Part shown: positions 1 to 45,919 of the stretch, in pieces
How positions within the stretch are numbered: position 1 is the stretch's first letter
Layout: each line of letters starts with the position of its first letter
Program-made: the position numbers and the translations under genes
The notes under the pieces: generated by a model
Seen by the model: only the letters and a program-made list of their open reading frames with translations
Databases searched by the model: none
What the model was told of the DNA's origin: nothing
Assembly (NCBI GenBank): GCA_964521815.1
Contig: CAZFSN010000001.1
Span: 6,721 to 52,639 of the forward strand
Reading direction: 5' to 3'
Length of the DNA: 45,919 nt
From: an uncultured Ignavibacteria bacterium
GTDB lineage: Bacteria; Zixibacteria; MSB-5A5; UBA10806; 4484-95

Positions 1-492
1 GCTACCATGCAGAATATCGATCCAATCAAAGCGGAATTTTCGGTACCGGAAAAGTATGCTGTCAAATTATCGCGTGGTTCTAAAGTGATAATCCAGGTCG
101 GCGAATCGCCGGAACAATATCAGGGAATTATCTATGCCGTCGAGGCCAAAGTTGACCCCGGTACGCGAACCCTTAAAGCGCGCGCGACTATCCCCAATCC
201 CGATACGCGGCTGATACCCGGACAATTTTGCAAAGTCGAAATCGTTTTAGAACACATACCCGATGCCATTATGATTCCCGCCGAGGCCCTTATACCGGAA
301 CTGGCCGGTCAGAAAGTGTTCGTATGCGAAAACGGCCTGGTGAGTTCGCGTCCGGTTACTACCGGGATCAGGACCGAATGGGAAATTCAAATAACTACCG
401 GCTTAAATCCAAATGACACCTTAATTACAACCGGACTTCTGCAACTTACAGACGGTAAACAGGTCAGAATAACGAGTTCTGCTACGGAATAA
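1..492 (+). CDS. RND efflux periplasmic adaptor (membrane-fusion/HlyD-family) subunit, C-terminal part; 5' end lies outside the window
   Basis: The frame is open from base 1 (listed ORF 7..492). The sequence looks adaptor-like (IIYAVEAKVDPGTRTLKARATIPNP..GQFCKVEI). It ends 13 nt before an AcrB-type pump gene. Confidence 0.8.
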   Translation, partial: ATMQNIDPIKAEFSVPEKYAVKLSRGSKVIIQVGESPEQYQGIIYAVEAKVDPGTRTLKARATIPNPDTRLIPGQFCKVEIVLEHIPDAIMIPAEALIPELAGQKVFVCENGLVSSRPVTTGIRTEWEIQITTGLNPNDTLITTGLLQLTDGKQVRITSSATE

Positions 493-505
493 GGCAATTG
501 TTAAT

Positions 506-3500
506 ATGAACATCTCCTCTGTCTGTATAAATCGTCCCGTCATGTCAATTGTATTTTCGATTCTGATAGTATTATTCGGTGTGATCGGCTTTTTCTTTTT
601 GGGCGTACGCGAGTATCCCAGTGTCGACCCGCCGGTAGTCACGGTTTCCACATCATATACCGGCGCTAATGCCGATGTCATCGAATCACAGATTACCGAA
701 CCGCTGGAGGAATCGATCAACGGTATATCCGGCATTCGATCTCTGACTTCCACGAGCCGCGACGGGCGAAGCTCGATAACCGTTGAGTTTGAACTGGGTG
801 TCGATATGGAAGCCGCCGCCAATGATGTCCGTGATCGCGTTTCCCGGGCCCAGAGAAATCTTCCCACGGATGCCGATCCGCCGGTTATATCGAAAGCCGA
901 TGCCGATGCCACGACTATTCTGGGGTTGACCGTGCAAAGCGACAGGCGAACGCTTCTGGATTTATCGGCAATCGCTAATGATATTTTCAAAGAACGCCTG
1001 CAAACTATTCCCGGAGTCAGTGATATTCGAGTTTGGGGCGAAAAGAAATACGCGATGCGGCTTTTAATCGATCCCGGCCGTCTGGCCGCGTATGGTTTGA
1101 CGCCTCTGGATGTCCGCAACGCGCTCAACCGCGAAAATGTCGAATTGCCGTCCGGCCTTATCGAGGGCTACGCTACGGAATTATCTATCCGCACATTCGG
1201 CAGGATGTCCACGCCCGAGGAGTTCAACAACCTCATAATCAAGGAAACGAAGGGTTCTATAGTAAGATTGCGGGATGTGGGTGAGGCCGTACTGGCGCCG
1301 GAAAACGAACGTACCCTGTTACGCGGCAATGGCGGTATCCCGATGGTTGGGATCGCGGTCACTCCGCAACCGGGTTCGAATCACATCGCTATCGCCGATG
1401 AATTCTACCGTCGTATCGACCAAATCAAACGCGATCTGCCTGATGACGTAAAACTCAATATCGCGATGGATACCACGGCCAATATCCGTAAGGCAATTAC
1501 GGAAGTAGAGGAAACTATATTATTCGCTTTCCTTTTGGTGCTGTTAGTCATATTCGCCTTTTTGCGTCACTGGCGAACAACGGTAATCCCTATGCTGGCA
1601 ATACCAATTTCTTTAATCGGATCGTTTTTCATCATGTATATCGCTGATTTCTCGATAAATATCCTAACCTTACTGGGTATTGTCTTATCCACCGGTATCG
1701 TTGTTGATGATGCTATCGTAGTGCTGGAAAATATCTATCGCAAAATCGAACAGGGTATGCCCCCTATAGAAGCCGGCCACAAGGGTTCGAAAGAAATTTA
1801 TTTCGCGATTATCTCCACCACTATTACGTTAGCGTCGGTATTTCTGCCGATCATTTTCCTTCAGGGGCTTACCGGCCGACTGTTTCGGGAATTCGGTATC
1901 GTCGTTGCCGGGTCGGTGCTTATCTCGGCTTTTGTATCGCTAACCCTCACGCCGATGATGAGCGCCCGCCTGCTGCGCAAGAACGAACATGAAGGCAAGC
2001 TTTTCCAAAAAAGCGAACTGCTTTTTAATAATTTGAATCTGGGCTATAAAAATTGGCTGGGCCAATTCATTCAGAAGCGCTGGCTGGCATTTGTGATTAT
2101 GGCGGCGTCTCTGGCGATAATTTTCGGTCTAGGTTCAATTATCCCCTCCGAGCTGGCCCCGATGGAGGACAAGAGCCGCTTGATGATAAACGCTACCGCC
2201 CCCGAAGGGACATCATATGAGGCGATGGTCGACTATATAGGTAAGATTATCGCGGCGGTAGATACTTTGCCTGAAAGAGATGTGATCATGTCGCTGACTG
2301 CCCCCGGTTTCGGTTCCAGCGGCGCGGCTAATTCTGGTTTTGTCAGAATGACTTTAGTTCCGCCTGACCAAAGATCGCGAAGCCAGCAGGAGATAGCCGA
2401 TGCCATTTCCACTCAACTGCGCAAGGAAACATTCGCCCGGGCATATGTTACCCAGGAACAAACTATCGGCGGCCGGCGGTCGGGTTTGCCGGTACAATTT
2501 GTTATCCAGGCCCCAACCCTGGAGAAACTCAAAGAAGTAATTCCGGCATTCATGGAAAGAGCTCAAGCCGATTCGGTCTTCCAGATAGTCGATCTGAATT
2601 TGAAGTTCAACAAGCCCGAATTGACGGTCCAGATCGATCGCGACCGCGCCCGGGCGCTGGGAATTACGGTCAGAGATATTGCTGAAACTTTACAGCTTTA
2701 TTTCAGCGGCCAGAGATATGGCTATTTCGTCTTCAACGGCAAGCAATATCCAGTGATTGCTCAGGCCAATCGGGTTAACCGCGATGAGCCGCTTGACCTC
2801 AGTTCCATCTATGTCAGAAATAATCGCGATGAACTAATTCAGTTGGATAACGTCGTCGACCTTTCTTATCGAAGCAGTCCGCCTCAGCTTTACCGCTATA
2901 ATCGCTATGTGGCGGCCACAGTCAGCGCATCGCCGGCCAAAGGCTATACGCTGGGTTCGGCAATCGATGAAATGCAGAAAATCGCCAATGAGGTGCTGGA
3001 TGAATCATTCACGACCAGCCTGTCCGGTACGGCCAAAGAGTACGCCGAAAGCTCCAATACTCTTTTGTTCGCGTTTGTCTTGGCCTTAATTTTAGTCTAT
3101 TTAATTTTATCCGCCCAGTTCGAAAGCTTTCGCGATCCGTTTATAATCATGTTTACCGTGCCTCTGGCGCTGGCCGGAGCTATACTATCGCTATGGATAT
3201 TCCGCCAGACTTTCAATATTTTCAGCCAGATCGGTATTATCGCCTTAGTAGGTATTGTCACCAAGAATGGTATCCTGATCGTGGAATTTGCCAATCAACG
3301 TCGGGCGCATGGGCTGGGTATCGCCGAAGCCGTTATCGATGCCGCCGCGCAGCGATTCCGCCCCATCTTGATGACCAGCCTGGCAACCGTATTCGGCGTA
3401 TTGCCAATCGCTCTGGCGCTGGGCGCGGCGTCCCAAAGCCGGTCTTCGATGGGTATAGTTATTATCGGCGGTTTGCTTTTTTCACTGGTCCTGACCCTGT

Positions 3501-3595
3501 TTATAATCCCCGCTCTATACACTTATCTATCATCTCGAAAACAACGACAGAAACTTCAGCCGATAGATACGCCGGCTATGTCAGAAACCATTTAA
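506..3595 (+). CDS. RND (AcrB/HAE1-type) efflux pump inner-membrane permease
   Basis: 1029 aa. N-terminus is typical (INRPVMSIVFSILIVLFG). It has two large periplasmic loops and 12-TM architecture, with VDDAIVVLENI and IVTKNGILIVEFAN motifs. Confidence 0.95.
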   Translation: MNISSVCINRPVMSIVFSILIVLFGVIGFFFLGVREYPSVDPPVVTVSTSYTGANADVIESQITEPLEESINGISGIRSLTSTSRDGRSSITVEFELGVDMEAAANDVRDRVSRAQRNLPTDADPPVISKADADATTILGLTVQSDRRTLLDLSAIANDIFKERLQTIPGVSDIRVWGEKKYAMRLLIDPGRLAAYGLTPLDVRNALNRENVELPSGLIEGYATELSIRTFGRMSTPEEFNNLIIKETKGSIVRLRDVGEAVLAPENERTLLRGNGGIPMVGIAVTPQPGSNHIAIADEFYRRIDQIKRDLPDDVKLNIAMDTTANIRKAITEVEETILFAFLLVLLVIFAFLRHWRTTVIPMLAIPISLIGSFFIMYIADFSINILTLLGIVLSTGIVVDDAIVVLENIYRKIEQGMPPIEAGHKGSKEIYFAIISTTITLASVFLPIIFLQGLTGRLFREFGIVVAGSVLISAFVSLTLTPMMSARLLRKNEHEGKLFQKSELLFNNLNLGYKNWLGQFIQKRWLAFVIMAASLAIIFGLGSIIPSELAPMEDKSRLMINATAPEGTSYEAMVDYIGKIIAAVDTLPERDVIMSLTAPGFGSSGAANSGFVRMTLVPPDQRSRSQQEIADAISTQLRKETFARAYVTQEQTIGGRRSGLPVQFVIQAPTLEKLKEVIPAFMERAQADSVFQIVDLNLKFNKPELTVQIDRDRARALGITVRDIAETLQLYFSGQRYGYFVFNGKQYPVIAQANRVNRDEPLDLSSIYVRNNRDELIQLDNVVDLSYRSSPPQLYRYNRYVAATVSASPAKGYTLGSAIDEMQKIANEVLDESFTTSLSGTAKEYAESSNTLLFAFVLALILVYLILSAQFESFRDPFIIMFTVPLALAGAILSLWIFRQTFNIFSQIGIIALVGIVTKNGILIVEFANQRRAHGLGIAEAVIDAAAQRFRPILMTSLATVFGVLPIALALGAASQSRSSMGIVIIGGLLFSLVLTLFIIPALYTYLSSRKQRQKLQPIDTPAMSETI

Positions 3596-3723
3596 TCGAA
3601 TTAGATATTTACGCGAAAATATTAGCTAATTTAAACTTTCCCTTAATATTTATGTTATTATATAATAGGCTAATATGAACAGCTATTTGACATAGCTAAA
3701 TAAAGCTCCTGGAGGTACATACA

Positions 3724-4695
3724 ATGAAACGAATTGCCGTAGTAACCAGCGGTGGCGACGCGCCGGGAATGAATGCCGCGATCCGAGCCGTCGTTAGAAA
3801 TGCAATTGAGTTTGGCCTGGAAGTATTTGGGGTGGAACGCGGCTTTGTCGGTTTGAAAGAAGGTCATTTTAAACGTCTAAAAAGAAGAGATGTCAGCAAC
3901 ATTATCCAGCTAGGGGGCACGATGTTGGGCAGCTCGCGGCTGCCGGAATTTCGCGAAAAAACCGTGCGTGAGCAGGCAATATCCAAGATGAATCAGGCGG
4001 GAATCGATGGCCTGGTCGTGATAGGCGGCAATGGTTCGCAAGCCGGAGCCGCGGCCTTATGGGCGGATGGATTTCCGACGGTCGGAGTCGCTTCGACTAT
4101 TGACGACGATCTGGTCGGTAGTGAGCCCTCGATTGGCACCTATACGGCCGCCGAAATAGGTTTGATAGCAATAGATCAGCTTAAAACCACGGCTTCAGCC
4201 CAGCATCGGGCTTTCTTGATCGAAACCATGGGCCGCAAATGCGGGCATCTGGCGCTAATTGTCGGTATAGCTGGCGGCGCGGAAGCTATCGTTATTCCTG
4301 AATATGAATTGACTCCTGAGCAAGTCGAACACGAGCTAAGAAACGCTTATGTTCGGGGCAAGTCGCACGCTATCGTGGTTGTCGCTGAGGGGGCTAAAAA
4401 TAACGCGGATCGGCTGGCTGTATATTTTAAGAAGCGAGAGCAGGAGGTTGGCTTTGGCCTTAGAATAACGAAACTGGGCTATGTTCAACGAGGTGGAGCG
4501 CCCGGGATTTTTGATAGATTACTTGGCACAAAATTAGGTTCAAAAGCGGCTGAATTGCTTTATAATAACCATCCCGGCAATTTGGTTGGAATTATGAAAG
4601 ATGAAGTACTGGTAACTCCTTATGAAGATGTCACCGGGAAAATAAAATCGATAGACCGTGAACTTTATGAGTTGGCGGAAATTATGGCTAAATAA
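3724..4695 (+). CDS. pfkA: 6-phosphofructokinase (PfkA family), with non-canonical residues in conserved motifs
   Basis: 323 aa. Motifs: VVTSGGDAPGMNAAIR, IGGNGS, TIDDD, MGRKCGHL, GYVQRGG. RBS GGAGG lies upstream. Confidence 0.88.
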   Translation: MKRIAVVTSGGDAPGMNAAIRAVVRNAIEFGLEVFGVERGFVGLKEGHFKRLKRRDVSNIIQLGGTMLGSSRLPEFREKTVREQAISKMNQAGIDGLVVIGGNGSQAGAAALWADGFPTVGVASTIDDDLVGSEPSIGTYTAAEIGLIAIDQLKTTASAQHRAFLIETMGRKCGHLALIVGIAGGAEAIVIPEYELTPEQVEHELRNAYVRGKSHAIVVVAEGAKNNADRLAVYFKKREQEVGFGLRITKLGYVQRGGAPGIFDRLLGTKLGSKAAELLYNNHPGNLVGIMKDEVLVTPYEDVTGKIKSIDRELYELAEIMAK

Positions 4696-4804
4696 CAAAT
4701 GAATTACCGAAAATAAATTTGTTTAAGCAGCCGGAATAAATTAAGGAGGAATTCATGCCGGTAAATATAGATGTATTAGATCTCTCGATACATAAAATAT
4801 GTGA

Positions 4805-6106
4805 ATGGATAATCTGATGCCACAAAAAATTAACTTTTGGGGAGCAGTTTCAATTGGCATCGGCGGTATGGTTGGGGGAGGTATCTTCGCGGTACTGGGA
4901 TTGTCGGTACAGCTGTCCGGAGGCGGAGCGCCAATTTCATTCGCCATCGCCGGATTGATCGCGCTTCTGACCGCATACTCATATTCCAAGTTGTCGGTAG
5001 CTATGCCAAGCCAGGGCGGAACAGTAACTTTTCTGGATCGTGCCTTTAAACCAGGCATAGTGATTGGTGGGTTCAACATCCTTTTATGGTTTTCATATAT
5101 AGTCATGCTGTCTCTGTATTCTTATGCTTTCGGCAGTTATGGTTCAACTTTTGGATCCGATAGTTTTCAGCCGGTTTTAAAACATATTCTGATAAGCGGC
5201 AGTATTATTCTTATAGCAAGCCTGAACATGCTTAGTGCCGATATCATAGGCCGGGCTGAAACCTGGATAGTCGGCTTAAAAATTATAATACTACTGACTT
5301 TTATTGCTGTTGGGTTTTCCGGGGTCAATACTGAACAGCTTTCGTGGGGGACATGGTCTCCCCCTTTGCACTTGATTGCGGGCGGGATGATTATATTTCT
5401 TGCCTATGAAGGATTTGAATTAATCGCTAATACCGCGCATGATATAAAAAATCCCGAGAAAAATTTACCGCGGGCGTATTTTTCAGCTGTCGTGTTCGTG
5501 ATAATACTGTATATACTTATCGCCGCCGTAGCTATCGGTAACTTGCCGGTGAGCAAGATCGTTGAAGCCAAAGATTATGCCCTGGCTGAAGCGGCCAAGC
5601 CGTTTCTGGGTCATCCCGGTTTCATACTTATAGCGGTTGCGGCCTTACTTTCAACAGGGTCGGCTATAAACGCGACTATGTATGGGACGACGCGGCTGAG
5701 TTATATAATCGCGAAAGATGGGGAATTACCGGTGGTGCTGGATAAAAAAATCTGGAATCGCCCTCTTGAGGGATTGATAATAACATCTTTGGTCACATTA
5801 ATTATTGCGAACTTTTTTGATCTTTCAAGCATTTCGACCATGGGTAGCGCCGGTTTTCTAATTATTTTTGCCGCGGTGAATGCCGCAAACGTTAAGTTGT
5901 ACCGGCTGACAAAAAGCCAACGGTTATTTTCTGCCCTTGGTCTGGTTGCCTGTATCGGGGCATTGGCTGTACTTATATGGCAGACCGCGATGACCTCGCC
6001 GATTAGATTGATTGTTTTAATATCAATGACGGGATTAGCTTTCATTGTTGAATGGTTATATCGGCAATTGAGTGGAAGAAAAATAAGCATATCGGAATCG
6101 AAGTGA
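4805..6106 (+). CDS. APC-superfamily amino acid permease
   Basis: 433 aa with about 12 hydrophobic helices. N-terminal signature is SIGIGGMVGGGIFAVLG. The start could instead be Met5 (MPQKINF). Confidence 0.85.
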   Translation: MDNLMPQKINFWGAVSIGIGGMVGGGIFAVLGLSVQLSGGGAPISFAIAGLIALLTAYSYSKLSVAMPSQGGTVTFLDRAFKPGIVIGGFNILLWFSYIVMLSLYSYAFGSYGSTFGSDSFQPVLKHILISGSIILIASLNMLSADIIGRAETWIVGLKIIILLTFIAVGFSGVNTEQLSWGTWSPPLHLIAGGMIIFLAYEGFELIANTAHDIKNPEKNLPRAYFSAVVFVIILYILIAAVAIGNLPVSKIVEAKDYALAEAAKPFLGHPGFILIAVAALLSTGSAINATMYGTTRLSYIIAKDGELPVVLDKKIWNRPLEGLIITSLVTLIIANFFDLSSISTMGSAGFLIIFAAVNAANVKLYRLTKSQRLFSALGLVACIGALAVLIWQTAMTSPIRLIVLISMTGLAFIVEWLYRQLSGRKISISESK

Positions 6107-6161
6107 AGATATTATTAGTTACTATGAGTGCTGTAAATACAAACATTGATGATCGGAGAAT

Positions 6162-7202
6162 ATGGCTAAAACAGGAATAATCTGTACGCTTGGTCCAGCC
6201 GGCGATAAAACCGGAAAGCTAAAGGAAATGATAGAAGCCGGGATGAGCGTGGCCAGGCTGAATTTTTCTCATGGCACTCATGCCGATCATCAAAAGCGAA
6301 TTGACGTTCTTGACAAACTGAATCGGGAATGCGAAAATAGCGTTAAGATACTGCAAGACCTGGAAGGTTTTCGAATCAGGATCGGCTCTTTCGAGGACAA
6401 GCCTGAAGGCACGATCGAGCTAAAAGAAAGCCAGATAGTCTTCTTGAGCAATCAGACCGTAAAGCATGATTATGAAACAATACCACTGGATTACCGGGGG
6501 TCTCTGCAGGTTATTAATTCCGGGGATTTCATCTATATCGATGACGGGAATATCGCTCTGAAAGCGACAAACGTGACGGAGACATCCGTTCAATGCGAGG
6601 TCGTTATTCCCGGCAGCCTTAAGGAGCGTAAGGGAGTCAATATCCCCGAGGCGAGATTCCCATTTGAAGGCCTTTCTGAAAAGGATCGTTTGGACCTTCA
6701 GTTTGGCATAAAAAACAAAGTCGATTTTATAGCCCAGTCGTTTGTCAGAAACGGACAGGATATCACCGATATAAAAAGTTTTATTACGAAGAATAATTAT
6801 AATTGCCGACTGATTGCCAAAATCGAGAACAAGGATGGCATAGAAAATCTCGATAAAATACTGGATATTGCCGATGGTGTCATGGTTGCCCGGGGAGATA
6901 TGGGAGTTTCCCTGCCCATTTACGAAGTCCCGATCATTCAGAAAATGATTATCAAAAAGTGCAATCAACGTAAGAAAATCGTCATTACCGCCACTCAGAT
7001 GCTGGAAAGTATGACGGAAAACCTGCGACCAACCCGCGCGGAGGTAAGCGACGTGGCTAACGCTATCCTGGATGGTACGGATTATGTGATGCTGTCAGGC
7101 GAAACGGCTATCGGCAAGCATCCCGTAGAAACAATTGACATGATGAAAAAAATAATCGATTTCACCGAGCAATCACTCAAAGCCAATGAAAGCATTTCAT
7201 AA
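6162..7202 (+). CDS. pyk: Pyruvate kinase, short form lacking the C-terminal regulatory domain
   Basis: 346 aa. Motifs: [49 protein letters not shown]. The stop comes about 25 aa after the last motif. Confidence 0.85.
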
Positions 7203-7389
7203 ATCAATTACAGCCGATGATAAGCGGTATGACCTCATTAAAATTATGCCTCCGAGTATGTCAGGGGCCGTGTCCCGCAAGGGATAGCTAACGCTAGCTC
7301 CTGACCGAATGATAATCTTCGAGCCGCTTGTCAGGTGTTGTAGAATCTGATTACCCAGCGATCCGGCATTCTTTCGAGCTGCTCAATAT

Positions 7390-9435
7390 CTAAGTATGAT
7401 CCGCGTTCTGCTCGTCGCTTCCTTCGCCGGGCTCTTCATCCTTTTTCTCCTCATTTTCCGTGTCGGTTGATTCAGGTGGACATTCCCGCTTCGATTCATC
7501 ACCGCCTTCTTCCGGTATGTCCGCGAGAACCGGATCATTCGGGTGTTCTTCGCGATACATCTCAAGCGGCATTTTACCGGTGTACCACGATGGGTTGTTA
7601 GGGTAAACAGGAGGGTTGAAGATCGTTGAATAGAAATGCCATATGAAGATAGCAAGACAGGCGAGAATCGCCTCATAGAAATGAATCACAAGCATCACCC
7701 CGAGCGCGCCTACCTTAAGGATGTTCTCGGTGATTGTGCCGAACCAGAGGGCGGCGCCGGTGATAGTCATTATCACCGTACCCCAAACGAGCGCCCAGTA
7801 TTCCGCTTTTTCTATATAACTGAATCGGCCGAACCTGGGGGGTTCCCGGCGCAGGCCAAGATCATAGGCCATGGTCTGGAAAAACTGCTGAAAATCTTTG
7901 ATGCGCGGGAAAATGTCGTGCAGGAAACACCAACCACGGCGCCCGAACAAATAGACTAAATGCCACACGGCCGTAGCCATAAACAATACTGCCGCCACAA
8001 GATGAATGGTTCGTCGAGCGATAAAACCGCCCGGCCAACCGAAAAGCAGCCGGACCCACCAGGAACCGGAATAATGAAACGCGAATCCGGTGACAGCCAG
8101 TAAAGTAAAAGTTACCATCAGGGCGGTGTGCTGCCAGAGTTCATTACGGTTCATTCGCACAACTTGCTTACCCTGATTGAGTAATTGTATTTGTTTGCGC
8201 AGATTGATAAGCCAGTGGATCATCATCGCCCCGATAATTACGATAATCGCCGAGATATAAATCGTGCTGACCGTCCGGCCGGTCTTGTTGAGAAAGACCC
8301 CGCTGGTTTTATGGATTTCGATACGCGCCAGTTGCGGCGAGATGCTGGAATGACACTTGGCACAGGTCGACTGCACATTGGCAATCGATATTGATGACGC
8401 CGAATCGGAAACCGGAAGAATCAGGTGGGCGCGATGACACGATGAGCAGTTAGCAACATCAGGGTCGCCATCGGTGCTCTTTAGCCCGTGGTAACTGTGC
8501 CGCCATGATTGCATGATGTTGGTCGGAAGGCCATATTTGATATTCAACTGGTCGTCCTCATGGCAGGGCGCGCAGACTGTCAACGAGGTGCGGGTCGGAC
8601 TGACCCGGGATTCGGGATCGTTCACCGGCAGAATCGCGTGGGAGCCATGACAATCAATGCAGATCGGCGTGTCGGTTTCGCCGCGGGCGGCTGCCTGCCC
8701 ATGCACGCCGCGCTCGTACTCAGATTGAATCTGCTGATGGCATCGCCCGCATGTCCGGGAAATGTTGAAATGATAGATTGTAGATTTCGGGTAAATAGGG
8801 GCGAGAATTTCGTGCGCGGTTTTTTCGGTCGAGTGGCAGTCAATGCAGGTCGCCACGAGGGCGCTGTCGCTGCCCTGAATTCGGGAATGCACGCTTGTCT
8901 GGTAAATTTCCACCGGCTCGATCATCGGGATATTGTACGGACCGACAATCGTCTCGTCTTCATGACAACCGCCGCAAGTAGCCGGGAGATTATTAGGATT
9001 AGCTTTTGATTTAGGATCTGAAGGTTCCAGGATATCATGCGTGCCGTGGCAGTGATGACAATCCGGGAAAAGCTTTCCCGGAGTTTCTTTGTTGAGGCCG
9101 TGGTACTGATAGATCGCGGCGACATCGGTATGACAGCCGCCGCAATCGACCGGAGGCATATTATCCGGATGCGGAAGATTCACGGCGGCAGTGTGACAAT
9201 CGGTGCAGTTCAAACCATCATGGATTGAATTCGCGAAAACAGTGCTGTCAACATAGAGCGACACGGTCTTACCGGTCGAATCGGTTGTGTTGAAGTTACG
9301 GTCGCCGTGACAATCAAGACACTGCGCGGCCAGTAAATTCGGCAAAAGAAGAACCCCCGCCAGCAGGATGTACTTCCACCGCCACCGACAGCCGGCTTTT
9401 CGCCTCGGATTTACGTCAACTTTCGATAAATCCAT
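7390..9435 (-). CDS. Multihaem cytochrome c (11 CXXCH) fused to an FdnI/HydC-type cytochrome b membrane domain (CbcL-like)
   Basis: There is a signal-like N-terminus (WKYILLAGVLLLPNLLAAQ). The 11 CXXCH motifs are CLDCH, CTDCH, CGGCH, CHHCH, CGGCH, CIDCH, CGRCH, CIDCH, CAPCH, CSSCH and CAKCH. One TM helix follows, then a 4-TM b-type domain (WQHTALMVTFTLLAVTGFA, HLVAAV, EKAEYWALVWG, IHFYEAILA). The C-terminal tail is acidic. Confidence 0.85.
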   Translation of the reverse strand: MDLSKVDVNPRRKAGCRWRWKYILLAGVLLLPNLLAAQCLDCHGDRNFNTTDSTGKTVSLYVDSTVFANSIHDGLNCTDCHTAAVNLPHPDNMPPVDCGGCHTDVAAIYQYHGLNKETPGKLFPDCHHCHGTHDILEPSDPKSKANPNNLPATCGGCHEDETIVGPYNIPMIEPVEIYQTSVHSRIQGSDSALVATCIDCHSTEKTAHEILAPIYPKSTIYHFNISRTCGRCHQQIQSEYERGVHGQAAARGETDTPICIDCHGSHAILPVNDPESRVSPTRTSLTVCAPCHEDDQLNIKYGLPTNIMQSWRHSYHGLKSTDGDPDVANCSSCHRAHLILPVSDSASSISIANVQSTCAKCHSSISPQLARIEIHKTSGVFLNKTGRTVSTIYISAIIVIIGAMMIHWLINLRKQIQLLNQGKQVVRMNRNELWQHTALMVTFTLLAVTGFAFHYSGSWWVRLLFGWPGGFIARRTIHLVAAVLFMATAVWHLVYLFGRRGWCFLHDIFPRIKDFQQFFQTMAYDLGLRREPPRFGRFSYIEKAEYWALVWGTVIMTITGAALWFGTITENILKVGALGVMLVIHFYEAILACLAIFIWHFYSTIFNPPVYPNNPSWYTGKMPLEMYREEHPNDPVLADIPEEGGDESKRECPPESTDTENEEKKDEEPGEGSDEQNADHT

Positions 9436-10156
9436 ACTTTAATTTCTCCGAATATTTTCTGAACCAAATATTCGTATTCGTTAGACCGGAATTAATGCCT
9501 AAAAACCAATACGAAACATGCCATAAGTCAACCTGAACACGCTGATTTGCAAATTACCAGTTACATTACCTCGTCGCAAGCGCTTTTTTGCTTCTCCATT
9601 CTTCTTCGGTTAAAGGATTTTAGTTTAGCTCATCGCTGCAGTCAATATTAAAAAAGCGGCTCCGACCGGCTTTGAACCAGGTAATTATTCGTACTTTCTA
9701 TAAACAGCTTTACCGAATTGAAATTTATATAGAAAAACCAAGGTCGCTTTAGTCAGTGATTTTGAACCTGGCGTAAATATGGTATAAAGAACTAGAATGA
9801 TTAATATTTGGATGTTCCCAAACGATTTTAGTAAGCGAATAATTATTTACATATGTATGAAAGTAAATGCTTAAATAAAAATCGCACATAATAACAAATG
9901 CCGACTTTCTGGTTATGAGCCTGTCCTTTTTCCCAACAAAAGAAAACATTAGACGCTTACATGCAATATTATCAAGGGCTTATATGATTCTTTTTGATTG
10001 GCATTTCCTCTTTTTCTCTTGTTTTACAGCTTAGTTTGTTAGAAAACCGTCAGCAAGAGGTGTATGTCATAATTTGCGATTATGTAGTTAGCCTGAAATA
10101 TTGCCATAAATACTCCTAAATAGGAACTATTCCTTAAAAAGAATGTTATTATAAAT

Positions 10157-10609
10157 ATGAAAAATAGCGGCATTAATATGTCTCAGATGATGGATGGGTT
10201 CAAAAAAGTTTGCAAAACTAAAGGCCTTCGCATAACTCATCAAAGAACTGAGGTCTTCAGAGCTCTTATTCAACATGCAAATCACTCCACAACTGAAGAT
10301 ATTTTCAATCAGGTACGTAAGCATCTAAAGACGATTTCGCTGGATACTGTTTATCGGACCATCGGGACTTTCGAAAAATGCGGCCTGATTAAAAAAGTTC
10401 ACCTTATCGATAACACGACACGTTTTGATCATAACTTATCAAATCATCATCATCTTGTTTGTTCTAAGTGCAGTAAGATAGAAGATTTCTATTGGCCTGA
10501 TTTTGACCAGATGAAACCGCCGATATCTATTTCTCATTGGAGCAACATAGGTGCCAGGCATGTTGTAATCGATGGTTTATGTTCGAGTTGTAGTAAGAAG
10601 AATAAGTAA
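10157..10609 (+). CDS. Fur-family metalloregulator (PerR-like by context)
   Basis: 150 aa. It has a winged-helix N-terminus (ITHQRTEVFRALI), HHHLVCSKCSK and CSSC (a Cys4 site). It lies directly upstream of katG. The start may be Met8 or Met11. Confidence 0.85.
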   Translation: MKNSGINMSQMMDGFKKVCKTKGLRITHQRTEVFRALIQHANHSTTEDIFNQVRKHLKTISLDTVYRTIGTFEKCGLIKKVHLIDNTTRFDHNLSNHHHLVCSKCSKIEDFYWPDFDQMKPPISISHWSNIGARHVVIDGLCSSCSKKNK

Positions 10610-10703
10610 TATTGATGGCATGAAACATTAACTTAATTATGTACTCTAATTAGAATAATGACTAAATTGAACAATATACTTTGTACAACATAACCCCTTA
10701 TAA

Positions 10704-12932
<2,229 letters not shown>

Positions 12933-12954
12933 GCGATTTAGATATCTAATGTAA

Positions 12955-12987
12955 AAGGAGGTCGAAAATACAGACCTCCTTTTTTAG
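12955..12987 (+). terminator. Rho-independent terminator after katG
   Basis: Stem AAAGGAGGTC (12955-12964), 9-nt loop, stem GACCTCCTTT (12974-12983), followed by a T run. Confidence 0.75.
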
Positions 12988-13705
12988 CTGTTCAATGATC
13001 ATAGTTTCAATTTGTCGGCCAATTGGGAAAAATAGCGGGCAAGGGATTTGCTCGGTAGTTTATCTCGCCGAAGCGGGAGGTTATGAGCTTGCTTAGGTGT
13101 TCTAATACCAGAAAGCACCAAACGCTAACCTGTAAAGTTAACAAAGCGTTTCGGCGAGCCCAATATTTGGTGTTTTCTCTTATTTTTTTTGCTTTTGTCA
13201 AATTTATTATACTTGATAACGTTTTGAAATACGACTGGTTATCTATTCCATCTGGTTTTATATTTTTTTACCTCTTTTGATCTTAACATGGTACAAATAT
13301 GGCACAAGCAACATAGGTAAACTATAATTTATATGTCAATCATATTATCCGTTGGCCCCCCCATAGTATTCTAATAAAAGCCACCTCTCAAATCAAACCC
13401 TCAATCTGTTCTAAAAGCTTTAAAGATTAATAATAGCTCGGAAGCACAGGACCATGTAAAACCTGATCAATCTTCAGCGCAATTACCTGGCCTGTGGGCT
13501 TGAGCGAGTGATTGGTTAGTATTTTGAATAATGCAATAACCAGAGATACTATTAATTTGGGGATAATTCAATCTGATCGTTTTTTTTCATGGCCGGAACA
13601 GGGGAATTTTAAGCAAGGGGAATGAAATCAAAATGCAAATATTAAAATCAAGATAAATTCAAAATCCGAAGAAATCGATTTAATTTGAAATTTCTACAAC
13701 TTATT

Positions 13706-14521
13706 TCATCTAAACTTAATTTCAATATCTTTTATGATATCTACTTCTGACAAGGCCGATCGTATATCTTGCTCAAGAATGCTGCTATCGCCGGGTGGAA
13801 AATGCCCGTCAATTAATATTTTCGAAGTGGACGAATCGGCTACCACCTCTATATCCATTGTCTTAGTTTTGGGGAATCTCATGAGATTAGCTTTCACAAC
13901 ACTCGCCAGATGTATATCCTTCAAAGATTTCATGGATTCCTGAGTCGGCTGAAATTGTTCCTTTTTGACCTCGTTAACAACCAATTCAATCGCATCATCG
14001 ATACTTACCCTCTCTAAATTCAAAACCAGGTCGAAGAAAATAGGATTAAAAACTTCGGCATCATAAAGGAATTGCACCCAGAGCCTTCTCCTGTAGTCCA
14101 TATCCTTTATCCTTTCAATTGCCTTTTCTCTGGGAATTACCATTTCATCCATTAAGGGTTTAACTCGATTCTCAATCGGAGCATTTACCCTGACCCTGAG
14201 AACAAAAGGGACATCGTTGAGAAGGACATGAGCAAGGTTTCCATGATAAATAATTGAACCCCGCAATGCAAAATCCAACAATGCTGTTTTAAAGCAAATG
14301 AGATAGTGCATTCTTTCATTGGCGTGTTCATGCCAGTAACCCGGTGGGTGCGATTCCATAATATCTTTCTCGCCCAGGCCGGTTTCTTCTATCCCGTAGC
14401 GTTTGGCGGCTTCGATCACTTCCTCGCGGCTGATGATCGTATAACCCAATCGCTCCTTAAGTCCTTCTGCCAGCTTTTTCGTGGCATAAAGCGAGCCCCT
14501 TGATATTGCTATGACAGACAT
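13706..14521 (-). CDS. Cytidylate-kinase-like (Cytidylate_kin2-type) family protein with a degenerate P-loop
   Basis: 271 aa. N-terminus MSVIAISRGSLYATKKLAEGLKERLGY resembles the family start ..ItISRe.GSGG.., but the glycine-rich loop is not conserved. Confidence 0.45.
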   Translation of the reverse strand: MSVIAISRGSLYATKKLAEGLKERLGYTIISREEVIEAAKRYGIEETGLGEKDIMESHPPGYWHEHANERMHYLICFKTALLDFALRGSIIYHGNLAHVLLNDVPFVLRVRVNAPIENRVKPLMDEMVIPREKAIERIKDMDYRRRLWVQFLYDAEVFNPIFFDLVLNLERVSIDDAIELVVNEVKKEQFQPTQESMKSLKDIHLASVVKANLMRFPKTKTMDIEVVADSSTSKILIDGHFPPGDSSILEQDIRSALSEVDIIKDIEIKFR

Positions 14522-14729
14522 ATCTGCATCCTTTCATTTATTTAGAAACTTTTTATATTTTCTCCGTTCCTGTAAGAAAAAATAATCTACATCTCCGCTC
14601 TCATATACCCTAAGTTAAATGAACATCATTAATTGCTCACATCATATTATTCCCGACAAGCGCCAACTTATCAGCAAATCGGTTTATCGATTGTTACGTT
14701 AATGGATATACAATTCACTTTCTTTCCAA

Positions 14730-15104
14730 TCAGTAGGTCATTACATTGGTTGCCGCCAGTATCTCCATGACCGCCCTGGCTGCTTTAACCGGCTGGGCTA
14801 TTTTCACCAGCATGTCCGGTGTTATTTTACGTTCCTGAATGCATGGAGTACAAATAAGAAGCGTCCCGCCTTGCTCGATGAATGATAGCATCAGGTCTTT
14901 CAGGGGGGGCAATCCTGCCGCAAACACATGTTCATAACAACCTTCCTTAGCGATATAAACTGCTGAACCCTGGAGCATAATTGTTACTTGTACCTCCATG
15001 ACAAGAGCCGCATTGCCAATGACAAAGGGCAAACATGCACGCTCAGGATCTTCGGGGCCGTGCGTTCCAAAGATTAAAATTTTCTCTGATTTCTCTTCGT
15101 TCAT
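14730..15104 (-). CDS. DsrE/DsrF-family sulfur-relay-like protein
   Basis: 124 aa. It has the DsrE-like fold signature (ILIFGTHGPEDPERACLPFVIGNAA.., LLICTPCIQER). It is the last gene of the Hdr-type operon. Confidence 0.7.
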   Translation of the reverse strand: MNEEKSEKILIFGTHGPEDPERACLPFVIGNAALVMEVQVTIMLQGSAVYIAKEGCYEHVFAAGLPPLKDLMLSFIEQGGTLLICTPCIQERKITPDMLVKIAQPVKAARAVMEILAATNVMTY

Positions 15105-15178
15105 AGTTCACCTCTAAATTTACTCGGGGCGTTTTTTCATAGAAAGAAATTAGACTTTAAAATAAAATTTATCGTTTT

Positions 15179-16171
15179 CTATGTCCGCATTTCCTCTACT
15201 TTCTGGAATTCTCCGCAGTAGGCTTCCACCAAATATTCGGAAATATCTTTAATCTCGATTACTTTATTTCCAGCGGCGTGCTTGAGATTCACGAGGCAAA
15301 TAGGGCACATGGCGACAATATTACCTCCTGCTGAGGCAAGCTGTTCTACCCTTTTTTTAGCAATTGCTTGAGCTTTGCCGGGGAAAAACGACTCAATCGG
15401 TCCACCGCAGCAATGCGTTAGCATTCCGGCGTACTCCGGTTCGATGATAGTTGCTCCTGCTTTCTTCAATAATTGACGCGGCTCTTCGATAATGTGCTCG
15501 TAACGAGCGTAAACACAGGAATCATGAATGGTTATATTCATATCGAGAGCCCGCAGCACCTCCAAATTTTTTGCGGAGAGTTCTTCCAGATAACTTTTCA
15601 CTTCTACTTCGTAGCCTCCAATGTATTTTGGGTATACGTTCCTGAGCATATTTGTAGTGTGTGGGTCGACTGTAATAATAGTTTTGACTCCGTTACGCTT
15701 AAAAACCTCAAACACTCGCTGGGCATGCAACTTAAAAGCATCATCCGCGCCCTCATCGTGAATGAGCGCGCCGGAATACATTTCATCTTCATATAGATAT
15801 CCGAACTGAACGCCTGCCGTTCGGAGCAGTTTGGCAATATTACGCAAGATATTGTTGTAATAGTGTTTTTCCGCAGAATTGGAACGTGCCATAAACCAGG
15901 CGAGGTTAATGAATTTATTCGCAATCCGACCCAGGCCAAAGAATTTCGTGATCCAGGAGTTTTCGAAAAGCGCCATTTGCGCGGCCAACGTTGAAATAGC
16001 CGGCATTAGCTGATACATATGTCCGGTATAAATAATAGTTTCCCCGCCTTTTGGTATGTTCAATCCTTTGGCCCACCAGGTTGTAACGCCAGCGGATAAT
16101 TTCAAGACGCTTTTTCTTTTTAGCAAGTTATCGACCAATATTCCCAGAATGTGTTTCGTAGGTAACGGCAT
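15179..16171 (-). CDS. HdrB-like CCG-domain Fe-S protein; only the C-terminal CCG half retains its cysteines
   Basis: 330 aa. The C-terminal half has HDSCVYAR, THCCGGP and MCPICLVNL. The N-terminal half has no equivalent Cys (TGHMYQL, YSGALIHDEG, TVDPHTTNML). It starts 3 nt after the HdrC-like ORF. Confidence 0.8.
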   Translation of the reverse strand: MPLPTKHILGILVDNLLKRKSVLKLSAGVTTWWAKGLNIPKGGETIIYTGHMYQLMPAISTLAAQMALFENSWITKFFGLGRIANKFINLAWFMARSNSAEKHYYNNILRNIAKLLRTAGVQFGYLYEDEMYSGALIHDEGADDAFKLHAQRVFEVFKRNGVKTIITVDPHTTNMLRNVYPKYIGGYEVEVKSYLEELSAKNLEVLRALDMNITIHDSCVYARYEHIIEEPRQLLKKAGATIIEPEYAGMLTHCCGGPIESFFPGKAQAIAKKRVEQLASAGGNIVAMCPICLVNLKHAAGNKVIEIKDISEYLVEAYCGEFQKVEEMRT

Positions 16172-16174
16172 GAT

Positions 16175-16486
16175 TTACGTCCTCGCTAAACCAAAATATT
16201 TTTTATTAATATAACCACGAAGAATCCTTACATTATCAGCGATCTTGACATCGGCGGGGCAGTTTTGTTCGCACATTTTGCATAAAAGACAGGAGTATAT
16301 TGTCTCCTGATTTTCCAGTACTTTCTTCTCTATTCCCAAAACCACGTAGCGGAATAGCTGTCTGGGCAGAAGATCGAGTCCCATCGGGCAAATAGCGGTA
16401 CAAACACCGCAGTTCATGCATGCAAAAGCATTGAACGATTTCGTGTTTTTTATCTCATCCATAAATTTTGAATCAGTTCCAGCCAT
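16175..16486 (-). CDS. HdrC-like 2x[4Fe-4S] ferredoxin-type subunit
   Basis: 103 aa. Motifs CMNCGVCTAICP and CLLCKMCEQNCP. Confidence 0.8.
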   Translation of the reverse strand: MAGTDSKFMDEIKNTKSFNAFACMNCGVCTAICPMGLDLLPRQLFRYVVLGIEKKVLENQETIYSCLLCKMCEQNCPADVKIADNVRILRGYINKKYFGLART

Positions 16487-16495
16487 GATGTACTC

Positions 16496-16735
16496 CTATT
16501 TGGTCAGTCGATATTTAAAATAGCCCTCGGCGTTCGGTTTACCGGTTTCCTCGAGATAACCATATCTCCACATTGCCATAACCCAAATCATGACATCATA
16601 ACCGGGATAATTAAGGGCTTCGGCAATTTCCGGAATTGTCCTTGGCGATTCATTCAGTTGGGAAATTATCCTGTCTCTCATAATCATTTCATCCCTCATA
16701 ATCTCGGCAATGTTTCGATCAGTTTGGTTTCTCAT
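16496..16735 (-). CDS. Small conserved-looking protein of unknown function (possible winged-helix fold) embedded in the Hdr operon
   Basis: 79 aa. Its start overlaps the upstream stop (TGATG, 16733-16737). It ends 9 nt before the HdrC-like ORF. I recognise no motif. Confidence 0.6.
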   Translation of the reverse strand: MRNQTDRNIAEIMRDEMIMRDRIISQLNESPRTIPEIAEALNYPGYDVMIWVMAMWRYGYLEETGKPNAEGYFKYRLTK

Positions 16736-18459
16736 CAGTTGACCTCTTTTATGAGTGAATCTATCATTGATGTTATCTGAAGGTCTGTATACCCCTCTAT
16801 GTCAATTGCGTTTTGAGGACAAACGGGCACGCAGGCGCCCTCGCCTTTGCATGAAGCGGGCACGACTCGAGCTACTTCTTTGCTCCCAATGGATATTTTT
16901 TCAACCGCATCATAAGGGCAGGCCCTGGTACACTCATCGCACCAAACGCATAGCTCGGGATTTATTCTCGCAATAAGAGGTTCCAGGTCAACGTAGCCTT
17001 TCATGAGCAAGGCCGCGCTTTTGGCAACTGCCGCCATTGAAGAAGCTACGCTTTCGGCCAGTGTTTTGGGTCCCTGGGATGCGCCGGCAATGAACACTCC
17101 ATTAATAACTGTCTCGACCGGCCTGAGTTTGGGGTGAATTTCATTAAAAAAACCATCCTTACCAATCGGGAGTTTTAATACATTATTAAGTTGCTTGTTT
17201 AACCTGGGAACCATTCCCGTGACAAGTACAAGCAGATCGACTTCGATATCAAATTCTTCGCCACCGGTCAGCTGGTCCCTCACCCTTATACATACTTTAT
17301 TATCTATCGATTTAACTTCGGGCCGATCATCATCAGCATACTTAATGAAAATCGCCCCCCTATTAAGACTTTCAGTATATAGAAGTTCATACCTGCCATA
17401 CGTCCTCATGTCGCGGTATAAATGGTATTGATGAATATCCTGGTTTTTTTCCGCCACACAAAGGGAGGTATGAACCGTAGCGGTACAGCAATATCTTGAG
17501 CAATAAAGATTAGGATTTTCCATCTCAGGCGATTGGCGGCTGCCGACACAATAAATATAGGCAATGTCTTTAACTTCGCGCTCCTGAAAACCAAGAGATC
17601 CGTTGGAATTATCTATTAGCTGCTTGAACTCGGGAAATGTGACAACCCTCTCTTGACCATAGCCAAACTCACCCTCAGCAGGTTTATATGATTCAAAACC
17701 GGTAGCGACAATTATCGAGCCGACATTTAGAGAAATAACCTCTTTATCCTTGATTTGCACAACTACCGAGAAATTACCGATATTGCCGGCTTTTTCTGCA
17801 AGTTCAGCATTAGTGAAAATCGTGATATTGTCGCGCTGTTTCGCTTCATCAACAAGGGTTCCAATGAGATCACCGCCTTTATGATTGGCGGAAAACATCC
17901 GGCCGAATTTCGCTGTCCAGCCGCCAACTTCGGATTCCTTCTCGATTACAAAAACAGCAAAACCCATATCAGCCAGTGATAGCGCAGCCCGCAATCCAGC
18001 CACGCCAGCGCCGATTACCAGCACCTTAGGCGTTGTTTCGATTCTCAAGTTCACTAAGGGCCTGGTCAAGGTGCACTTTGCTATTCCGGCCCTGACAAGC
18101 CTTATACCCTTTTCGGTAGCCAAATCTTTTTCATGCTGATGAACCCAGGAATTCTGTTCTCTGAGGTTGACTTGCACATACTGATACGGGTTCAATCCCG
18201 CCCGTTCCGCCATAGCCCGGAATGTATAAAGGTGCAATTTTGGCGAACAGGACGCGATCACCAGGCCATCGAGGTTATTAATCCTGATATCCTCAATCAT
18301 TTCCTGTTGACTAGCATCCGAACAGGCAAACATGGATGTCTTAGCAACTACTACTCCCTGATCATTGCTTATTGCATCTCTAATTTTTTCGACATCCACG
18401 TAGTCTGAGATATTTCCGCCGCAGTAACAGATATATACGCCGATTTTTCTATAAGTCAT
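16735..18459 (-). CDS. HdrA-type flavoprotein (classical architecture)
   Basis: 574 aa. It has the N-terminal Cys domain (IGVYICYCGGNISDYVDV), an FAD fold (VLVIGAGVAGLRAA), YCVGSR..YCSRYCC, and a C-terminal CVWCDECTRACP / CKGEGACVPVCP pair. There is an ATGA overlap with the upstream gene. Confidence 0.85.
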   Translation of the reverse strand: MTYRKIGVYICYCGGNISDYVDVEKIRDAISNDQGVVVAKTSMFACSDASQQEMIEDIRINNLDGLVIASCSPKLHLYTFRAMAERAGLNPYQYVQVNLREQNSWVHQHEKDLATEKGIRLVRAGIAKCTLTRPLVNLRIETTPKVLVIGAGVAGLRAALSLADMGFAVFVIEKESEVGGWTAKFGRMFSANHKGGDLIGTLVDEAKQRDNITIFTNAELAEKAGNIGNFSVVVQIKDKEVISLNVGSIIVATGFESYKPAEGEFGYGQERVVTFPEFKQLIDNSNGSLGFQEREVKDIAYIYCVGSRQSPEMENPNLYCSRYCCTATVHTSLCVAEKNQDIHQYHLYRDMRTYGRYELLYTESLNRGAIFIKYADDDRPEVKSIDNKVCIRVRDQLTGGEEFDIEVDLLVLVTGMVPRLNKQLNNVLKLPIGKDGFFNEIHPKLRPVETVINGVFIAGASQGPKTLAESVASSMAAVAKSAALLMKGYVDLEPLIARINPELCVWCDECTRACPYDAVEKISIGSKEVARVVPASCKGEGACVPVCPQNAIDIEGYTDLQITSMIDSLIKEVN

Positions 18460-21245
18460 GACCTGATTTTCACCCTTTCCATGTATGCCGCTGCCTGGGC
18501 TACCGCGGCACCCGAGTGGACTATGCTATCGGGAATATCCCTGGGGGCAGAGGCTGCCCCGGCCACGAATACCCCATCCACACTAGTTTTGCCGGGATTT
18601 ATGTCTTCATCTACTTCTCTAATATAGCCCTGCAAATCATCCTCAACATTGCAGTTGCTAAACATCTGTTTAAAATCAACATTGGCCGAGAAACCGGTTG
18701 AGAGAACCACCAGATCGTGTTCTGCCTGTTTCAAACCGCCGTTCCCATTAATGCTTTCATACTGCAGATTGAGGTTACCGTTTTCCAGCTCATGAATTTG
18801 TGCAACTCTGCCTTTGACGAAGTACACTCCCATCCCCTTAGCCTGCTCATAAAACTCATCGTAACCTTTGCCGAATGCTCTGATATCAATATAGTAAATG
18901 GTTACATCCGCAAGAGGTAGAGCCCCCATGATCAGTTGTGCCTGTTTTATCGAATACATACAACAAACCCTGGAGCATATTGGATTACCGATTAAGCAAT
19001 CCCGTGATCCGGCACACAAAACATAGGCAATATTATCAGGCGCTTTACCGTCAGAAGGTCGAATTACATGATTATAAGGCCTGGTTGGGGCCAGAATACG
19101 ATCCATTTGCATGGCTGTAATGACATTGGGATACTTCCCATAGCCATAGGTCGGTTTTCGATGAGCATCAAAAAGGTTAAACCCTGTTGAAATAATTACA
19201 GATTTTACCTCAAAACTCCGCTCTTCATCACCCAGGGTAAAATCAATAGCATTCGCCGGGCAGGCTTTTACACATTCATGGCATTCAGAACAGATACCGC
19301 AATCAAGGCATCGGTTAGCTTCGTAGCGCGTCGCCTCTTCTGTTAAAGGAACCTCTACCTCCGCCATATTGCGAATACGCTCAGCAACGGGGAGTTCCCG
19401 TTTCTCGACGGGCATGCGACTGGACAATGGCTTTCGAGGTATTTCTTCTCCGACTACAGGAGGCTGATAATCGCCTGGGGAACCGTTACCATCATTATCA
19501 TTATTGGATTGAAACCGCGAGAGCACAGAGGAAGCCGTCGGGGGCGGAAGTCTCTTATCGAATGCAATTCCGTCGAGCGATTCGTCTTTTAGAAATCTAT
19601 CAATATAAAATGCCGCCCGCTTTCCCTGACCGATCGCGCTGACAATCATGGACGGTCCGGTAACAGCATCACCCCCCGCAAAAACCGATGATTGAGATGT
19701 TTGGAGAGTTTCCTTATTTACCAGAATTGTGCCATTGCGGTTAAGCTCTAATTCTGAGGCGAAAGGCGAAGTGCTTGGTTTCAAGCCTATAGCAATTATC
19801 GCCAGGTCAACAGGAATGATATGTTCGGAGCCGGACACCGGTATTGGCCGCCGGCGGCCACTTTCGTCGAGCTCGCCAAGTTCCATGGCTAAGCTCTCCA
19901 CTGCTTCCAGATGATCGTTTTCCCCCAGAAATCGTACAGGATTCTTGAGTACCTGAAGCTCGACTCCCTCTTCCAGGGCTGCTGTGACTTCCCAGTCGTG
20001 TGCCGGCATCTCCGCCCGGCTCCGACGGTATTGGATAATGACCTTATCGGCCCCCAAGCGGATTGCCACTCTGGCAGGATCAATAGCTGAATTGCCCCCA
20101 CCGATCACCATGACTGTTTTTCCGCTCAGGTTCATATTATTGGATGAGTTAGCCTGTTTAAGAAATGTCATACAATCAGTAACGCCATTTAACTCTTCAC
20201 CCTTGATGGCCATTTTCATTCCTTCCATTGTTCCCAGGGCAAGAAAAGTAGCATCGAAGCCTTTATTCCCGAGCGATTCCAGGGAACTGATGGGTGAGTC
20301 GGTTTCAATCGATACACCAAGGGCAGTAATGTTTTTTATATCCCGATCTACAACATCATTAGGCAAACGGTAGGCTGGTATCCCATATCGCAGCATACCT
20401 CCCGGCCTGGCTGCCGACTCGAAAATCGTTACTCGATATCCATTTCGCGCCAGATGGTAAGCTGCCGAAAGACCTGCCGGTCCCGAACCGACCACAGCTA
20501 TTTTTTTATCTTTAATTTCTTCAGGGGGCCCGTATTCCGGTTGGGGATGGTTTGCATAGTAACGGTCAGCTAAGAAGCGCTTAATCGCTCGAATCGGTAC
20601 GGTTCCCTCAAGATTGCCTCTGGTACATTCTTCCTCACAGGGAGCATAGCAAGCTCGGCTCAAGCAGCCGGGAAGCGGGGCATCCTCCATATGCAGATGG
20701 AATGCCTCATCGTACTTTCCCCGGCGAATTAACGATACATAGCCATGGGCTTTGACTCCCGCCGGGCAGGCGAAAGAACAGGGAGAAGTCCCATCTCGTT
20801 CCATTACTGCCTTCTTGGGAACAGCTTGAGGGAAAGGAATATGTATAGCTCGATGAGCAACGAGATCGAAATTATATGGATCAACCGTTGCTACCGTGCA
20901 CGCCAACTCACATTCTCCGCAACCGGTGCAAGCTGTGGAATTTACATAAATCGATTTTTTTCGCAATCTAACCAGGAAACTACCGTTGTCTTGCTTGTTA
21001 ATCTCTTCTATTTCGCTGGACGTGGATACAGTAATATTAGGATGATGAGCAGTTGAAGCCATTTTCGGCGTGGATATGCAGCTGGCACAGTCGAGTGTCG
21101 GAAAAACTTTGCTCAAAAGAACCATTTTACCACCGATGCTGGCTTGTTTTTCCACCAACAGCACTTTATACCCCATATCCCCCAGCGTCAGGGACGATTC
21201 CATCCCTGCTATGCCGCCACCTACAACCAGTACATCATAGTCCAT
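18456..21245 (-). CDS. Mosaic HdrA-type flavoprotein with an inserted GltD/NfnB-type NAD(P)H-binding Fe-S flavoprotein module (HdrL-like)
   Basis: 929 aa. The HdrA parts are VLVVGGGIAG, CTGCGECELAC, and later CLDCGICSECHECVKACP, CAGSRD..CSRVCCMY, FVAGAA. The insert is CSFACPAG..RACYAPCEEEC, VVGSGPAGLSAA, IGGGNSAID, FAGGD. Confidence 0.85.
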   Translation of the reverse strand: MDYDVLVVGGGIAGMESSLTLGDMGYKVLLVEKQASIGGKMVLLSKVFPTLDCASCISTPKMASTAHHPNITVSTSSEIEEINKQDNGSFLVRLRKKSIYVNSTACTGCGECELACTVATVDPYNFDLVAHRAIHIPFPQAVPKKAVMERDGTSPCSFACPAGVKAHGYVSLIRRGKYDEAFHLHMEDAPLPGCLSRACYAPCEEECTRGNLEGTVPIRAIKRFLADRYYANHPQPEYGPPEEIKDKKIAVVGSGPAGLSAAYHLARNGYRVTIFESAARPGGMLRYGIPAYRLPNDVVDRDIKNITALGVSIETDSPISSLESLGNKGFDATFLALGTMEGMKMAIKGEELNGVTDCMTFLKQANSSNNMNLSGKTVMVIGGGNSAIDPARVAIRLGADKVIIQYRRSRAEMPAHDWEVTAALEEGVELQVLKNPVRFLGENDHLEAVESLAMELGELDESGRRRPIPVSGSEHIIPVDLAIIAIGLKPSTSPFASELELNRNGTILVNKETLQTSQSSVFAGGDAVTGPSMIVSAIGQGKRAAFYIDRFLKDESLDGIAFDKRLPPPTASSVLSRFQSNNDNDGNGSPGDYQPPVVGEEIPRKPLSSRMPVEKRELPVAERIRNMAEVEVPLTEEATRYEANRCLDCGICSECHECVKACPANAIDFTLGDEERSFEVKSVIISTGFNLFDAHRKPTYGYGKYPNVITAMQMDRILAPTRPYNHVIRPSDGKAPDNIAYVLCAGSRDCLIGNPICSRVCCMYSIKQAQLIMGALPLADVTIYYIDIRAFGKGYDEFYEQAKGMGVYFVKGRVAQIHELENGNLNLQYESINGNGGLKQAEHDLVVLSTGFSANVDFKQMFSNCNVEDDLQGYIREVDEDINPGKTSVDGVFVAGAASAPRDIPDSIVHSGAAVAQAAAYMERVKIRS

Positions 21246-21337
21246 AAGAAGTCACCTTCCGTTGCGCGAATCGAATTCGAATCTTTGGGATTATTATTGT
21301 TAAATGGCAAAGCATAACATTCACTTTGCTTTTCTGT

Positions 21338-21784
21338 TCATTGCACATTGATTTTCATAAGTGCTTCTTGAAATTTTTCCATGTGAGACTGAAATGATTC
21401 TGCACAGACTGAGCAAATTGCTGCCATTTTAAGCCTTTTTGGATCATGGCCATGCTCTTCAAGCAACAATTGCGCCTTTTTGACTATTTCGCCAGTTCTT
21501 TTAGTGCAATCAGGCAGATAGGCGCAATCTGTTCCATCCGCAGCAATAAAAATCCCATCGAATCCTGCCTCTATTGCGTGCAGTACCCATGAAGGCCTAA
21601 TACCGCTGGAACACGGGACAGGTATTACCATAATAGATGGTGAATAAGGCATATGTGAGCCCCCGGCCAAGTCAATTCCCGGATCGGAAATATTATTGGT
21701 AGAGAAAACCAATATTTTGGGCTTGTTGCCGACAGTTTGCGTAGCTTGCAACATTATTTCATCCGGCGCACAAAGATCCGCCAA
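21338..21784 (-). CDS. MvhD-like (methyl-viologen-reducing hydrogenase delta subunit family) Fe-S protein
   Basis: 148 aa. Motifs: KILVFSTNN, VPCSSGIRPSWVLHAIEAGFDGIFIAADGTDCAY. A more likely start is Met11 at 21754, which gives a TAATG overlap with the TusA-like stop. Confidence 0.8.
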   Translation of the reverse strand: MADLCAPDEIMLQATQTVGNKPKILVFSTNNISDPGIDLAGGSHMPYSPSIMVIPVPCSSGIRPSWVLHAIEAGFDGIFIAADGTDCAYLPDCTKRTGEIVKKAQLLLEEHGHDPKRLKMAAICSVCAESFQSHMEKFQEALMKINVQ

Positions 21785-22008
21785 TAACCGGCTTCCTCGA
21801 CATTTCCAAGATACTCATGACCTACTTTTTTGCACCAGAGAGGAATGTCATCGTTTGTCCCTTCGTCTGATGAAAGCACTTCCATAATAGCATTCACGGG
21901 AACCGCTGCTATACCTCTTTTTGCTTCAAGCAAAGGGCCGGGACAAGCGGTGCCACGAGCATCAACGGTTTTGTTAACTGTCAAAGTTTTTAATTCTTCT
22001 TTTTCCAT
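21754..22008 (-). CDS. TusA-family sulfur carrier protein
   Basis: 84 aa with the CPxP motif in DARGTACPGPLLEAKRGI. It is the first gene of the Hdr-type operon. Confidence 0.85.
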   Translation of the reverse strand: MEKEELKTLTVNKTVDARGTACPGPLLEAKRGIAAVPVNAIMEVLSSDEGTNDDIPLWCKKVGHEYLGNVEEAGYWRIFVRRMK

Positions 22009-22109
22009 TTTTTAACCTCGCATATGTTATTTATAGATAAAATAAACAATTGACCTTTTATTCTTCTCTTTATGGTTCGCTCACACCAAGTGCGCGCTAC
22101 TTTTTAAGC

Positions 22110-22679
22110 CTAAATATTCACTGCTGTTTCAAAACCCTCTCTTACTGCGTCATAAATTTGCCGAGGCCGCCCGGCATCGCCAATTGTTTTCATTTCGATT
22201 AGCTGTTTTGTCATAGCCTCCGGTGTCGCACCGGTTGATAGGCAAGCAACTTCGGATGGAACCACCGGCTTTTGGCCTATTACTTTCGGATTGGCCGCCC
22301 GGCCGGCATGGTTAATATGAGCTATTGCTAAGATGCCGCCACTGTGAATTGCCTTTACTAAACCCTTAAGTTCATTAACATGGTCATAATTGGAAATACC
22401 GAGCTGTTTGGGATGATCCTTTCCCAAAGCGTCTATGAATAAAGGTTCTACGATTATTGCACCAACTCTCCCTTCTGCCCACCGATGGTAGTATGCCTCA
22501 TGCCGGAACGTAACCCCACTTGTGAGGCTGCCATATCCTGTTTTTACGGGTGCCATTAGTAATCTGTTAGGCAATTCAAGCGAACCAAGCCTGAAAGGCG
22601 CGAATGGATCCACAGTCATCTCCTGAGTTTTTATCTTTATCTCTTTGCAAACCGGCTTTTTTCTATTCTTTGAGTACAC
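22110..22679 (-). pseudogene. Remnant of an Old-Yellow-Enzyme/2,4-dienoyl-CoA-reductase-type flavoprotein (N-terminal ~140 aa joined to a ~25-aa C-terminal end)
   Basis: From Met21 (22619) the sequence reads MTVDPFAPFRLGSLELPNRLLMAPV...HINHAGRAANP..PSEV, which is typical of an OYE N-terminus. It then jumps to KTIGDAGRPRQIYDAVREGFETAVNI, which looks like the end of an FAD/NAD domain. Total length is 169-189 aa, against more than 330 aa expected. Confidence 0.55.
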
Positions 22680-22989
22680 ACCAGACTATGAAAATGGTAG
22701 CCCCTGTTTTCGTAGTGAATGGTCCATGACCGATTTCCTTGGGAATAATGCGAAATGTTCCACTTGAGTAAGTTTCGCCCTGGCTTTCGTATTCTCCCTC
22801 CAGAACATAATGTAACTCCGTATGAGTGTGAGAATGACTGTCCATACTCCATCCAGGGGGAATCTTCAATAGAATGCTCCGGGGGGCCATGTCACTACCG
22901 ATACTGAGCACCTTTTCCTTTGCTCCAGTAGCATAGATCAATGAATCTTGCCATTCCACGTTATTGGCATTGATATTCACACTATTCAT
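22663..22989 (-). CDS. Cupin-domain protein (ChrR-like cupin)
   Basis: 108 aa. Motifs: PPGWSMDSHSHTHTELHYVLEGEY.....G.F..IPKEIGHGP. Confidence 0.7.
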   Translation of the reverse strand: MNSVNINANNVEWQDSLIYATGAKEKVLSIGSDMAPRSILLKIPPGWSMDSHSHTHTELHYVLEGEYESQGETYSSGTFRIIPKEIGHGPFTTKTGATIFIVWCVLKE

Positions 22990-22995
22990 TTTTTG

Positions 22996-23457
22996 TCACC
23001 TGCCAACCTTATTGATAAATCTTATTTCGCTATGGGCCCTGTTAATATACCTGAAAGTTTTTTCAGCGCCCGCATCCGATGATAATATTACAACACCGGC
23101 TCTCACCCGATCATTTCTGACATCTTTATGATACGACAAGGGTTCGTCTGTAATTACAGCTGTTGGCAGATCCATTTCCTGTTTGGTTAAATGTATCAGC
23201 CGGCCCAAGTCCTCGCATAATGCAGGTTCCCCATCTCCCACGAAGGTGGTGTAATCCGGTTTATAATTTTGAGATCTTTCTTGGATTTCAGAAAATATTT
23301 CCTGTTTTGGACAAAAGCTGTTTATGGCAACCCGCAGGTATTTTGTTCGGCCTAACTGACAATATACCCAGGAGTATGAGCAGGTTTTTAGTGGGATCGG
23401 GCTAACCCCCATGGAGCGTCCTAATCTTCGCGATGGAACCGGTCCATAAGTAAACAT
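22996..23457 (-). pseudogene. Truncated radical-SAM family gene (YGPVPSRRLG-type) with a Cys-to-Trp change in the CxxxCxxC motif
   Basis: 153 aa. It starts MFTYGPVPSRRLGRSMGV. The cluster motif reads CSYSWVYCQLG, with TGG at 23368-23370 where the paralogue at 35.3 kb keeps Cys. It ends shortly after INRAH, so the C-terminal half of the barrel is missing. Confidence 0.55.
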
Positions 23458-23462
23458 TGCTT

Positions 23463-23882
23463 CTACTCCGATTTCTCAATCCGGTAATCATGAATTATTT
23501 CTACAGCATCCTTAAACATGGCCGTTCCGCCACAGTATTTTTCTTCAGCAAGTTCTATCGAGCGTTCTATGTCTGAGGGTTGAATATTTTTTCCGGAAAA
23601 AATATAGTTTAGCTTTATCCTGGTAAATACCCGCGGGTGATCTTCGGCTCGTTCGGCCTCAACCTCCATGTTAAAGTCAGTCAATTCAACTCTTTTTTTT
23701 CGCAATATTGAAAGCACGTCCATAGCGGCGCAACCGGCCGCCCCCATCAAGATAAACTCCATAGGACGGGGACCGGCAGAATGCCCCCCGAATTTTTCGG
23801 GACCATCCATTGTCACCCAATGGTTTGAATCGCTAACGCCTGCCAGGGCAATACCGTCGATTAATTTAATTTTTGCATTCAT
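23463..23882 (-). CDS. OsmC/Ohr-family peroxiredoxin-like protein
   Basis: 139 aa. The layout is OsmC-like (GPRPMEFILMGAAGCAAMDV...EKYCGG). Confidence 0.85.
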   Translation of the reverse strand: MNAKIKLIDGIALAGVSDSNHWVTMDGPEKFGGHSAGPRPMEFILMGAAGCAAMDVLSILRKKRVELTDFNMEVEAERAEDHPRVFTRIKLNYIFSGKNIQPSDIERSIELAEEKYCGGTAMFKDAVEIIHDYRIEKSE

Positions 23883-24030
23883 TTTTCTAAATATACTCAG
23901 GTTGATTAGGGTGAATAATCACCGTCATCTGCATAAGATTTTTTAATCTCAGCGATTTTATCAACCTTTTTTTATGACCTCAGTTAATAGCCGCCTGTAA
24001 TCGAAAAAGGCGGCTATTACGGCAACCATG

Positions 24031-24231
24031 CTAATCGTTCCGAGTAAATGGCAAATCCCGGCAGCGCCAACAACCCTGCTTTTCGAAATCCCCGCTCAAA
24101 TCAATGCCTTTATCGCAGAGCCATAAGCATCCGTTTTTGTCAAGGTGCACTTCCATTGGCCTCGCTCCCGGGTGAAAAATTCCGTTACCCATAACATTCA
24201 GCTTTTTGTCTTTAACTGCCACGGTCAACAC
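24031..24231 (-). CDS. Small Cys4 protein of unknown function
   Basis: 66 aa. It has C-x3-C (CLWLC) and C-x2-C (CWRC). It lies 58 nt downstream of the DUF2173-like ORF on the same strand. Confidence 0.5.
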   Translation of the reverse strand: MLTVAVKDKKLNVMGNGIFHPGARPMEVHLDKNGCLWLCDKGIDLSGDFEKQGCWRCRDLPFTRND

Positions 24232-24289
24232 CTCCTTTATTTTCTATTATTAGATTTTTCCATTGGTGAAAGTTCATTACCGGGATATT

Positions 24290-24652
24290 TTAATAATTCA
24301 TCTGACGGGCGCCGGTCGGCTCTGTCCCGAGAAGGTCAACTATCAGCTCATTCAAATCCGCATGTTTTGATTCAATAAAAACCCCGGTATTGCCCATTAC
24401 GACCACAACATACTTGCCGGCCCATACGGCCCAGCCAATAAGCGGCTGCCATTCCATCGTAGCTTTAATTTCGAAAAATTTGGTCAGTTCGTTCAGTTTC
24501 TGATTCTGATAGGCACAAATTTTGGCGGTTTCTTCTATTATTTCATCAGCGATTACGCCGACTTTGCGGATGACTTTGCCGGTATCGGAAAACTGTCCTG
24601 CCGCCACAACCCCCTTGATTTTTATTAACCTGTCGAGCCCTATCATAATCAT
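24290..24652 (-). CDS. DUF2173-like / roadblock-LC7-like small protein
   Basis: 120 aa. LIKIKGVVAAGQFSDTGK..., recalled as resembling DUF2173. It has a strong RBS (AAGGAGGA) and a -24/-12 promoter upstream. Confidence 0.5.
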   Translation of the reverse strand: MIMIGLDRLIKIKGVVAAGQFSDTGKVIRKVGVIADEIIEETAKICAYQNQKLNELTKFFEIKATMEWQPLIGWAVWAGKYVVVVMGNTGVFIESKHADLNELIVDLLGTEPTGARQMNY

Positions 24653-24688
24653 CCTCCTTTTATTCTTCCCATATCCATGTTTATGAAC

Positions 24689-24704
24689 AGCATAATTTGT
24701 GCCA
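24689..24704 (-). promoter_or_regulatory. Candidate sigma-54 (-24/-12) promoter for the DUF2173-like operon
   Basis: The minus strand reads TGGCAC-AAATT-ATGCT with correct GG-N10-GC spacing. It lies about 37 nt upstream of the ATG at 24652. Confidence 0.55.
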
Positions 24705-24874
24705 GATTATAGCGTAGCTGAATAAAAGCGCTAATCAATTGATATAGATTTAGTTATGGCAGTTAAATAGTGAGGCGGCTTATATTAATTATGAAGGTTA
24801 AAAATATATAATGCAATCTTGCACGATATTAAATCTTGAGCGTGCAATAACGCAATGAGATTCAAATGCAGAAA

Positions 24875-26260
24875 TCAGGAATGCGAAGGGATTGCCAAGC
24901 CCAGTTTTTTGATTTTTCGGTAAAGGGTTGACGCATTTATGCCCAGCTCCCGGGCTGTCTTTTTACGGCTCCAGTTGTTTTTTTTCAAAGCTGCTATAAT
25001 AAACAAAGATTCCATTTCATTCATCGTACTGGCAATTTCAACTGCCGGTATCACTCGCTTCTCCTGAAGATATTCAGGTAAATGTTCAGCTTTGATTACT
25101 CCACCGGGAGAAAGAATAAAGGCATGCTCTATTATATTTTCCAGCTCACGGATATTGCCGGGGAAGTTATGCTTCATTAACAAGGCTAAAGCTGGCTGCG
25201 CCATACCGGATATGTTCTTATTGCGCAATTTATTGAATTGATCTATAAAATGATCAATCAACAAAGGAATATCACCCTTTCTATCTCGTAGAGGCGGCAA
25301 CACTATTTTAACTACATTGATACGGTAGTATAAATCCTGCCTGAACGTTCCGCGGGATACGAGTTCTTCGAGCTGCTTATTTGTTGTAGTAATTATCCTT
25401 ACATCCGACTTTTCGGATTGAGTACTACCTAAGGGTTCATAATTTTTCTCCTGGAGGACTCGAAGCAGCTTCACCTGCATAGCCGGCGAAATATCCGCGA
25501 TTTCATCCAGCAGCAAGGCGCCTTTATCGGCAATTGCGAATCGTCCCTTTTTATCCTTCTTGGCGTCGGTGAAAGCGCCAGCCTTATAACCAAATAGCTC
25601 CGATTCAAGAAGAGTATCAGGAAGAGCACCGCAATTTATGCTTACAAAAGGTTCGGCTTTGCGGGGGCTTAGATTATGCAAGGCCTGAGCTACTAATTCT
25701 TTCCCTGTCCCGCTTTCACCTTCTATCAGCACCGAGCTTTCACTTTGGGCGATTGTAGGCAGAATTTTGAAAAGTTCAAGCATTTTATGATCCTGGCTGA
25801 TTATATTTTCAAATGAAAATATTACCGTGAATTCCTTACGCAGTTTTTCAACCATGTTGAGATCACGGAACGTTTCAACACCGCCTGTTATATTTCCCTT
25901 ATTATCTTTTAGAAGGGCCGTGGAAACACTAATAGGGATCCGCTGCCCTCTCTTATTTGTCATGCATACCAACTTGTTTATTACGGGTTTTCGGGAAGAC
26001 ATCGTCCGTTGCAGCGCGCACCCTTTATCGCAAATATTAGTCTGCAATATATCGGCGCATTTTTTCCCCAGAGCTGCGCTTTTGCTATATCCAGTAATTC
26101 TCTCCGCCGCCTTATTCAAAAAAGTAATCTTGTAATCCAGATCCACAGTAAAAACACCATCCGATATGCTATCTATCATTGTCAGTAATTTTTCACACGT
26201 AAGTTCATCTTTAAGAACAAGATCGGGATTTGATGTCTTATGTTTATTTTTGACAGCCAT
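24875..26260 (-). CDS. Sigma-54-dependent transcriptional activator (PAS - AAA+ - Fis HTH)
   Basis: 461 aa. It has a PAS domain (SISDGVFTVD), Walker A GESGTGKE, GAFTDA loop, and a C-terminal HTH (ARELGINASTLYRKIKKLG). There is no receiver domain. Confidence 0.9.
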   Translation of the reverse strand: MAVKNKHKTSNPDLVLKDELTCEKLLTMIDSISDGVFTVDLDYKITFLNKAAERITGYSKSAALGKKCADILQTNICDKGCALQRTMSSRKPVINKLVCMTNKRGQRIPISVSTALLKDNKGNITGGVETFRDLNMVEKLRKEFTVIFSFENIISQDHKMLELFKILPTIAQSESSVLIEGESGTGKELVAQALHNLSPRKAEPFVSINCGALPDTLLESELFGYKAGAFTDAKKDKKGRFAIADKGALLLDEIADISPAMQVKLLRVLQEKNYEPLGSTQSEKSDVRIITTTNKQLEELVSRGTFRQDLYYRINVVKIVLPPLRDRKGDIPLLIDHFIDQFNKLRNKNISGMAQPALALLMKHNFPGNIRELENIIEHAFILSPGGVIKAEHLPEYLQEKRVIPAVEIASTMNEMESLFIIAALKKNNWSRKKTARELGINASTLYRKIKKLGLAIPSHS

Positions 26261-26790
26261 TATATCTGTACCCTCTTACATTTTTAAAGTAATCCACCAA
26301 AATATATTTGGCAAGACAAAACATCCTGCTATTCCGTCAAATTACATGAATTTGCTGAGTTTTTTCGGTATTTCGGCGAAATAATTACAGGAAATTTCGA
26401 GTTAGCCTCGTTTTATTTATGACAGACACATTCTCGCAATCCGGCCAACCATCCAACGCCTCAACCGGAAAACCGTCAGATGTCGGTCAGGCCGGTTTCC
26501 AATCGATCTAGGCTTACTTCAAACCGGGCGGAGCTGCCGGGAGCGGAAGGCGAATCTTAAAACATCAGATGAAGACCCAAGCCGGCGGTCCTTTTCATGA
26601 AGTCGGCGGCAAGCATGATTTCCATATCCTTTTAAAAGTCATCTTTGCCGAGATCGAATAAGTCGGCGCTTGTCTTGCAAGCCGAAAACTTTGCCTAATA
26701 ATTCGAGATAATATCACATATTTTCAATGAGCGATGTTCTATTTTTCCGAGGAATGTCCTCTGCTTGCTTTGGCAAATTATATTTGATAA

Positions 26791-28098
26791 TCAAGCTATG
26801 CCTAACGTTTTCATCTTGCGCCAGAGCGTGGAGCGATGCATTTCCAATTCGGCAGCGGATTTTGCTTTATTGCCTTTATTGCGTTTTAAAACTTCGAGAA
26901 TAACGCTTTTTTCGCTTTTATGGTTTGTATCGGGTTTAAGGCCGGCAATTTGATAATTGGTTATATGCGGCGGTAGATGTTCTAATTCTATCTCCTGACC
27001 ATGGCACATGACAAAAGCGTGTTCTATGGCATTCTCCAGCTCGCGAACATTGCCTGGCAGGGGATGATTGCGCAGCGTCGCAAGAGCTTCGGAAGATATA
27101 CGCTTAACCTGTTTTTTGCTTTTTTTCCTGAATAGCTTGATAAAATGATTTACCAGTAAAGGTATATCCTCGGGCCGGTCGCTCAGTTGGGGGATATTGA
27201 TATTAACTACATTGATACGGTAATACAAATCGCGCCGGAATTTCCCTGCCTCGATGAGATCATTCAGTTTTGCGTTTGTGGCGGCTATAATTCGCGCATC
27301 AGTGTGAAGCGTTTTGGCTGAGCCCAGGGGTCGGTATTCGCCGTTGTTTAATACGCGGAGGAGTTTCACCTGAAGAGAATTATCCATCTCACCTATCTCA
27401 TCCAAGAGAAGCGTACCTCCGCTGGCGAGACTGAACTGGCCGGGTTTATCACGCTTGGCATCTGTGAAAGCACCCTTCTCATAACCAAACAGTTCCGATT
27501 CGAGCAGATTCGCCGGCAATGCCGCGCAGTTAATCTTGATATACGGACCATACCGCCGAGGGCTTAAATTATGAATCACCTGCGCGAACAGTTCCTTACC
27601 CGAGCCGCTTGGCCCCTCGATTAACACATTGCACTCCGATTCGGCGACATCAGGAAGCAGCCTTATTAAGCCGTGCATCTGGGAATTGACACTGACTATA
27701 TCATCAAGGGCTTGTTTTTGTTCGAGGCTTTTCCGCAGATGCTCTATCTCGGATATATCCTGGAAAAATTCAACGGCGCCGACAATGTTATCGTTCTCGT
27801 CTTTTAGCATCGTGGTTGTTACCCTTATCGGTAACTCGCGGCCGTCCCTGGTAATAATGGTTACCCGGGCATCATCCACCGAGGAATGAGTTTTAAGCGT
27901 ATCTTTCAGTGCGCATTGAGTGTGACAAACCTCGGTTCTGAATATATCAAAACAATGCTTGCCAATCGCTTCTGTTCTTTTAAAACGAGTGATTCTTTCG
28001 GCTGATTTATTGAATGAGGTAATTACACAATTGCGATCAACCGTGAAAACGCCATCGCGTATGCTATTGAATATTAACTGACTTAATTTTTTTTCCAT
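26791..28098 (-). CDS. Sigma-54-dependent transcriptional activator (PAS - AAA+ - Fis HTH), paralogue of 24875..26260
   Basis: 435 aa. It has a PAS domain (SIRDGVFTVD), Walker A GPSGSGKE, GAFTDA loop, and an HTH (AAELEMHRSTLWRKMKTLG). Confidence 0.9.
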   Translation of the reverse strand: MEKKLSQLIFNSIRDGVFTVDRNCVITSFNKSAERITRFKRTEAIGKHCFDIFRTEVCHTQCALKDTLKTHSSVDDARVTIITRDGRELPIRVTTTMLKDENDNIVGAVEFFQDISEIEHLRKSLEQKQALDDIVSVNSQMHGLIRLLPDVAESECNVLIEGPSGSGKELFAQVIHNLSPRRYGPYIKINCAALPANLLESELFGYEKGAFTDAKRDKPGQFSLASGGTLLLDEIGEMDNSLQVKLLRVLNNGEYRPLGSAKTLHTDARIIAATNAKLNDLIEAGKFRRDLYYRINVVNINIPQLSDRPEDIPLLVNHFIKLFRKKSKKQVKRISSEALATLRNHPLPGNVRELENAIEHAFVMCHGQEIELEHLPPHITNYQIAGLKPDTNHKSEKSVILEVLKRNKGNKAKSAAELEMHRSTLWRKMKTLGIA

Positions 28099-28217
28099 AT
28101 CTGATAAGCCTCGCTATGATAGATATATGAAAATAAACATATCAAATGCAAGTATATTCCGATAATTGATAATAAGTTGCTGTTATCGATATGTATCATC
28201 GCTTTTCATTAAAAGAA

Positions 28218-28754
28218 TCAAGCGGAGATACGTTCGATAATATCCCAGCTATCATTTTCCAGCCCCAGCTTATTTATTAGAAGGGCCGCTTGTTTGTTTA
28301 GATGAAATTGAACGGGCTTATCCGGACCAACGAGTACAACCGGGCACACGAACGCTTCAGCGAATTCCTCTATCGGCCGCCCGCCGAATTTAGCATTACC
28401 GCCGACATATCCCAGCACCAATATCTGGAATTCTCTGATAAGCAAGCATTTGTGAAGCTCAACCCATTCCGCATCCTCGCAAAGACGGAAGCCGACATCG
28501 AGATAATCCCCGGCGCGTTTATCATAGTACATGCGCAACTCTTTTTCACGTTCTATAGCAAGTTTCGCTTTGGCTTCTCGATCAAGCCTATCGGCCAAGT
28601 CATCATCGATATTATAAGGATCAGCAAGAAAATGAAATACGTTAAGTTGAATCAAATGCTGCCTGGAAAGTTTCAAGGCATAATCGAATGCCCAATCACC
28701 TTGTTGTGAATAGTGAGCGCAAAAGCCCACGGCATTTAAAGTTGGAATGGCCAT
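28218..28754 (-). CDS. Universal-stress-protein (UspA)-like protein
   Basis: 178 aa. The ends are USP-like (VGFCAHYS..ALKLS...LNVFHF; ILVLGYVGG...PIEEFAE...CPVVLVGP). It lies 45 nt downstream of the NifX-DUF1847 ORF. Confidence 0.55.
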   Translation of the reverse strand: MAIPTLNAVGFCAHYSQQGDWAFDYALKLSRQHLIQLNVFHFLADPYNIDDDLADRLDREAKAKLAIEREKELRMYYDKRAGDYLDVGFRLCEDAEWVELHKCLLIREFQILVLGYVGGNAKFGGRPIEEFAEAFVCPVVLVGPDKPVQFHLNKQAALLINKLGLENDSWDIIERISA

Positions 28755-28799
28755 AGTTATCTCCTCGCTGCTGATTTAATAATTAATATCTTCATTTCT

Positions 28800-29843
28800 T
28801 TAAACAATGGGGGCAAACACCTTTTTTGCTTCATCCAGATAATAATCCGAATACAGCGCCCCGATTGGATTGTTCGCCAACGATCGGTCTTTCACGAAAA
28901 GCGTAGTAACCGGTGCCTCGCTGGCCTTGGTAAAAATACAATCCGCCCCCATACAAATTCCTACAATTACATTCAAATCGGTTTTAAGATTGTTTAACAC
29001 CTCGGCCTGTCCGAGAGGATTGCAAGCTATTTGCCTTTTATAATTCTCATTACCGGCATCTGCCATCTGCGAATTGAATGGATCGTCAATACTATTGCCG
29101 CCTATTTTACAGCATACCGGGTAAATCTCGAAAAAGCGTTTGAGTAACCGGGCTAAAATATCGGCCGGCTCCTGAAGGTCTATGCAGTAGGCTATACCAA
29201 TACGTTTGTAACGCATCTCAAGACAGAAATAAATAAGTTCCGAGAGACGACATAGTGTGCGTTCTTTTTCACAGGCGATATCTAATGTTGCTTCAATTAT
29301 GCGCAGAATATCTTTTTTATAATGAGATGGCTCTAAAGCTAACCTTGAGACCGGGGGACATTTCTCACCTCTTAAACAAAGCCGATCAGTACAGGAGAGA
29401 CAGTCAACTTGAGCGCCGCTGTCAGGGCCTTTGCTGATATCCGGAATACCCGATTTATCATGCGCCACTATATGGTCAGAGTGCCTGGTTTCGCTTTTCA
29501 CTATCCCTTGATCAATTTGCTCACTCAGCCCGAACCCAGGTTCAAGACTTCCGTCAGTAATAGCATCGACTATCTCATCAATGGTGCAGGCGACATTATC
29601 TATTATCTCAACTCTTCTGGCCTGAAGAAATTCTTTATTATCCCGGCTTATGCCGCCGCATATTAGCGTATCAACACGGTATTCTGAAAGCAGCTCTCGC
29701 AAATCGAACAAGTTATGACCGCTGAATGACACTTTTTCTTCAGTGCATACTTTATCTCGTCTCAACACTAAAAGTGTCACCGAGTCCGCATATGTACATC
29801 GGGGCGCAACCCGATCTCCAAGTAATGGCACACCGTATCTCAT
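28800..29843 (-). CDS. Fusion protein: NifB/NifX-type (dinitrogenase FeMo-cofactor-binding fold) N-domain plus DUF1847-type Cys-rich C-domain
   Basis: 347 aa. The N-terminus is GVPLLGDRVAPRCTYADSV..VDTLICGGISRD..L....VEII. The C-terminus is DCLSCTDRLCLRGEKC, IGIAYCIDL, ACNPLGQAEVLN..DLNVIVGICMGADCIFTKASEAPVTTLFVKDRSLANNP. Confidence 0.65.
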   Translation of the reverse strand: MRYGVPLLGDRVAPRCTYADSVTLLVLRRDKVCTEEKVSFSGHNLFDLRELLSEYRVDTLICGGISRDNKEFLQARRVEIIDNVACTIDEIVDAITDGSLEPGFGLSEQIDQGIVKSETRHSDHIVAHDKSGIPDISKGPDSGAQVDCLSCTDRLCLRGEKCPPVSRLALEPSHYKKDILRIIEATLDIACEKERTLCRLSELIYFCLEMRYKRIGIAYCIDLQEPADILARLLKRFFEIYPVCCKIGGNSIDDPFNSQMADAGNENYKRQIACNPLGQAEVLNNLKTDLNVIVGICMGADCIFTKASEAPVTTLFVKDRSLANNPIGALYSDYYLDEAKKVFAPIV

Positions 29844-29869
29844 AATTTACTCTCCTGAGATAAGTAATT

Positions 29870-29886
29870 GCAAATGGTATGCCAAG
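29870..29886 (-). promoter_or_regulatory. Sigma-54 (-24/-12) promoter for the NifX-DUF1847 / USP operon
   Basis: The minus strand reads TTGGCAT-ACCAT-TTGCAAT, a near-consensus TGGCAC-N5-TTGCA. It lies about 27 nt upstream of the ATG at 29843, with AGGAGAG as the RBS. Confidence 0.7.
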
Positions 29887-30058
29887 CCCGGATTTTGAGA
29901 ATTTTAAAAACTCAACCGGATAAATATTATTCGAAGAATATTTTTAGGATATTCATAACTTGTTGTAATTAATACATATAAATTAATTACTCGGGCTGAT
30001 TGTTTTTATCGATTTGTTAAATATATTATTAAATATGCAGGAAAGCTTTCAGTTTTAA

Positions 30059-30119
30059 ATGTCGCCACAATGTTGCAATATGTCGCACCACGAAACGTTT
30101 GTTGCAACATGCGCGACAT
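30059..30119. promoter_or_regulatory. Cluster of repeated motifs (candidate activator binding sites) in a divergent sigma-54 control region
   Basis: ATGTCGC occurs at 30059-30065 and 30080-30086 (21-bp phasing). Its inverse GCGACAT occurs at 30113-30119. TGTTGCAA occurs at 30071-30078 and 30100-30107. Confidence 0.4.
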
Positions 30120-30229
30120 TTTGCGGGCCGGTTAGCACGTGACAAAATGCACGATCAATGCTTAATAATCAATTCTTAATTTAAAATCAAATAAAAAATC
30201 ACAGTCCGATAAATGCGATTATCCCTTAA

Positions 30230-30258
30230 CTGGCTTGATATTAACCGCATCAAGCCAG
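30230..30258. promoter_or_regulatory. Perfect 10-bp inverted repeat (candidate upstream activator site for the plus-strand operon)
   Basis: CTGGCTTGAT (30230-30239), N9, ATCAAGCCAG (30249-30258). It is centred about 65 bp upstream of the candidate -24 element. Confidence 0.4.
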
Positions 30259-30307
30259 ATTTATTTAACGGCCCTTAGCAGAAAGATCAAGCTCCGTTTC
30301 ATTTCAT

Positions 30308-30324
30308 CGGTATGAACTTTGCTT
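30308..30324 (+). promoter_or_regulatory. Candidate sigma-54 (-24/-12) promoter for the DsrKMOP-like operon
   Basis: The sequence is CGGTAT-GAACT-TTGCT with correct GG-N10-GC spacing (GG 30309-30310, GC 30321-30322). It lies about 40 nt upstream of the ATG at 30364. The -24 flank is weaker than consensus. Confidence 0.45.
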
Positions 30325-30363
30325 TCCATCGATTCAGAAACATCTAAATAAAGGAATTGCTGT

Positions 30364-31803
30364 ATGGATGAAAGTATTTTAAAAGCACCGCAGAATATTG
30401 ATACTAAAGAGAAGAAAAAAAAATCGTTTTACTATATTGAAGAATACAATACCGATAATCTGGTTGAAAGATTTCTTGAAGCCTTTGCGGCCGTTTTAAA
30501 ATATAGCGATTACCGGCCGCTGCTCGATTCTTATTGTACCTCAAGCGCCAAATGTAACCGATGCGCCGTAACCTGCCCCGTATTTTTGGCCACCGGTGAT
30601 CCTCGGGATATTCCCTGCTATAGAACAAATCTACTCCTAAAAGTATATCGTCGTTATTTCACTATTGGCGGATGGCTCAATGGCAGGGTTACCGATGGCT
30701 TCGAATTGACCGAGGAGGTTATCGATGACATGCAGGAAGTATTTTATCGCTGCACCGCGTGCCGTAGATGCACCCGCGAATGCCCGTTGGGAGTAGACCA
30801 TGGCCTGATGACTCGTCTGGGACGATATATCCTTAGCTTAATTGGGATTGTGCCAAAAGCGTTACGGGTAAGTGTCAGGGAGCAGCTTGAGGGGGAAACT
30901 CATAACACTTCCAAGGTACCTAAAATAGCGTTATTAAATACACTGGAGTTTTTAGCCGAGGAACTGGAGGATTTGACCGGCGTTAAGGTTGAATTTCCGG
31001 TGGATCAACCCAATCGGGATTATGTCTTTTTCTGTGCGGTCAGCGACTATTTGATGGAGCCCGAAACTCTTATGGGAAACGCGGCGGTGCTTTATGCCTC
31101 AGGAGACTGGGATAGATGGACTATAGGCACATGTAATTATGATGGTATCAATTATGGGCTGTTTTACAGTGACTGGCACTTAGAAAATATTATCAAGCAG
31201 CTTGTTGGCGAGGTAACGCGCTTGAATGGCCGTAACATCCTAATCGGCGAATGCGGTCATGCCTCGCGATCCGCTCACGATTTCGTTCCGATATTTGCCG
31301 GCAAGGAAACTTACCCGGTGCTCAATTTTATGGAATACACTCTCGATTGTATTCAGAAGGGGAAGATCAGGCTGGATCCCGATATTATAACTGAACGCGT
31401 TACTTATCACGATCCCTGCAATATTGCTCGTTCAGGGTGGATAGTTAATCAGCCGCGAGAGATATTAAAAACCTTCGTTAAAAATTTCGTTGATATGACC
31501 CCAAATGGCCAGGACAATTTCTGTTGCGGTGGTGGCGGCGGCCTGGTATCGGTTGATGAAATTCATGATTTCCGGATGAAAATAAGCGGCAGGGTGAAGG
31601 CCGAGCAGCTAATTCAAACCGGTGCCGATATCTGTATCGCACCCTGCGCCAATTGCAAAAAGCAGCTTAAAGAATTAGTCGAGCATTATAATATCCCCTG
31701 TAAAATCATGGGATTACATGATCTCATTCTTAAAGCCATCTATATTCCCGGGGGCAAAGGCCCAAAAGAGCGCCAGGAAAAAGCAGCATTATGCGAGATG
31801 TAA
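30364..31803 (+). CDS. DsrK/HdrD/HmeD-type Fe-S protein (2x[4Fe-4S] plus CCG domains)
   Basis: 479 aa. Motifs: CTSSAKCNRCAVTCP, CTACRRCTRECP, then HDPCNIARSG, NFCCGGGGG, APCANCKKQL. Confidence 0.85.
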   Translation: MDESILKAPQNIDTKEKKKKSFYYIEEYNTDNLVERFLEAFAAVLKYSDYRPLLDSYCTSSAKCNRCAVTCPVFLATGDPRDIPCYRTNLLLKVYRRYFTIGGWLNGRVTDGFELTEEVIDDMQEVFYRCTACRRCTRECPLGVDHGLMTRLGRYILSLIGIVPKALRVSVREQLEGETHNTSKVPKIALLNTLEFLAEELEDLTGVKVEFPVDQPNRDYVFFCAVSDYLMEPETLMGNAAVLYASGDWDRWTIGTCNYDGINYGLFYSDWHLENIIKQLVGEVTRLNGRNILIGECGHASRSAHDFVPIFAGKETYPVLNFMEYTLDCIQKGKIRLDPDIITERVTYHDPCNIARSGWIVNQPREILKTFVKNFVDMTPNGQDNFCCGGGGGLVSVDEIHDFRMKISGRVKAEQLIQTGADICIAPCANCKKQLKELVEHYNIPCKIMGLHDLILKAIYIPGGKGPKERQEKAALCEM

Positions 31804-31834
31804 ACCATAAAAAAAAATTAGTTCGAGGATCAAT

Positions 31835-32533
31835 ATGGAACACTGGATTGAATTCGCCAAAGGGCCACTTTTTGCCTTTTCTTTTTTAATAATGGTCCTC
31901 GGCTTAGCCAGACTGGTTATTATCCAAATATATTCGCTTATCACCGGCAAAGGCCGCCGCTTAATGAATGCTCCCTGGAGGAAAATTGTTAAGGAAGCCC
32001 TCAGCTGGGTGATCCCGGTCCGTCACCTGATACCCGGGACAAAATTTTTCTCAATTATTTCATTTTTATTTCATATTGGAATTATTGCCGTGCCGCTTTT
32101 CCTGGCAAATCATATTGTTTTGTGGGAAGGTTTTTTAAACATTAAACTGCCGTCGATTAGCCGTTTCCTGGCGGATTTTTTGACGCTGTTCACTATTGCT
32201 TGCATTTTTATACTTTTTGGATTCAGGCTTTTTTCCCGAAGGCATCGCGCTATGAGCACACCTATGGATTATACCCTGCTTATACTGATATTTTTGCCAT
32301 TCGCCTCCGGTTTTCTGGCATCTCACGCAGCCATTAATCCTTTCCCGTGGGGTGTTATGATGTTAGTTCATTTACTAAGTGCGGAATTGCTATTTATCAC
32401 TATCCCATTCACCAAGCTGGCGCACATAGTGCTGTTTGCATTCGACAGGATTTCAGCGCTCCATTGGCAGCTTCAACCCGGAGCCGGCGACAAAGTTGCC
32501 GAGGCGCTTTATGGCAAGGAGGCCAAGGTATAA
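31835..32533 (+). CDS. DsrM/HmeC/NarI-type membrane cytochrome b-like subunit
   Basis: 232 aa with 5-6 hydrophobic helices. Conserved His are present (LFHIGIIAVPLFLANH, LVHLL) and the ending is ITIPFTKLAHIV, typical of the NarI-like family. Confidence 0.75.
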   Translation: MEHWIEFAKGPLFAFSFLIMVLGLARLVIIQIYSLITGKGRRLMNAPWRKIVKEALSWVIPVRHLIPGTKFFSIISFLFHIGIIAVPLFLANHIVLWEGFLNIKLPSISRFLADFLTLFTIACIFILFGFRLFSRRHRAMSTPMDYTLLILIFLPFASGFLASHAAINPFPWGVMMLVHLLSAELLFITIPFTKLAHIVLFAFDRISALHWQLQPGAGDKVAEALYGKEAKV

Positions 32534-33327
32534 TGTATGGCATATTAGTTGATGTTACCAAATGTATAGCCTGCGAAAAATGCGTTATGGCCTGCGTTGA
32601 ACGCAATAAACTAGATTCCAAACTGGCGGAGCGTGACCGGGCGATAACAAGCGATGGTCTGTCGGAAAATCGTTTATCTACAATATTAAAAGTTTCGGAT
32701 GAGCGCTTTGCCCGTAAAAGCTGTATGCATTGTGTCGAACCAAGTTGTGTTTCGGCCTGTCTGGTTGGTGGAATTACCAAATCACCCGAGGGGCCGGTAG
32801 TATACGATCCCGATAAATGTATTGGTTGTCGCTATTGCATGTTGGCCTGCCCCTTTCATATACCCAGATATCAATGGGATAAGATATCGCCGTTCATGGT
32901 TAAATGCGATATGTGTTATGATCGGGTAACTGACAACCAATTACCGGCTTGCGTCGAGGCCTGTCCGCAGGGCGTGCTTGAATTCGGGGAAAGGGATTCT
33001 CTGTTGAAAATTGCTAAAATGCGTATAAAACAAAACCCGAACAAATATCTCAATCATATCTGGGGAGAGAAAGAGTTCGGCGGTACATCCGTTATTTATA
33101 TCTCGGATGTCGATCTGGCTGGAATTGGCTGGCCCGAGCATGAACCGGAAGCAATCCCCCGTCTCACCGAGCCGCTCATTCACAAAACCCCATTTATCGG
33201 TTTCAGCGTTGCTTTTGGGCTTGTCGGTATTAACTGGATTATTAAACGACGGATGAAATTGGCGGATGAGAAAAACAATACAGTTATAAAAAACGATTCC
33301 ACCGGGGAGACTGAAAATGATAAGTAG
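32533..33327 (+). CDS. DsrO/HmeA/NrfC/HybA-type 4-cluster ferredoxin subunit with C-terminal TM anchor and no N-terminal signal peptide
   Basis: I take the start at ATG 32533, which makes a TAATG overlap with the upstream stop. The listed ORF start at 32347 overlaps the dsrM-like gene. Motifs: CIACEKCVMAC, CMHCVEPSCVSAC, CIGCRYCMLACP, CDMCYDR...PACVEACP. The C-terminal helix is FIGFSVAFGLVGINWII. Confidence 0.85.
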   Translation: MYGILVDVTKCIACEKCVMACVERNKLDSKLAERDRAITSDGLSENRLSTILKVSDERFARKSCMHCVEPSCVSACLVGGITKSPEGPVVYDPDKCIGCRYCMLACPFHIPRYQWDKISPFMVKCDMCYDRVTDNQLPACVEACPQGVLEFGERDSLLKIAKMRIKQNPNKYLNHIWGEKEFGGTSVIYISDVDLAGIGWPEHEPEAIPRLTEPLIHKTPFIGFSVAFGLVGINWIIKRRMKLADEKNNTVIKNDSTGETENDK

Positions 33328-35290
33328 AACTCGGCCGATAAAGGATGTGCTCTGGTTTTTTGCTCTTCTCGGCCTTATAGCCGGCGCTTTCAGGTTGGTT
33401 TTCGGGCTTGGCGCGACAACCAACCTTTCTGATATGGTGCCTTGGGGTTTGTGGAAAGTACTGAATATGGTTGCCGGTGTTGCTATCTCAACGAGCGGGT
33501 TTACGGTTGGATTCCTGGTATATGTTTTGAGGCTTGAACGATTTCGCCCGTTCATGAAACCGGCAATCCTGATAGCTTTTCTGGGTTATGGCTGTTCCTG
33601 CCTGGCGCTATTATTCGATATCGGTCTGCCGTTCAGATTCTGGCACCCGATATTCATGTGGAATATTAATTCATTCTTATTCGAGGTTTTTTGGTGCGTA
33701 CTTTTATATTTCACCATTACGGCTATAGAATTAGCGCCATCATTTTTCGATAAATTGAAAGCCGAGAAAGTATCGCATTTTCTTCATCGTTTTGCAACTG
33801 CGGTGGTAATTATAGGTATCTCGTTATCGAGCCTGCATCACTCCTCGCTGGGTTCGCTATTTTTAGTCACGCCGCTAAGACTCCACCAGCTATGGTACAC
33901 GCCGTGGCTTCCATTCCTATTTATTATTTCCGCTATGGGCGGCGGCTTAATGTTTGTGGTATTTGTTAAGATACTCTGGTCGTGGTGGTATGATCGTGAA
34001 ATCGTTTTCGGCCAGGCTAAAATGCGAAATATTCCACTTTTAAAAAAAGCCAACGGCATCGAAAAACTAACAAATCATGAGGAAGGCGTACAATTTCCTA
34101 TTGTCCGTCAAATGGCAACGATTGCTGCCGGTTTATTGGCTGTTTATTTCATCTTAAAAATACTCGATCTAACAGTGCACGGCAACTGGGGGGCATTACT
34201 TGCCGGAACCTGGGAAAGCTATCTCTATATATTCGAGCTGGTGATTACTGCTGTAATCCCTGTTAGTTTGATGCTTATCTCTAAAACCAGACAATCCCCG
34301 GCTATAGTAGGATTTGCCGGCTTATCGGGGGCTGTGGGTTTGGCCTTGAACAGAATGGATGTGGGTATATTCGGTTATTTCCGCGATGCCGGGATTGTAT
34401 ATTTTCCATCTTTTGCCGAGTGGTCTTTAAGTATCGGCGTTGTGGCTGCAGCCGGTTTGGTGTTTTTCTTCATCGCCGAAAATCTGCCGATTTTCAGCGA
34501 TTATCCGCCGGTTGTTCAGAGTCGCACCGGCATGTTCCGTCAAACATTCGGGACTCTCCGCCAGATATGGAATATGGTATTTATGGATAGTCTCCATCGA
34601 GTATCATTGATCGCCGTAGCAACTATTCCCCTTGCTTATATTTTGATGTACCCGCCCTTTTATAATAACTTAAGGTCAGAGAAGACAATTAATCAATCAT
34701 TTGGGGTCGATATTGAAAGAACGGTATTAAAAATCGATGGCGATCGCCAGGGGGTTAGTACTATTTTTGCGCATGCCGAACATCAAAAGCGTTTGGGAGA
34801 TTCATTGTCCTGTCGGATATGCCATCATATCGCTATGCCCAATGATAAATCAACTCCTTGTTCTGAATGCCATCATTTTATGAATTCATCGTCGAATATT
34901 TTCAATCATGATGCCCATGAGGCATATATAGCAAAAAGGGATAAGCTGGAAGGGTTTTTCCCGGTTAACAATTCGTGTACAGAATGTCATCCCGCAGATA
35001 GCCCCAAAACCGCGGCTACCGCGAAAAATTGCCTGGAATGCCATAAACAGGACATGCGCATTGCAGGGTGTCTTGATGATAGCACAAATCTATCTATGGC
35101 TGGCCCATTCCGTGAGGCTATGCATGGAACCTGCGTTAAATGCCATACCAGAGAAGCCGCCCAAACCGGCAAAAAGATGCTTGATGTATGCGGAACCTGC
35201 CATCAGACGTTAAAGTCTTATGAATTGTCAAAACAAGAGATAGCCCGGGCGGGTGAAATCCATTTGAATTCTCCTGCGCAAAACAATTAA
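33317..35290 (+). CDS. NrfD/PsrC/DsrP/HybB-type integral membrane subunit fused to a C-terminal multihaem cytochrome c domain (6 CXXCH)
   Basis: 657 aa. By eye there are about 10 NrfD-type helices (e.g. MVPWGLWKVLNMVAGVAISTSGF) plus an 11th helix (VSLIAVATIPLAYILMY). The CXXCH motifs are CRICH, CSECH, CTECH, CLECH, CVKCH and CGTCH. It overlaps the upstream gene by 11 nt. Confidence 0.85.
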   Translation: MISRTRPIKDVLWFFALLGLIAGAFRLVFGLGATTNLSDMVPWGLWKVLNMVAGVAISTSGFTVGFLVYVLRLERFRPFMKPAILIAFLGYGCSCLALLFDIGLPFRFWHPIFMWNINSFLFEVFWCVLLYFTITAIELAPSFFDKLKAEKVSHFLHRFATAVVIIGISLSSLHHSSLGSLFLVTPLRLHQLWYTPWLPFLFIISAMGGGLMFVVFVKILWSWWYDREIVFGQAKMRNIPLLKKANGIEKLTNHEEGVQFPIVRQMATIAAGLLAVYFILKILDLTVHGNWGALLAGTWESYLYIFELVITAVIPVSLMLISKTRQSPAIVGFAGLSGAVGLALNRMDVGIFGYFRDAGIVYFPSFAEWSLSIGVVAAAGLVFFFIAENLPIFSDYPPVVQSRTGMFRQTFGTLRQIWNMVFMDSLHRVSLIAVATIPLAYILMYPPFYNNLRSEKTINQSFGVDIERTVLKIDGDRQGVSTIFAHAEHQKRLGDSLSCRICHHIAMPNDKSTPCSECHHFMNSSSNIFNHDAHEAYIAKRDKLEGFFPVNNSCTECHPADSPKTAATAKNCLECHKQDMRIAGCLDDSTNLSMAGPFREAMHGTCVKCHTREAAQTGKKMLDVCGTCHQTLKSYELSKQEIARAGEIHLNSPAQNN

Positions 35291-35312
35291 TTTCCCCTGA
35301 GGTGACTTATGC

Positions 35313-35740
35313 ATGTTTACGGCCCTGTTCCCTCAAGGAGATAGGGGAGTTCCCCGGGGATAGATATTATCCCGCGCAAAACATATTCCACTCGTGTGTT
35401 TATTGTCAACTGGGTAGAACAATAAGACGGCGGATTAATCCTCAAAGCTTTTATCCCAAAGAATCAATCATCGATGAAATCGAGAGCAGTCTGCTAAATT
35501 CAAATCCCAATTACATTACGATCGCTGGGGACGGTGAACCGACCCTGTCAAGCGACCTTGGCTGTATCATAGGTCAATGTAAAAGCCGATGGCCTGTACC
35601 CGTGGCGGTTACCAAAAATGGCTCTTTGCTTTTCAGGCCCGAGATACGAGAAAGCCTGGTTAATACCGACGTAGTTATGCCCTCCCTCGATACTGCCAAC
35701 AAGAAGATTATCCGCAAAATCAATATACCTTTGCACACCG
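35313..35740 (+). pseudogene. Decayed radical-SAM family gene (YGPVPSRRLG-type), paralogue of 22996..23457
   Basis: ATGTTTAC at 35313 then shifts frame into GPVPSRR followed by an in-frame TAG (35342-35344). A second shift leads into ..HSCVYCQLGRT..ITIAGDGEPTL..PSLDTANKKIIRKINIPLH. Homology stops near 35736, where an antisense SDR remnant begins. Confidence 0.65.
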
Positions 35741-36011
35741 GCATTGTTGACCAGGACATTTAAGATGCGGAAATTCTCGGTTGTCCATTCAAGCAAAGAT
35801 TTCCGATCCTTATCTTTGGCAATATCGCATACTTTGATATGTAATTCCGGATGTTCTTTTTGAGCTTTAATAAGTCTTCCTTTTCTTCGGCCACAAATTA
35901 TGACTTCGTTCCCTTTTTCAGGAAAAATTCAGCCATTGCATAGCCAATACCCGTAGCACCGCCAGTGATCACCACGGTATTCCCCGAAATCTTTATTCGA
36001 ACTCTCCCGCA
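35716..36011 (-). pseudogene. N-terminal remnant of a short-chain dehydrogenase/reductase (SDR) gene with a frameshift
   Basis: The minus strand reads ..RIKISGNTVVITGGATGIGYAMAEFFLKKG, then a 1-nt frameshift with an in-frame TAA, then (N)EVIICGRRKGRLIKAQKEHPELHIKVCDIAKDKDRKSLLEWTTENFRILNVLVNNAGVQRYIDF. There is no start codon, and the catalytic YxxxK half is absent. Confidence 0.6.
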
Positions 36012-36075
36012 AAGATTGCCTGATTCTTTATCAAGATTTTATCATTGATCTTTTACAATGTTCCTGATCCTGCCA

Positions 36076-36813
36076 TTATTTAACCTTTGCAGGATATCCA
36101 ATTGTCTGGCCAAAGAGAACTTTTTGATCGGAGCGCAATTTTAATTTTTTGGCAAGATCCTCTTTATCGCAATTATGGAACCATGCTGCCAGGCCAGTAG
36201 ATGCCGCAAATAAATAAACATTGCCTGCAATCAAGCCGGTATCAACATAATAATAGGATTTTTGAATTTCGGGATCCAAAAGTCCCGGCTCCCTATAACC
36301 GGATGTATTGGCTAACTTATTTATATCCACTACATAGACAAGATGAAGCGGCACATCTAATCCTATGTCACGCTGGCTCTTATTAAGCGCAAAGAGACGT
36401 AAATCTGCGGCATTGACCGGATCGAGCTTGTGGTACAGGGGGTCGTATATAAAAGTCCCTTCTTTCATGACAACATAGACATTAATTTCCTGCGAGTTGC
36501 TTGCAGATCCAGAGGTGCGCCCGTAAATCCCGATCGCAACCTTTTTTCGATTTATCCCACAGGCCGACCAGAGAAGATTCGAAAGCACTTGCAGAGGAAT
36601 TTTTTTGCCGCTTATCTCACGGGTAGTCATTCTTTGCTGTAATGATTGAAATAGTGATTTGCCCCGTGTAAATTTTGGCTTTCGCAGTTTAATCGATTTG
36701 ATTTTTTTCGAAGTTTCTGCTTTTGATTCTCCCTTTTTGGTAACCATATATATCCTCTTTACCATAGCACAGCCAACCAACACCTGTTTATACTCACAAA
36801 ACGCAATTCCCAA
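36076..36813 (-). CDS. Nitroreductase-family protein
   Basis: 245 aa. Motifs: SLFQSLQQRMTTREISGKKIPLQVLSNLLWSACGINR ... YVDTGLIAGNVYLFAAS. The start may be Met17 or Met23. Confidence 0.78.
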   Translation of the reverse strand: MGIAFCEYKQVLVGCAMVKRIYMVTKKGESKAETSKKIKSIKLRKPKFTRGKSLFQSLQQRMTTREISGKKIPLQVLSNLLWSACGINRKKVAIGIYGRTSGSASNSQEINVYVVMKEGTFIYDPLYHKLDPVNAADLRLFALNKSQRDIGLDVPLHLVYVVDINKLANTSGYREPGLLDPEIQKSYYYVDTGLIAGNVYLFAASTGLAAWFHNCDKEDLAKKLKLRSDQKVLFGQTIGYPAKVK

Positions 36814-36819
36814 AAACTT

Positions 36820-37392
36820 CTACTTATTCCAGAGATTCATAATTTCATTATTGTCCAGAACGATTAGCACGATCTCCATATTTTTCAGTGAACGTTCATG
36901 CGCCTCTTTATTGGGCGAGGAAACCGCCTCTTTTGCAATGATTGCAAAAAAGCCACGATTCAATGCTTCACGGCCGCTCGATTCGATACCCATCTCTGTA
37001 GAGATACCGGCAAAGATCAGTGTATCTACCCCGGCATTGCGCATCATCAACTCGAAATTGGTACCGATGAAAATACTCGCGGTATTCTTGGGAATGACTA
37101 TATCATTTTCGGCAGGGGAGATAGTTAGTTCCAGCGCATTCGGGGAGGTCCCGAAGCTGCGCTTCTTTAGGAGAACTCTTCGGGGCGGGGATTCGAACCG
37201 CTCCGGCAAGGGAGTGATTTTGGAGAAGAAAATTGGAATCCCACTTTTTCTTGCCGCCGCGATTAATTCGCTGACTTTAGAAAGAAATTCCATCTTGTTG
37301 AATATCCTGTCAACAAGCGCATTCTGCACATCCCAAATTACAAGCGCGGTTTTTTCGGGATTTCTGATCTCTTTTAATATTTCCTGATCCAT
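36820..37392 (-). CDS. Isochorismatase-family (cysteine) hydrolase
   Basis: 190 aa. Motifs: TALVIWDVQNALV, DTLIFAGISTEMGIESSGREA. Confidence 0.85.
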   Translation of the reverse strand: MDQEILKEIRNPEKTALVIWDVQNALVDRIFNKMEFLSKVSELIAAARKSGIPIFFSKITPLPERFESPPRRVLLKKRSFGTSPNALELTISPAENDIVIPKNTASIFIGTNFELMMRNAGVDTLIFAGISTEMGIESSGREALNRGFFAIIAKEAVSSPNKEAHERSLKNMEIVLIVLDNNEIMNLWNK

Positions 37393-37416
37393 GGTTTTGC
37401 TCTCCTTTTGAACTGA

Positions 37417-38427
37417 CTATCTGTCATGCGACAAACGCTCCAGCATCCAGTATGGATAAGCCCTTGGCGGCATGCTCATTTCATCCAGCCGTGCCACCTC
37501 ATCTGCGGTCATTTCCCAGACCGCGGTTTTAAGGTTATCCTTAAGTTGCTTTTTATTTTTAGCTCCAATGATCACAGAGGTAACGCCCGGCTTACTGAGC
37601 AAATAATTCAAGGCCGCCTGGGTAATCGTCGCATTATGGTTTTTTGCTATCCTCTCGAGCTCGTCTACTATATCAAATCCTTTTTCTTCGTCAAATTGCA
37701 AAAACTGATTGGTTGGATCGCTTCTTCTTGCTCCTTCCGGACGGGGTTTGCCCCGCCTGTATTTCCCGGTAAGGAATCCGCCGCCCAGCGGGCTCCATGG
37801 AAGGATACCCAGCTTTTGATCGAGCGCAAGGGGCACTAGTTCATTTTCAAGGTCACGAGCAATCAGGGAGTACAGAGCCTGAAGAGTAACGAATCTTTCA
37901 AGATTCTGCTGATCGGATATGGCCAGCGCCTTCATCAGCTGCCAGCCGGTGAAATTGGATACGCCAATATATCGCACCTTTCCCTGCCTTACCAGATCAT
38001 CAAGGGCCCTCAGTGTCTCCTCAAGCGGGGTTCGTGGATCAAAACTGTGAACCTGGTACAAATCGATGTAATCCGTGCCGAGCCTCTTAAGGCTTGCATT
38101 GCAGGAATCAATAATATGCTTCCGGGAAAGGCCGACATCGTTGGGCCCCTGTCCAGTCCTTCCTCTGACTTTGGTGGCAAGAATGATATCCTTGCGCTTA
38201 TCGCCGAGCGCTTTGCCGAGAATCTCCTCGGACCATCCTTCGGAGTAAACATCAGCGGTATCAAAGAAATTTATCCCGCCATCTATCGCGATATTTATCA
38301 ACTCATTGGCTTCCTTCTGCTGGACCTGCCCGACCACAGTCCAGTATCCCCTGCCGCCAAAAGTCATGGCGCCAAAACATAGTTCGGAAACCCTTACCCC
38401 GGTATTGCCAAGAAATCTTGTCTTCAT
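37417..38427 (-). CDS. Aldo/keto reductase
   Basis: 336 aa. Motifs: LGNTGVRVSELCFGAMTFGG, FFDTADVYS.G.SEEILGKAL, DLYQVHSFD, IGVSNF. Confidence 0.9.
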   Translation of the reverse strand: MKTRFLGNTGVRVSELCFGAMTFGGRGYWTVVGQVQQKEANELINIAIDGGINFFDTADVYSEGWSEEILGKALGDKRKDIILATKVRGRTGQGPNDVGLSRKHIIDSCNASLKRLGTDYIDLYQVHSFDPRTPLEETLRALDDLVRQGKVRYIGVSNFTGWQLMKALAISDQQNLERFVTLQALYSLIARDLENELVPLALDQKLGILPWSPLGGGFLTGKYRRGKPRPEGARRSDPTNQFLQFDEEKGFDIVDELERIAKNHNATITQAALNYLLSKPGVTSVIIGAKNKKQLKDNLKTAVWEMTADEVARLDEMSMPPRAYPYWMLERLSHDR

Positions 38428-39101
38428 GTTCAGCTCCTCCTTTTAAAGCCGATTATGGAAGCGGAAAACTCTATGCTTTTTGAATTTTAACCAGAGATTG
38501 GTTTTTGTTGTTCCCCGAAAGCAACCGGCTGTTTCCGTAGCAGGCCATGACATTCAAGTGGATGTGAAATTCCTCAAGTTCAGGGCATTGAAAATAGATG
38601 AGTTGCTTACTCAGAATAATGCTATTAAATTTTTGGAATACGTATTGCCAAATTTCCATTTAGAATCCAAACTGCCAGAACTGGTAATGGTCATGAGTTT
38701 TAAGCCAAATTGCACGACACTAGTTACCGACGTTTCTTAATTAGGCCGGCCCCTGGGAGCTTCAGCAGTCAAATTTTCAATATTAGCCAAGCTGGTTCAT
38801 AACCAGCCAAAGAACTATTGATCCCATATGCGTTATTTTCAACAGAATTCGATTATGTTTAGTAGATTATACTTATTAGAGGTTATCCACCCCAAAACAG
38901 GTTTATAACACGTTGTGGTACTATACGTTATAATTGTATCCGGGGATCATTAGTTCTCATCCACTTTTTAAATAACTTATTATTATACAACGCATTAAGT
39001 ATGGCACAAAACATTGGCACAGATCCGCCACAAATGCCAAATTTCAACAATATAGCACTGTGTATAAAATATTATAACATTGATTACTAACGACTTTTTA
39101 A

Positions 39102-39177
39102 TGGTAGCGCTACGGGGAATCGAACCCCGGTTTGATGGCTGAGAACCACCCGTCCTGGGCCACTAGACGATAGCGCC
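39102..39177 (-). tRNA. tRNA-Glu (anticodon CUC), CCA encoded
   Basis: The reverse complement folds as a cloverleaf: GGCGCTA TC GTCT AGTGGCCCA GGAC G GGTGG TTCTCAG CCATC AAAC CGGGG TTCGATT CCCCG TAGCGCT A CCA. The D-arm resembles E. coli tRNA-Glu. Pair 1:72 is G:U. Confidence 0.85.
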
Positions 39178-39273
39178 AAATCGTCTTGAATATATATAAA
39201 TCAAATGGCAAGTCAAGGTTATAATGGTAAACGAAATATATTAGAAGATATATTCTTTAACTCGAAGAAAATT

Positions 39274-41883
39274 CTAAGTCCACGAGTTGATTTTTACATT
39301 ATCCGGTATTGGGTTTACAACCGTATCGCCTATCCAGCGCATCAGTTCCAGGCCGAATTGATCAGTCATGTCTACATGATACGGGAGTATTCTCAAAGAA
39401 TAGCCGAACAAGCCGCTTTCATCGCAGGGAATATAACCCTCATACTTATAAAGATCATCATGGACCTGACCGGCGCATGTCATTTTTTCGACATTAGCCT
39501 CAATTATATTGTATTCAGAATCCATCGGCCCGCTCAATATCTGAACCTTGACATCATCCGGCTTAATACTGCCCAGCGATATTTCCGCTTCAACTTTCAA
39601 AGCGTAACCCACTTCGACTTCTTTTTTCTGGACACCGGCGCTGATAATTTTCACGTGATGCCAGTTGTCGCGTATAAATTGCTTCCACATAACGAGCTGT
39701 TTGGTTTTAATATAATTATTGGCCGACAGGTTTTTCCAGTTGGCGTAGGCTTTCAAATAATAATTCTCGGTATATTCTCTCACCATCCTGTTAGTATTGA
39801 AAACCGGTGAAAGTTTGGAAAGCGATTTTTTGATTTTGCCGATCCAGCCGCGCGGCAAGCCATCGCTGGAAAGATTATAGAAAAGTGGAATGACATCGTT
39901 TTCCAAAACATCGAACAAGGCCTTGCTTTCGACCTCATCCTGATAGTTGGGGTCGTCATAGTCCTCACCGGCCCCGATAGCCCAGCCATTATCATAATCA
40001 TAAGCCTCGACCCACCAGCCATCTAAAATGCTTAAATTGAGGCCGCCGTTGGGGACCACTTTCATGCCGCTGGTGCCGCTGGCCTCGTGAGGCCGACGCG
40101 GCGTGTTAAGCCAGAGGTCGACACCCTGGACCAGGTAGCGGGCGACATTGATATCGTAATTTTCCAGAAATATGATATTTTTTCTGATACCCGGCTGGCG
40201 GGCGAAATGCACGATTTCCTTAATCAGCTCTTTGCCGCCGTTGTCAAGCGGATGCGCCTTACCGGCGAAAATGAATTGCACGGGGCGTTCTTTATTGGTC
40301 AAAAGCCGCTTTAATCTTTCGGGGTCGCGCAGAAGTAAAGCCGCGCGCTTATAGGTGGCGAACCGTCTGGCAAAACCGATAGTCAGGGCTTCGGGATTAA
40401 GCGATTCCTGGGCCGAATCAATTTCTTTGGCGGCCGCGCCCCGTCGCTTAAGCTGGTCGGCTAAACGTTTTCTGGTATAGGCCACCAGCCGCTCGCGGCG
40501 TCGCTCATGTATGCGCCATAGTTCGACATCGGGAATGTTATCGACCCTCTGCCAAATCGTTTGATCAGCCGGTTTTTTTATCCAGTTGGGACCGAGATAG
40601 CGAATAAAAAGCTCGGACATCTCGTGCGATACCCAACTTCTGGTGTGTATCCCATTGGTAATATGCTGAATCGGGATCTCGCTTAGCGGTACATTCGGCC
40701 ACACCGATCTGAACATTTTCCTGGATACGTCGCCATGAAGTCGGCTGACACCATTGGCGAAAGCCGTCGTACGAATAGCCATCAAAGCCATATTGAACAA
40801 TTCCTGGTCATTATTAGGATTGTGCCTGCCCAGAGCCAGGAAATTGCTTTTTTTCATGCCGAATTGCTTGAATATATTCGCCAGATATTTTTCGACGATG
40901 GTGGGGTGGAAGATATCAATACCGGCGGGAACCGGCGTGTGAGTCGTGAAAATCGTGCCGCTTTTAACAATCTCGGCCGCTTCTTCCGGTGTCAGGCCGT
41001 CTTTGGTTACCCGACGGCGCATCCTCTCCAATGCCATGAAAGCCGCGTGGCCCTCGTTCATATGACACACATGAACGTGAATATCGAGTTTCCGCAAGGC
41101 CAGCATACCGCCAATACCAAGTATCAGTTCCTGCTGAATCCTGGTTTCTTTATCGCCGCCATAAAGCTGATAAGTAATCTTTCGATCATCATAGCTGTTT
41201 TCAGGGGTATTCGTATCGAGCAAAAACAAAGGAATGCGCCCGACCTGGACTTTCCAGATGCGGCAAATAATATTTCTGCCGGGAAATTCCACTTCGATCA
41301 ATACCGGCGAACCATTACTATCGGTCATCATCTTGATAGGTAAATTATAAAAATCGTTTTCCGGATATGTCTCCTGCTGCCAGCCATCGGCATTGAGATA
41401 TTGCTGAAAATAGCCCTGTTGATACAACAGGCCGACTCCGGCCAATGGGATACCTAATTCGCTGGCCGATTTCAGGTGATCGCCGGCTAAAATTCCCAAA
41501 CCACCCGAATAAATTGGCAAACACTCGGTTAGTCCGAATTCCATGGAAAAATAAGCAATTTTGGGCGTCTCCACTTTGCCGTATTCGCTTTCATACCAGG
41601 TTGGGCCGGTCATGTAAGTTTTCAGATTAGTATGAGCCCGTTCGAGTTGGGCCATGAAGCCTTCATCGTTTAAGGCCTGGCTAAGTTTATCCTGTTTGAT
41701 AGAACCCAACATTCTAACCGGGTTATTGCCGGAATCCCGCCACAAATCCCGGTCGAGATGCCGGAAAAGTTCGACCGTCTCGTAATTCCAGGTCCAATGT
41801 AGGTTGAAGGCTAATTCTCTTAACGCTTCCAATTCGGGAGGAAGGACAGCCTTAATTAGAAATGTATCAAAAGCTTTCGCCAT
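39274..41883 (-). CDS. glgP: Alpha-glucan (glycogen/maltodextrin) phosphorylase, GT35, long form with DUF3417-type N-terminus
   Basis: 869 aa. Motifs: LRELAFNLHWTWN, YFSMEFG, GGLGILAGDHLKSASELG, EASGTSGMKVVPNGGLNLS. Confidence 0.92.
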   Translation of the reverse strand: MAKAFDTFLIKAVLPPELEALRELAFNLHWTWNYETVELFRHLDRDLWRDSGNNPVRMLGSIKQDKLSQALNDEGFMAQLERAHTNLKTYMTGPTWYESEYGKVETPKIAYFSMEFGLTECLPIYSGGLGILAGDHLKSASELGIPLAGVGLLYQQGYFQQYLNADGWQQETYPENDFYNLPIKMMTDSNGSPVLIEVEFPGRNIICRIWKVQVGRIPLFLLDTNTPENSYDDRKITYQLYGGDKETRIQQELILGIGGMLALRKLDIHVHVCHMNEGHAAFMALERMRRRVTKDGLTPEEAAEIVKSGTIFTTHTPVPAGIDIFHPTIVEKYLANIFKQFGMKKSNFLALGRHNPNNDQELFNMALMAIRTTAFANGVSRLHGDVSRKMFRSVWPNVPLSEIPIQHITNGIHTRSWVSHEMSELFIRYLGPNWIKKPADQTIWQRVDNIPDVELWRIHERRRERLVAYTRKRLADQLKRRGAAAKEIDSAQESLNPEALTIGFARRFATYKRAALLLRDPERLKRLLTNKERPVQFIFAGKAHPLDNGGKELIKEIVHFARQPGIRKNIIFLENYDINVARYLVQGVDLWLNTPRRPHEASGTSGMKVVPNGGLNLSILDGWWVEAYDYDNGWAIGAGEDYDDPNYQDEVESKALFDVLENDVIPLFYNLSSDGLPRGWIGKIKKSLSKLSPVFNTNRMVREYTENYYLKAYANWKNLSANNYIKTKQLVMWKQFIRDNWHHVKIISAGVQKKEVEVGYALKVEAEISLGSIKPDDVKVQILSGPMDSEYNIIEANVEKMTCAGQVHDDLYKYEGYIPCDESGLFGYSLRILPYHVDMTDQFGLELMRWIGDTVVNPIPDNVKINSWT

Positions 41884-42107
41884 TATTTACTCCACCGGTT
41901 TCACCTTGAAACTTATCAAGTTCACGATTAATTAATCATATTTGTACTGTTAATTGATTATCGACCATTACTGAAGTTACCTTTAAATCATTCCTAAATT
42001 GATGAATACAATGATAATTATAGTCAATTCATCAAAGATATGTGTCGCCATAGCGGCGTTTGCTTTATATTTTAGCAAGTTGTGCAAATTTGGCTATCAC
42101 TCTGAAT

Positions 42108-43622
42108 TTAGACGACTATCCGTTTCAATCTTTTTATATCTTCATCAACTAATTTGGTATATTCCTCCGTACCGGGTTTTCCCAACATAGAAAACATCGC
42201 CTTTTTATAATCCTCCACGCCCGGTTGAATGAACGGATTATGTCCGGCCATATAACCCGAAAGCGCCACCGACAGCTCCATCATGAAATAAAACTGTCCA
42301 ATATTGAAAGCGTTCCGGCGAGGGATATCGATAGTCATATTGGGCACGTCGCCCTTGAAATGCGCGTACGCCGGGCCATCAATGACTTTCTGGTTAATAT
42401 AATTCATGTCGCGATTGTTATCCGATAGATAGTTCAAACCATCAAGGTTTTCCGAATCGGGTGGGACAGGTATTTCGTTATCGCTTTCCCGCAGTTTAAT
42501 AAATGTCTCGATCATGTTCCGTTCGCCTTGCTGAACCATCTGGCCGTTGGCGTGAAGTTTTTCCGAGTACATCGATGGCGATACCCAGAGGCCATAGCCT
42601 TTATGGCCCTCACTTTCGGGAAACAATTGCTCCATCCAGCGGGTCAGTTGGTATATTGAAGCCGAGTTTGCCGCCACGACCTCTATTTTTTTGCCTTTTT
42701 TATAAGCTAAATATCTGATCGCGGCATGAAGCAAAGCCGGGCTGCGCCAAAATTCGCTCTTATCGGTTATTTTCTTCATCTGCCTGAAACCGGCCACGAA
42801 CTCGTGAATATCTATACCGGCCATAGACAATCCCACCAGGCCGACATCGGATAATACCGAAAACCGGCCGCCGATATTATCCGGCACAACAAACGTCCGG
42901 TAGCCTTTGTCATCAGCCAGCTTTTTTAGCGCTCCCCTGGTTTTATCGGTGGTAGCAAAAATGAAATCGGAGGTTTTATCGCCCGCCCAGGCTTCAATCA
43001 GTTTTCTGATAATTCTGAACGCAATAGCCGTTTCGGCTGTTGTCCCCGATTTGGAGATAACATTTACGCCGACCCGTTTGCCTTTAACAATATCCAGCGT
43101 ATCGCGAAGAAAATCAGGATCGAGGTTTTGGCCGAGAAAATATATCTCCGGCGCGCCGCCGCGCTGGTCGCGCGGAAGCTGGTTGAAATAACTATGAGTC
43201 AGGGCCTTTACAGTCGCCTCGATACCCAGGTATGAACCGCCGATCCCCAGCGAAAGGTAAACATCGATTTTTTTACTCAGGTTCTTCGCCGCCTTAACTA
43301 TGTCATCGAGTTTGCTTTTAGTGATTTCATCGGGAAGATTCAGCCAGCCCAGCATCGGAATACCGTTATCCAGGCAATCGCCCTGTCTGTTTTTCAATTG
43401 GTTGTGTTTTTCCTGAATTTGCGGGCTAATAGAATCTAATTCATCTGAGGATATAAACGGCTCACTGTTGGCCGCGTTTAACATATAAGTTAGATCGAGC
43501 CTGATCTGATTGTTTTTAATGAAATCATCATCCGGATAGAAATTTGACCGAGTCGATGAATGAATATGGCGATTTATAGTTTTATTTTCACCAAGCGCGG
43601 TCAGCTTTATTCCTTTTTTCAT
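42108..43622 (-). CDS. pgi: Glucose-6-phosphate isomerase
   Basis: 504 aa. PGI-family motifs: LSLGIGGSYLG, VISKSGTTAET, GGRFSVLS.VGL. Confidence 0.9.
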   Translation of the reverse strand: MKKGIKLTALGENKTINRHIHSSTRSNFYPDDDFIKNNQIRLDLTYMLNAANSEPFISSDELDSISPQIQEKHNQLKNRQGDCLDNGIPMLGWLNLPDEITKSKLDDIVKAAKNLSKKIDVYLSLGIGGSYLGIEATVKALTHSYFNQLPRDQRGGAPEIYFLGQNLDPDFLRDTLDIVKGKRVGVNVISKSGTTAETAIAFRIIRKLIEAWAGDKTSDFIFATTDKTRGALKKLADDKGYRTFVVPDNIGGRFSVLSDVGLVGLSMAGIDIHEFVAGFRQMKKITDKSEFWRSPALLHAAIRYLAYKKGKKIEVVAANSASIYQLTRWMEQLFPESEGHKGYGLWVSPSMYSEKLHANGQMVQQGERNMIETFIKLRESDNEIPVPPDSENLDGLNYLSDNNRDMNYINQKVIDGPAYAHFKGDVPNMTIDIPRRNAFNIGQFYFMMELSVALSGYMAGHNPFIQPGVEDYKKAMFSMLGKPGTEEYTKLVDEDIKRLKRIVV

Positions 43623-43739
43623 GTCCTTTAATTCCTGTTAAATGATTGCGCTGTTCATGAGATAATAACTTACCATAATCTAATATGTAAAACAATTAGT
43701 TTATGGACAGGATGTACTCGGCCCGGTATATTTAAACAT

Positions 43740-45359
43740 TCATTTGGATACAGAGGCCGGGGCGGCTACAGGGCCGGCTTTTTTAACATCACCGGGCGCC
43801 TCATCATCGAACTGTTTGAAATTATCGATAAACATTTGCGCCAGTTTCCGGGCTTTGTCATCATAGGCGTTCTTATCCTGCCAGGTCGAACGCTGATTAA
43901 GCAATTCAGCCGGAACCCCCGGACAAGTCTTCGGAACCTCGACGCTAAAAACCGGATCTTTGACGAATTCGATATTATCCAAAGCGCCGCTTAAGGCCGC
44001 TTTTACCATCGCCCGGGTATACGCGATTTTGTATCTTTTACCGGAACCGTAAGGGCCGCCGGTCCAGCCGGTATTCACCAACCAGCAATTGGCTTTATGT
44101 CTTTTGATTTTTTCATCTAACAATTTGGCGTATTTAAACGGATGAAGGACCATGAACGGCGCACCGAAACAGGCGGAGAAAGTAGCCTGCGGTTCCGACC
44201 CGATCCCTTTTTCGGTGCCGCCGACTTTGGCGGTATAGCCCGACATAAAATGATACATCGCCTGTACCGAGGACAGTCTGGCTATCGGAGGTAATACTCC
44301 AAATGCGTCACAAGTGAGCATGATAATGTTTTTTGGATGTCCGGCTGTCGTACCGGTAAATGCGTCCGGAATATGATTTAGCGGATAGGCCGCCCTCGTG
44401 TTCTCGGTCAGGCTGTCATCATCAAGATCCAGTCTTCTGGTCCAGGAATTGATAGCCACGTTTTCCAGAACCGTGCCGAAACGGCGGGTTGTTTCATAAA
44501 TCTCCGGTTCGGCCTCTTCGGAGAGCTTGATAACCTTGGCATAGCAGCCACCCTCGAAATTGAACACGCCGTTTTTGCTCCAGCCATGTTCATCGTCGCC
44601 GATCAAGTTTCTTTCCGGGTCCGCCGACAGCGTAGTTTTGCCAGTGCCGGATAAGCCGAAAAACAGCGCCACATCCCCGGCCTTGCCTATATTGGCCGAA
44701 CAATGCATGGATAGTACGTTTTCAAGAGGTAGAAGGTAATTGAGGAAAGTAAACACCGATTTTTTTATTTCGCCGGCGTAACTTGTGCCGCCGATAAGGA
44801 CGATCTTCTTGGCTAGATTCAAAATTACGAACGTCTCGGAATTAGTGCCATCGAGACTGGGCACGGCCATAAAGTTGGGGGCGTGAATCACCGTGAATTC
44901 CGGCTTATGGTCCTCGATTTTGCCGCGAGGGGCGCGGATAAACATATTCCGGGCGAATAAATTGTGCCAGGCGGTCTCGGTAATAACTCTTACCGGCATC
45001 CGAAATTCTTTGTCGGCGCCGGCGAAACAGTCCTGCACGAATAGGTCTTTCCCCTGAAGGTAGGCCTGGAGACGGTGAAACATAAGTTGAAATTTCTCCG
45101 GGCTGAACGGTTTATTGACTTTTCCCCACCAGACGTTTTCCCGGGTGGTCGGTTCCTCGACAATGAACTTATCCTTAGCGGCCCGGCCGGTGTGCTGGCC
45201 GGTCCTGACCACGATCGGCCCGAGATGGGCGATTGATCCCTCGCGCCTTTTGATTATCTCCTCGTAAAGCAGGGGAGTATTGTAGTTGCAAAAAACTCTG
45301 CCGGTGTTCGAAAGCCCGTATAATTCCAGGCTGCAGCTTTCATTATAATTACCGTTCAT
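43740..45359 (-). CDS. pckA: Phosphoenolpyruvate carboxykinase (ATP)
   Basis: 539 aa. Motifs: TGRAAKDKF, FFGLSGTGKTTLS, IGDDEHGW, FNFEGGCYAK. Confidence 0.95.
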   Translation of the reverse strand: MNGNYNESCSLELYGLSNTGRVFCNYNTPLLYEEIIKRREGSIAHLGPIVVRTGQHTGRAAKDKFIVEEPTTRENVWWGKVNKPFSPEKFQLMFHRLQAYLQGKDLFVQDCFAGADKEFRMPVRVITETAWHNLFARNMFIRAPRGKIEDHKPEFTVIHAPNFMAVPSLDGTNSETFVILNLAKKIVLIGGTSYAGEIKKSVFTFLNYLLPLENVLSMHCSANIGKAGDVALFFGLSGTGKTTLSADPERNLIGDDEHGWSKNGVFNFEGGCYAKVIKLSEEAEPEIYETTRRFGTVLENVAINSWTRRLDLDDDSLTENTRAAYPLNHIPDAFTGTTAGHPKNIIMLTCDAFGVLPPIARLSSVQAMYHFMSGYTAKVGGTEKGIGSEPQATFSACFGAPFMVLHPFKYAKLLDEKIKRHKANCWLVNTGWTGGPYGSGKRYKIAYTRAMVKAALSGALDNIEFVKDPVFSVEVPKTCPGVPAELLNQRSTWQDKNAYDDKARKLAQMFIDNFKQFDDEAPGDVKKAGPVAAPASVSK

Positions 45360-45517
45360 TTATCCCTCCAATATTTTTTGCTTAATTTAACCTGTTAAAC
45401 TTACTTTATCGTCCCAAAGTTCGCATTAACTTAATTTAAAGAGGATATATTTTCGCTGTTCATACGGTCGAAAAATGCAAAGTAAATTAATTCAATGGGT
45501 AAGTTCAATCATATAAA

Positions 45518-45550
45518 TGAAAAAGGCTGGATCTGATTTTGATCCAGCCT
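45518..45550 (-). terminator. Rho-independent terminator after the SWIB-domain gene
   Basis: On the minus strand: AGGCTGGATC, 7-nt loop, GATCCAGCCT, then TTTTT. The plus-strand stems are at 45524-45533 and 45541-45550. Confidence 0.7.
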
Positions 45551-45574
45551 TCGACTAAATCGCGAATGACAGGC

Positions 45575-45919
45575 TTATTTCGAAAGATGTTTGGAGATCA
45601 GCTTGGTCATTTCGAACATGCTGACCTTGGCCTTGCCGCCGAATACTCTTCTTAAAGCATCGTCAGCATTGATCATTGTTCTTTGAACCGCGTCCTGCAG
45701 TTTGTTCTTTTTGATATAAGCCCACAGCTTCTTGGTGATTTCGGTCCTGGGCAGCGGCTTGGAGCCGACCACGGCCGCCAATGCCTCGCTTATATTCCAG
45801 GGCGCCATGAAAGCCGGATTGGGTTTACGTTTGGCTTTCTTTTTCGCGACTTTTTTCTTGGTGGTTTTTTTCTTGGCTACTTTTTTCTTGGTAGCTTTTT
45901 TCTTGGTGGTTTTTTTCTT
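45575..45919 (-). CDS. SWIB/MDM2-domain protein with Lys-rich repetitive N-terminal region; 5' end lies outside the window
   Basis: The SWIB core is LAAVVGSKPLPRTEITKKLWAYIKKNKLQD...SMFEMTKLISKHL. The frame stays open upstream of the listed Met to the window edge, encoding KKKTTKKKATKKKVAKKKTTKKKVAKKKAKRKPNPAF. Confidence 0.8.
   Translation of the reverse strand, partial: KKKTTKKKATKKKVAKKKTTKKKVAKKKAKRKPNPAFMAPWNISEALAAVVGSKPLPRTEITKKLWAYIKKNKLQDAVQRTMINADDALRRVFGGKAKVSMFEMTKLISKHLSK
45842..45919 (-). repeat. 15-nt tandem coding repeat (KKKxx units) inside the SWIB gene
   Basis: CTTGG recurs on the plus strand at 45857, 45872, 45887 and 45902, an exact 15-nt period. The array runs off the window edge. 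Confidence 0.8.

Follow-up and report, generated by a model that had tools for sequence, protein, structure and literature searches.

A TusA-linked hdrL/hdrA gene cluster shared by bacteria and archaea: a candidate NAD(P)H-linked system acting on carrier-bound sulfane sulfur

The window that we analysed is a stretch of 45,919 nt from the genome of an uncultured Ignavibacteria bacterium of the Zixibacteria lineage. In it, eight ORFs follow each other on the minus strand and are transcribed from position 22008 to 14730, specifying in this order TusA, MvhD/FlpD, a 929-aa HdrL, a 574-aa HdrA, a 79-aa protein, HdrC, a CCG protein and DsrE:

21754..22008, minus strand: tusA, the first gene of the operon, for an 84-aa sulfur-carrier protein (PF01206, E 1.9e-21)
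21338..21784, minus strand: mvhD/flpD, for a [2Fe-2S] electron-transfer subunit (PF02662, E 7.8e-28, positions 1-122/123)
18456..21245, minus strand: hdrL, for a 929-aa HdrA-type flavoprotein with a GltD/NfnB-type insertion
16735..18459, minus strand: hdrA, for a 574-aa HdrA paralogue (481 bits to HdrA2)
16496..16735, minus strand: orf79, for a cluster-specific, acidic and cysteine-free winged-helix protein of 79 aa
16175..16486, minus strand: hdrC-like gene, for a 103-aa 2x[4Fe-4S] ferredoxin, shorter than methanogen HdrC
15179..16171, minus strand: hdrB-like gene, for a putative catalytic subunit with two CCG-fold domains (PF02754, E 1e-15)
14730..15104, minus strand: dsrE, for a DsrE-family sulfur carrier of 124 aa (PF02635, E 1.7e-12)

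The genes are tightly packed. The hdrL and hdrA ORFs overlap by 4 nt in an ATGA (18456-18459), hdrA and orf79 share one nucleotide (16735), and the remaining gaps measure 92, 9, 3 and 74 nt. Inspection of the sequence shows that the tusA stop reads TAATG, with Met11 of the MvhD ORF in frame there. This ATG (21752-21754) is the likely start of mvhD, ten codons inside the TTG ORF proposed by the ORF finder; in fact, gene calls in relatives begin MvhD at the equivalent of Met11 (137 aa in related locus L002). An earlier note on this DNA had described eight same-strand ORFs joined by start/stop overlaps and had named TusA, MvhD, HdrA-GltD, HdrC, CCG and DsrE products from their motifs; coordinates, sequence and profile searches bear out all of this. 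Promoter and terminator scans of the operon gave signals no better than chance.

The gene order is not peculiar to this genome. The core tusA-mvhD-hdrL-hdrA-orf79-hdrC-hdrB is colinear and on one strand in essentially all of the 80 related loci that we fetched, with tusA upstream of mvhD wherever the contig is long enough, and a DsrE-family gene adjoins it in 44 of the 46 loci for which both flanks are available (downstream in 26 loci, upstream and of the DrsE_2 type in 24). TusA and DsrE are thus conserved neighbours, a point on which the earlier note had let its reading depend. The arrangement also recurs, as the note had proposed to check: about 50 other genomes, bacterial and archaeal, share the same order and strand at protein identities of 52-82%, and the DNA remains colinear over 7.3 kb at 71-74% identity with relatives that have different flanks. 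The proposal that the eight genes form a functional unit is supported. The HdrB-like marker is encoded in 348 species genomes and the core spans at least 12 phyla, plus archaea. Carriers are mostly uncultured, with a few cultured representatives such as Pontiella sulfatireligans (Kiritimatiellales), and include Zixibacteria, Ignavibacteria, Chloroflexota, Kiritimatiellales, Proteobacteria and Thermoplasmata archaea. These hosts belong mostly to fermentative or strictly anaerobic lineages, most of which are not known sulfur oxidisers; some come from sulfur-oxidising groups (Thiobacillaceae, Rhodocyclaceae, Rhodoferax).

Further genes of interest flank the operon in the window:

13706..14521, minus strand: possible ninth gene, for a 271-aa cytidylate-kinase-like protein (PF13189, E 1.8e-23), 208 nt downstream of dsrE
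24290-24652, minus strand: gene for a DUF2173 protein (Pfam)
24875-26260, minus strand: gene for a PAS-sigma54 activator (Pfam)
30364-35290: Hmc/DsrK-like membrane complex, a second CCG system

The cytidylate-kinase-like gene is a clade-specific neighbour, conserved in the closest relatives; 12 loci have it downstream in the orientation of the cluster, and the DNA of this region is colinear with related loci L003, L004 and L006 at 75-77% identity. The DUF2173 and PAS-sigma54 genes recur around the cluster, the former in 13 loci and the latter in 18, and are possible regulators of the operon; a sigma-54-like site (24689-24704) precedes the DUF2173 gene and none was found upstream of tusA. An ArsR regulator with one cysteine that is 97% conserved lies upstream of the cluster in 30 of 50 loci. 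Its cysteines do not occupy the persulfide-sensor positions of BigR and SqrR and the 45,919-nt window holds no ArsR gene, two observations that speak against the sulfur-reducing reading proposed below. At four loci the cluster has CoA-disulfide-reductase/rhodanese genes nearby. The family scan outside the operon covered ORFs of at least 110 aa; among these, no Pfam or NCBIfam match to LbpA, QmoA/B/C, Flx, apr or dsrAB emerged, in line with the earlier description of the window. Neither MvhA/MvhG hydrogenase nor Fdh was found in the window or among the recurrent flank genes of the 80 loci; MvhD without a hydrogenase is common.

The cofactor and carrier motifs are conserved throughout the cluster. 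TusA keeps Cys22 of its ACPGP motif in all 57 orthologues, DsrE its C85-x-x-C88 pair and C56 in 36 orthologues, and MvhD has five invariant cysteines in the orthologue alignment. HdrL is a composite protein, in which HdrA-type parts (residues 1-120 and 645-927; 466 bits to HdrA2) enclose a GltD-type module (144-560; 497 bits to PRK12771). This FAD/NAD(P)H/2x[4Fe-4S] module is inserted between both cluster motifs of the inserted ferredoxin domain of HdrA, and its matches to chains of the NfnA and NfnB types have E values from 1e-106 to 1e-76. The motifs indicate an intact NAD(P)H module that is conserved as well: GSGPAG, GGGNxAID, YRR and all cluster cysteines are kept in orthologues. The conserved cysteines of HdrL are C53/C56, C106-C116, C156-C207, C646-C662 and C744/C757/C762, and the protein has neither an N-terminal nor a C-terminal ferredoxin domain. 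It scores 356 bits against the best methanogen HdrA chain (9sfi_A) and 143 bits against sHdrA (6tjr_A).

The earlier note had taken the 574-aa HdrA for a classical one, and this does not hold. The protein consists of an N-terminal 4-Cys domain, an FAD domain and a C-terminal two-cluster ferredoxin domain; both alignment to structure chains and comparison of orthologues show that it has neither the inserted ferredoxin domain nor the cysteines of FPTxDCxxC. In fact, it aligns with methanogen HdrA (5odc_A) at 375 bits in two stretches that skip the ~75 chain residues of the inserted domain, and is more distant from sHdrA (6tjr_A, 116 bits). Its cysteine pattern is kept in 65 orthologues. Both missing features (the inserted ferredoxin domain, the CxxC pair) are present in HdrL, to whose HdrA parts the 574-aa protein is 28% identical, and the two domain sets are complementary in every orthologue. 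This division of HdrA functions between two paralogues had been overlooked.

The HdrC-like protein covers only model positions 3-78 of 144 of HdrC (TIGR03290, E 2e-14) and carries two CxxCxxCxxxCP motifs, whose eight cysteines are invariant in 77 orthologues. The earlier assignment of the next product as an HdrB-like CCG subunit is upheld by the Pfam match, but its single cysteine motif had been missed: there is one CCG match (residues 213-297), and the C-terminal C219, C254, C255, C289 and C292 are the only conserved cysteines in 81 orthologues, the N-terminal domain having an invariant YTG(H/Q)MYQ, E70, S72, D139 and DPHTT in place of the cysteine motif. In the AlphaFold model (pLDDT 80, pTM 0.84), two Rossmann-like CCG-fold domains give the subunit a predicted HdrB/HdrD fold. 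The closest structures to this model are the HdrD-like part of Mycobacterium smegmatis EtfD (TM 0.68; Foldseek E 7e-11), then LutA (E 8e-7), then methanogen HdrB (TM 0.5; E 6e-5 to 1e-3). CCG-domain proteins include enzymes that do not reduce disulfides (LutA, GlcF, GlpC, EtfD). That the nearest structure, EtfD, is no disulfide reducer counts against a sulfur-reducing function; the one complete motif recalls DsrK, which acts on a protein-bound trisulfide, and counts in its favour.

The 79-aa protein, whose nature had also escaped the earlier note, is encoded between hdrA and hdrC at almost every locus and has relatives in 92 representative clusters at E <= 1e-10. AlphaFold predicts a winged-helix fold (pLDDT 90), and the median pI is 5.3, compared with 9.2 for the upstream ArsR regulators. 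Because it is acidic, cysteine-free and encoded inside a row of structural genes, it is probably a structural or adaptor subunit.

How does the cluster compare with known systems? The earlier statement that it matches none of the described ones was too strong. HdrA fused to a glutamate-synthase-small-subunit-type NAD(P)H domain was defined as HdrL in 2009 (PMC2702500), and tandem hdrL/hdrA genes with hdrCB and mvhD have been described in sulfate reducers: locus VIII of Desulfobacterium autotrophicum HRM2 holds hdrL/hdrA4 with hdrC, hdrB and mvhD (PMC2702500), and HdrABC/HdrL of Syntrophobacter fumaroxidans (Sfum_0819-0824) was detected as protein (PMC5947623). These clusters, proposed to feed a sulfur-related thiol/disulfide by NADH-linked confurcation or bifurcation (PMC2702500, PMC5947623), likewise place HdrL beside MvhD, a second HdrA and one HdrC/HdrB pair without a hydrogenase. 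They differ in an FdhB-like Fe-S protein and, in several, selenocysteine; their descriptions, on which the comparison is based, mention neither TusA and DsrE nor the winged-helix protein and an ArsR regulator. Methanogen MvhADG-HdrABC (5odc, 8rvu, 7bkb) shares the FAD domain and the N- and C-terminal cluster domains of HdrA, MvhD, a two-cluster HdrC and the CCG fold of HdrB. However, its HdrA unites in one polypeptide all four domains that are here divided over two paralogues, with the GltD module inserted into the ferredoxin domain; its HdrB has two CCG cysteine motifs (two non-cubane clusters) where ours has one; its HdrC is twice as long; and here there is no MvhA/G and the hosts have no CoM or CoB.

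sHdr-LbpA systems resemble the cluster in the association of hdr genes with TusA/DsrE-family sulfur transferases and ArsR-type regulation, and in the small gene between hdrA and hdrC. They are organised as hdrC1B1A-hyp-hdrC2B2, with two HdrCB pairs, whereas one pair follows hdrA-orf79 in all our loci; they include LbpA/lipoate genes, found here neither in window ORFs of at least 110 aa nor in recurrent flanks; and sHdrA is short (~350 aa, an FAD domain and one cluster), unlike the long, methanogen-type HdrA. HdrL, MvhD, the built-in NAD(P)H module and the mostly anaerobic hosts further set the cluster apart. From QmoABC it differs in having no QmoC, AprAB or Sat in operon or flanks (the HdrC-like protein matches the ferredoxin part of QmoC weakly, with 37 bits where the cut-off is 300), and from Flx-Hdr in retaining only an MvhD/FlxD-like protein, NAD(P)H binding being provided by the GltD insertion and not by FlxA/B/C. 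DsrK, HmcF and TmcB likewise are two-domain proteins in which one CCG motif is complete, and their substrate too is carrier-bound sulfur (proposed here, DsrC trisulfide there). The HdrB-like protein matches their models weakly (23 bits against a cut-off of 400), and the DsrK-like protein of the window, which also has a single CCG match, aligns with it over the CCG motif. Those proteins are subunits of membrane complexes fed by quinol or cytochromes, whereas the HdrB-like protein would be soluble and fed by HdrC/HdrA/HdrL. NfnAB, NfnABC and DsrL, the last described as an NAD(P)H:acceptor oxidoreductase serving DsrAB (PMC7596348), have the same FAD, NAD(P)H and two-[4Fe-4S] module, the best matches of the HdrL module being NfnA of NfnABC and NfnB/NfnI-L; here, however, it is part of an HdrA polypeptide and has no NfnA/PyrK-type partner or DsrAB. 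The NADH persulfide/polysulfide reductases of the CoA-disulfide-reductase-rhodanese type perform the chemistry that we propose, from pyridine nucleotide through carrier-bound sulfane sulfur to cytoplasmic H2S, but with an unrelated single-polypeptide flavoenzyme that has no Fe-S clusters and cannot bifurcate.

To explain these features we tentatively propose, as a reading with a real though less than even prospect of being right, that the reduction of sulfane sulfur bound to TusA/DsrE is coupled to NAD(P)H, and probably to a second carrier as well, by an asymmetric complex of HdrL and HdrA. The soluble complex would comprise MvhD, HdrL, HdrA, the winged-helix protein, HdrC and the HdrB-like subunit, with TusA and the DsrE-family protein as dedicated substrate shuttles. 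We infer that HdrL and HdrA form a heterodimer with one of each accessory module, where the methanogen HdrA homodimer holds two: the CxxC pair and the inserted ferredoxin domain would come from HdrL, and the two terminal modules, an N-terminal cluster domain and a C-terminal ferredoxin domain, from HdrA. NAD(P)H would be oxidised at the GltD-type flavin within the inserted ferredoxin domain of HdrL, from which electrons would travel over iron-sulfur clusters to the HdrA-type flavin and on, via HdrC, to the one non-cubane [4Fe-4S] site that the HdrB-like subunit would have. There, a persulfide, polysulfide or carrier tri-/disulfide presented on TusA/DsrE would be reduced, releasing H2S and restoring the carrier thiols. 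In favour of this reading we count the colinear core with its overlapping start and stop codons, the constant first position of TusA and its invariant carrier cysteine, the adjoining DsrE-family gene, the ArsR and CoA-disulfide-reductase/rhodanese neighbours, the conserved cofactor sites of the GltD module, the complementary domain sets of HdrL and HdrA, the HdrB/HdrD fold of the CCG subunit and the mostly anaerobic hosts. The strict conservation of MvhD and of the C-terminal ferredoxin domain of HdrA points to a third redox partner, for example ferredoxin, so that the complex may bifurcate or confurcate electrons. However, the S(0)/H2S couple has a standard potential of about -270 mV, which gives bifurcation from NAD(P)H only a small driving force. 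Physiologically, the system could serve anaerobes as a cytoplasmic sulfur-reducing electron sink or in sulfane-sulfur detoxification, and would be switched by an ArsR-type regulator in most genomes, though not in the Zixibacteria window.

Would the genes run in the other direction, like sHdr? TusA/DsrE-delivered sulfane sulfur would then be oxidised to sulfite, with the GltD module substituting for the lipoate-binding protein route to NAD(P)+, or the system would take part in sulfur disproportionation. TusA, DsrE and an ArsR-type regulator beside hdr genes are the hallmark of sHdr clusters (PMC11094781), the position of orf79 recalls that of the sHdr 'hyp' gene, and a similar Hdr-TusA cluster was so interpreted in a MAG paper (PMC8542988); Thiobacillaceae, Rhodocyclaceae and Rhodoferax as hosts would fit this direction too. 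Nevertheless we consider it distinctly unlikely, given the single HdrCB pair, the missing LbpA/lipoate genes (window ORFs of at least 110 aa, recurrent flanks), an HdrA that scores 375 bits to its methanogen and 116 bits to its sHdr counterpart, MvhD and ferredoxin domains that sHdrA lacks, the mostly fermentative or strictly anaerobic hosts, and standard potentials that make NAD(P)+ reduction strongly endergonic when the electrons come from the oxidation of sulfane sulfur to sulfite. A general NAD(P)H-linked bifurcating disulfide reductase in the style of HdrABC/HdrL or Flx-Hdr, acting on DsrC, a low-molecular-weight thiol or a protein disulfide with TusA/DsrE as accessory or regulatory proteins only, is in our view unlikely as well. 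TusA and a DsrE-family gene accompany the core in almost all genomes, which suggests that they take a direct part, and to our knowledge most host lineages lack dsrAB/dsrC. What recommends such a reductase is that the DsrE CxxC pair could itself be a redox-active disulfide, and that the HdrL-HdrA-HdrCB-MvhD sets of sulfate reducers, for which no TusA is reported, are abundant during sulfate reduction and have been proposed as DsrC reductants (PMC2702500, PMC5947623).

A role in selenium handling, in which selenotrisulfide or perselenide on TusA/DsrE-like carriers would be reduced for selenide supply, appears very improbable. TusA also matches YedF selenium-metabolism models (E 4.5e-5), HdrL matches YgfK (320 bits), and HdrL and the CCG protein match NF045663, a 'dicluster-binding protein near Sec genes'; yet all these scores fall far under the family cut-offs, TusA scores higher on TusA models, and selD, selA and yedE are not among the recurrent neighbours. 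Finally, chance adjacency or an annotation artefact without joint function, which the lack of above-chance signals bounding the operon might suggest, is barely credible in the face of the order and strand repeated across bacterial and archaeal genomes, the overlapping stop and start codons and the DNA colinearity despite differing flanks; the conserved synteny led us to reject it.

Our search found no published description of a TusA-linked hdrL/hdrA cluster, and nobody seems to have named or tested this Hdr-like system. A bolder form of our proposal, which we regard as rather doubtful, is that the HdrL/HdrA heterodimer represents an unrecognised class of flavin-based bifurcating enzyme in which NAD(P)H, ferredoxin and the persulfide on a carrier protein are coupled. 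If so, it would combine two potentially bifurcating flavins, HdrA-type and NfnB-type, in an energy-conserving cytoplasmic sulfur reductase, horizontally transferred through at least 12 bacterial phyla and into archaea. Such an enzyme would account for the use of sulfur reduction as an electron sink by lineages without Dsr, Psr or Sre enzymes, and for hidden sulfur cycling among them.

The earlier note described eight same-strand genes as an Hdr-type operon, with start/stop overlaps linking several of them, and the ORF coordinates bear this out. HdrL denotes the 929-aa HdrA::GltD fusion, HdrA574 the 574-aa HdrA paralogue and orf79 a 79-aa protein:

14730-22008, minus strand: eight ORFs, in the order tusA, mvhD, hdrL, hdrA, orf79, hdrC, hdrB, dsrE
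18456-18459, minus strand: 4-nt overlap of hdrL and hdrA
16735, minus strand: 1-nt overlap of hdrA and orf79
15179-16171, minus strand: HdrB-like protein, the CCG subunit

A TAATG at the tusA stop, also seen in the sequence, includes an in-frame Met11 of the MvhD ORF, and this Met11 is the start used by gene calls in relatives. Pfam and NCBIfam profiles confirmed the motif-based assignments of TusA, FlpD/MvhD, HdrA, the HdrC-like ferredoxin, the CCG protein and DsrE, and they agree on an HdrA-type protein carrying a GltD-type insertion. Scans for sigma-70 promoters and terminators gave matches at chance level, so that the operon boundaries cannot be drawn from them. In an Rfam scan of the window the sole match was a tRNA, with none in the operon region.

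The cluster is real, strongly conserved and horizontally spread. In fact, when the eight window proteins were searched against 80 related loci fetched for comparison, tusA-mvhD-hdrL-hdrA-orf79-hdrC-hdrB recurred in this order, on one strand, in essentially every locus with sufficient contig, and the window proteins were 52-82% identical to their counterparts. A protein collection contains, at E <= 1e-10, 1669 relatives of the HdrB-like protein, the named ones mostly from Zixibacteria, and a scan with one genome per species found the protein encoded in 348 genomes. The hosts, as named in the sequence records, are Zixibacteria, Ignavibacteria, Calditrichaeota and Hydrogenedentes; Chloroflexota (Dehalococcoidia, Anaerolineae); Kiritimatiellales, the cultured Pontiella sulfatireligans F21 and Pontiellaceae B12227 among them; Verrucomicrobiota/Lentisphaerae, Planctomycetota, Acidobacteriota, Nitrospiraceae and Gemmatimonadota; Delta-, Alpha- and Betaproteobacteria; and Thermoplasmata archaea (n=3). 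The DNA of the closest relatives is colinear over 7.3 kb at 71-74% identity, and the upstream flank is different. In cultured P. sulfatireligans F21, the cluster is immediately followed by transposase genes, IS200-like and IS66-family (locus L049, 10116-13581), which fits horizontal spread. Plasmid carriage was rejected: the PLSDB plasmids hold no orthologue, and the CCG proteins found there are all below 33% identity. An exact look-up of HdrL found no identical protein on record in public assemblies. Three related loci (L061, L075 and L083) contain split genes that might be taken for pseudogenes; these are long-read assemblies, and the splits are read as frameshift errors. In L083, hdrC and hdrB are called as a single 376-aa gene.

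The earlier note named as a possible refutation that TusA and DsrE might not be conserved neighbors in related genomes; both carriers proved to be conserved. TusA was found in every locus with sufficient contig. A profile search of flank ORFs, limited to the 46 loci having both flanks, showed that 44 have a same-strand gene of the DsrE family no more than 1.5 kb away. Two types of DsrE share this role of neighbour: a 124-aa type downstream, as in this window (26 of the 46 loci), and a DrsE_2 type of about 180 aa upstream (24 of 46), with both present in six.

We consider the cluster to be a new variant within the Hdr-like enzymes. It does not show the features that define methanogen HdrABC-Mvh, sHdr-LbpA, Qmo or Flx-Hdr. 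Parts of it have precedents in published reports. The HdrA::GltD fusion was defined as HdrL in Desulfobacterium autotrophicum, one locus of which carries hdrL and hdrA in tandem plus hdrC and hdrB (PMC2702500). Syntrophobacter fumaroxidans growing on sulfate has an abundant HdrABC/HdrL set, accompanied by MvhD and an Fe-S protein (PMC5947623), and in Desulfurivibrio dismutans an HdrL-like protein sits beside FdhAB and MvhD (PMC12142623). The searchable full-text literature, the HdrA(BC) review of Appel et al. 2021 excepted, yielded no published description of the tusA-mvhD-hdrL-hdrA-x-hdrC-hdrB unit.

The two HdrA paralogues are mirror images of each other. HdrL begins directly with the FAD fold, without an N-terminal cluster domain, and also lacks the C-terminal ferredoxin domain. 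It retains the FPTLDCxxC pair and the C-x12-C-x3-CC group, and its GltD-type module interrupts the HdrA inserted-ferredoxin domain between that domain's two CxxCxxCxxxC motifs. In structural-sequence comparison, this insertion is best matched by NfnA of NfnABC and by NfnB-type chains. Conservation across 54 orthologues extends to all these cysteines, to both dinucleotide motifs (GSGPAG and GGGNxAID) and to a YRR triplet; judged by GltD/NfnB enzymes, the triplet suggests NADPH. HdrA574 contains both the N-terminal domain with four cysteines and the C-terminal domain with two clusters, and its alignment to 5odc_A, a chain of the methanogen HdrA structure, omits the inserted ferredoxin domain. 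In place of the methanogen-HdrA FPTNDCSIC it reads FSANHKGG, and the cysteine column at this site is absent in 65 of 65 orthologues. Its second C-terminal cluster motif (residues 537-547, window 16819-16851) is CKGEGACxxxCP, where methanogen HdrA has CKGCGTCxxxCP; the glutamate that replaces one cysteine ligand is conserved, suggesting an unusual or retuned cluster. HdrL and HdrA574 share only 28% identity between their FAD domains, and thus the duplication is old. Together, the two proteins hold one copy of every HdrA accessory module, and from this sequence pattern we infer that they may form an obligate asymmetric heterodimer. Such a split of modules over two paralogues is a natural single-sided counterpart of the methanogen HdrA dimer, and could help assign branch roles in electron bifurcation.

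MvhD has five invariant cysteines and HdrC eight, and HdrC aligns to the ferredoxin half only of HdrC models. The HdrB-like protein, the proposed catalytic subunit, has a single Pfam CCG match and only five conserved cysteines, all in its C-terminal half. Its N-terminal half is just as conserved, with YTG(H/Q)MYQ, E70, S72, D139 and D169-P-H-T-T instead. A PDB sequence search returned Mycobacterium smegmatis EtfD only and no methanogen HdrB. The AlphaFold model (pLDDT 80, pTM 0.84) is a two-domain CCG fold, nearest to EtfD (TM 0.68), then LutA, then HdrB chains (TM 0.5). This pattern of one complete CCG motif is the same as in DsrK/HmcF/TmcB. The DsrK-like protein of the window likewise has a single CCG match and aligns with the HdrB-like protein across that motif.

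In nearly all loci the small orf79 separates hdrA from hdrC; its homologue follows hdrB in L050 (7369-7617, Acidobacteriota) and L060 (2110-2355, Phycisphaerae). It is cysteine-free, carries the database annotation 'MarR family' or hypothetical, and belongs to a small family of 92 representative clusters (E <= 1e-10) among 1.84 billion proteins. Its AlphaFold model is a confident winged helix (pLDDT 90) resembling SmtB/CzrA. A likeness to DsrD was considered and dropped: the best 50 Foldseek matches are generic ArsR/SmtB/MarR winged helices, DsrD absent. The protein is acidic (median pI 5.3 versus 9.2 in the upstream ArsR proteins) and its 'recognition' helix is hydrophobic (WVMAMWRYG). We therefore consider it more likely that orf79 is a structural or adaptor subunit than a regulator that binds DNA.

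How might such a complex work? We propose that NAD(P)H would reduce the GltD flavin of HdrL, and that clusters would carry the electrons to the HdrA-type flavin, then to HdrC and then to the single CCG cluster, where sulfane sulfur bound to the TusA/DsrE carriers would be reduced to H2S. The strict conservation of MvhD and of the C-terminal ferredoxin domain of HdrA suggests a third partner; therefore, the device may be three-terminal and bifurcate or confurcate. Judged from known potentials, bifurcation would have a thin margin under standard conditions and would become feasible if the NADPH pool is reduced and sulfide is low.

The gene set, its cofactor motifs, their conservation and the linkage with two sulfur carriers are direct observations. 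Sulfur reduction is, on these sequence data, a specific, testable and unproven hypothesis for what the cluster does. Its main rival runs the other way, as an sHdr-like oxidation. One MAG study interpreted Hdr genes clustered with TusA in this sense (PMC8542988); the present cluster is distinct from sHdr-LbpA, and its host range speaks rather for reduction, serving as an electron sink or for sulfane-sulfur detoxification. A general disulfide reductase is a further rival, and selenium handling a weak one.

To our knowledge, many Hdr-like complexes exist beyond methanogens, and a substrate is known for almost none of them. In the present case the shuttles for the substrate, TusA and DsrE, are fixed in a cluster conserved across domains, and thus the substrate question becomes directly testable. 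Experiments are possible now because cultured carriers exist. If the chemistry is true, the cluster would provide a molecular basis for cytoplasmic zero-valent sulfur reduction in fermentative and other anaerobes, namely Zixibacteria, Ignavibacteria, Dehalococcoidia, Anaerolineae, Kiritimatiellales and Thermoplasmata; as far as we know, these are abundant in sulfidic sediments and without classical sulfur reductases. It would also supply a new marker gene set for metagenomic sulfur cycling.

Several other genes recur around the cluster. Of 50 loci, 30 carry a same-strand gene of the ArsR family upstream; in its product, one cysteine is 97% conserved and another 65%. A BigR/SqrR-type persulfide sensor was rejected: the conserved cysteines are out of register with those of BigR/SqrR, which are mere mid-list matches to what is by sequence a generic ArsR/SmtB protein. 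We would describe it only as a putative cysteine-containing ArsR regulator. No ArsR gene was found in the window, where its place is taken by a truncated old-yellow-enzyme gene, a cupin, a 153-aa ORF without assignment and OsmC. Other recurrent neighbors are a PAS-sigma54 activator (18 loci), DUF2173 (13), a cytidylate-kinase-like protein directly downstream (12, including this window), a CoA-disulfide-reductase-rhodanese protein (4) and a FadL/TodX-family outer-membrane channel (10, mainly Kiritimatiellales and Verrucomicrobiota). This channel gene is downstream of hdrB in L037, L040, L043, L053-L055, L057, L064, L066 and L080; we speculate that it could be an uptake route for hydrophobic sulfur. 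PAS-sigma54 activators recur nearby, yet sigma-54 control of the operon was rejected, as no -24/-12 match lies upstream of tusA; sigma-54-type matches across the window (26 versus 19.7 expected) are at chance level.

The surroundings of the cluster in the window are as follows:

7390-9435, minus strand: 681-aa fusion of a multihaem cytochrome c (c7/c3-type) and a cytochrome b561/FdnI-like membrane domain
10157-12932, plus strand: Fur-family regulator, then catalase-peroxidase KatG
10541-10556, opposite strand, inside the Fur gene: perfect TGGCAC-N5-TTGC match
13706-14521: cytidylate-kinase-like protein
22110-23457, minus strand: old-yellow-enzyme gene, truncated to profile positions 3-129 of 342; cupin; 153-aa ORF
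24689-24704, minus strand: sigma-54-type match, one mismatch, 37 nt upstream of the DUF2173 gene (start 24652), which adjoins the PAS-sigma54 activator gene 24875-26260
29869-29884, minus strand: sigma-54-type match, one mismatch, 26 nt upstream of the DUF1847 gene (start 29843), which adjoins the PAS-sigma54 activator gene 26791-28098
30364-35290, plus strand: second CCG-protein system, an Hmc/Tmc/Dsr-like membrane redox complex
35302-35763, plus strand: short radical-SAM fragment

The membrane redox complex comprises a DsrK/HmcF-like protein, which scores 290 bits against DsrK and so stays below cut-off, a membrane anchor resembling HmcE/TmcC, an Fe-S protein resembling HmcB, and a membrane protein resembling HmcC/NrfD with a multihaem cytochrome c fused to it. 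Beyond KatG and the Fur-family regulator, the gene set is anaerobe-like. The PAS-sigma54/DUF2173 block is inverted relative to the related loci L003, L004 and L006; together with the truncated genes, this looks like local rearrangement and gene decay.

Follow-up and report, generated by a model that had tools for sequence, protein, structure and literature searches.

What kind of complex is encoded by four tightly coupled genes that join a CCG protein, a NarI-like membrane protein, a four-cluster ferredoxin and an NrfD-like protein with a fused hexahaem cytochrome? The genes lie on the plus strand in an uncultured Ignavibacteria bacterium (GCA_964521815.1, contig CAZFSN010000001.1, positions 6,721 to 52,639 of the forward strand; GTDB lineage Bacteria; Zixibacteria; MSB-5A5; UBA10806; 4484-95). 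This stretch of 45,919 nucleotides is called the window here, and coordinates are counted from its position 1. An initial annotation had labelled the genes DsrK-M-O-P, and we retain its letters: K (30364-31803, 479 aa), M (31835-32533, 232 aa), O (32533-33327, 264 aa counted from the ATG) and Pc (33317-35290, 657 aa). Direct reading of the sequence confirmed these coordinates and the junctions. The genes are translationally coupled: K and M are separated by 31 nt, M and O meet in the TAATG at 32531-32535, and 11 nt (33317-33327) are shared by O and Pc. The assignment of the four modules likewise proved right in Pfam and NCBIfam. As had also been claimed, dsrAB, dsrC and apr domains were absent from the 39 open reading frames of at least 66 aa in the window that were scanned against Pfam. 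The whole, including the mechanism outlined below, is in our view best explained, with reasonable probability though well short of certainty, as an Hmc-type transmembrane redox complex, a compact four-gene form of the HmcABCDEF/DsrMKJOP design.

Every subunit scores below the NCBIfam cut-off of any named family, so function can be transferred by analogy alone. K is the only one of the four whose best NCBIfam profile is DsrK (290 bits, cut-off 400; HmcF 216, TmcB 192), and to this extent the earlier label stands. It does not hold for the other subunits: by profile scores M falls with TmcC/HmcE, O with HmcB/HybA and the NrfD portion of Pc with HmcC/HybB, so that the three are of Hmc, Tmc or Hyb type and not of Dsr type, and the closest family is Hmc, which had not been named among the relatives. 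With its Fer4_8 and CCG domains (Pfam), K is predicted to be a cytoplasmic protein of the DsrK/HmcF/TmcB class. It carries two canonical [4Fe-4S] motifs and a single complete CCG motif (C352, C387, C388, C428 and C431); of a second CCG site the remnant E-C297-G-H299 is left. In an alignment of relatives the Cys and His residues of these motifs are invariant. K retains the Cys-x-His motif of DsrK, and a Cys occupies the position of the ligand Asp500 when K is aligned with proteins above the DsrK cut-off.

M matches Pfam NarI weakly (21.8 bits, cut-off 22.9) and finds stronger support in NCBIfam (TmcC 120 bits, HmcE 111 bits, no score for DsrM); in the PDB it matches NarI with E 0.03. It is probably a five-helix membrane protein of the NarI/TmcC/HmcE type. 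Invariant His pairs, H80 and H93 in helix 2 and H179 and H197 in helix 5 (helices assigned by eye), suggest that it binds two haems b. O, a Fer4_11 protein in Pfam, scores 242 bits on HmcB over profile positions 37-301 and only 94 bits on DsrO; it is 32% identical to E. coli HybA (aligned to HybA residues 39-316, tail anchor included) and matches FdnH in the PDB (E 1e-30). Its 16 Cys are invariant in 77 of 77 relatives, whose C-termini have a membrane helix followed by K/R-R-R. O is an HmcB/HybA-type 4x[4Fe-4S] protein.

Pc consists of a membrane part (33317-34657) of the HmcC/HybB type and a periplasmic part (34658-35290) that resembles c3/c7 cytochromes. Pfam finds NrfD together with Cytochrom_CIII and Cytochrome_C7; NCBIfam gives HmcC 233 bits and HybB 201 bits and no score for DsrP, and identity to E. 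coli HybB is 28% over residues 26-402. An AF2 model of low confidence (mean pLDDT 60.7) has 11 helices, with ActC at the top of the Foldseek matches. The predicted topology is N-in and C-out, the K+R sums being 22.3 in the "in" loops and 3.75 in the "out" loops. Pc is a 10-helix HybB/HmcC-like NrfD protein whose 11th helix puts the C-terminal hexahaem domain into the periplasm. The six CXXCH motifs reported for this domain were all found again, at residues 499, 515, 554, 572, 606 and 625 (starting at 34811, 34859, 34976, 35030, 35132 and 35189), and are invariant in 24 aligned relatives; exactly six such motifs occur in 77 of 79 relatives. Six further His (H486, H489, H504, H531, H534 and H603) are invariant or nearly so in the same alignment and would suffice for six bis-His haems. 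Residues of the quinone site are also kept. S119 of Pc, the counterpart of HybB S129, and Y101 of O, the counterpart of QrcC Y113, are both invariant. An invariant Asn50 stands where HybB has D58 and QrcD D70, an Asp required for quinone reduction and, in HybB, not for the reverse reaction. By one pairwise alignment this replacement fits the quinol-oxidising direction.

The rearranged gene order and the fused cytochrome had been regarded as what sets this locus apart. Both features are present; they are traits of a large conserved family and not peculiar to this genome. For the fusion, a search found 641 relatives, the best 120 of which are all 621–690 aa long. The genome search proposed earlier showed K-M-O-Pc to be collinear in 71 of 80 loci, with a contig end interrupting eight others, and none of the 71 complete loci separates the four genes. 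K is the most conserved subunit, with 68-89% identity across the named lineages, and the order of the genes is practically constant; on both counts the four genes lie far beyond chance and are real.

The K-M-O-Pc operon belongs to a fixed seven-gene module, of which it forms one half; the rest is transcribed divergently. The divergent operon, the module and the OrpR-like regulator had been overlooked in the initial annotation. On the minus strand lie genes for a NifX+DUF1847 protein (28800-29843, the first gene of the operon), a 178-aa Cys protein (28218-28754) and a sigma-54 enhancer-binding protein (26791-28098) with PAS, AAA+ and HTH_8 domains in Pfam. All seven genes were found in 58 of the 80 loci, almost all the remainder ending at a contig end, and the association is reciprocal when the search starts from DUF1847. 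Six or more named lineages of uncultured bacteria, including Zixibacteria, Ignavibacteria, Gemmatimonadota and Acidobacteriota, carry the module in nearly the same form. The number of loci with ORP-like genes downstream is about 6-15 and varies with the gene (NifX-like, MinD/ferredoxin ATPase, DUF5320). Apart from these, the clusters recurring near the module comprise only radical SAM, regulator and a few other unrelated or unannotated genes; outer-membrane conduit or other multihaem genes do not recur beside it. The TusA/DsrE/Hdr operon 8 kb away had been thought to be functionally linked, a proposal without synteny support, as no such genes recur near the module within the limited flanks examined in other loci.

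In the NifX+DUF1847 protein Pfam finds DUF1847 (121 bits) and, weakly, Nitro_FeMo-Co. Its N-terminal domain (about residues 1-108) is modelled by AF2 with pLDDT above 87 and matches PH0822, TM1816, MJ0327, NifX and ORP in Foldseek (target-normalised TM-scores 0.59-0.83), from which it is predicted to have the NifX/NafY/orange-protein fold. With 10 invariant Cys, this co-regulated protein is the most obvious candidate for a cytoplasmic partner of K. The 178-aa protein, conserved and predicted to be cytoplasmic, has three invariant Cys (C12, C92, C103) and no Pfam match at E<=0.01; weak Usp matches in 8 of 10 family members (best E 0.0049) hint at a universal-stress-protein-like fold. Synteny of the activator gene holds in 58 of 80 loci, and nearly all others end at a contig end. 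The PAS domain of the activator contains C49-x-D51-x6-C58-x3-C62, the [4Fe-4S] motif of OrpR, which all 58 family members have. In OrpR, C52, C61 and C65 with D/E54 bind a redox-sensitive [4Fe-4S] cluster (PMC8359166), and the activator is probably a redox-sensing regulator of the seven-gene module.

The sigma-54 promoter proposed upstream of K was upheld. The -24/-12 element CGGTATGAACTTTGCT (30308-30323, plus strand; GG-N10-GC) stops 40 nt short of the K start codon; of 66 related loci, about 58 have a TGGTAY-N5-TTGC-type element 30-55 nt upstream of K, mostly at 36-43 nt. A second element, TGGCATACCATTTGCA (29869-29884, minus strand), with one mismatch to the consensus, lies 25 nt upstream of the DUF1847 gene and has an equivalent no more than about 50 nt upstream of that gene (mostly 23-38 nt) in about 53 of the 66. 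The positions of both promoters are therefore conserved. Between them are the tandem candidate activator-binding sites TGTTGCAATATGTCGCAC and TGTTGCAACATGCGCGAC (18-19 nt each, 30070-30117); GTTGCAA was found in 65 of 66 intergenic regions and GTTGCA-N5-TGCAAC palindromes in 27.

How might such a complex work? The OrpR-like activator would turn on both operons at low redox potential only. Quinol would be oxidised at a periplasm-side site formed by Pc and O, and electrons would pass from the four FeS clusters of O to the six bis-His haems of Pc, after which the two haems b of M would carry them over the membrane. From M they would enter K by its two cubane clusters and end at the CCG site, which would reduce a cytoplasmic disulfide or sulfur-type substrate. 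Proton release outside and consumption inside would contribute to the proton-motive force, and the chain could run in reverse. The route is taken over from that proposed for DsrMKJOP in a cryo-EM preprint (P to O to haems c to M to K). The earlier idea of a quinone-linked connection from the periplasm to a CCG site in the cytoplasm holds in general terms. One observation counts against a periplasmic O and is left unexplained: N-terminal signal peptides or Tat signals are missing from O and from the N-termini of the 77 relatives, and Tat signals from the conserved neighbours of O as well, whereas DsrO, HmcB and HybA carry one. This absence had not been remarked upon before.

It might be argued that K-M and O-Pc are two independent, co-transcribed modules, the one a DsrMK/HdrDE-like quinol:disulfide reductase and the other a Qrc/Nhc-like cytochrome c:quinone oxidoreductase, linked through the quinone pool as a redox loop with no direct transfer from haem to haem. 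The closest K relative checked outside the family is adjoined upstream by a 222-aa gene, possibly M-like and without a Pfam match, and by no O or P gene; modules that combine FeS, HybB-like and cytochrome parts are known to stand alone; and in cable bacteria DsrMKJ is thought to be one complex and the DsrOP homologues with their cytochrome another. We nevertheless consider this rather unlikely, as the four coupled genes stay together in every complete locus and, in the DsrMKJOP structure, the cofactors run without a break by way of the periplasmic cytochrome into DsrM. An outward-facing quinol oxidase like the Cbc/ImcH-type inner-membrane cytochromes of Geobacter is quite improbable. Here electrons drawn from the quinone pool or, through K-M, from the cytoplasm would go to periplasmic carriers, which would hand them to acceptors in the periplasm or outside the cell. 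The hexahaem domain has solely bis-His-type haems and is hence an electron-transfer module, the window encodes a CbcL-like fusion protein with a cytochrome b domain and 11 haem motifs, and Asn50 is compatible with quinol oxidation. However, K is the most conserved subunit and has kept all of its catalytic CCG site, which argues for a reaction in the cytoplasm, and conduit genes do not recur beside the module.

Very improbable is a true, rearranged DsrMKJOP that reduces DsrC-trisulfide, with dsrAB and dsrC elsewhere in the genome. The best profile of K and its Cys-x-His motif speak for it, and DsrO proteins of Zixibacteria and Acidobacteria appear in a phylogenetic survey, which means that Dsr genes occur in some representatives of these lineages. 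Yet K remains below the DsrK cut-off and has the Cys at the Asp500 position, O prefers HmcB to DsrO by a wide score difference, Pc and M lack DsrP and DsrM matches, DsrJ is absent, and neither the scanned window ORFs nor the clusters recurring near the module include a dsr gene.

The Hmc-type complex that we favour has module types identical to those of Desulfovibrio HmcABCDEF, which comprises a periplasmic multihaem cytochrome c, a tail-anchored four-cluster HmcB, a 10-helix NrfD-like HmcC, a NarI-like HmcE and a cytoplasmic CCG protein, HmcF, and whose function and direction are still uncertain. HmcB and HmcC are the best NCBIfam profiles of O and Pc, and for M HmcE comes just behind TmcC, all below the equivalog cut-offs. 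In Hmc naming the gene order is F-E-B-C(A). The separate 16-haem HmcA corresponds here to six haems fused by the extra helix to the C-terminus of the NrfD-like protein, HmcD has no counterpart gene, and O lacks the N-terminal signal region of HmcB. Rrf1/Rrf2 regulate the hmc operon, an OrpR-like sigma-54 activator probably the present one, and instead of Desulfovibrio the hosts come from uncultured branches of the FCB group (Fibrobacterota-Chlorobiota-Bacteroidota), Gemmatimonadota and Acidobacteriota. With DsrMKJOP and archaeal HmeABCDE the complex has five functional modules in common, and K is DsrK-like in its single CCG site and Cys-x-His; the separate trihaem DsrJ with its His/Cys haem, the Asp500 ligand and the dsrAB/dsrC context are missing. 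The dimeric redox module of HybA-HybB (E. coli hydrogenase-2) and Qrc/Nhc is recognisable in O and Pc over their full length, including the quinone-site Ser and Tyr, although O has no Tat signal, Asn replaces the Asp, and the partner is a fused cytochrome with K-M in place of a hydrogenase. Finally, the OrpR-controlled orp operons of D. vulgaris likewise form two divergent sigma-54 operons beside their activator, share the C-x8-C-x3-C motif with an acidic residue at +2, and include NifX/ORP-fold proteins; the OrpR binding site differs from the candidate site here, and the orp regulon contains no membrane respiratory-type complex such as is included among the genes regulated here. We found no description of the module in the searchable literature, and the combination of a membrane subunit that bears a fused six-haem cytochrome with a putative redox-sensing switch appears to be a previously undescribed version.

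The four genes of the operon, which lie on the plus strand, were recovered by the ORF calls of the window at the positions proposed in the initial annotation: K (30364-31803; 479 aa), a protein with a CCG domain, the NarI-like M (31835-32533; 232 aa), the four-cluster iron-sulfur protein O (32533-33327; 264 aa from its ATG) and Pc (33317-35290; 657 aa), an NrfD-like membrane protein fused to a hexahaem domain. The junctions could all be read in the sequence as described, with a gap of 31 nt between K and M, a TAATG stop/start at 32531-32535 and an 11-nt overlap of O and Pc, and neither the ORF calls nor this reading revealed an additional gene inside the tightly coupled operon. Pfam assigned Fer4_8 and CCG domains to K, Fer4_11 to O, and NrfD (32.8 bits, cut-off 25.8) plus cytochrome c3/c7 to Pc. 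The NarI match of M was below threshold; NCBIfam gave clear TmcC and HmcE matches. All six CXXCH motifs of Pc were confirmed (residues 499, 515, 554, 572, 606 and 625). There is no DsrJ gene; instead the hexahaem domain is joined to Pc. The reported absence of dsrAB, dsrC and apr also held for the 39 ORFs of the window that were scanned with Pfam. Scans for sigma-70 promoters and terminators gave counts at chance level.

The Pc fusion defines a family: 641 proteins match it at E<1e-5, and the best 120 of these range from 621-690 aa in length, with identities of at least 53%. A scan for relatives with one genome per species gave 146, of which the best 80 were compared as loci, all from metagenome-assembled genomes. 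By their labels these 80 loci belong to Gemmatimonadota/Longimicrobiales (20), Ignavibacteria (19), Zixibacteria/GN15 (10), Acidobacteriota (7) and genomes labelled "Hyphomicrobiales" (6), with 11 unclassified and seven single loci from Bacteroidetes, Fibrobacteraceae, Krumholzibacteriia, LCP-89, the FCB group, Polyangia and BMS3Abin03. No cultured representative carrying the genes was found in the lineages examined. The nearest relative among the best 80 is a metagenome-assembled Zixibacteria genome (Pc 75%, K 89% identical), a lineage from which the window probably derives, and K is 68-89% identical across Zixibacteria, Ignavibacteria, Gemmatimonadota and Acidobacteriota.

The search of other genomes for the K-M-O-Pc arrangement, suggested in the initial annotation, found it collinear in 71 of the 80 loci. 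Eight of the nine non-collinear loci are cut by a contig end, and the ninth, L033, is either a real or an assembly exception; here (1-2843, on a contig of 1.4x coverage) a Pc gene has neither M nor O upstream. In locus L084 (3896-7930) the four genes are in short fragments, perhaps because of frameshifts in long reads or because the copy is decaying. Apart from L033 and L084 no departure from the fixed layout was noted. In 58 loci, as in the window (26791-29843, minus strand), the operon is preceded by a divergent trio encoding a NifX-DUF1847 protein, a 178-aa cysteine-containing protein and a PAS/sigma-54 activator. Twelve of the other 13 loci with all four genes are cut by a contig end. Locus L076 gave no match for the activator. 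A reciprocal search from DUF1847 homologues led to the same layout. The K-M-O-Pc operon is half of a larger module of seven genes.

Beyond these seven, no gene was universally linked in the 80 loci. The annotated recurrent neighbours within about 9 kb were ORP-like, radical SAM and regulator genes, and dsr genes were absent among them. Depending on the gene, ORP-like genes (radical SAM, NifX-like, DUF5320 and a MinD/ferredoxin ATPase) lie downstream in about 6-15 loci, the closest relative included. In the latter (L002, 10983-17122) the genes after the module encode a radical SAM protein (310 aa), another activator, a DUF5320 protein, three proteins of the NifX type and a MinD/ParA ATPase into which a ferredoxin is inserted; this ORP-like set is missing downstream of the module in the window.

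The candidate sigma-54 promoter of K is backed by conservation. In the window 40 nt separate the end of its GG-N10-GC element from K, and about 58 of the 66 related loci compared have such an element 30-55 nt, mostly 36-43 nt, before K. Another sigma-54 element, TGGCATACCATTTGCA in the window, precedes the DUF1847 gene, mostly by 23-38 nt, in about 53 of the 66 loci. All 58 activators carry the motif C-x-[D/E]-x6-C-x3-C of Desulfovibrio vulgaris OrpR (PMC8359166), a redox-sensing sigma-54 activator of orp operons. By homology the activator of the module probably senses redox potential, which would place the module under redox control. As candidate binding sites the window has a tandem pair of TGTTGCAA-N-ATG-N-CGC sequences at 30070-30117; of 66 intergenic regions, 27 contain GTTGCA-N5-TGCAAC palindromes. 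Ten cysteines of the NifX-DUF1847 protein are invariant; its N-terminal domain has the NifX/NafY/orange-protein fold (target-normalised TM-scores 0.59-0.83), and DUF1847 is without a solved relative. The 178-aa protein has three invariant cysteines and only weak Usp matches, and a profile search against the PDB returned nothing for it.

A second OrpR-like activator, found in many of the loci, is encoded in the window at 24875-26260 on the minus strand (motif C68-x-D-x6-C-x3-C), upstream of a sigma-54 site, TGGCACAAATTATGCT, at 24689-24704. On the 3' side of this site, within 22110-26260 (minus strand), are genes for a DUF2173 protein, a 66-aa ORF, OsmC, a radical SAM remnant, a cupin and an OYE remnant, and several genes of this region are also found close to the module elsewhere, in 3-16 loci. 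The two radical SAM ORFs of the window (35302-35763, plus strand, and 22996-23457, minus strand; 153 aa each) correspond only to the N-terminal half (residues ~1-165) of the 310-aa L002 homologue, and the OYE-like ORF (22110-22679, minus strand) covers just two stretches, 1-141 and 600-635, of a homologue with 635 residues. By these alignments all three look like gene remnants.

The Hdr/sulfur-carrier run at 14730-22008 (minus strand) is real as well. It comprises TusA, MvhD, a 929-aa NfnB/HdrA-like fusion, HdrA, a 79-aa HTH-like ORF, HdrC-like and HdrB-like (CCG) proteins and DsrE. The functional link to K-M-O-Pc that had been considered finds no backing in synteny, as none of these genes recurs near the module elsewhere (flanks of about 9 kb). 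A 681-aa protein (7390-9435, minus strand), in which 11 CXXCH motifs are fused to an FdnI/cytochrome b561-type membrane domain, is built like CbcL, a quinol oxidoreductase of the Geobacter inner membrane. At 10157-12932 (plus strand) a Fur-family regulator adjoins a KatG-type catalase-peroxidase, an oxidative-stress pair amid an otherwise anaerobe-like neighbourhood.

To which known complex is K-M-O-Pc related? NCBIfam scores (in bits, against curated family cut-offs) placed all four proteins below the cut-off for every family. O scored 242 with HmcB (cut-off 420), 202 with HybA and 94 with DsrO (cut-off 200); Pc scored 233 with HmcC (cut-off 550), 201 with HybB and 122 with QrcD; M scored 120 with TmcC and 111 with HmcE (cut-off 275). 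At E<=0.01 there was no match of Pc to DsrP or of M to DsrM, and the HmcA profile gave only a weak match of 22 bits. By these scores M, O and Pc are nearer to Hmc, Tmc and Hyb than to Dsr proteins. K scored 290 with DsrK, 216 with HmcF (cut-off 750) and 192 with TmcB, and thus fails the DsrK equivalog (NF045796) with its cut-off of 400 bits; four of 20 full-length relatives scanned pass it (P0134 451, P0138 413, P0149 622 and P0157 701). Direct alignments bear this out: O could be aligned to Escherichia coli HybA over residues 39-316, C-terminal helix included, and Pc to E. coli HybB over all ten helices (E 2e-39). The initial annotation had the module types right but left HmcABCDEF unnamed, which has exactly the same set: a cytochrome c, HmcB, HmcC, HmcE and HmcF. 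It follows that "Hmc-type complex with a DsrK-like catalytic subunit" is the accurate label. In a comparison with PDB sequences, a set without a DsrMKJOP structure, the sole match of K was a mycobacterial-type 'iron-sulfur-binding reductase' (9ojn) and nothing was found for Pc. The clade sharing the fusion is large, but full-text literature searches found no description of the fusion or of the seven-gene module; an earlier mention is possible. K-M-O-Pc is real and strongly conserved, an Hmc/Dsr-type complex that has apparently not been characterised before, and the module is not a new kind of system.

M has invariant histidine pairs in helices 2 and 5, as in NarI. K, the most conserved protein of the module (median identity 76%), bears one complete CCG motif (C352, C387, C388, C428 and C431) besides two cubane-cluster motifs. 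In Archaeoglobus fulgidus DsrK the only non-cubane-cluster site is accompanied by a conserved cysteine that is not a ligand (C329) and a nearby histidine (H331); in K the corresponding E296-C297-G-H299 does not vary within the family, nor among 14 of 14 aligned DsrK/HmcF-like proteins. DsrK D500 is an aspartate in place of the last cysteine of CXXC cluster ligands. In the column presumed equivalent K has C431, aspartate occurs only in P0157, and three other proteins above the DsrK cut-off have cysteine. In O all 16 cluster cysteines are invariant, as is Tyr101, which is flanked by two ligands of the proximal cluster; its equivalent in QrcC, Y113, is essential.

An AF2 model of Pc, of low confidence (pLDDT 60.7) and used without the haem domain only to count helices and to establish the ActC match, has 11 helices. 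With this low-confidence model Foldseek found two proteins of alternative complex III, ActC (top) and ActF, followed by PsrC. Lys plus Arg in the loops, as summed family means, amount to 22.3 on the predicted inward side as against 3.75. This bias gives Pc the orientation of HybB, in which the N-terminus is inside, and a single extra helix takes the haem domain outside. Six further histidines are invariant or nearly so (H486, H489, H504, H531, H534 and H603); because they suffice for six bis-His haems, the domain looks like an electron wire rather than a catalytic site. The quinone-site serine (S119) is retained, and Asn50, invariant in 79 of 79 sequences, stands at the position of HybB D58 and QrcD D70, the carboxylate that joins the quinone site to the proton path and is required for quinone reduction.

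It might be thought surprising that O, which is predicted to face the periplasm, has no signal peptide. All 77 family members begin at the first cysteine motif, and a Tat-like motif is absent from every conserved protein of the module. This does not fit the predicted side of O. The protein does end in a helix followed by RRR (K/R-R-R), as in tail-anchored iron-sulfur proteins, and published signal-less proteins of this kind are thought to hitchhike on an adjacent hydrogenase with a Tat signal; no such partner is visible at the module. An in-frame GTG ORF starting at 32347 would add an 'SRRQS' sequence to O. This extension (32347-32532, 186 nt) lies inside M, lacks a hydrophobic core and is not conserved in the relatives of O (median ORF length 264.5 aa); it is therefore regarded as an ORF-calling artefact and not as a signal peptide. 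Alternatively, O might face the cytoplasm as NarH does on NarI. We think this unlikely, since the HybB orientation of Pc speaks against it, as do the outer-side loops of Pc, which are its most conserved, and the K/R-R-R after the tail helix of O.

According to the DsrMKJOP structures, DsrP oxidises quinol and the electrons pass via O, J and M to K. By analogy we propose the same wire for K-M-O-Pc, the fused hexahaem domain replacing DsrJ or HmcA. Asn50 fits the quinol-oxidising direction, because the carboxylate is needed for quinone reduction and HybB D58 is dispensable for the reverse reaction of Hyd-2. A live alternative is a redox loop of two separate modules, K-M and O-Pc, without direct contact. 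The co-regulated NifX-DUF1847 and 178-aa proteins are obvious, though speculative, candidates for the substrate of K. That the complex is a membrane-energised reductase/oxidase for the NifX-DUF1847 protein or its metal-sulfur cofactor, and not an enzyme of sulfur respiration, we regard as an improbable reading. If true, it would make the complex a DsrC-independent counterpart of DsrMKJOP through which an ORP-like metallocluster system of strict anaerobes is tied to the quinone pool and the proton-motive force, and it might include a route placing a four-cluster subunit in the periplasm without a Tat signal of its own.

Complexes of the Hmc, Tmc and Dsr types are the known means by which anaerobes wire the periplasm and the quinone pool to cytoplasmic thiol or sulfur chemistry, and to our knowledge they have so far been studied almost only in sulfate reducers. 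The module is a compact relative of these complexes, strongly conserved and widespread among uncultured bacteria of sediments and soils (Zixibacteria, Ignavibacteria, Gemmatimonadota and Acidobacteriota). It offers biochemists a defined target, namely what a DsrK-class enzyme reduces in a module without dsr genes, and a natural experiment in which a cytochrome is fused to an NrfD-like subunit. It also poses two puzzles, the export of a signal-less periplasmic iron-sulfur subunit and the meaning of the lost proton-path aspartate.

Compared with known systems, the activator resembles the OrpR type in its PAS domain, which has the C-x8-C-x3-C motif and is acidic at +2, in its sigma-54 AAA+ and HTH_8 domains and in having its target promoters close by. 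O shares the C-terminal helix of the Tat-dependent HybA-type proteins but lacks their N-terminal twin-arginine signal. Pc belongs with the ten-helix HybB/HmcC/QrcD group of the NrfD/PsrC family, to judge from the NrfD profile, the HybB alignment and the N-in topology. With DsrMKJOP the module shares the single CCG site and Cys/His pair of K, which are common to HmcF and TmcB too and hence do not discriminate; DsrMKJOP has a separate trihaem DsrJ and Dsr-type DsrO, DsrP and DsrM, and the module lacks all four. HmcABCDEF in turn has a separate 16-haem HmcA and the small membrane protein HmcD, whereas the only haem motifs of the module are the six in Pc. In its set of subunits, however, the module is like Hmc, with O, Pc and M scoring best or near-best on Hmc models and K matching HmcF.
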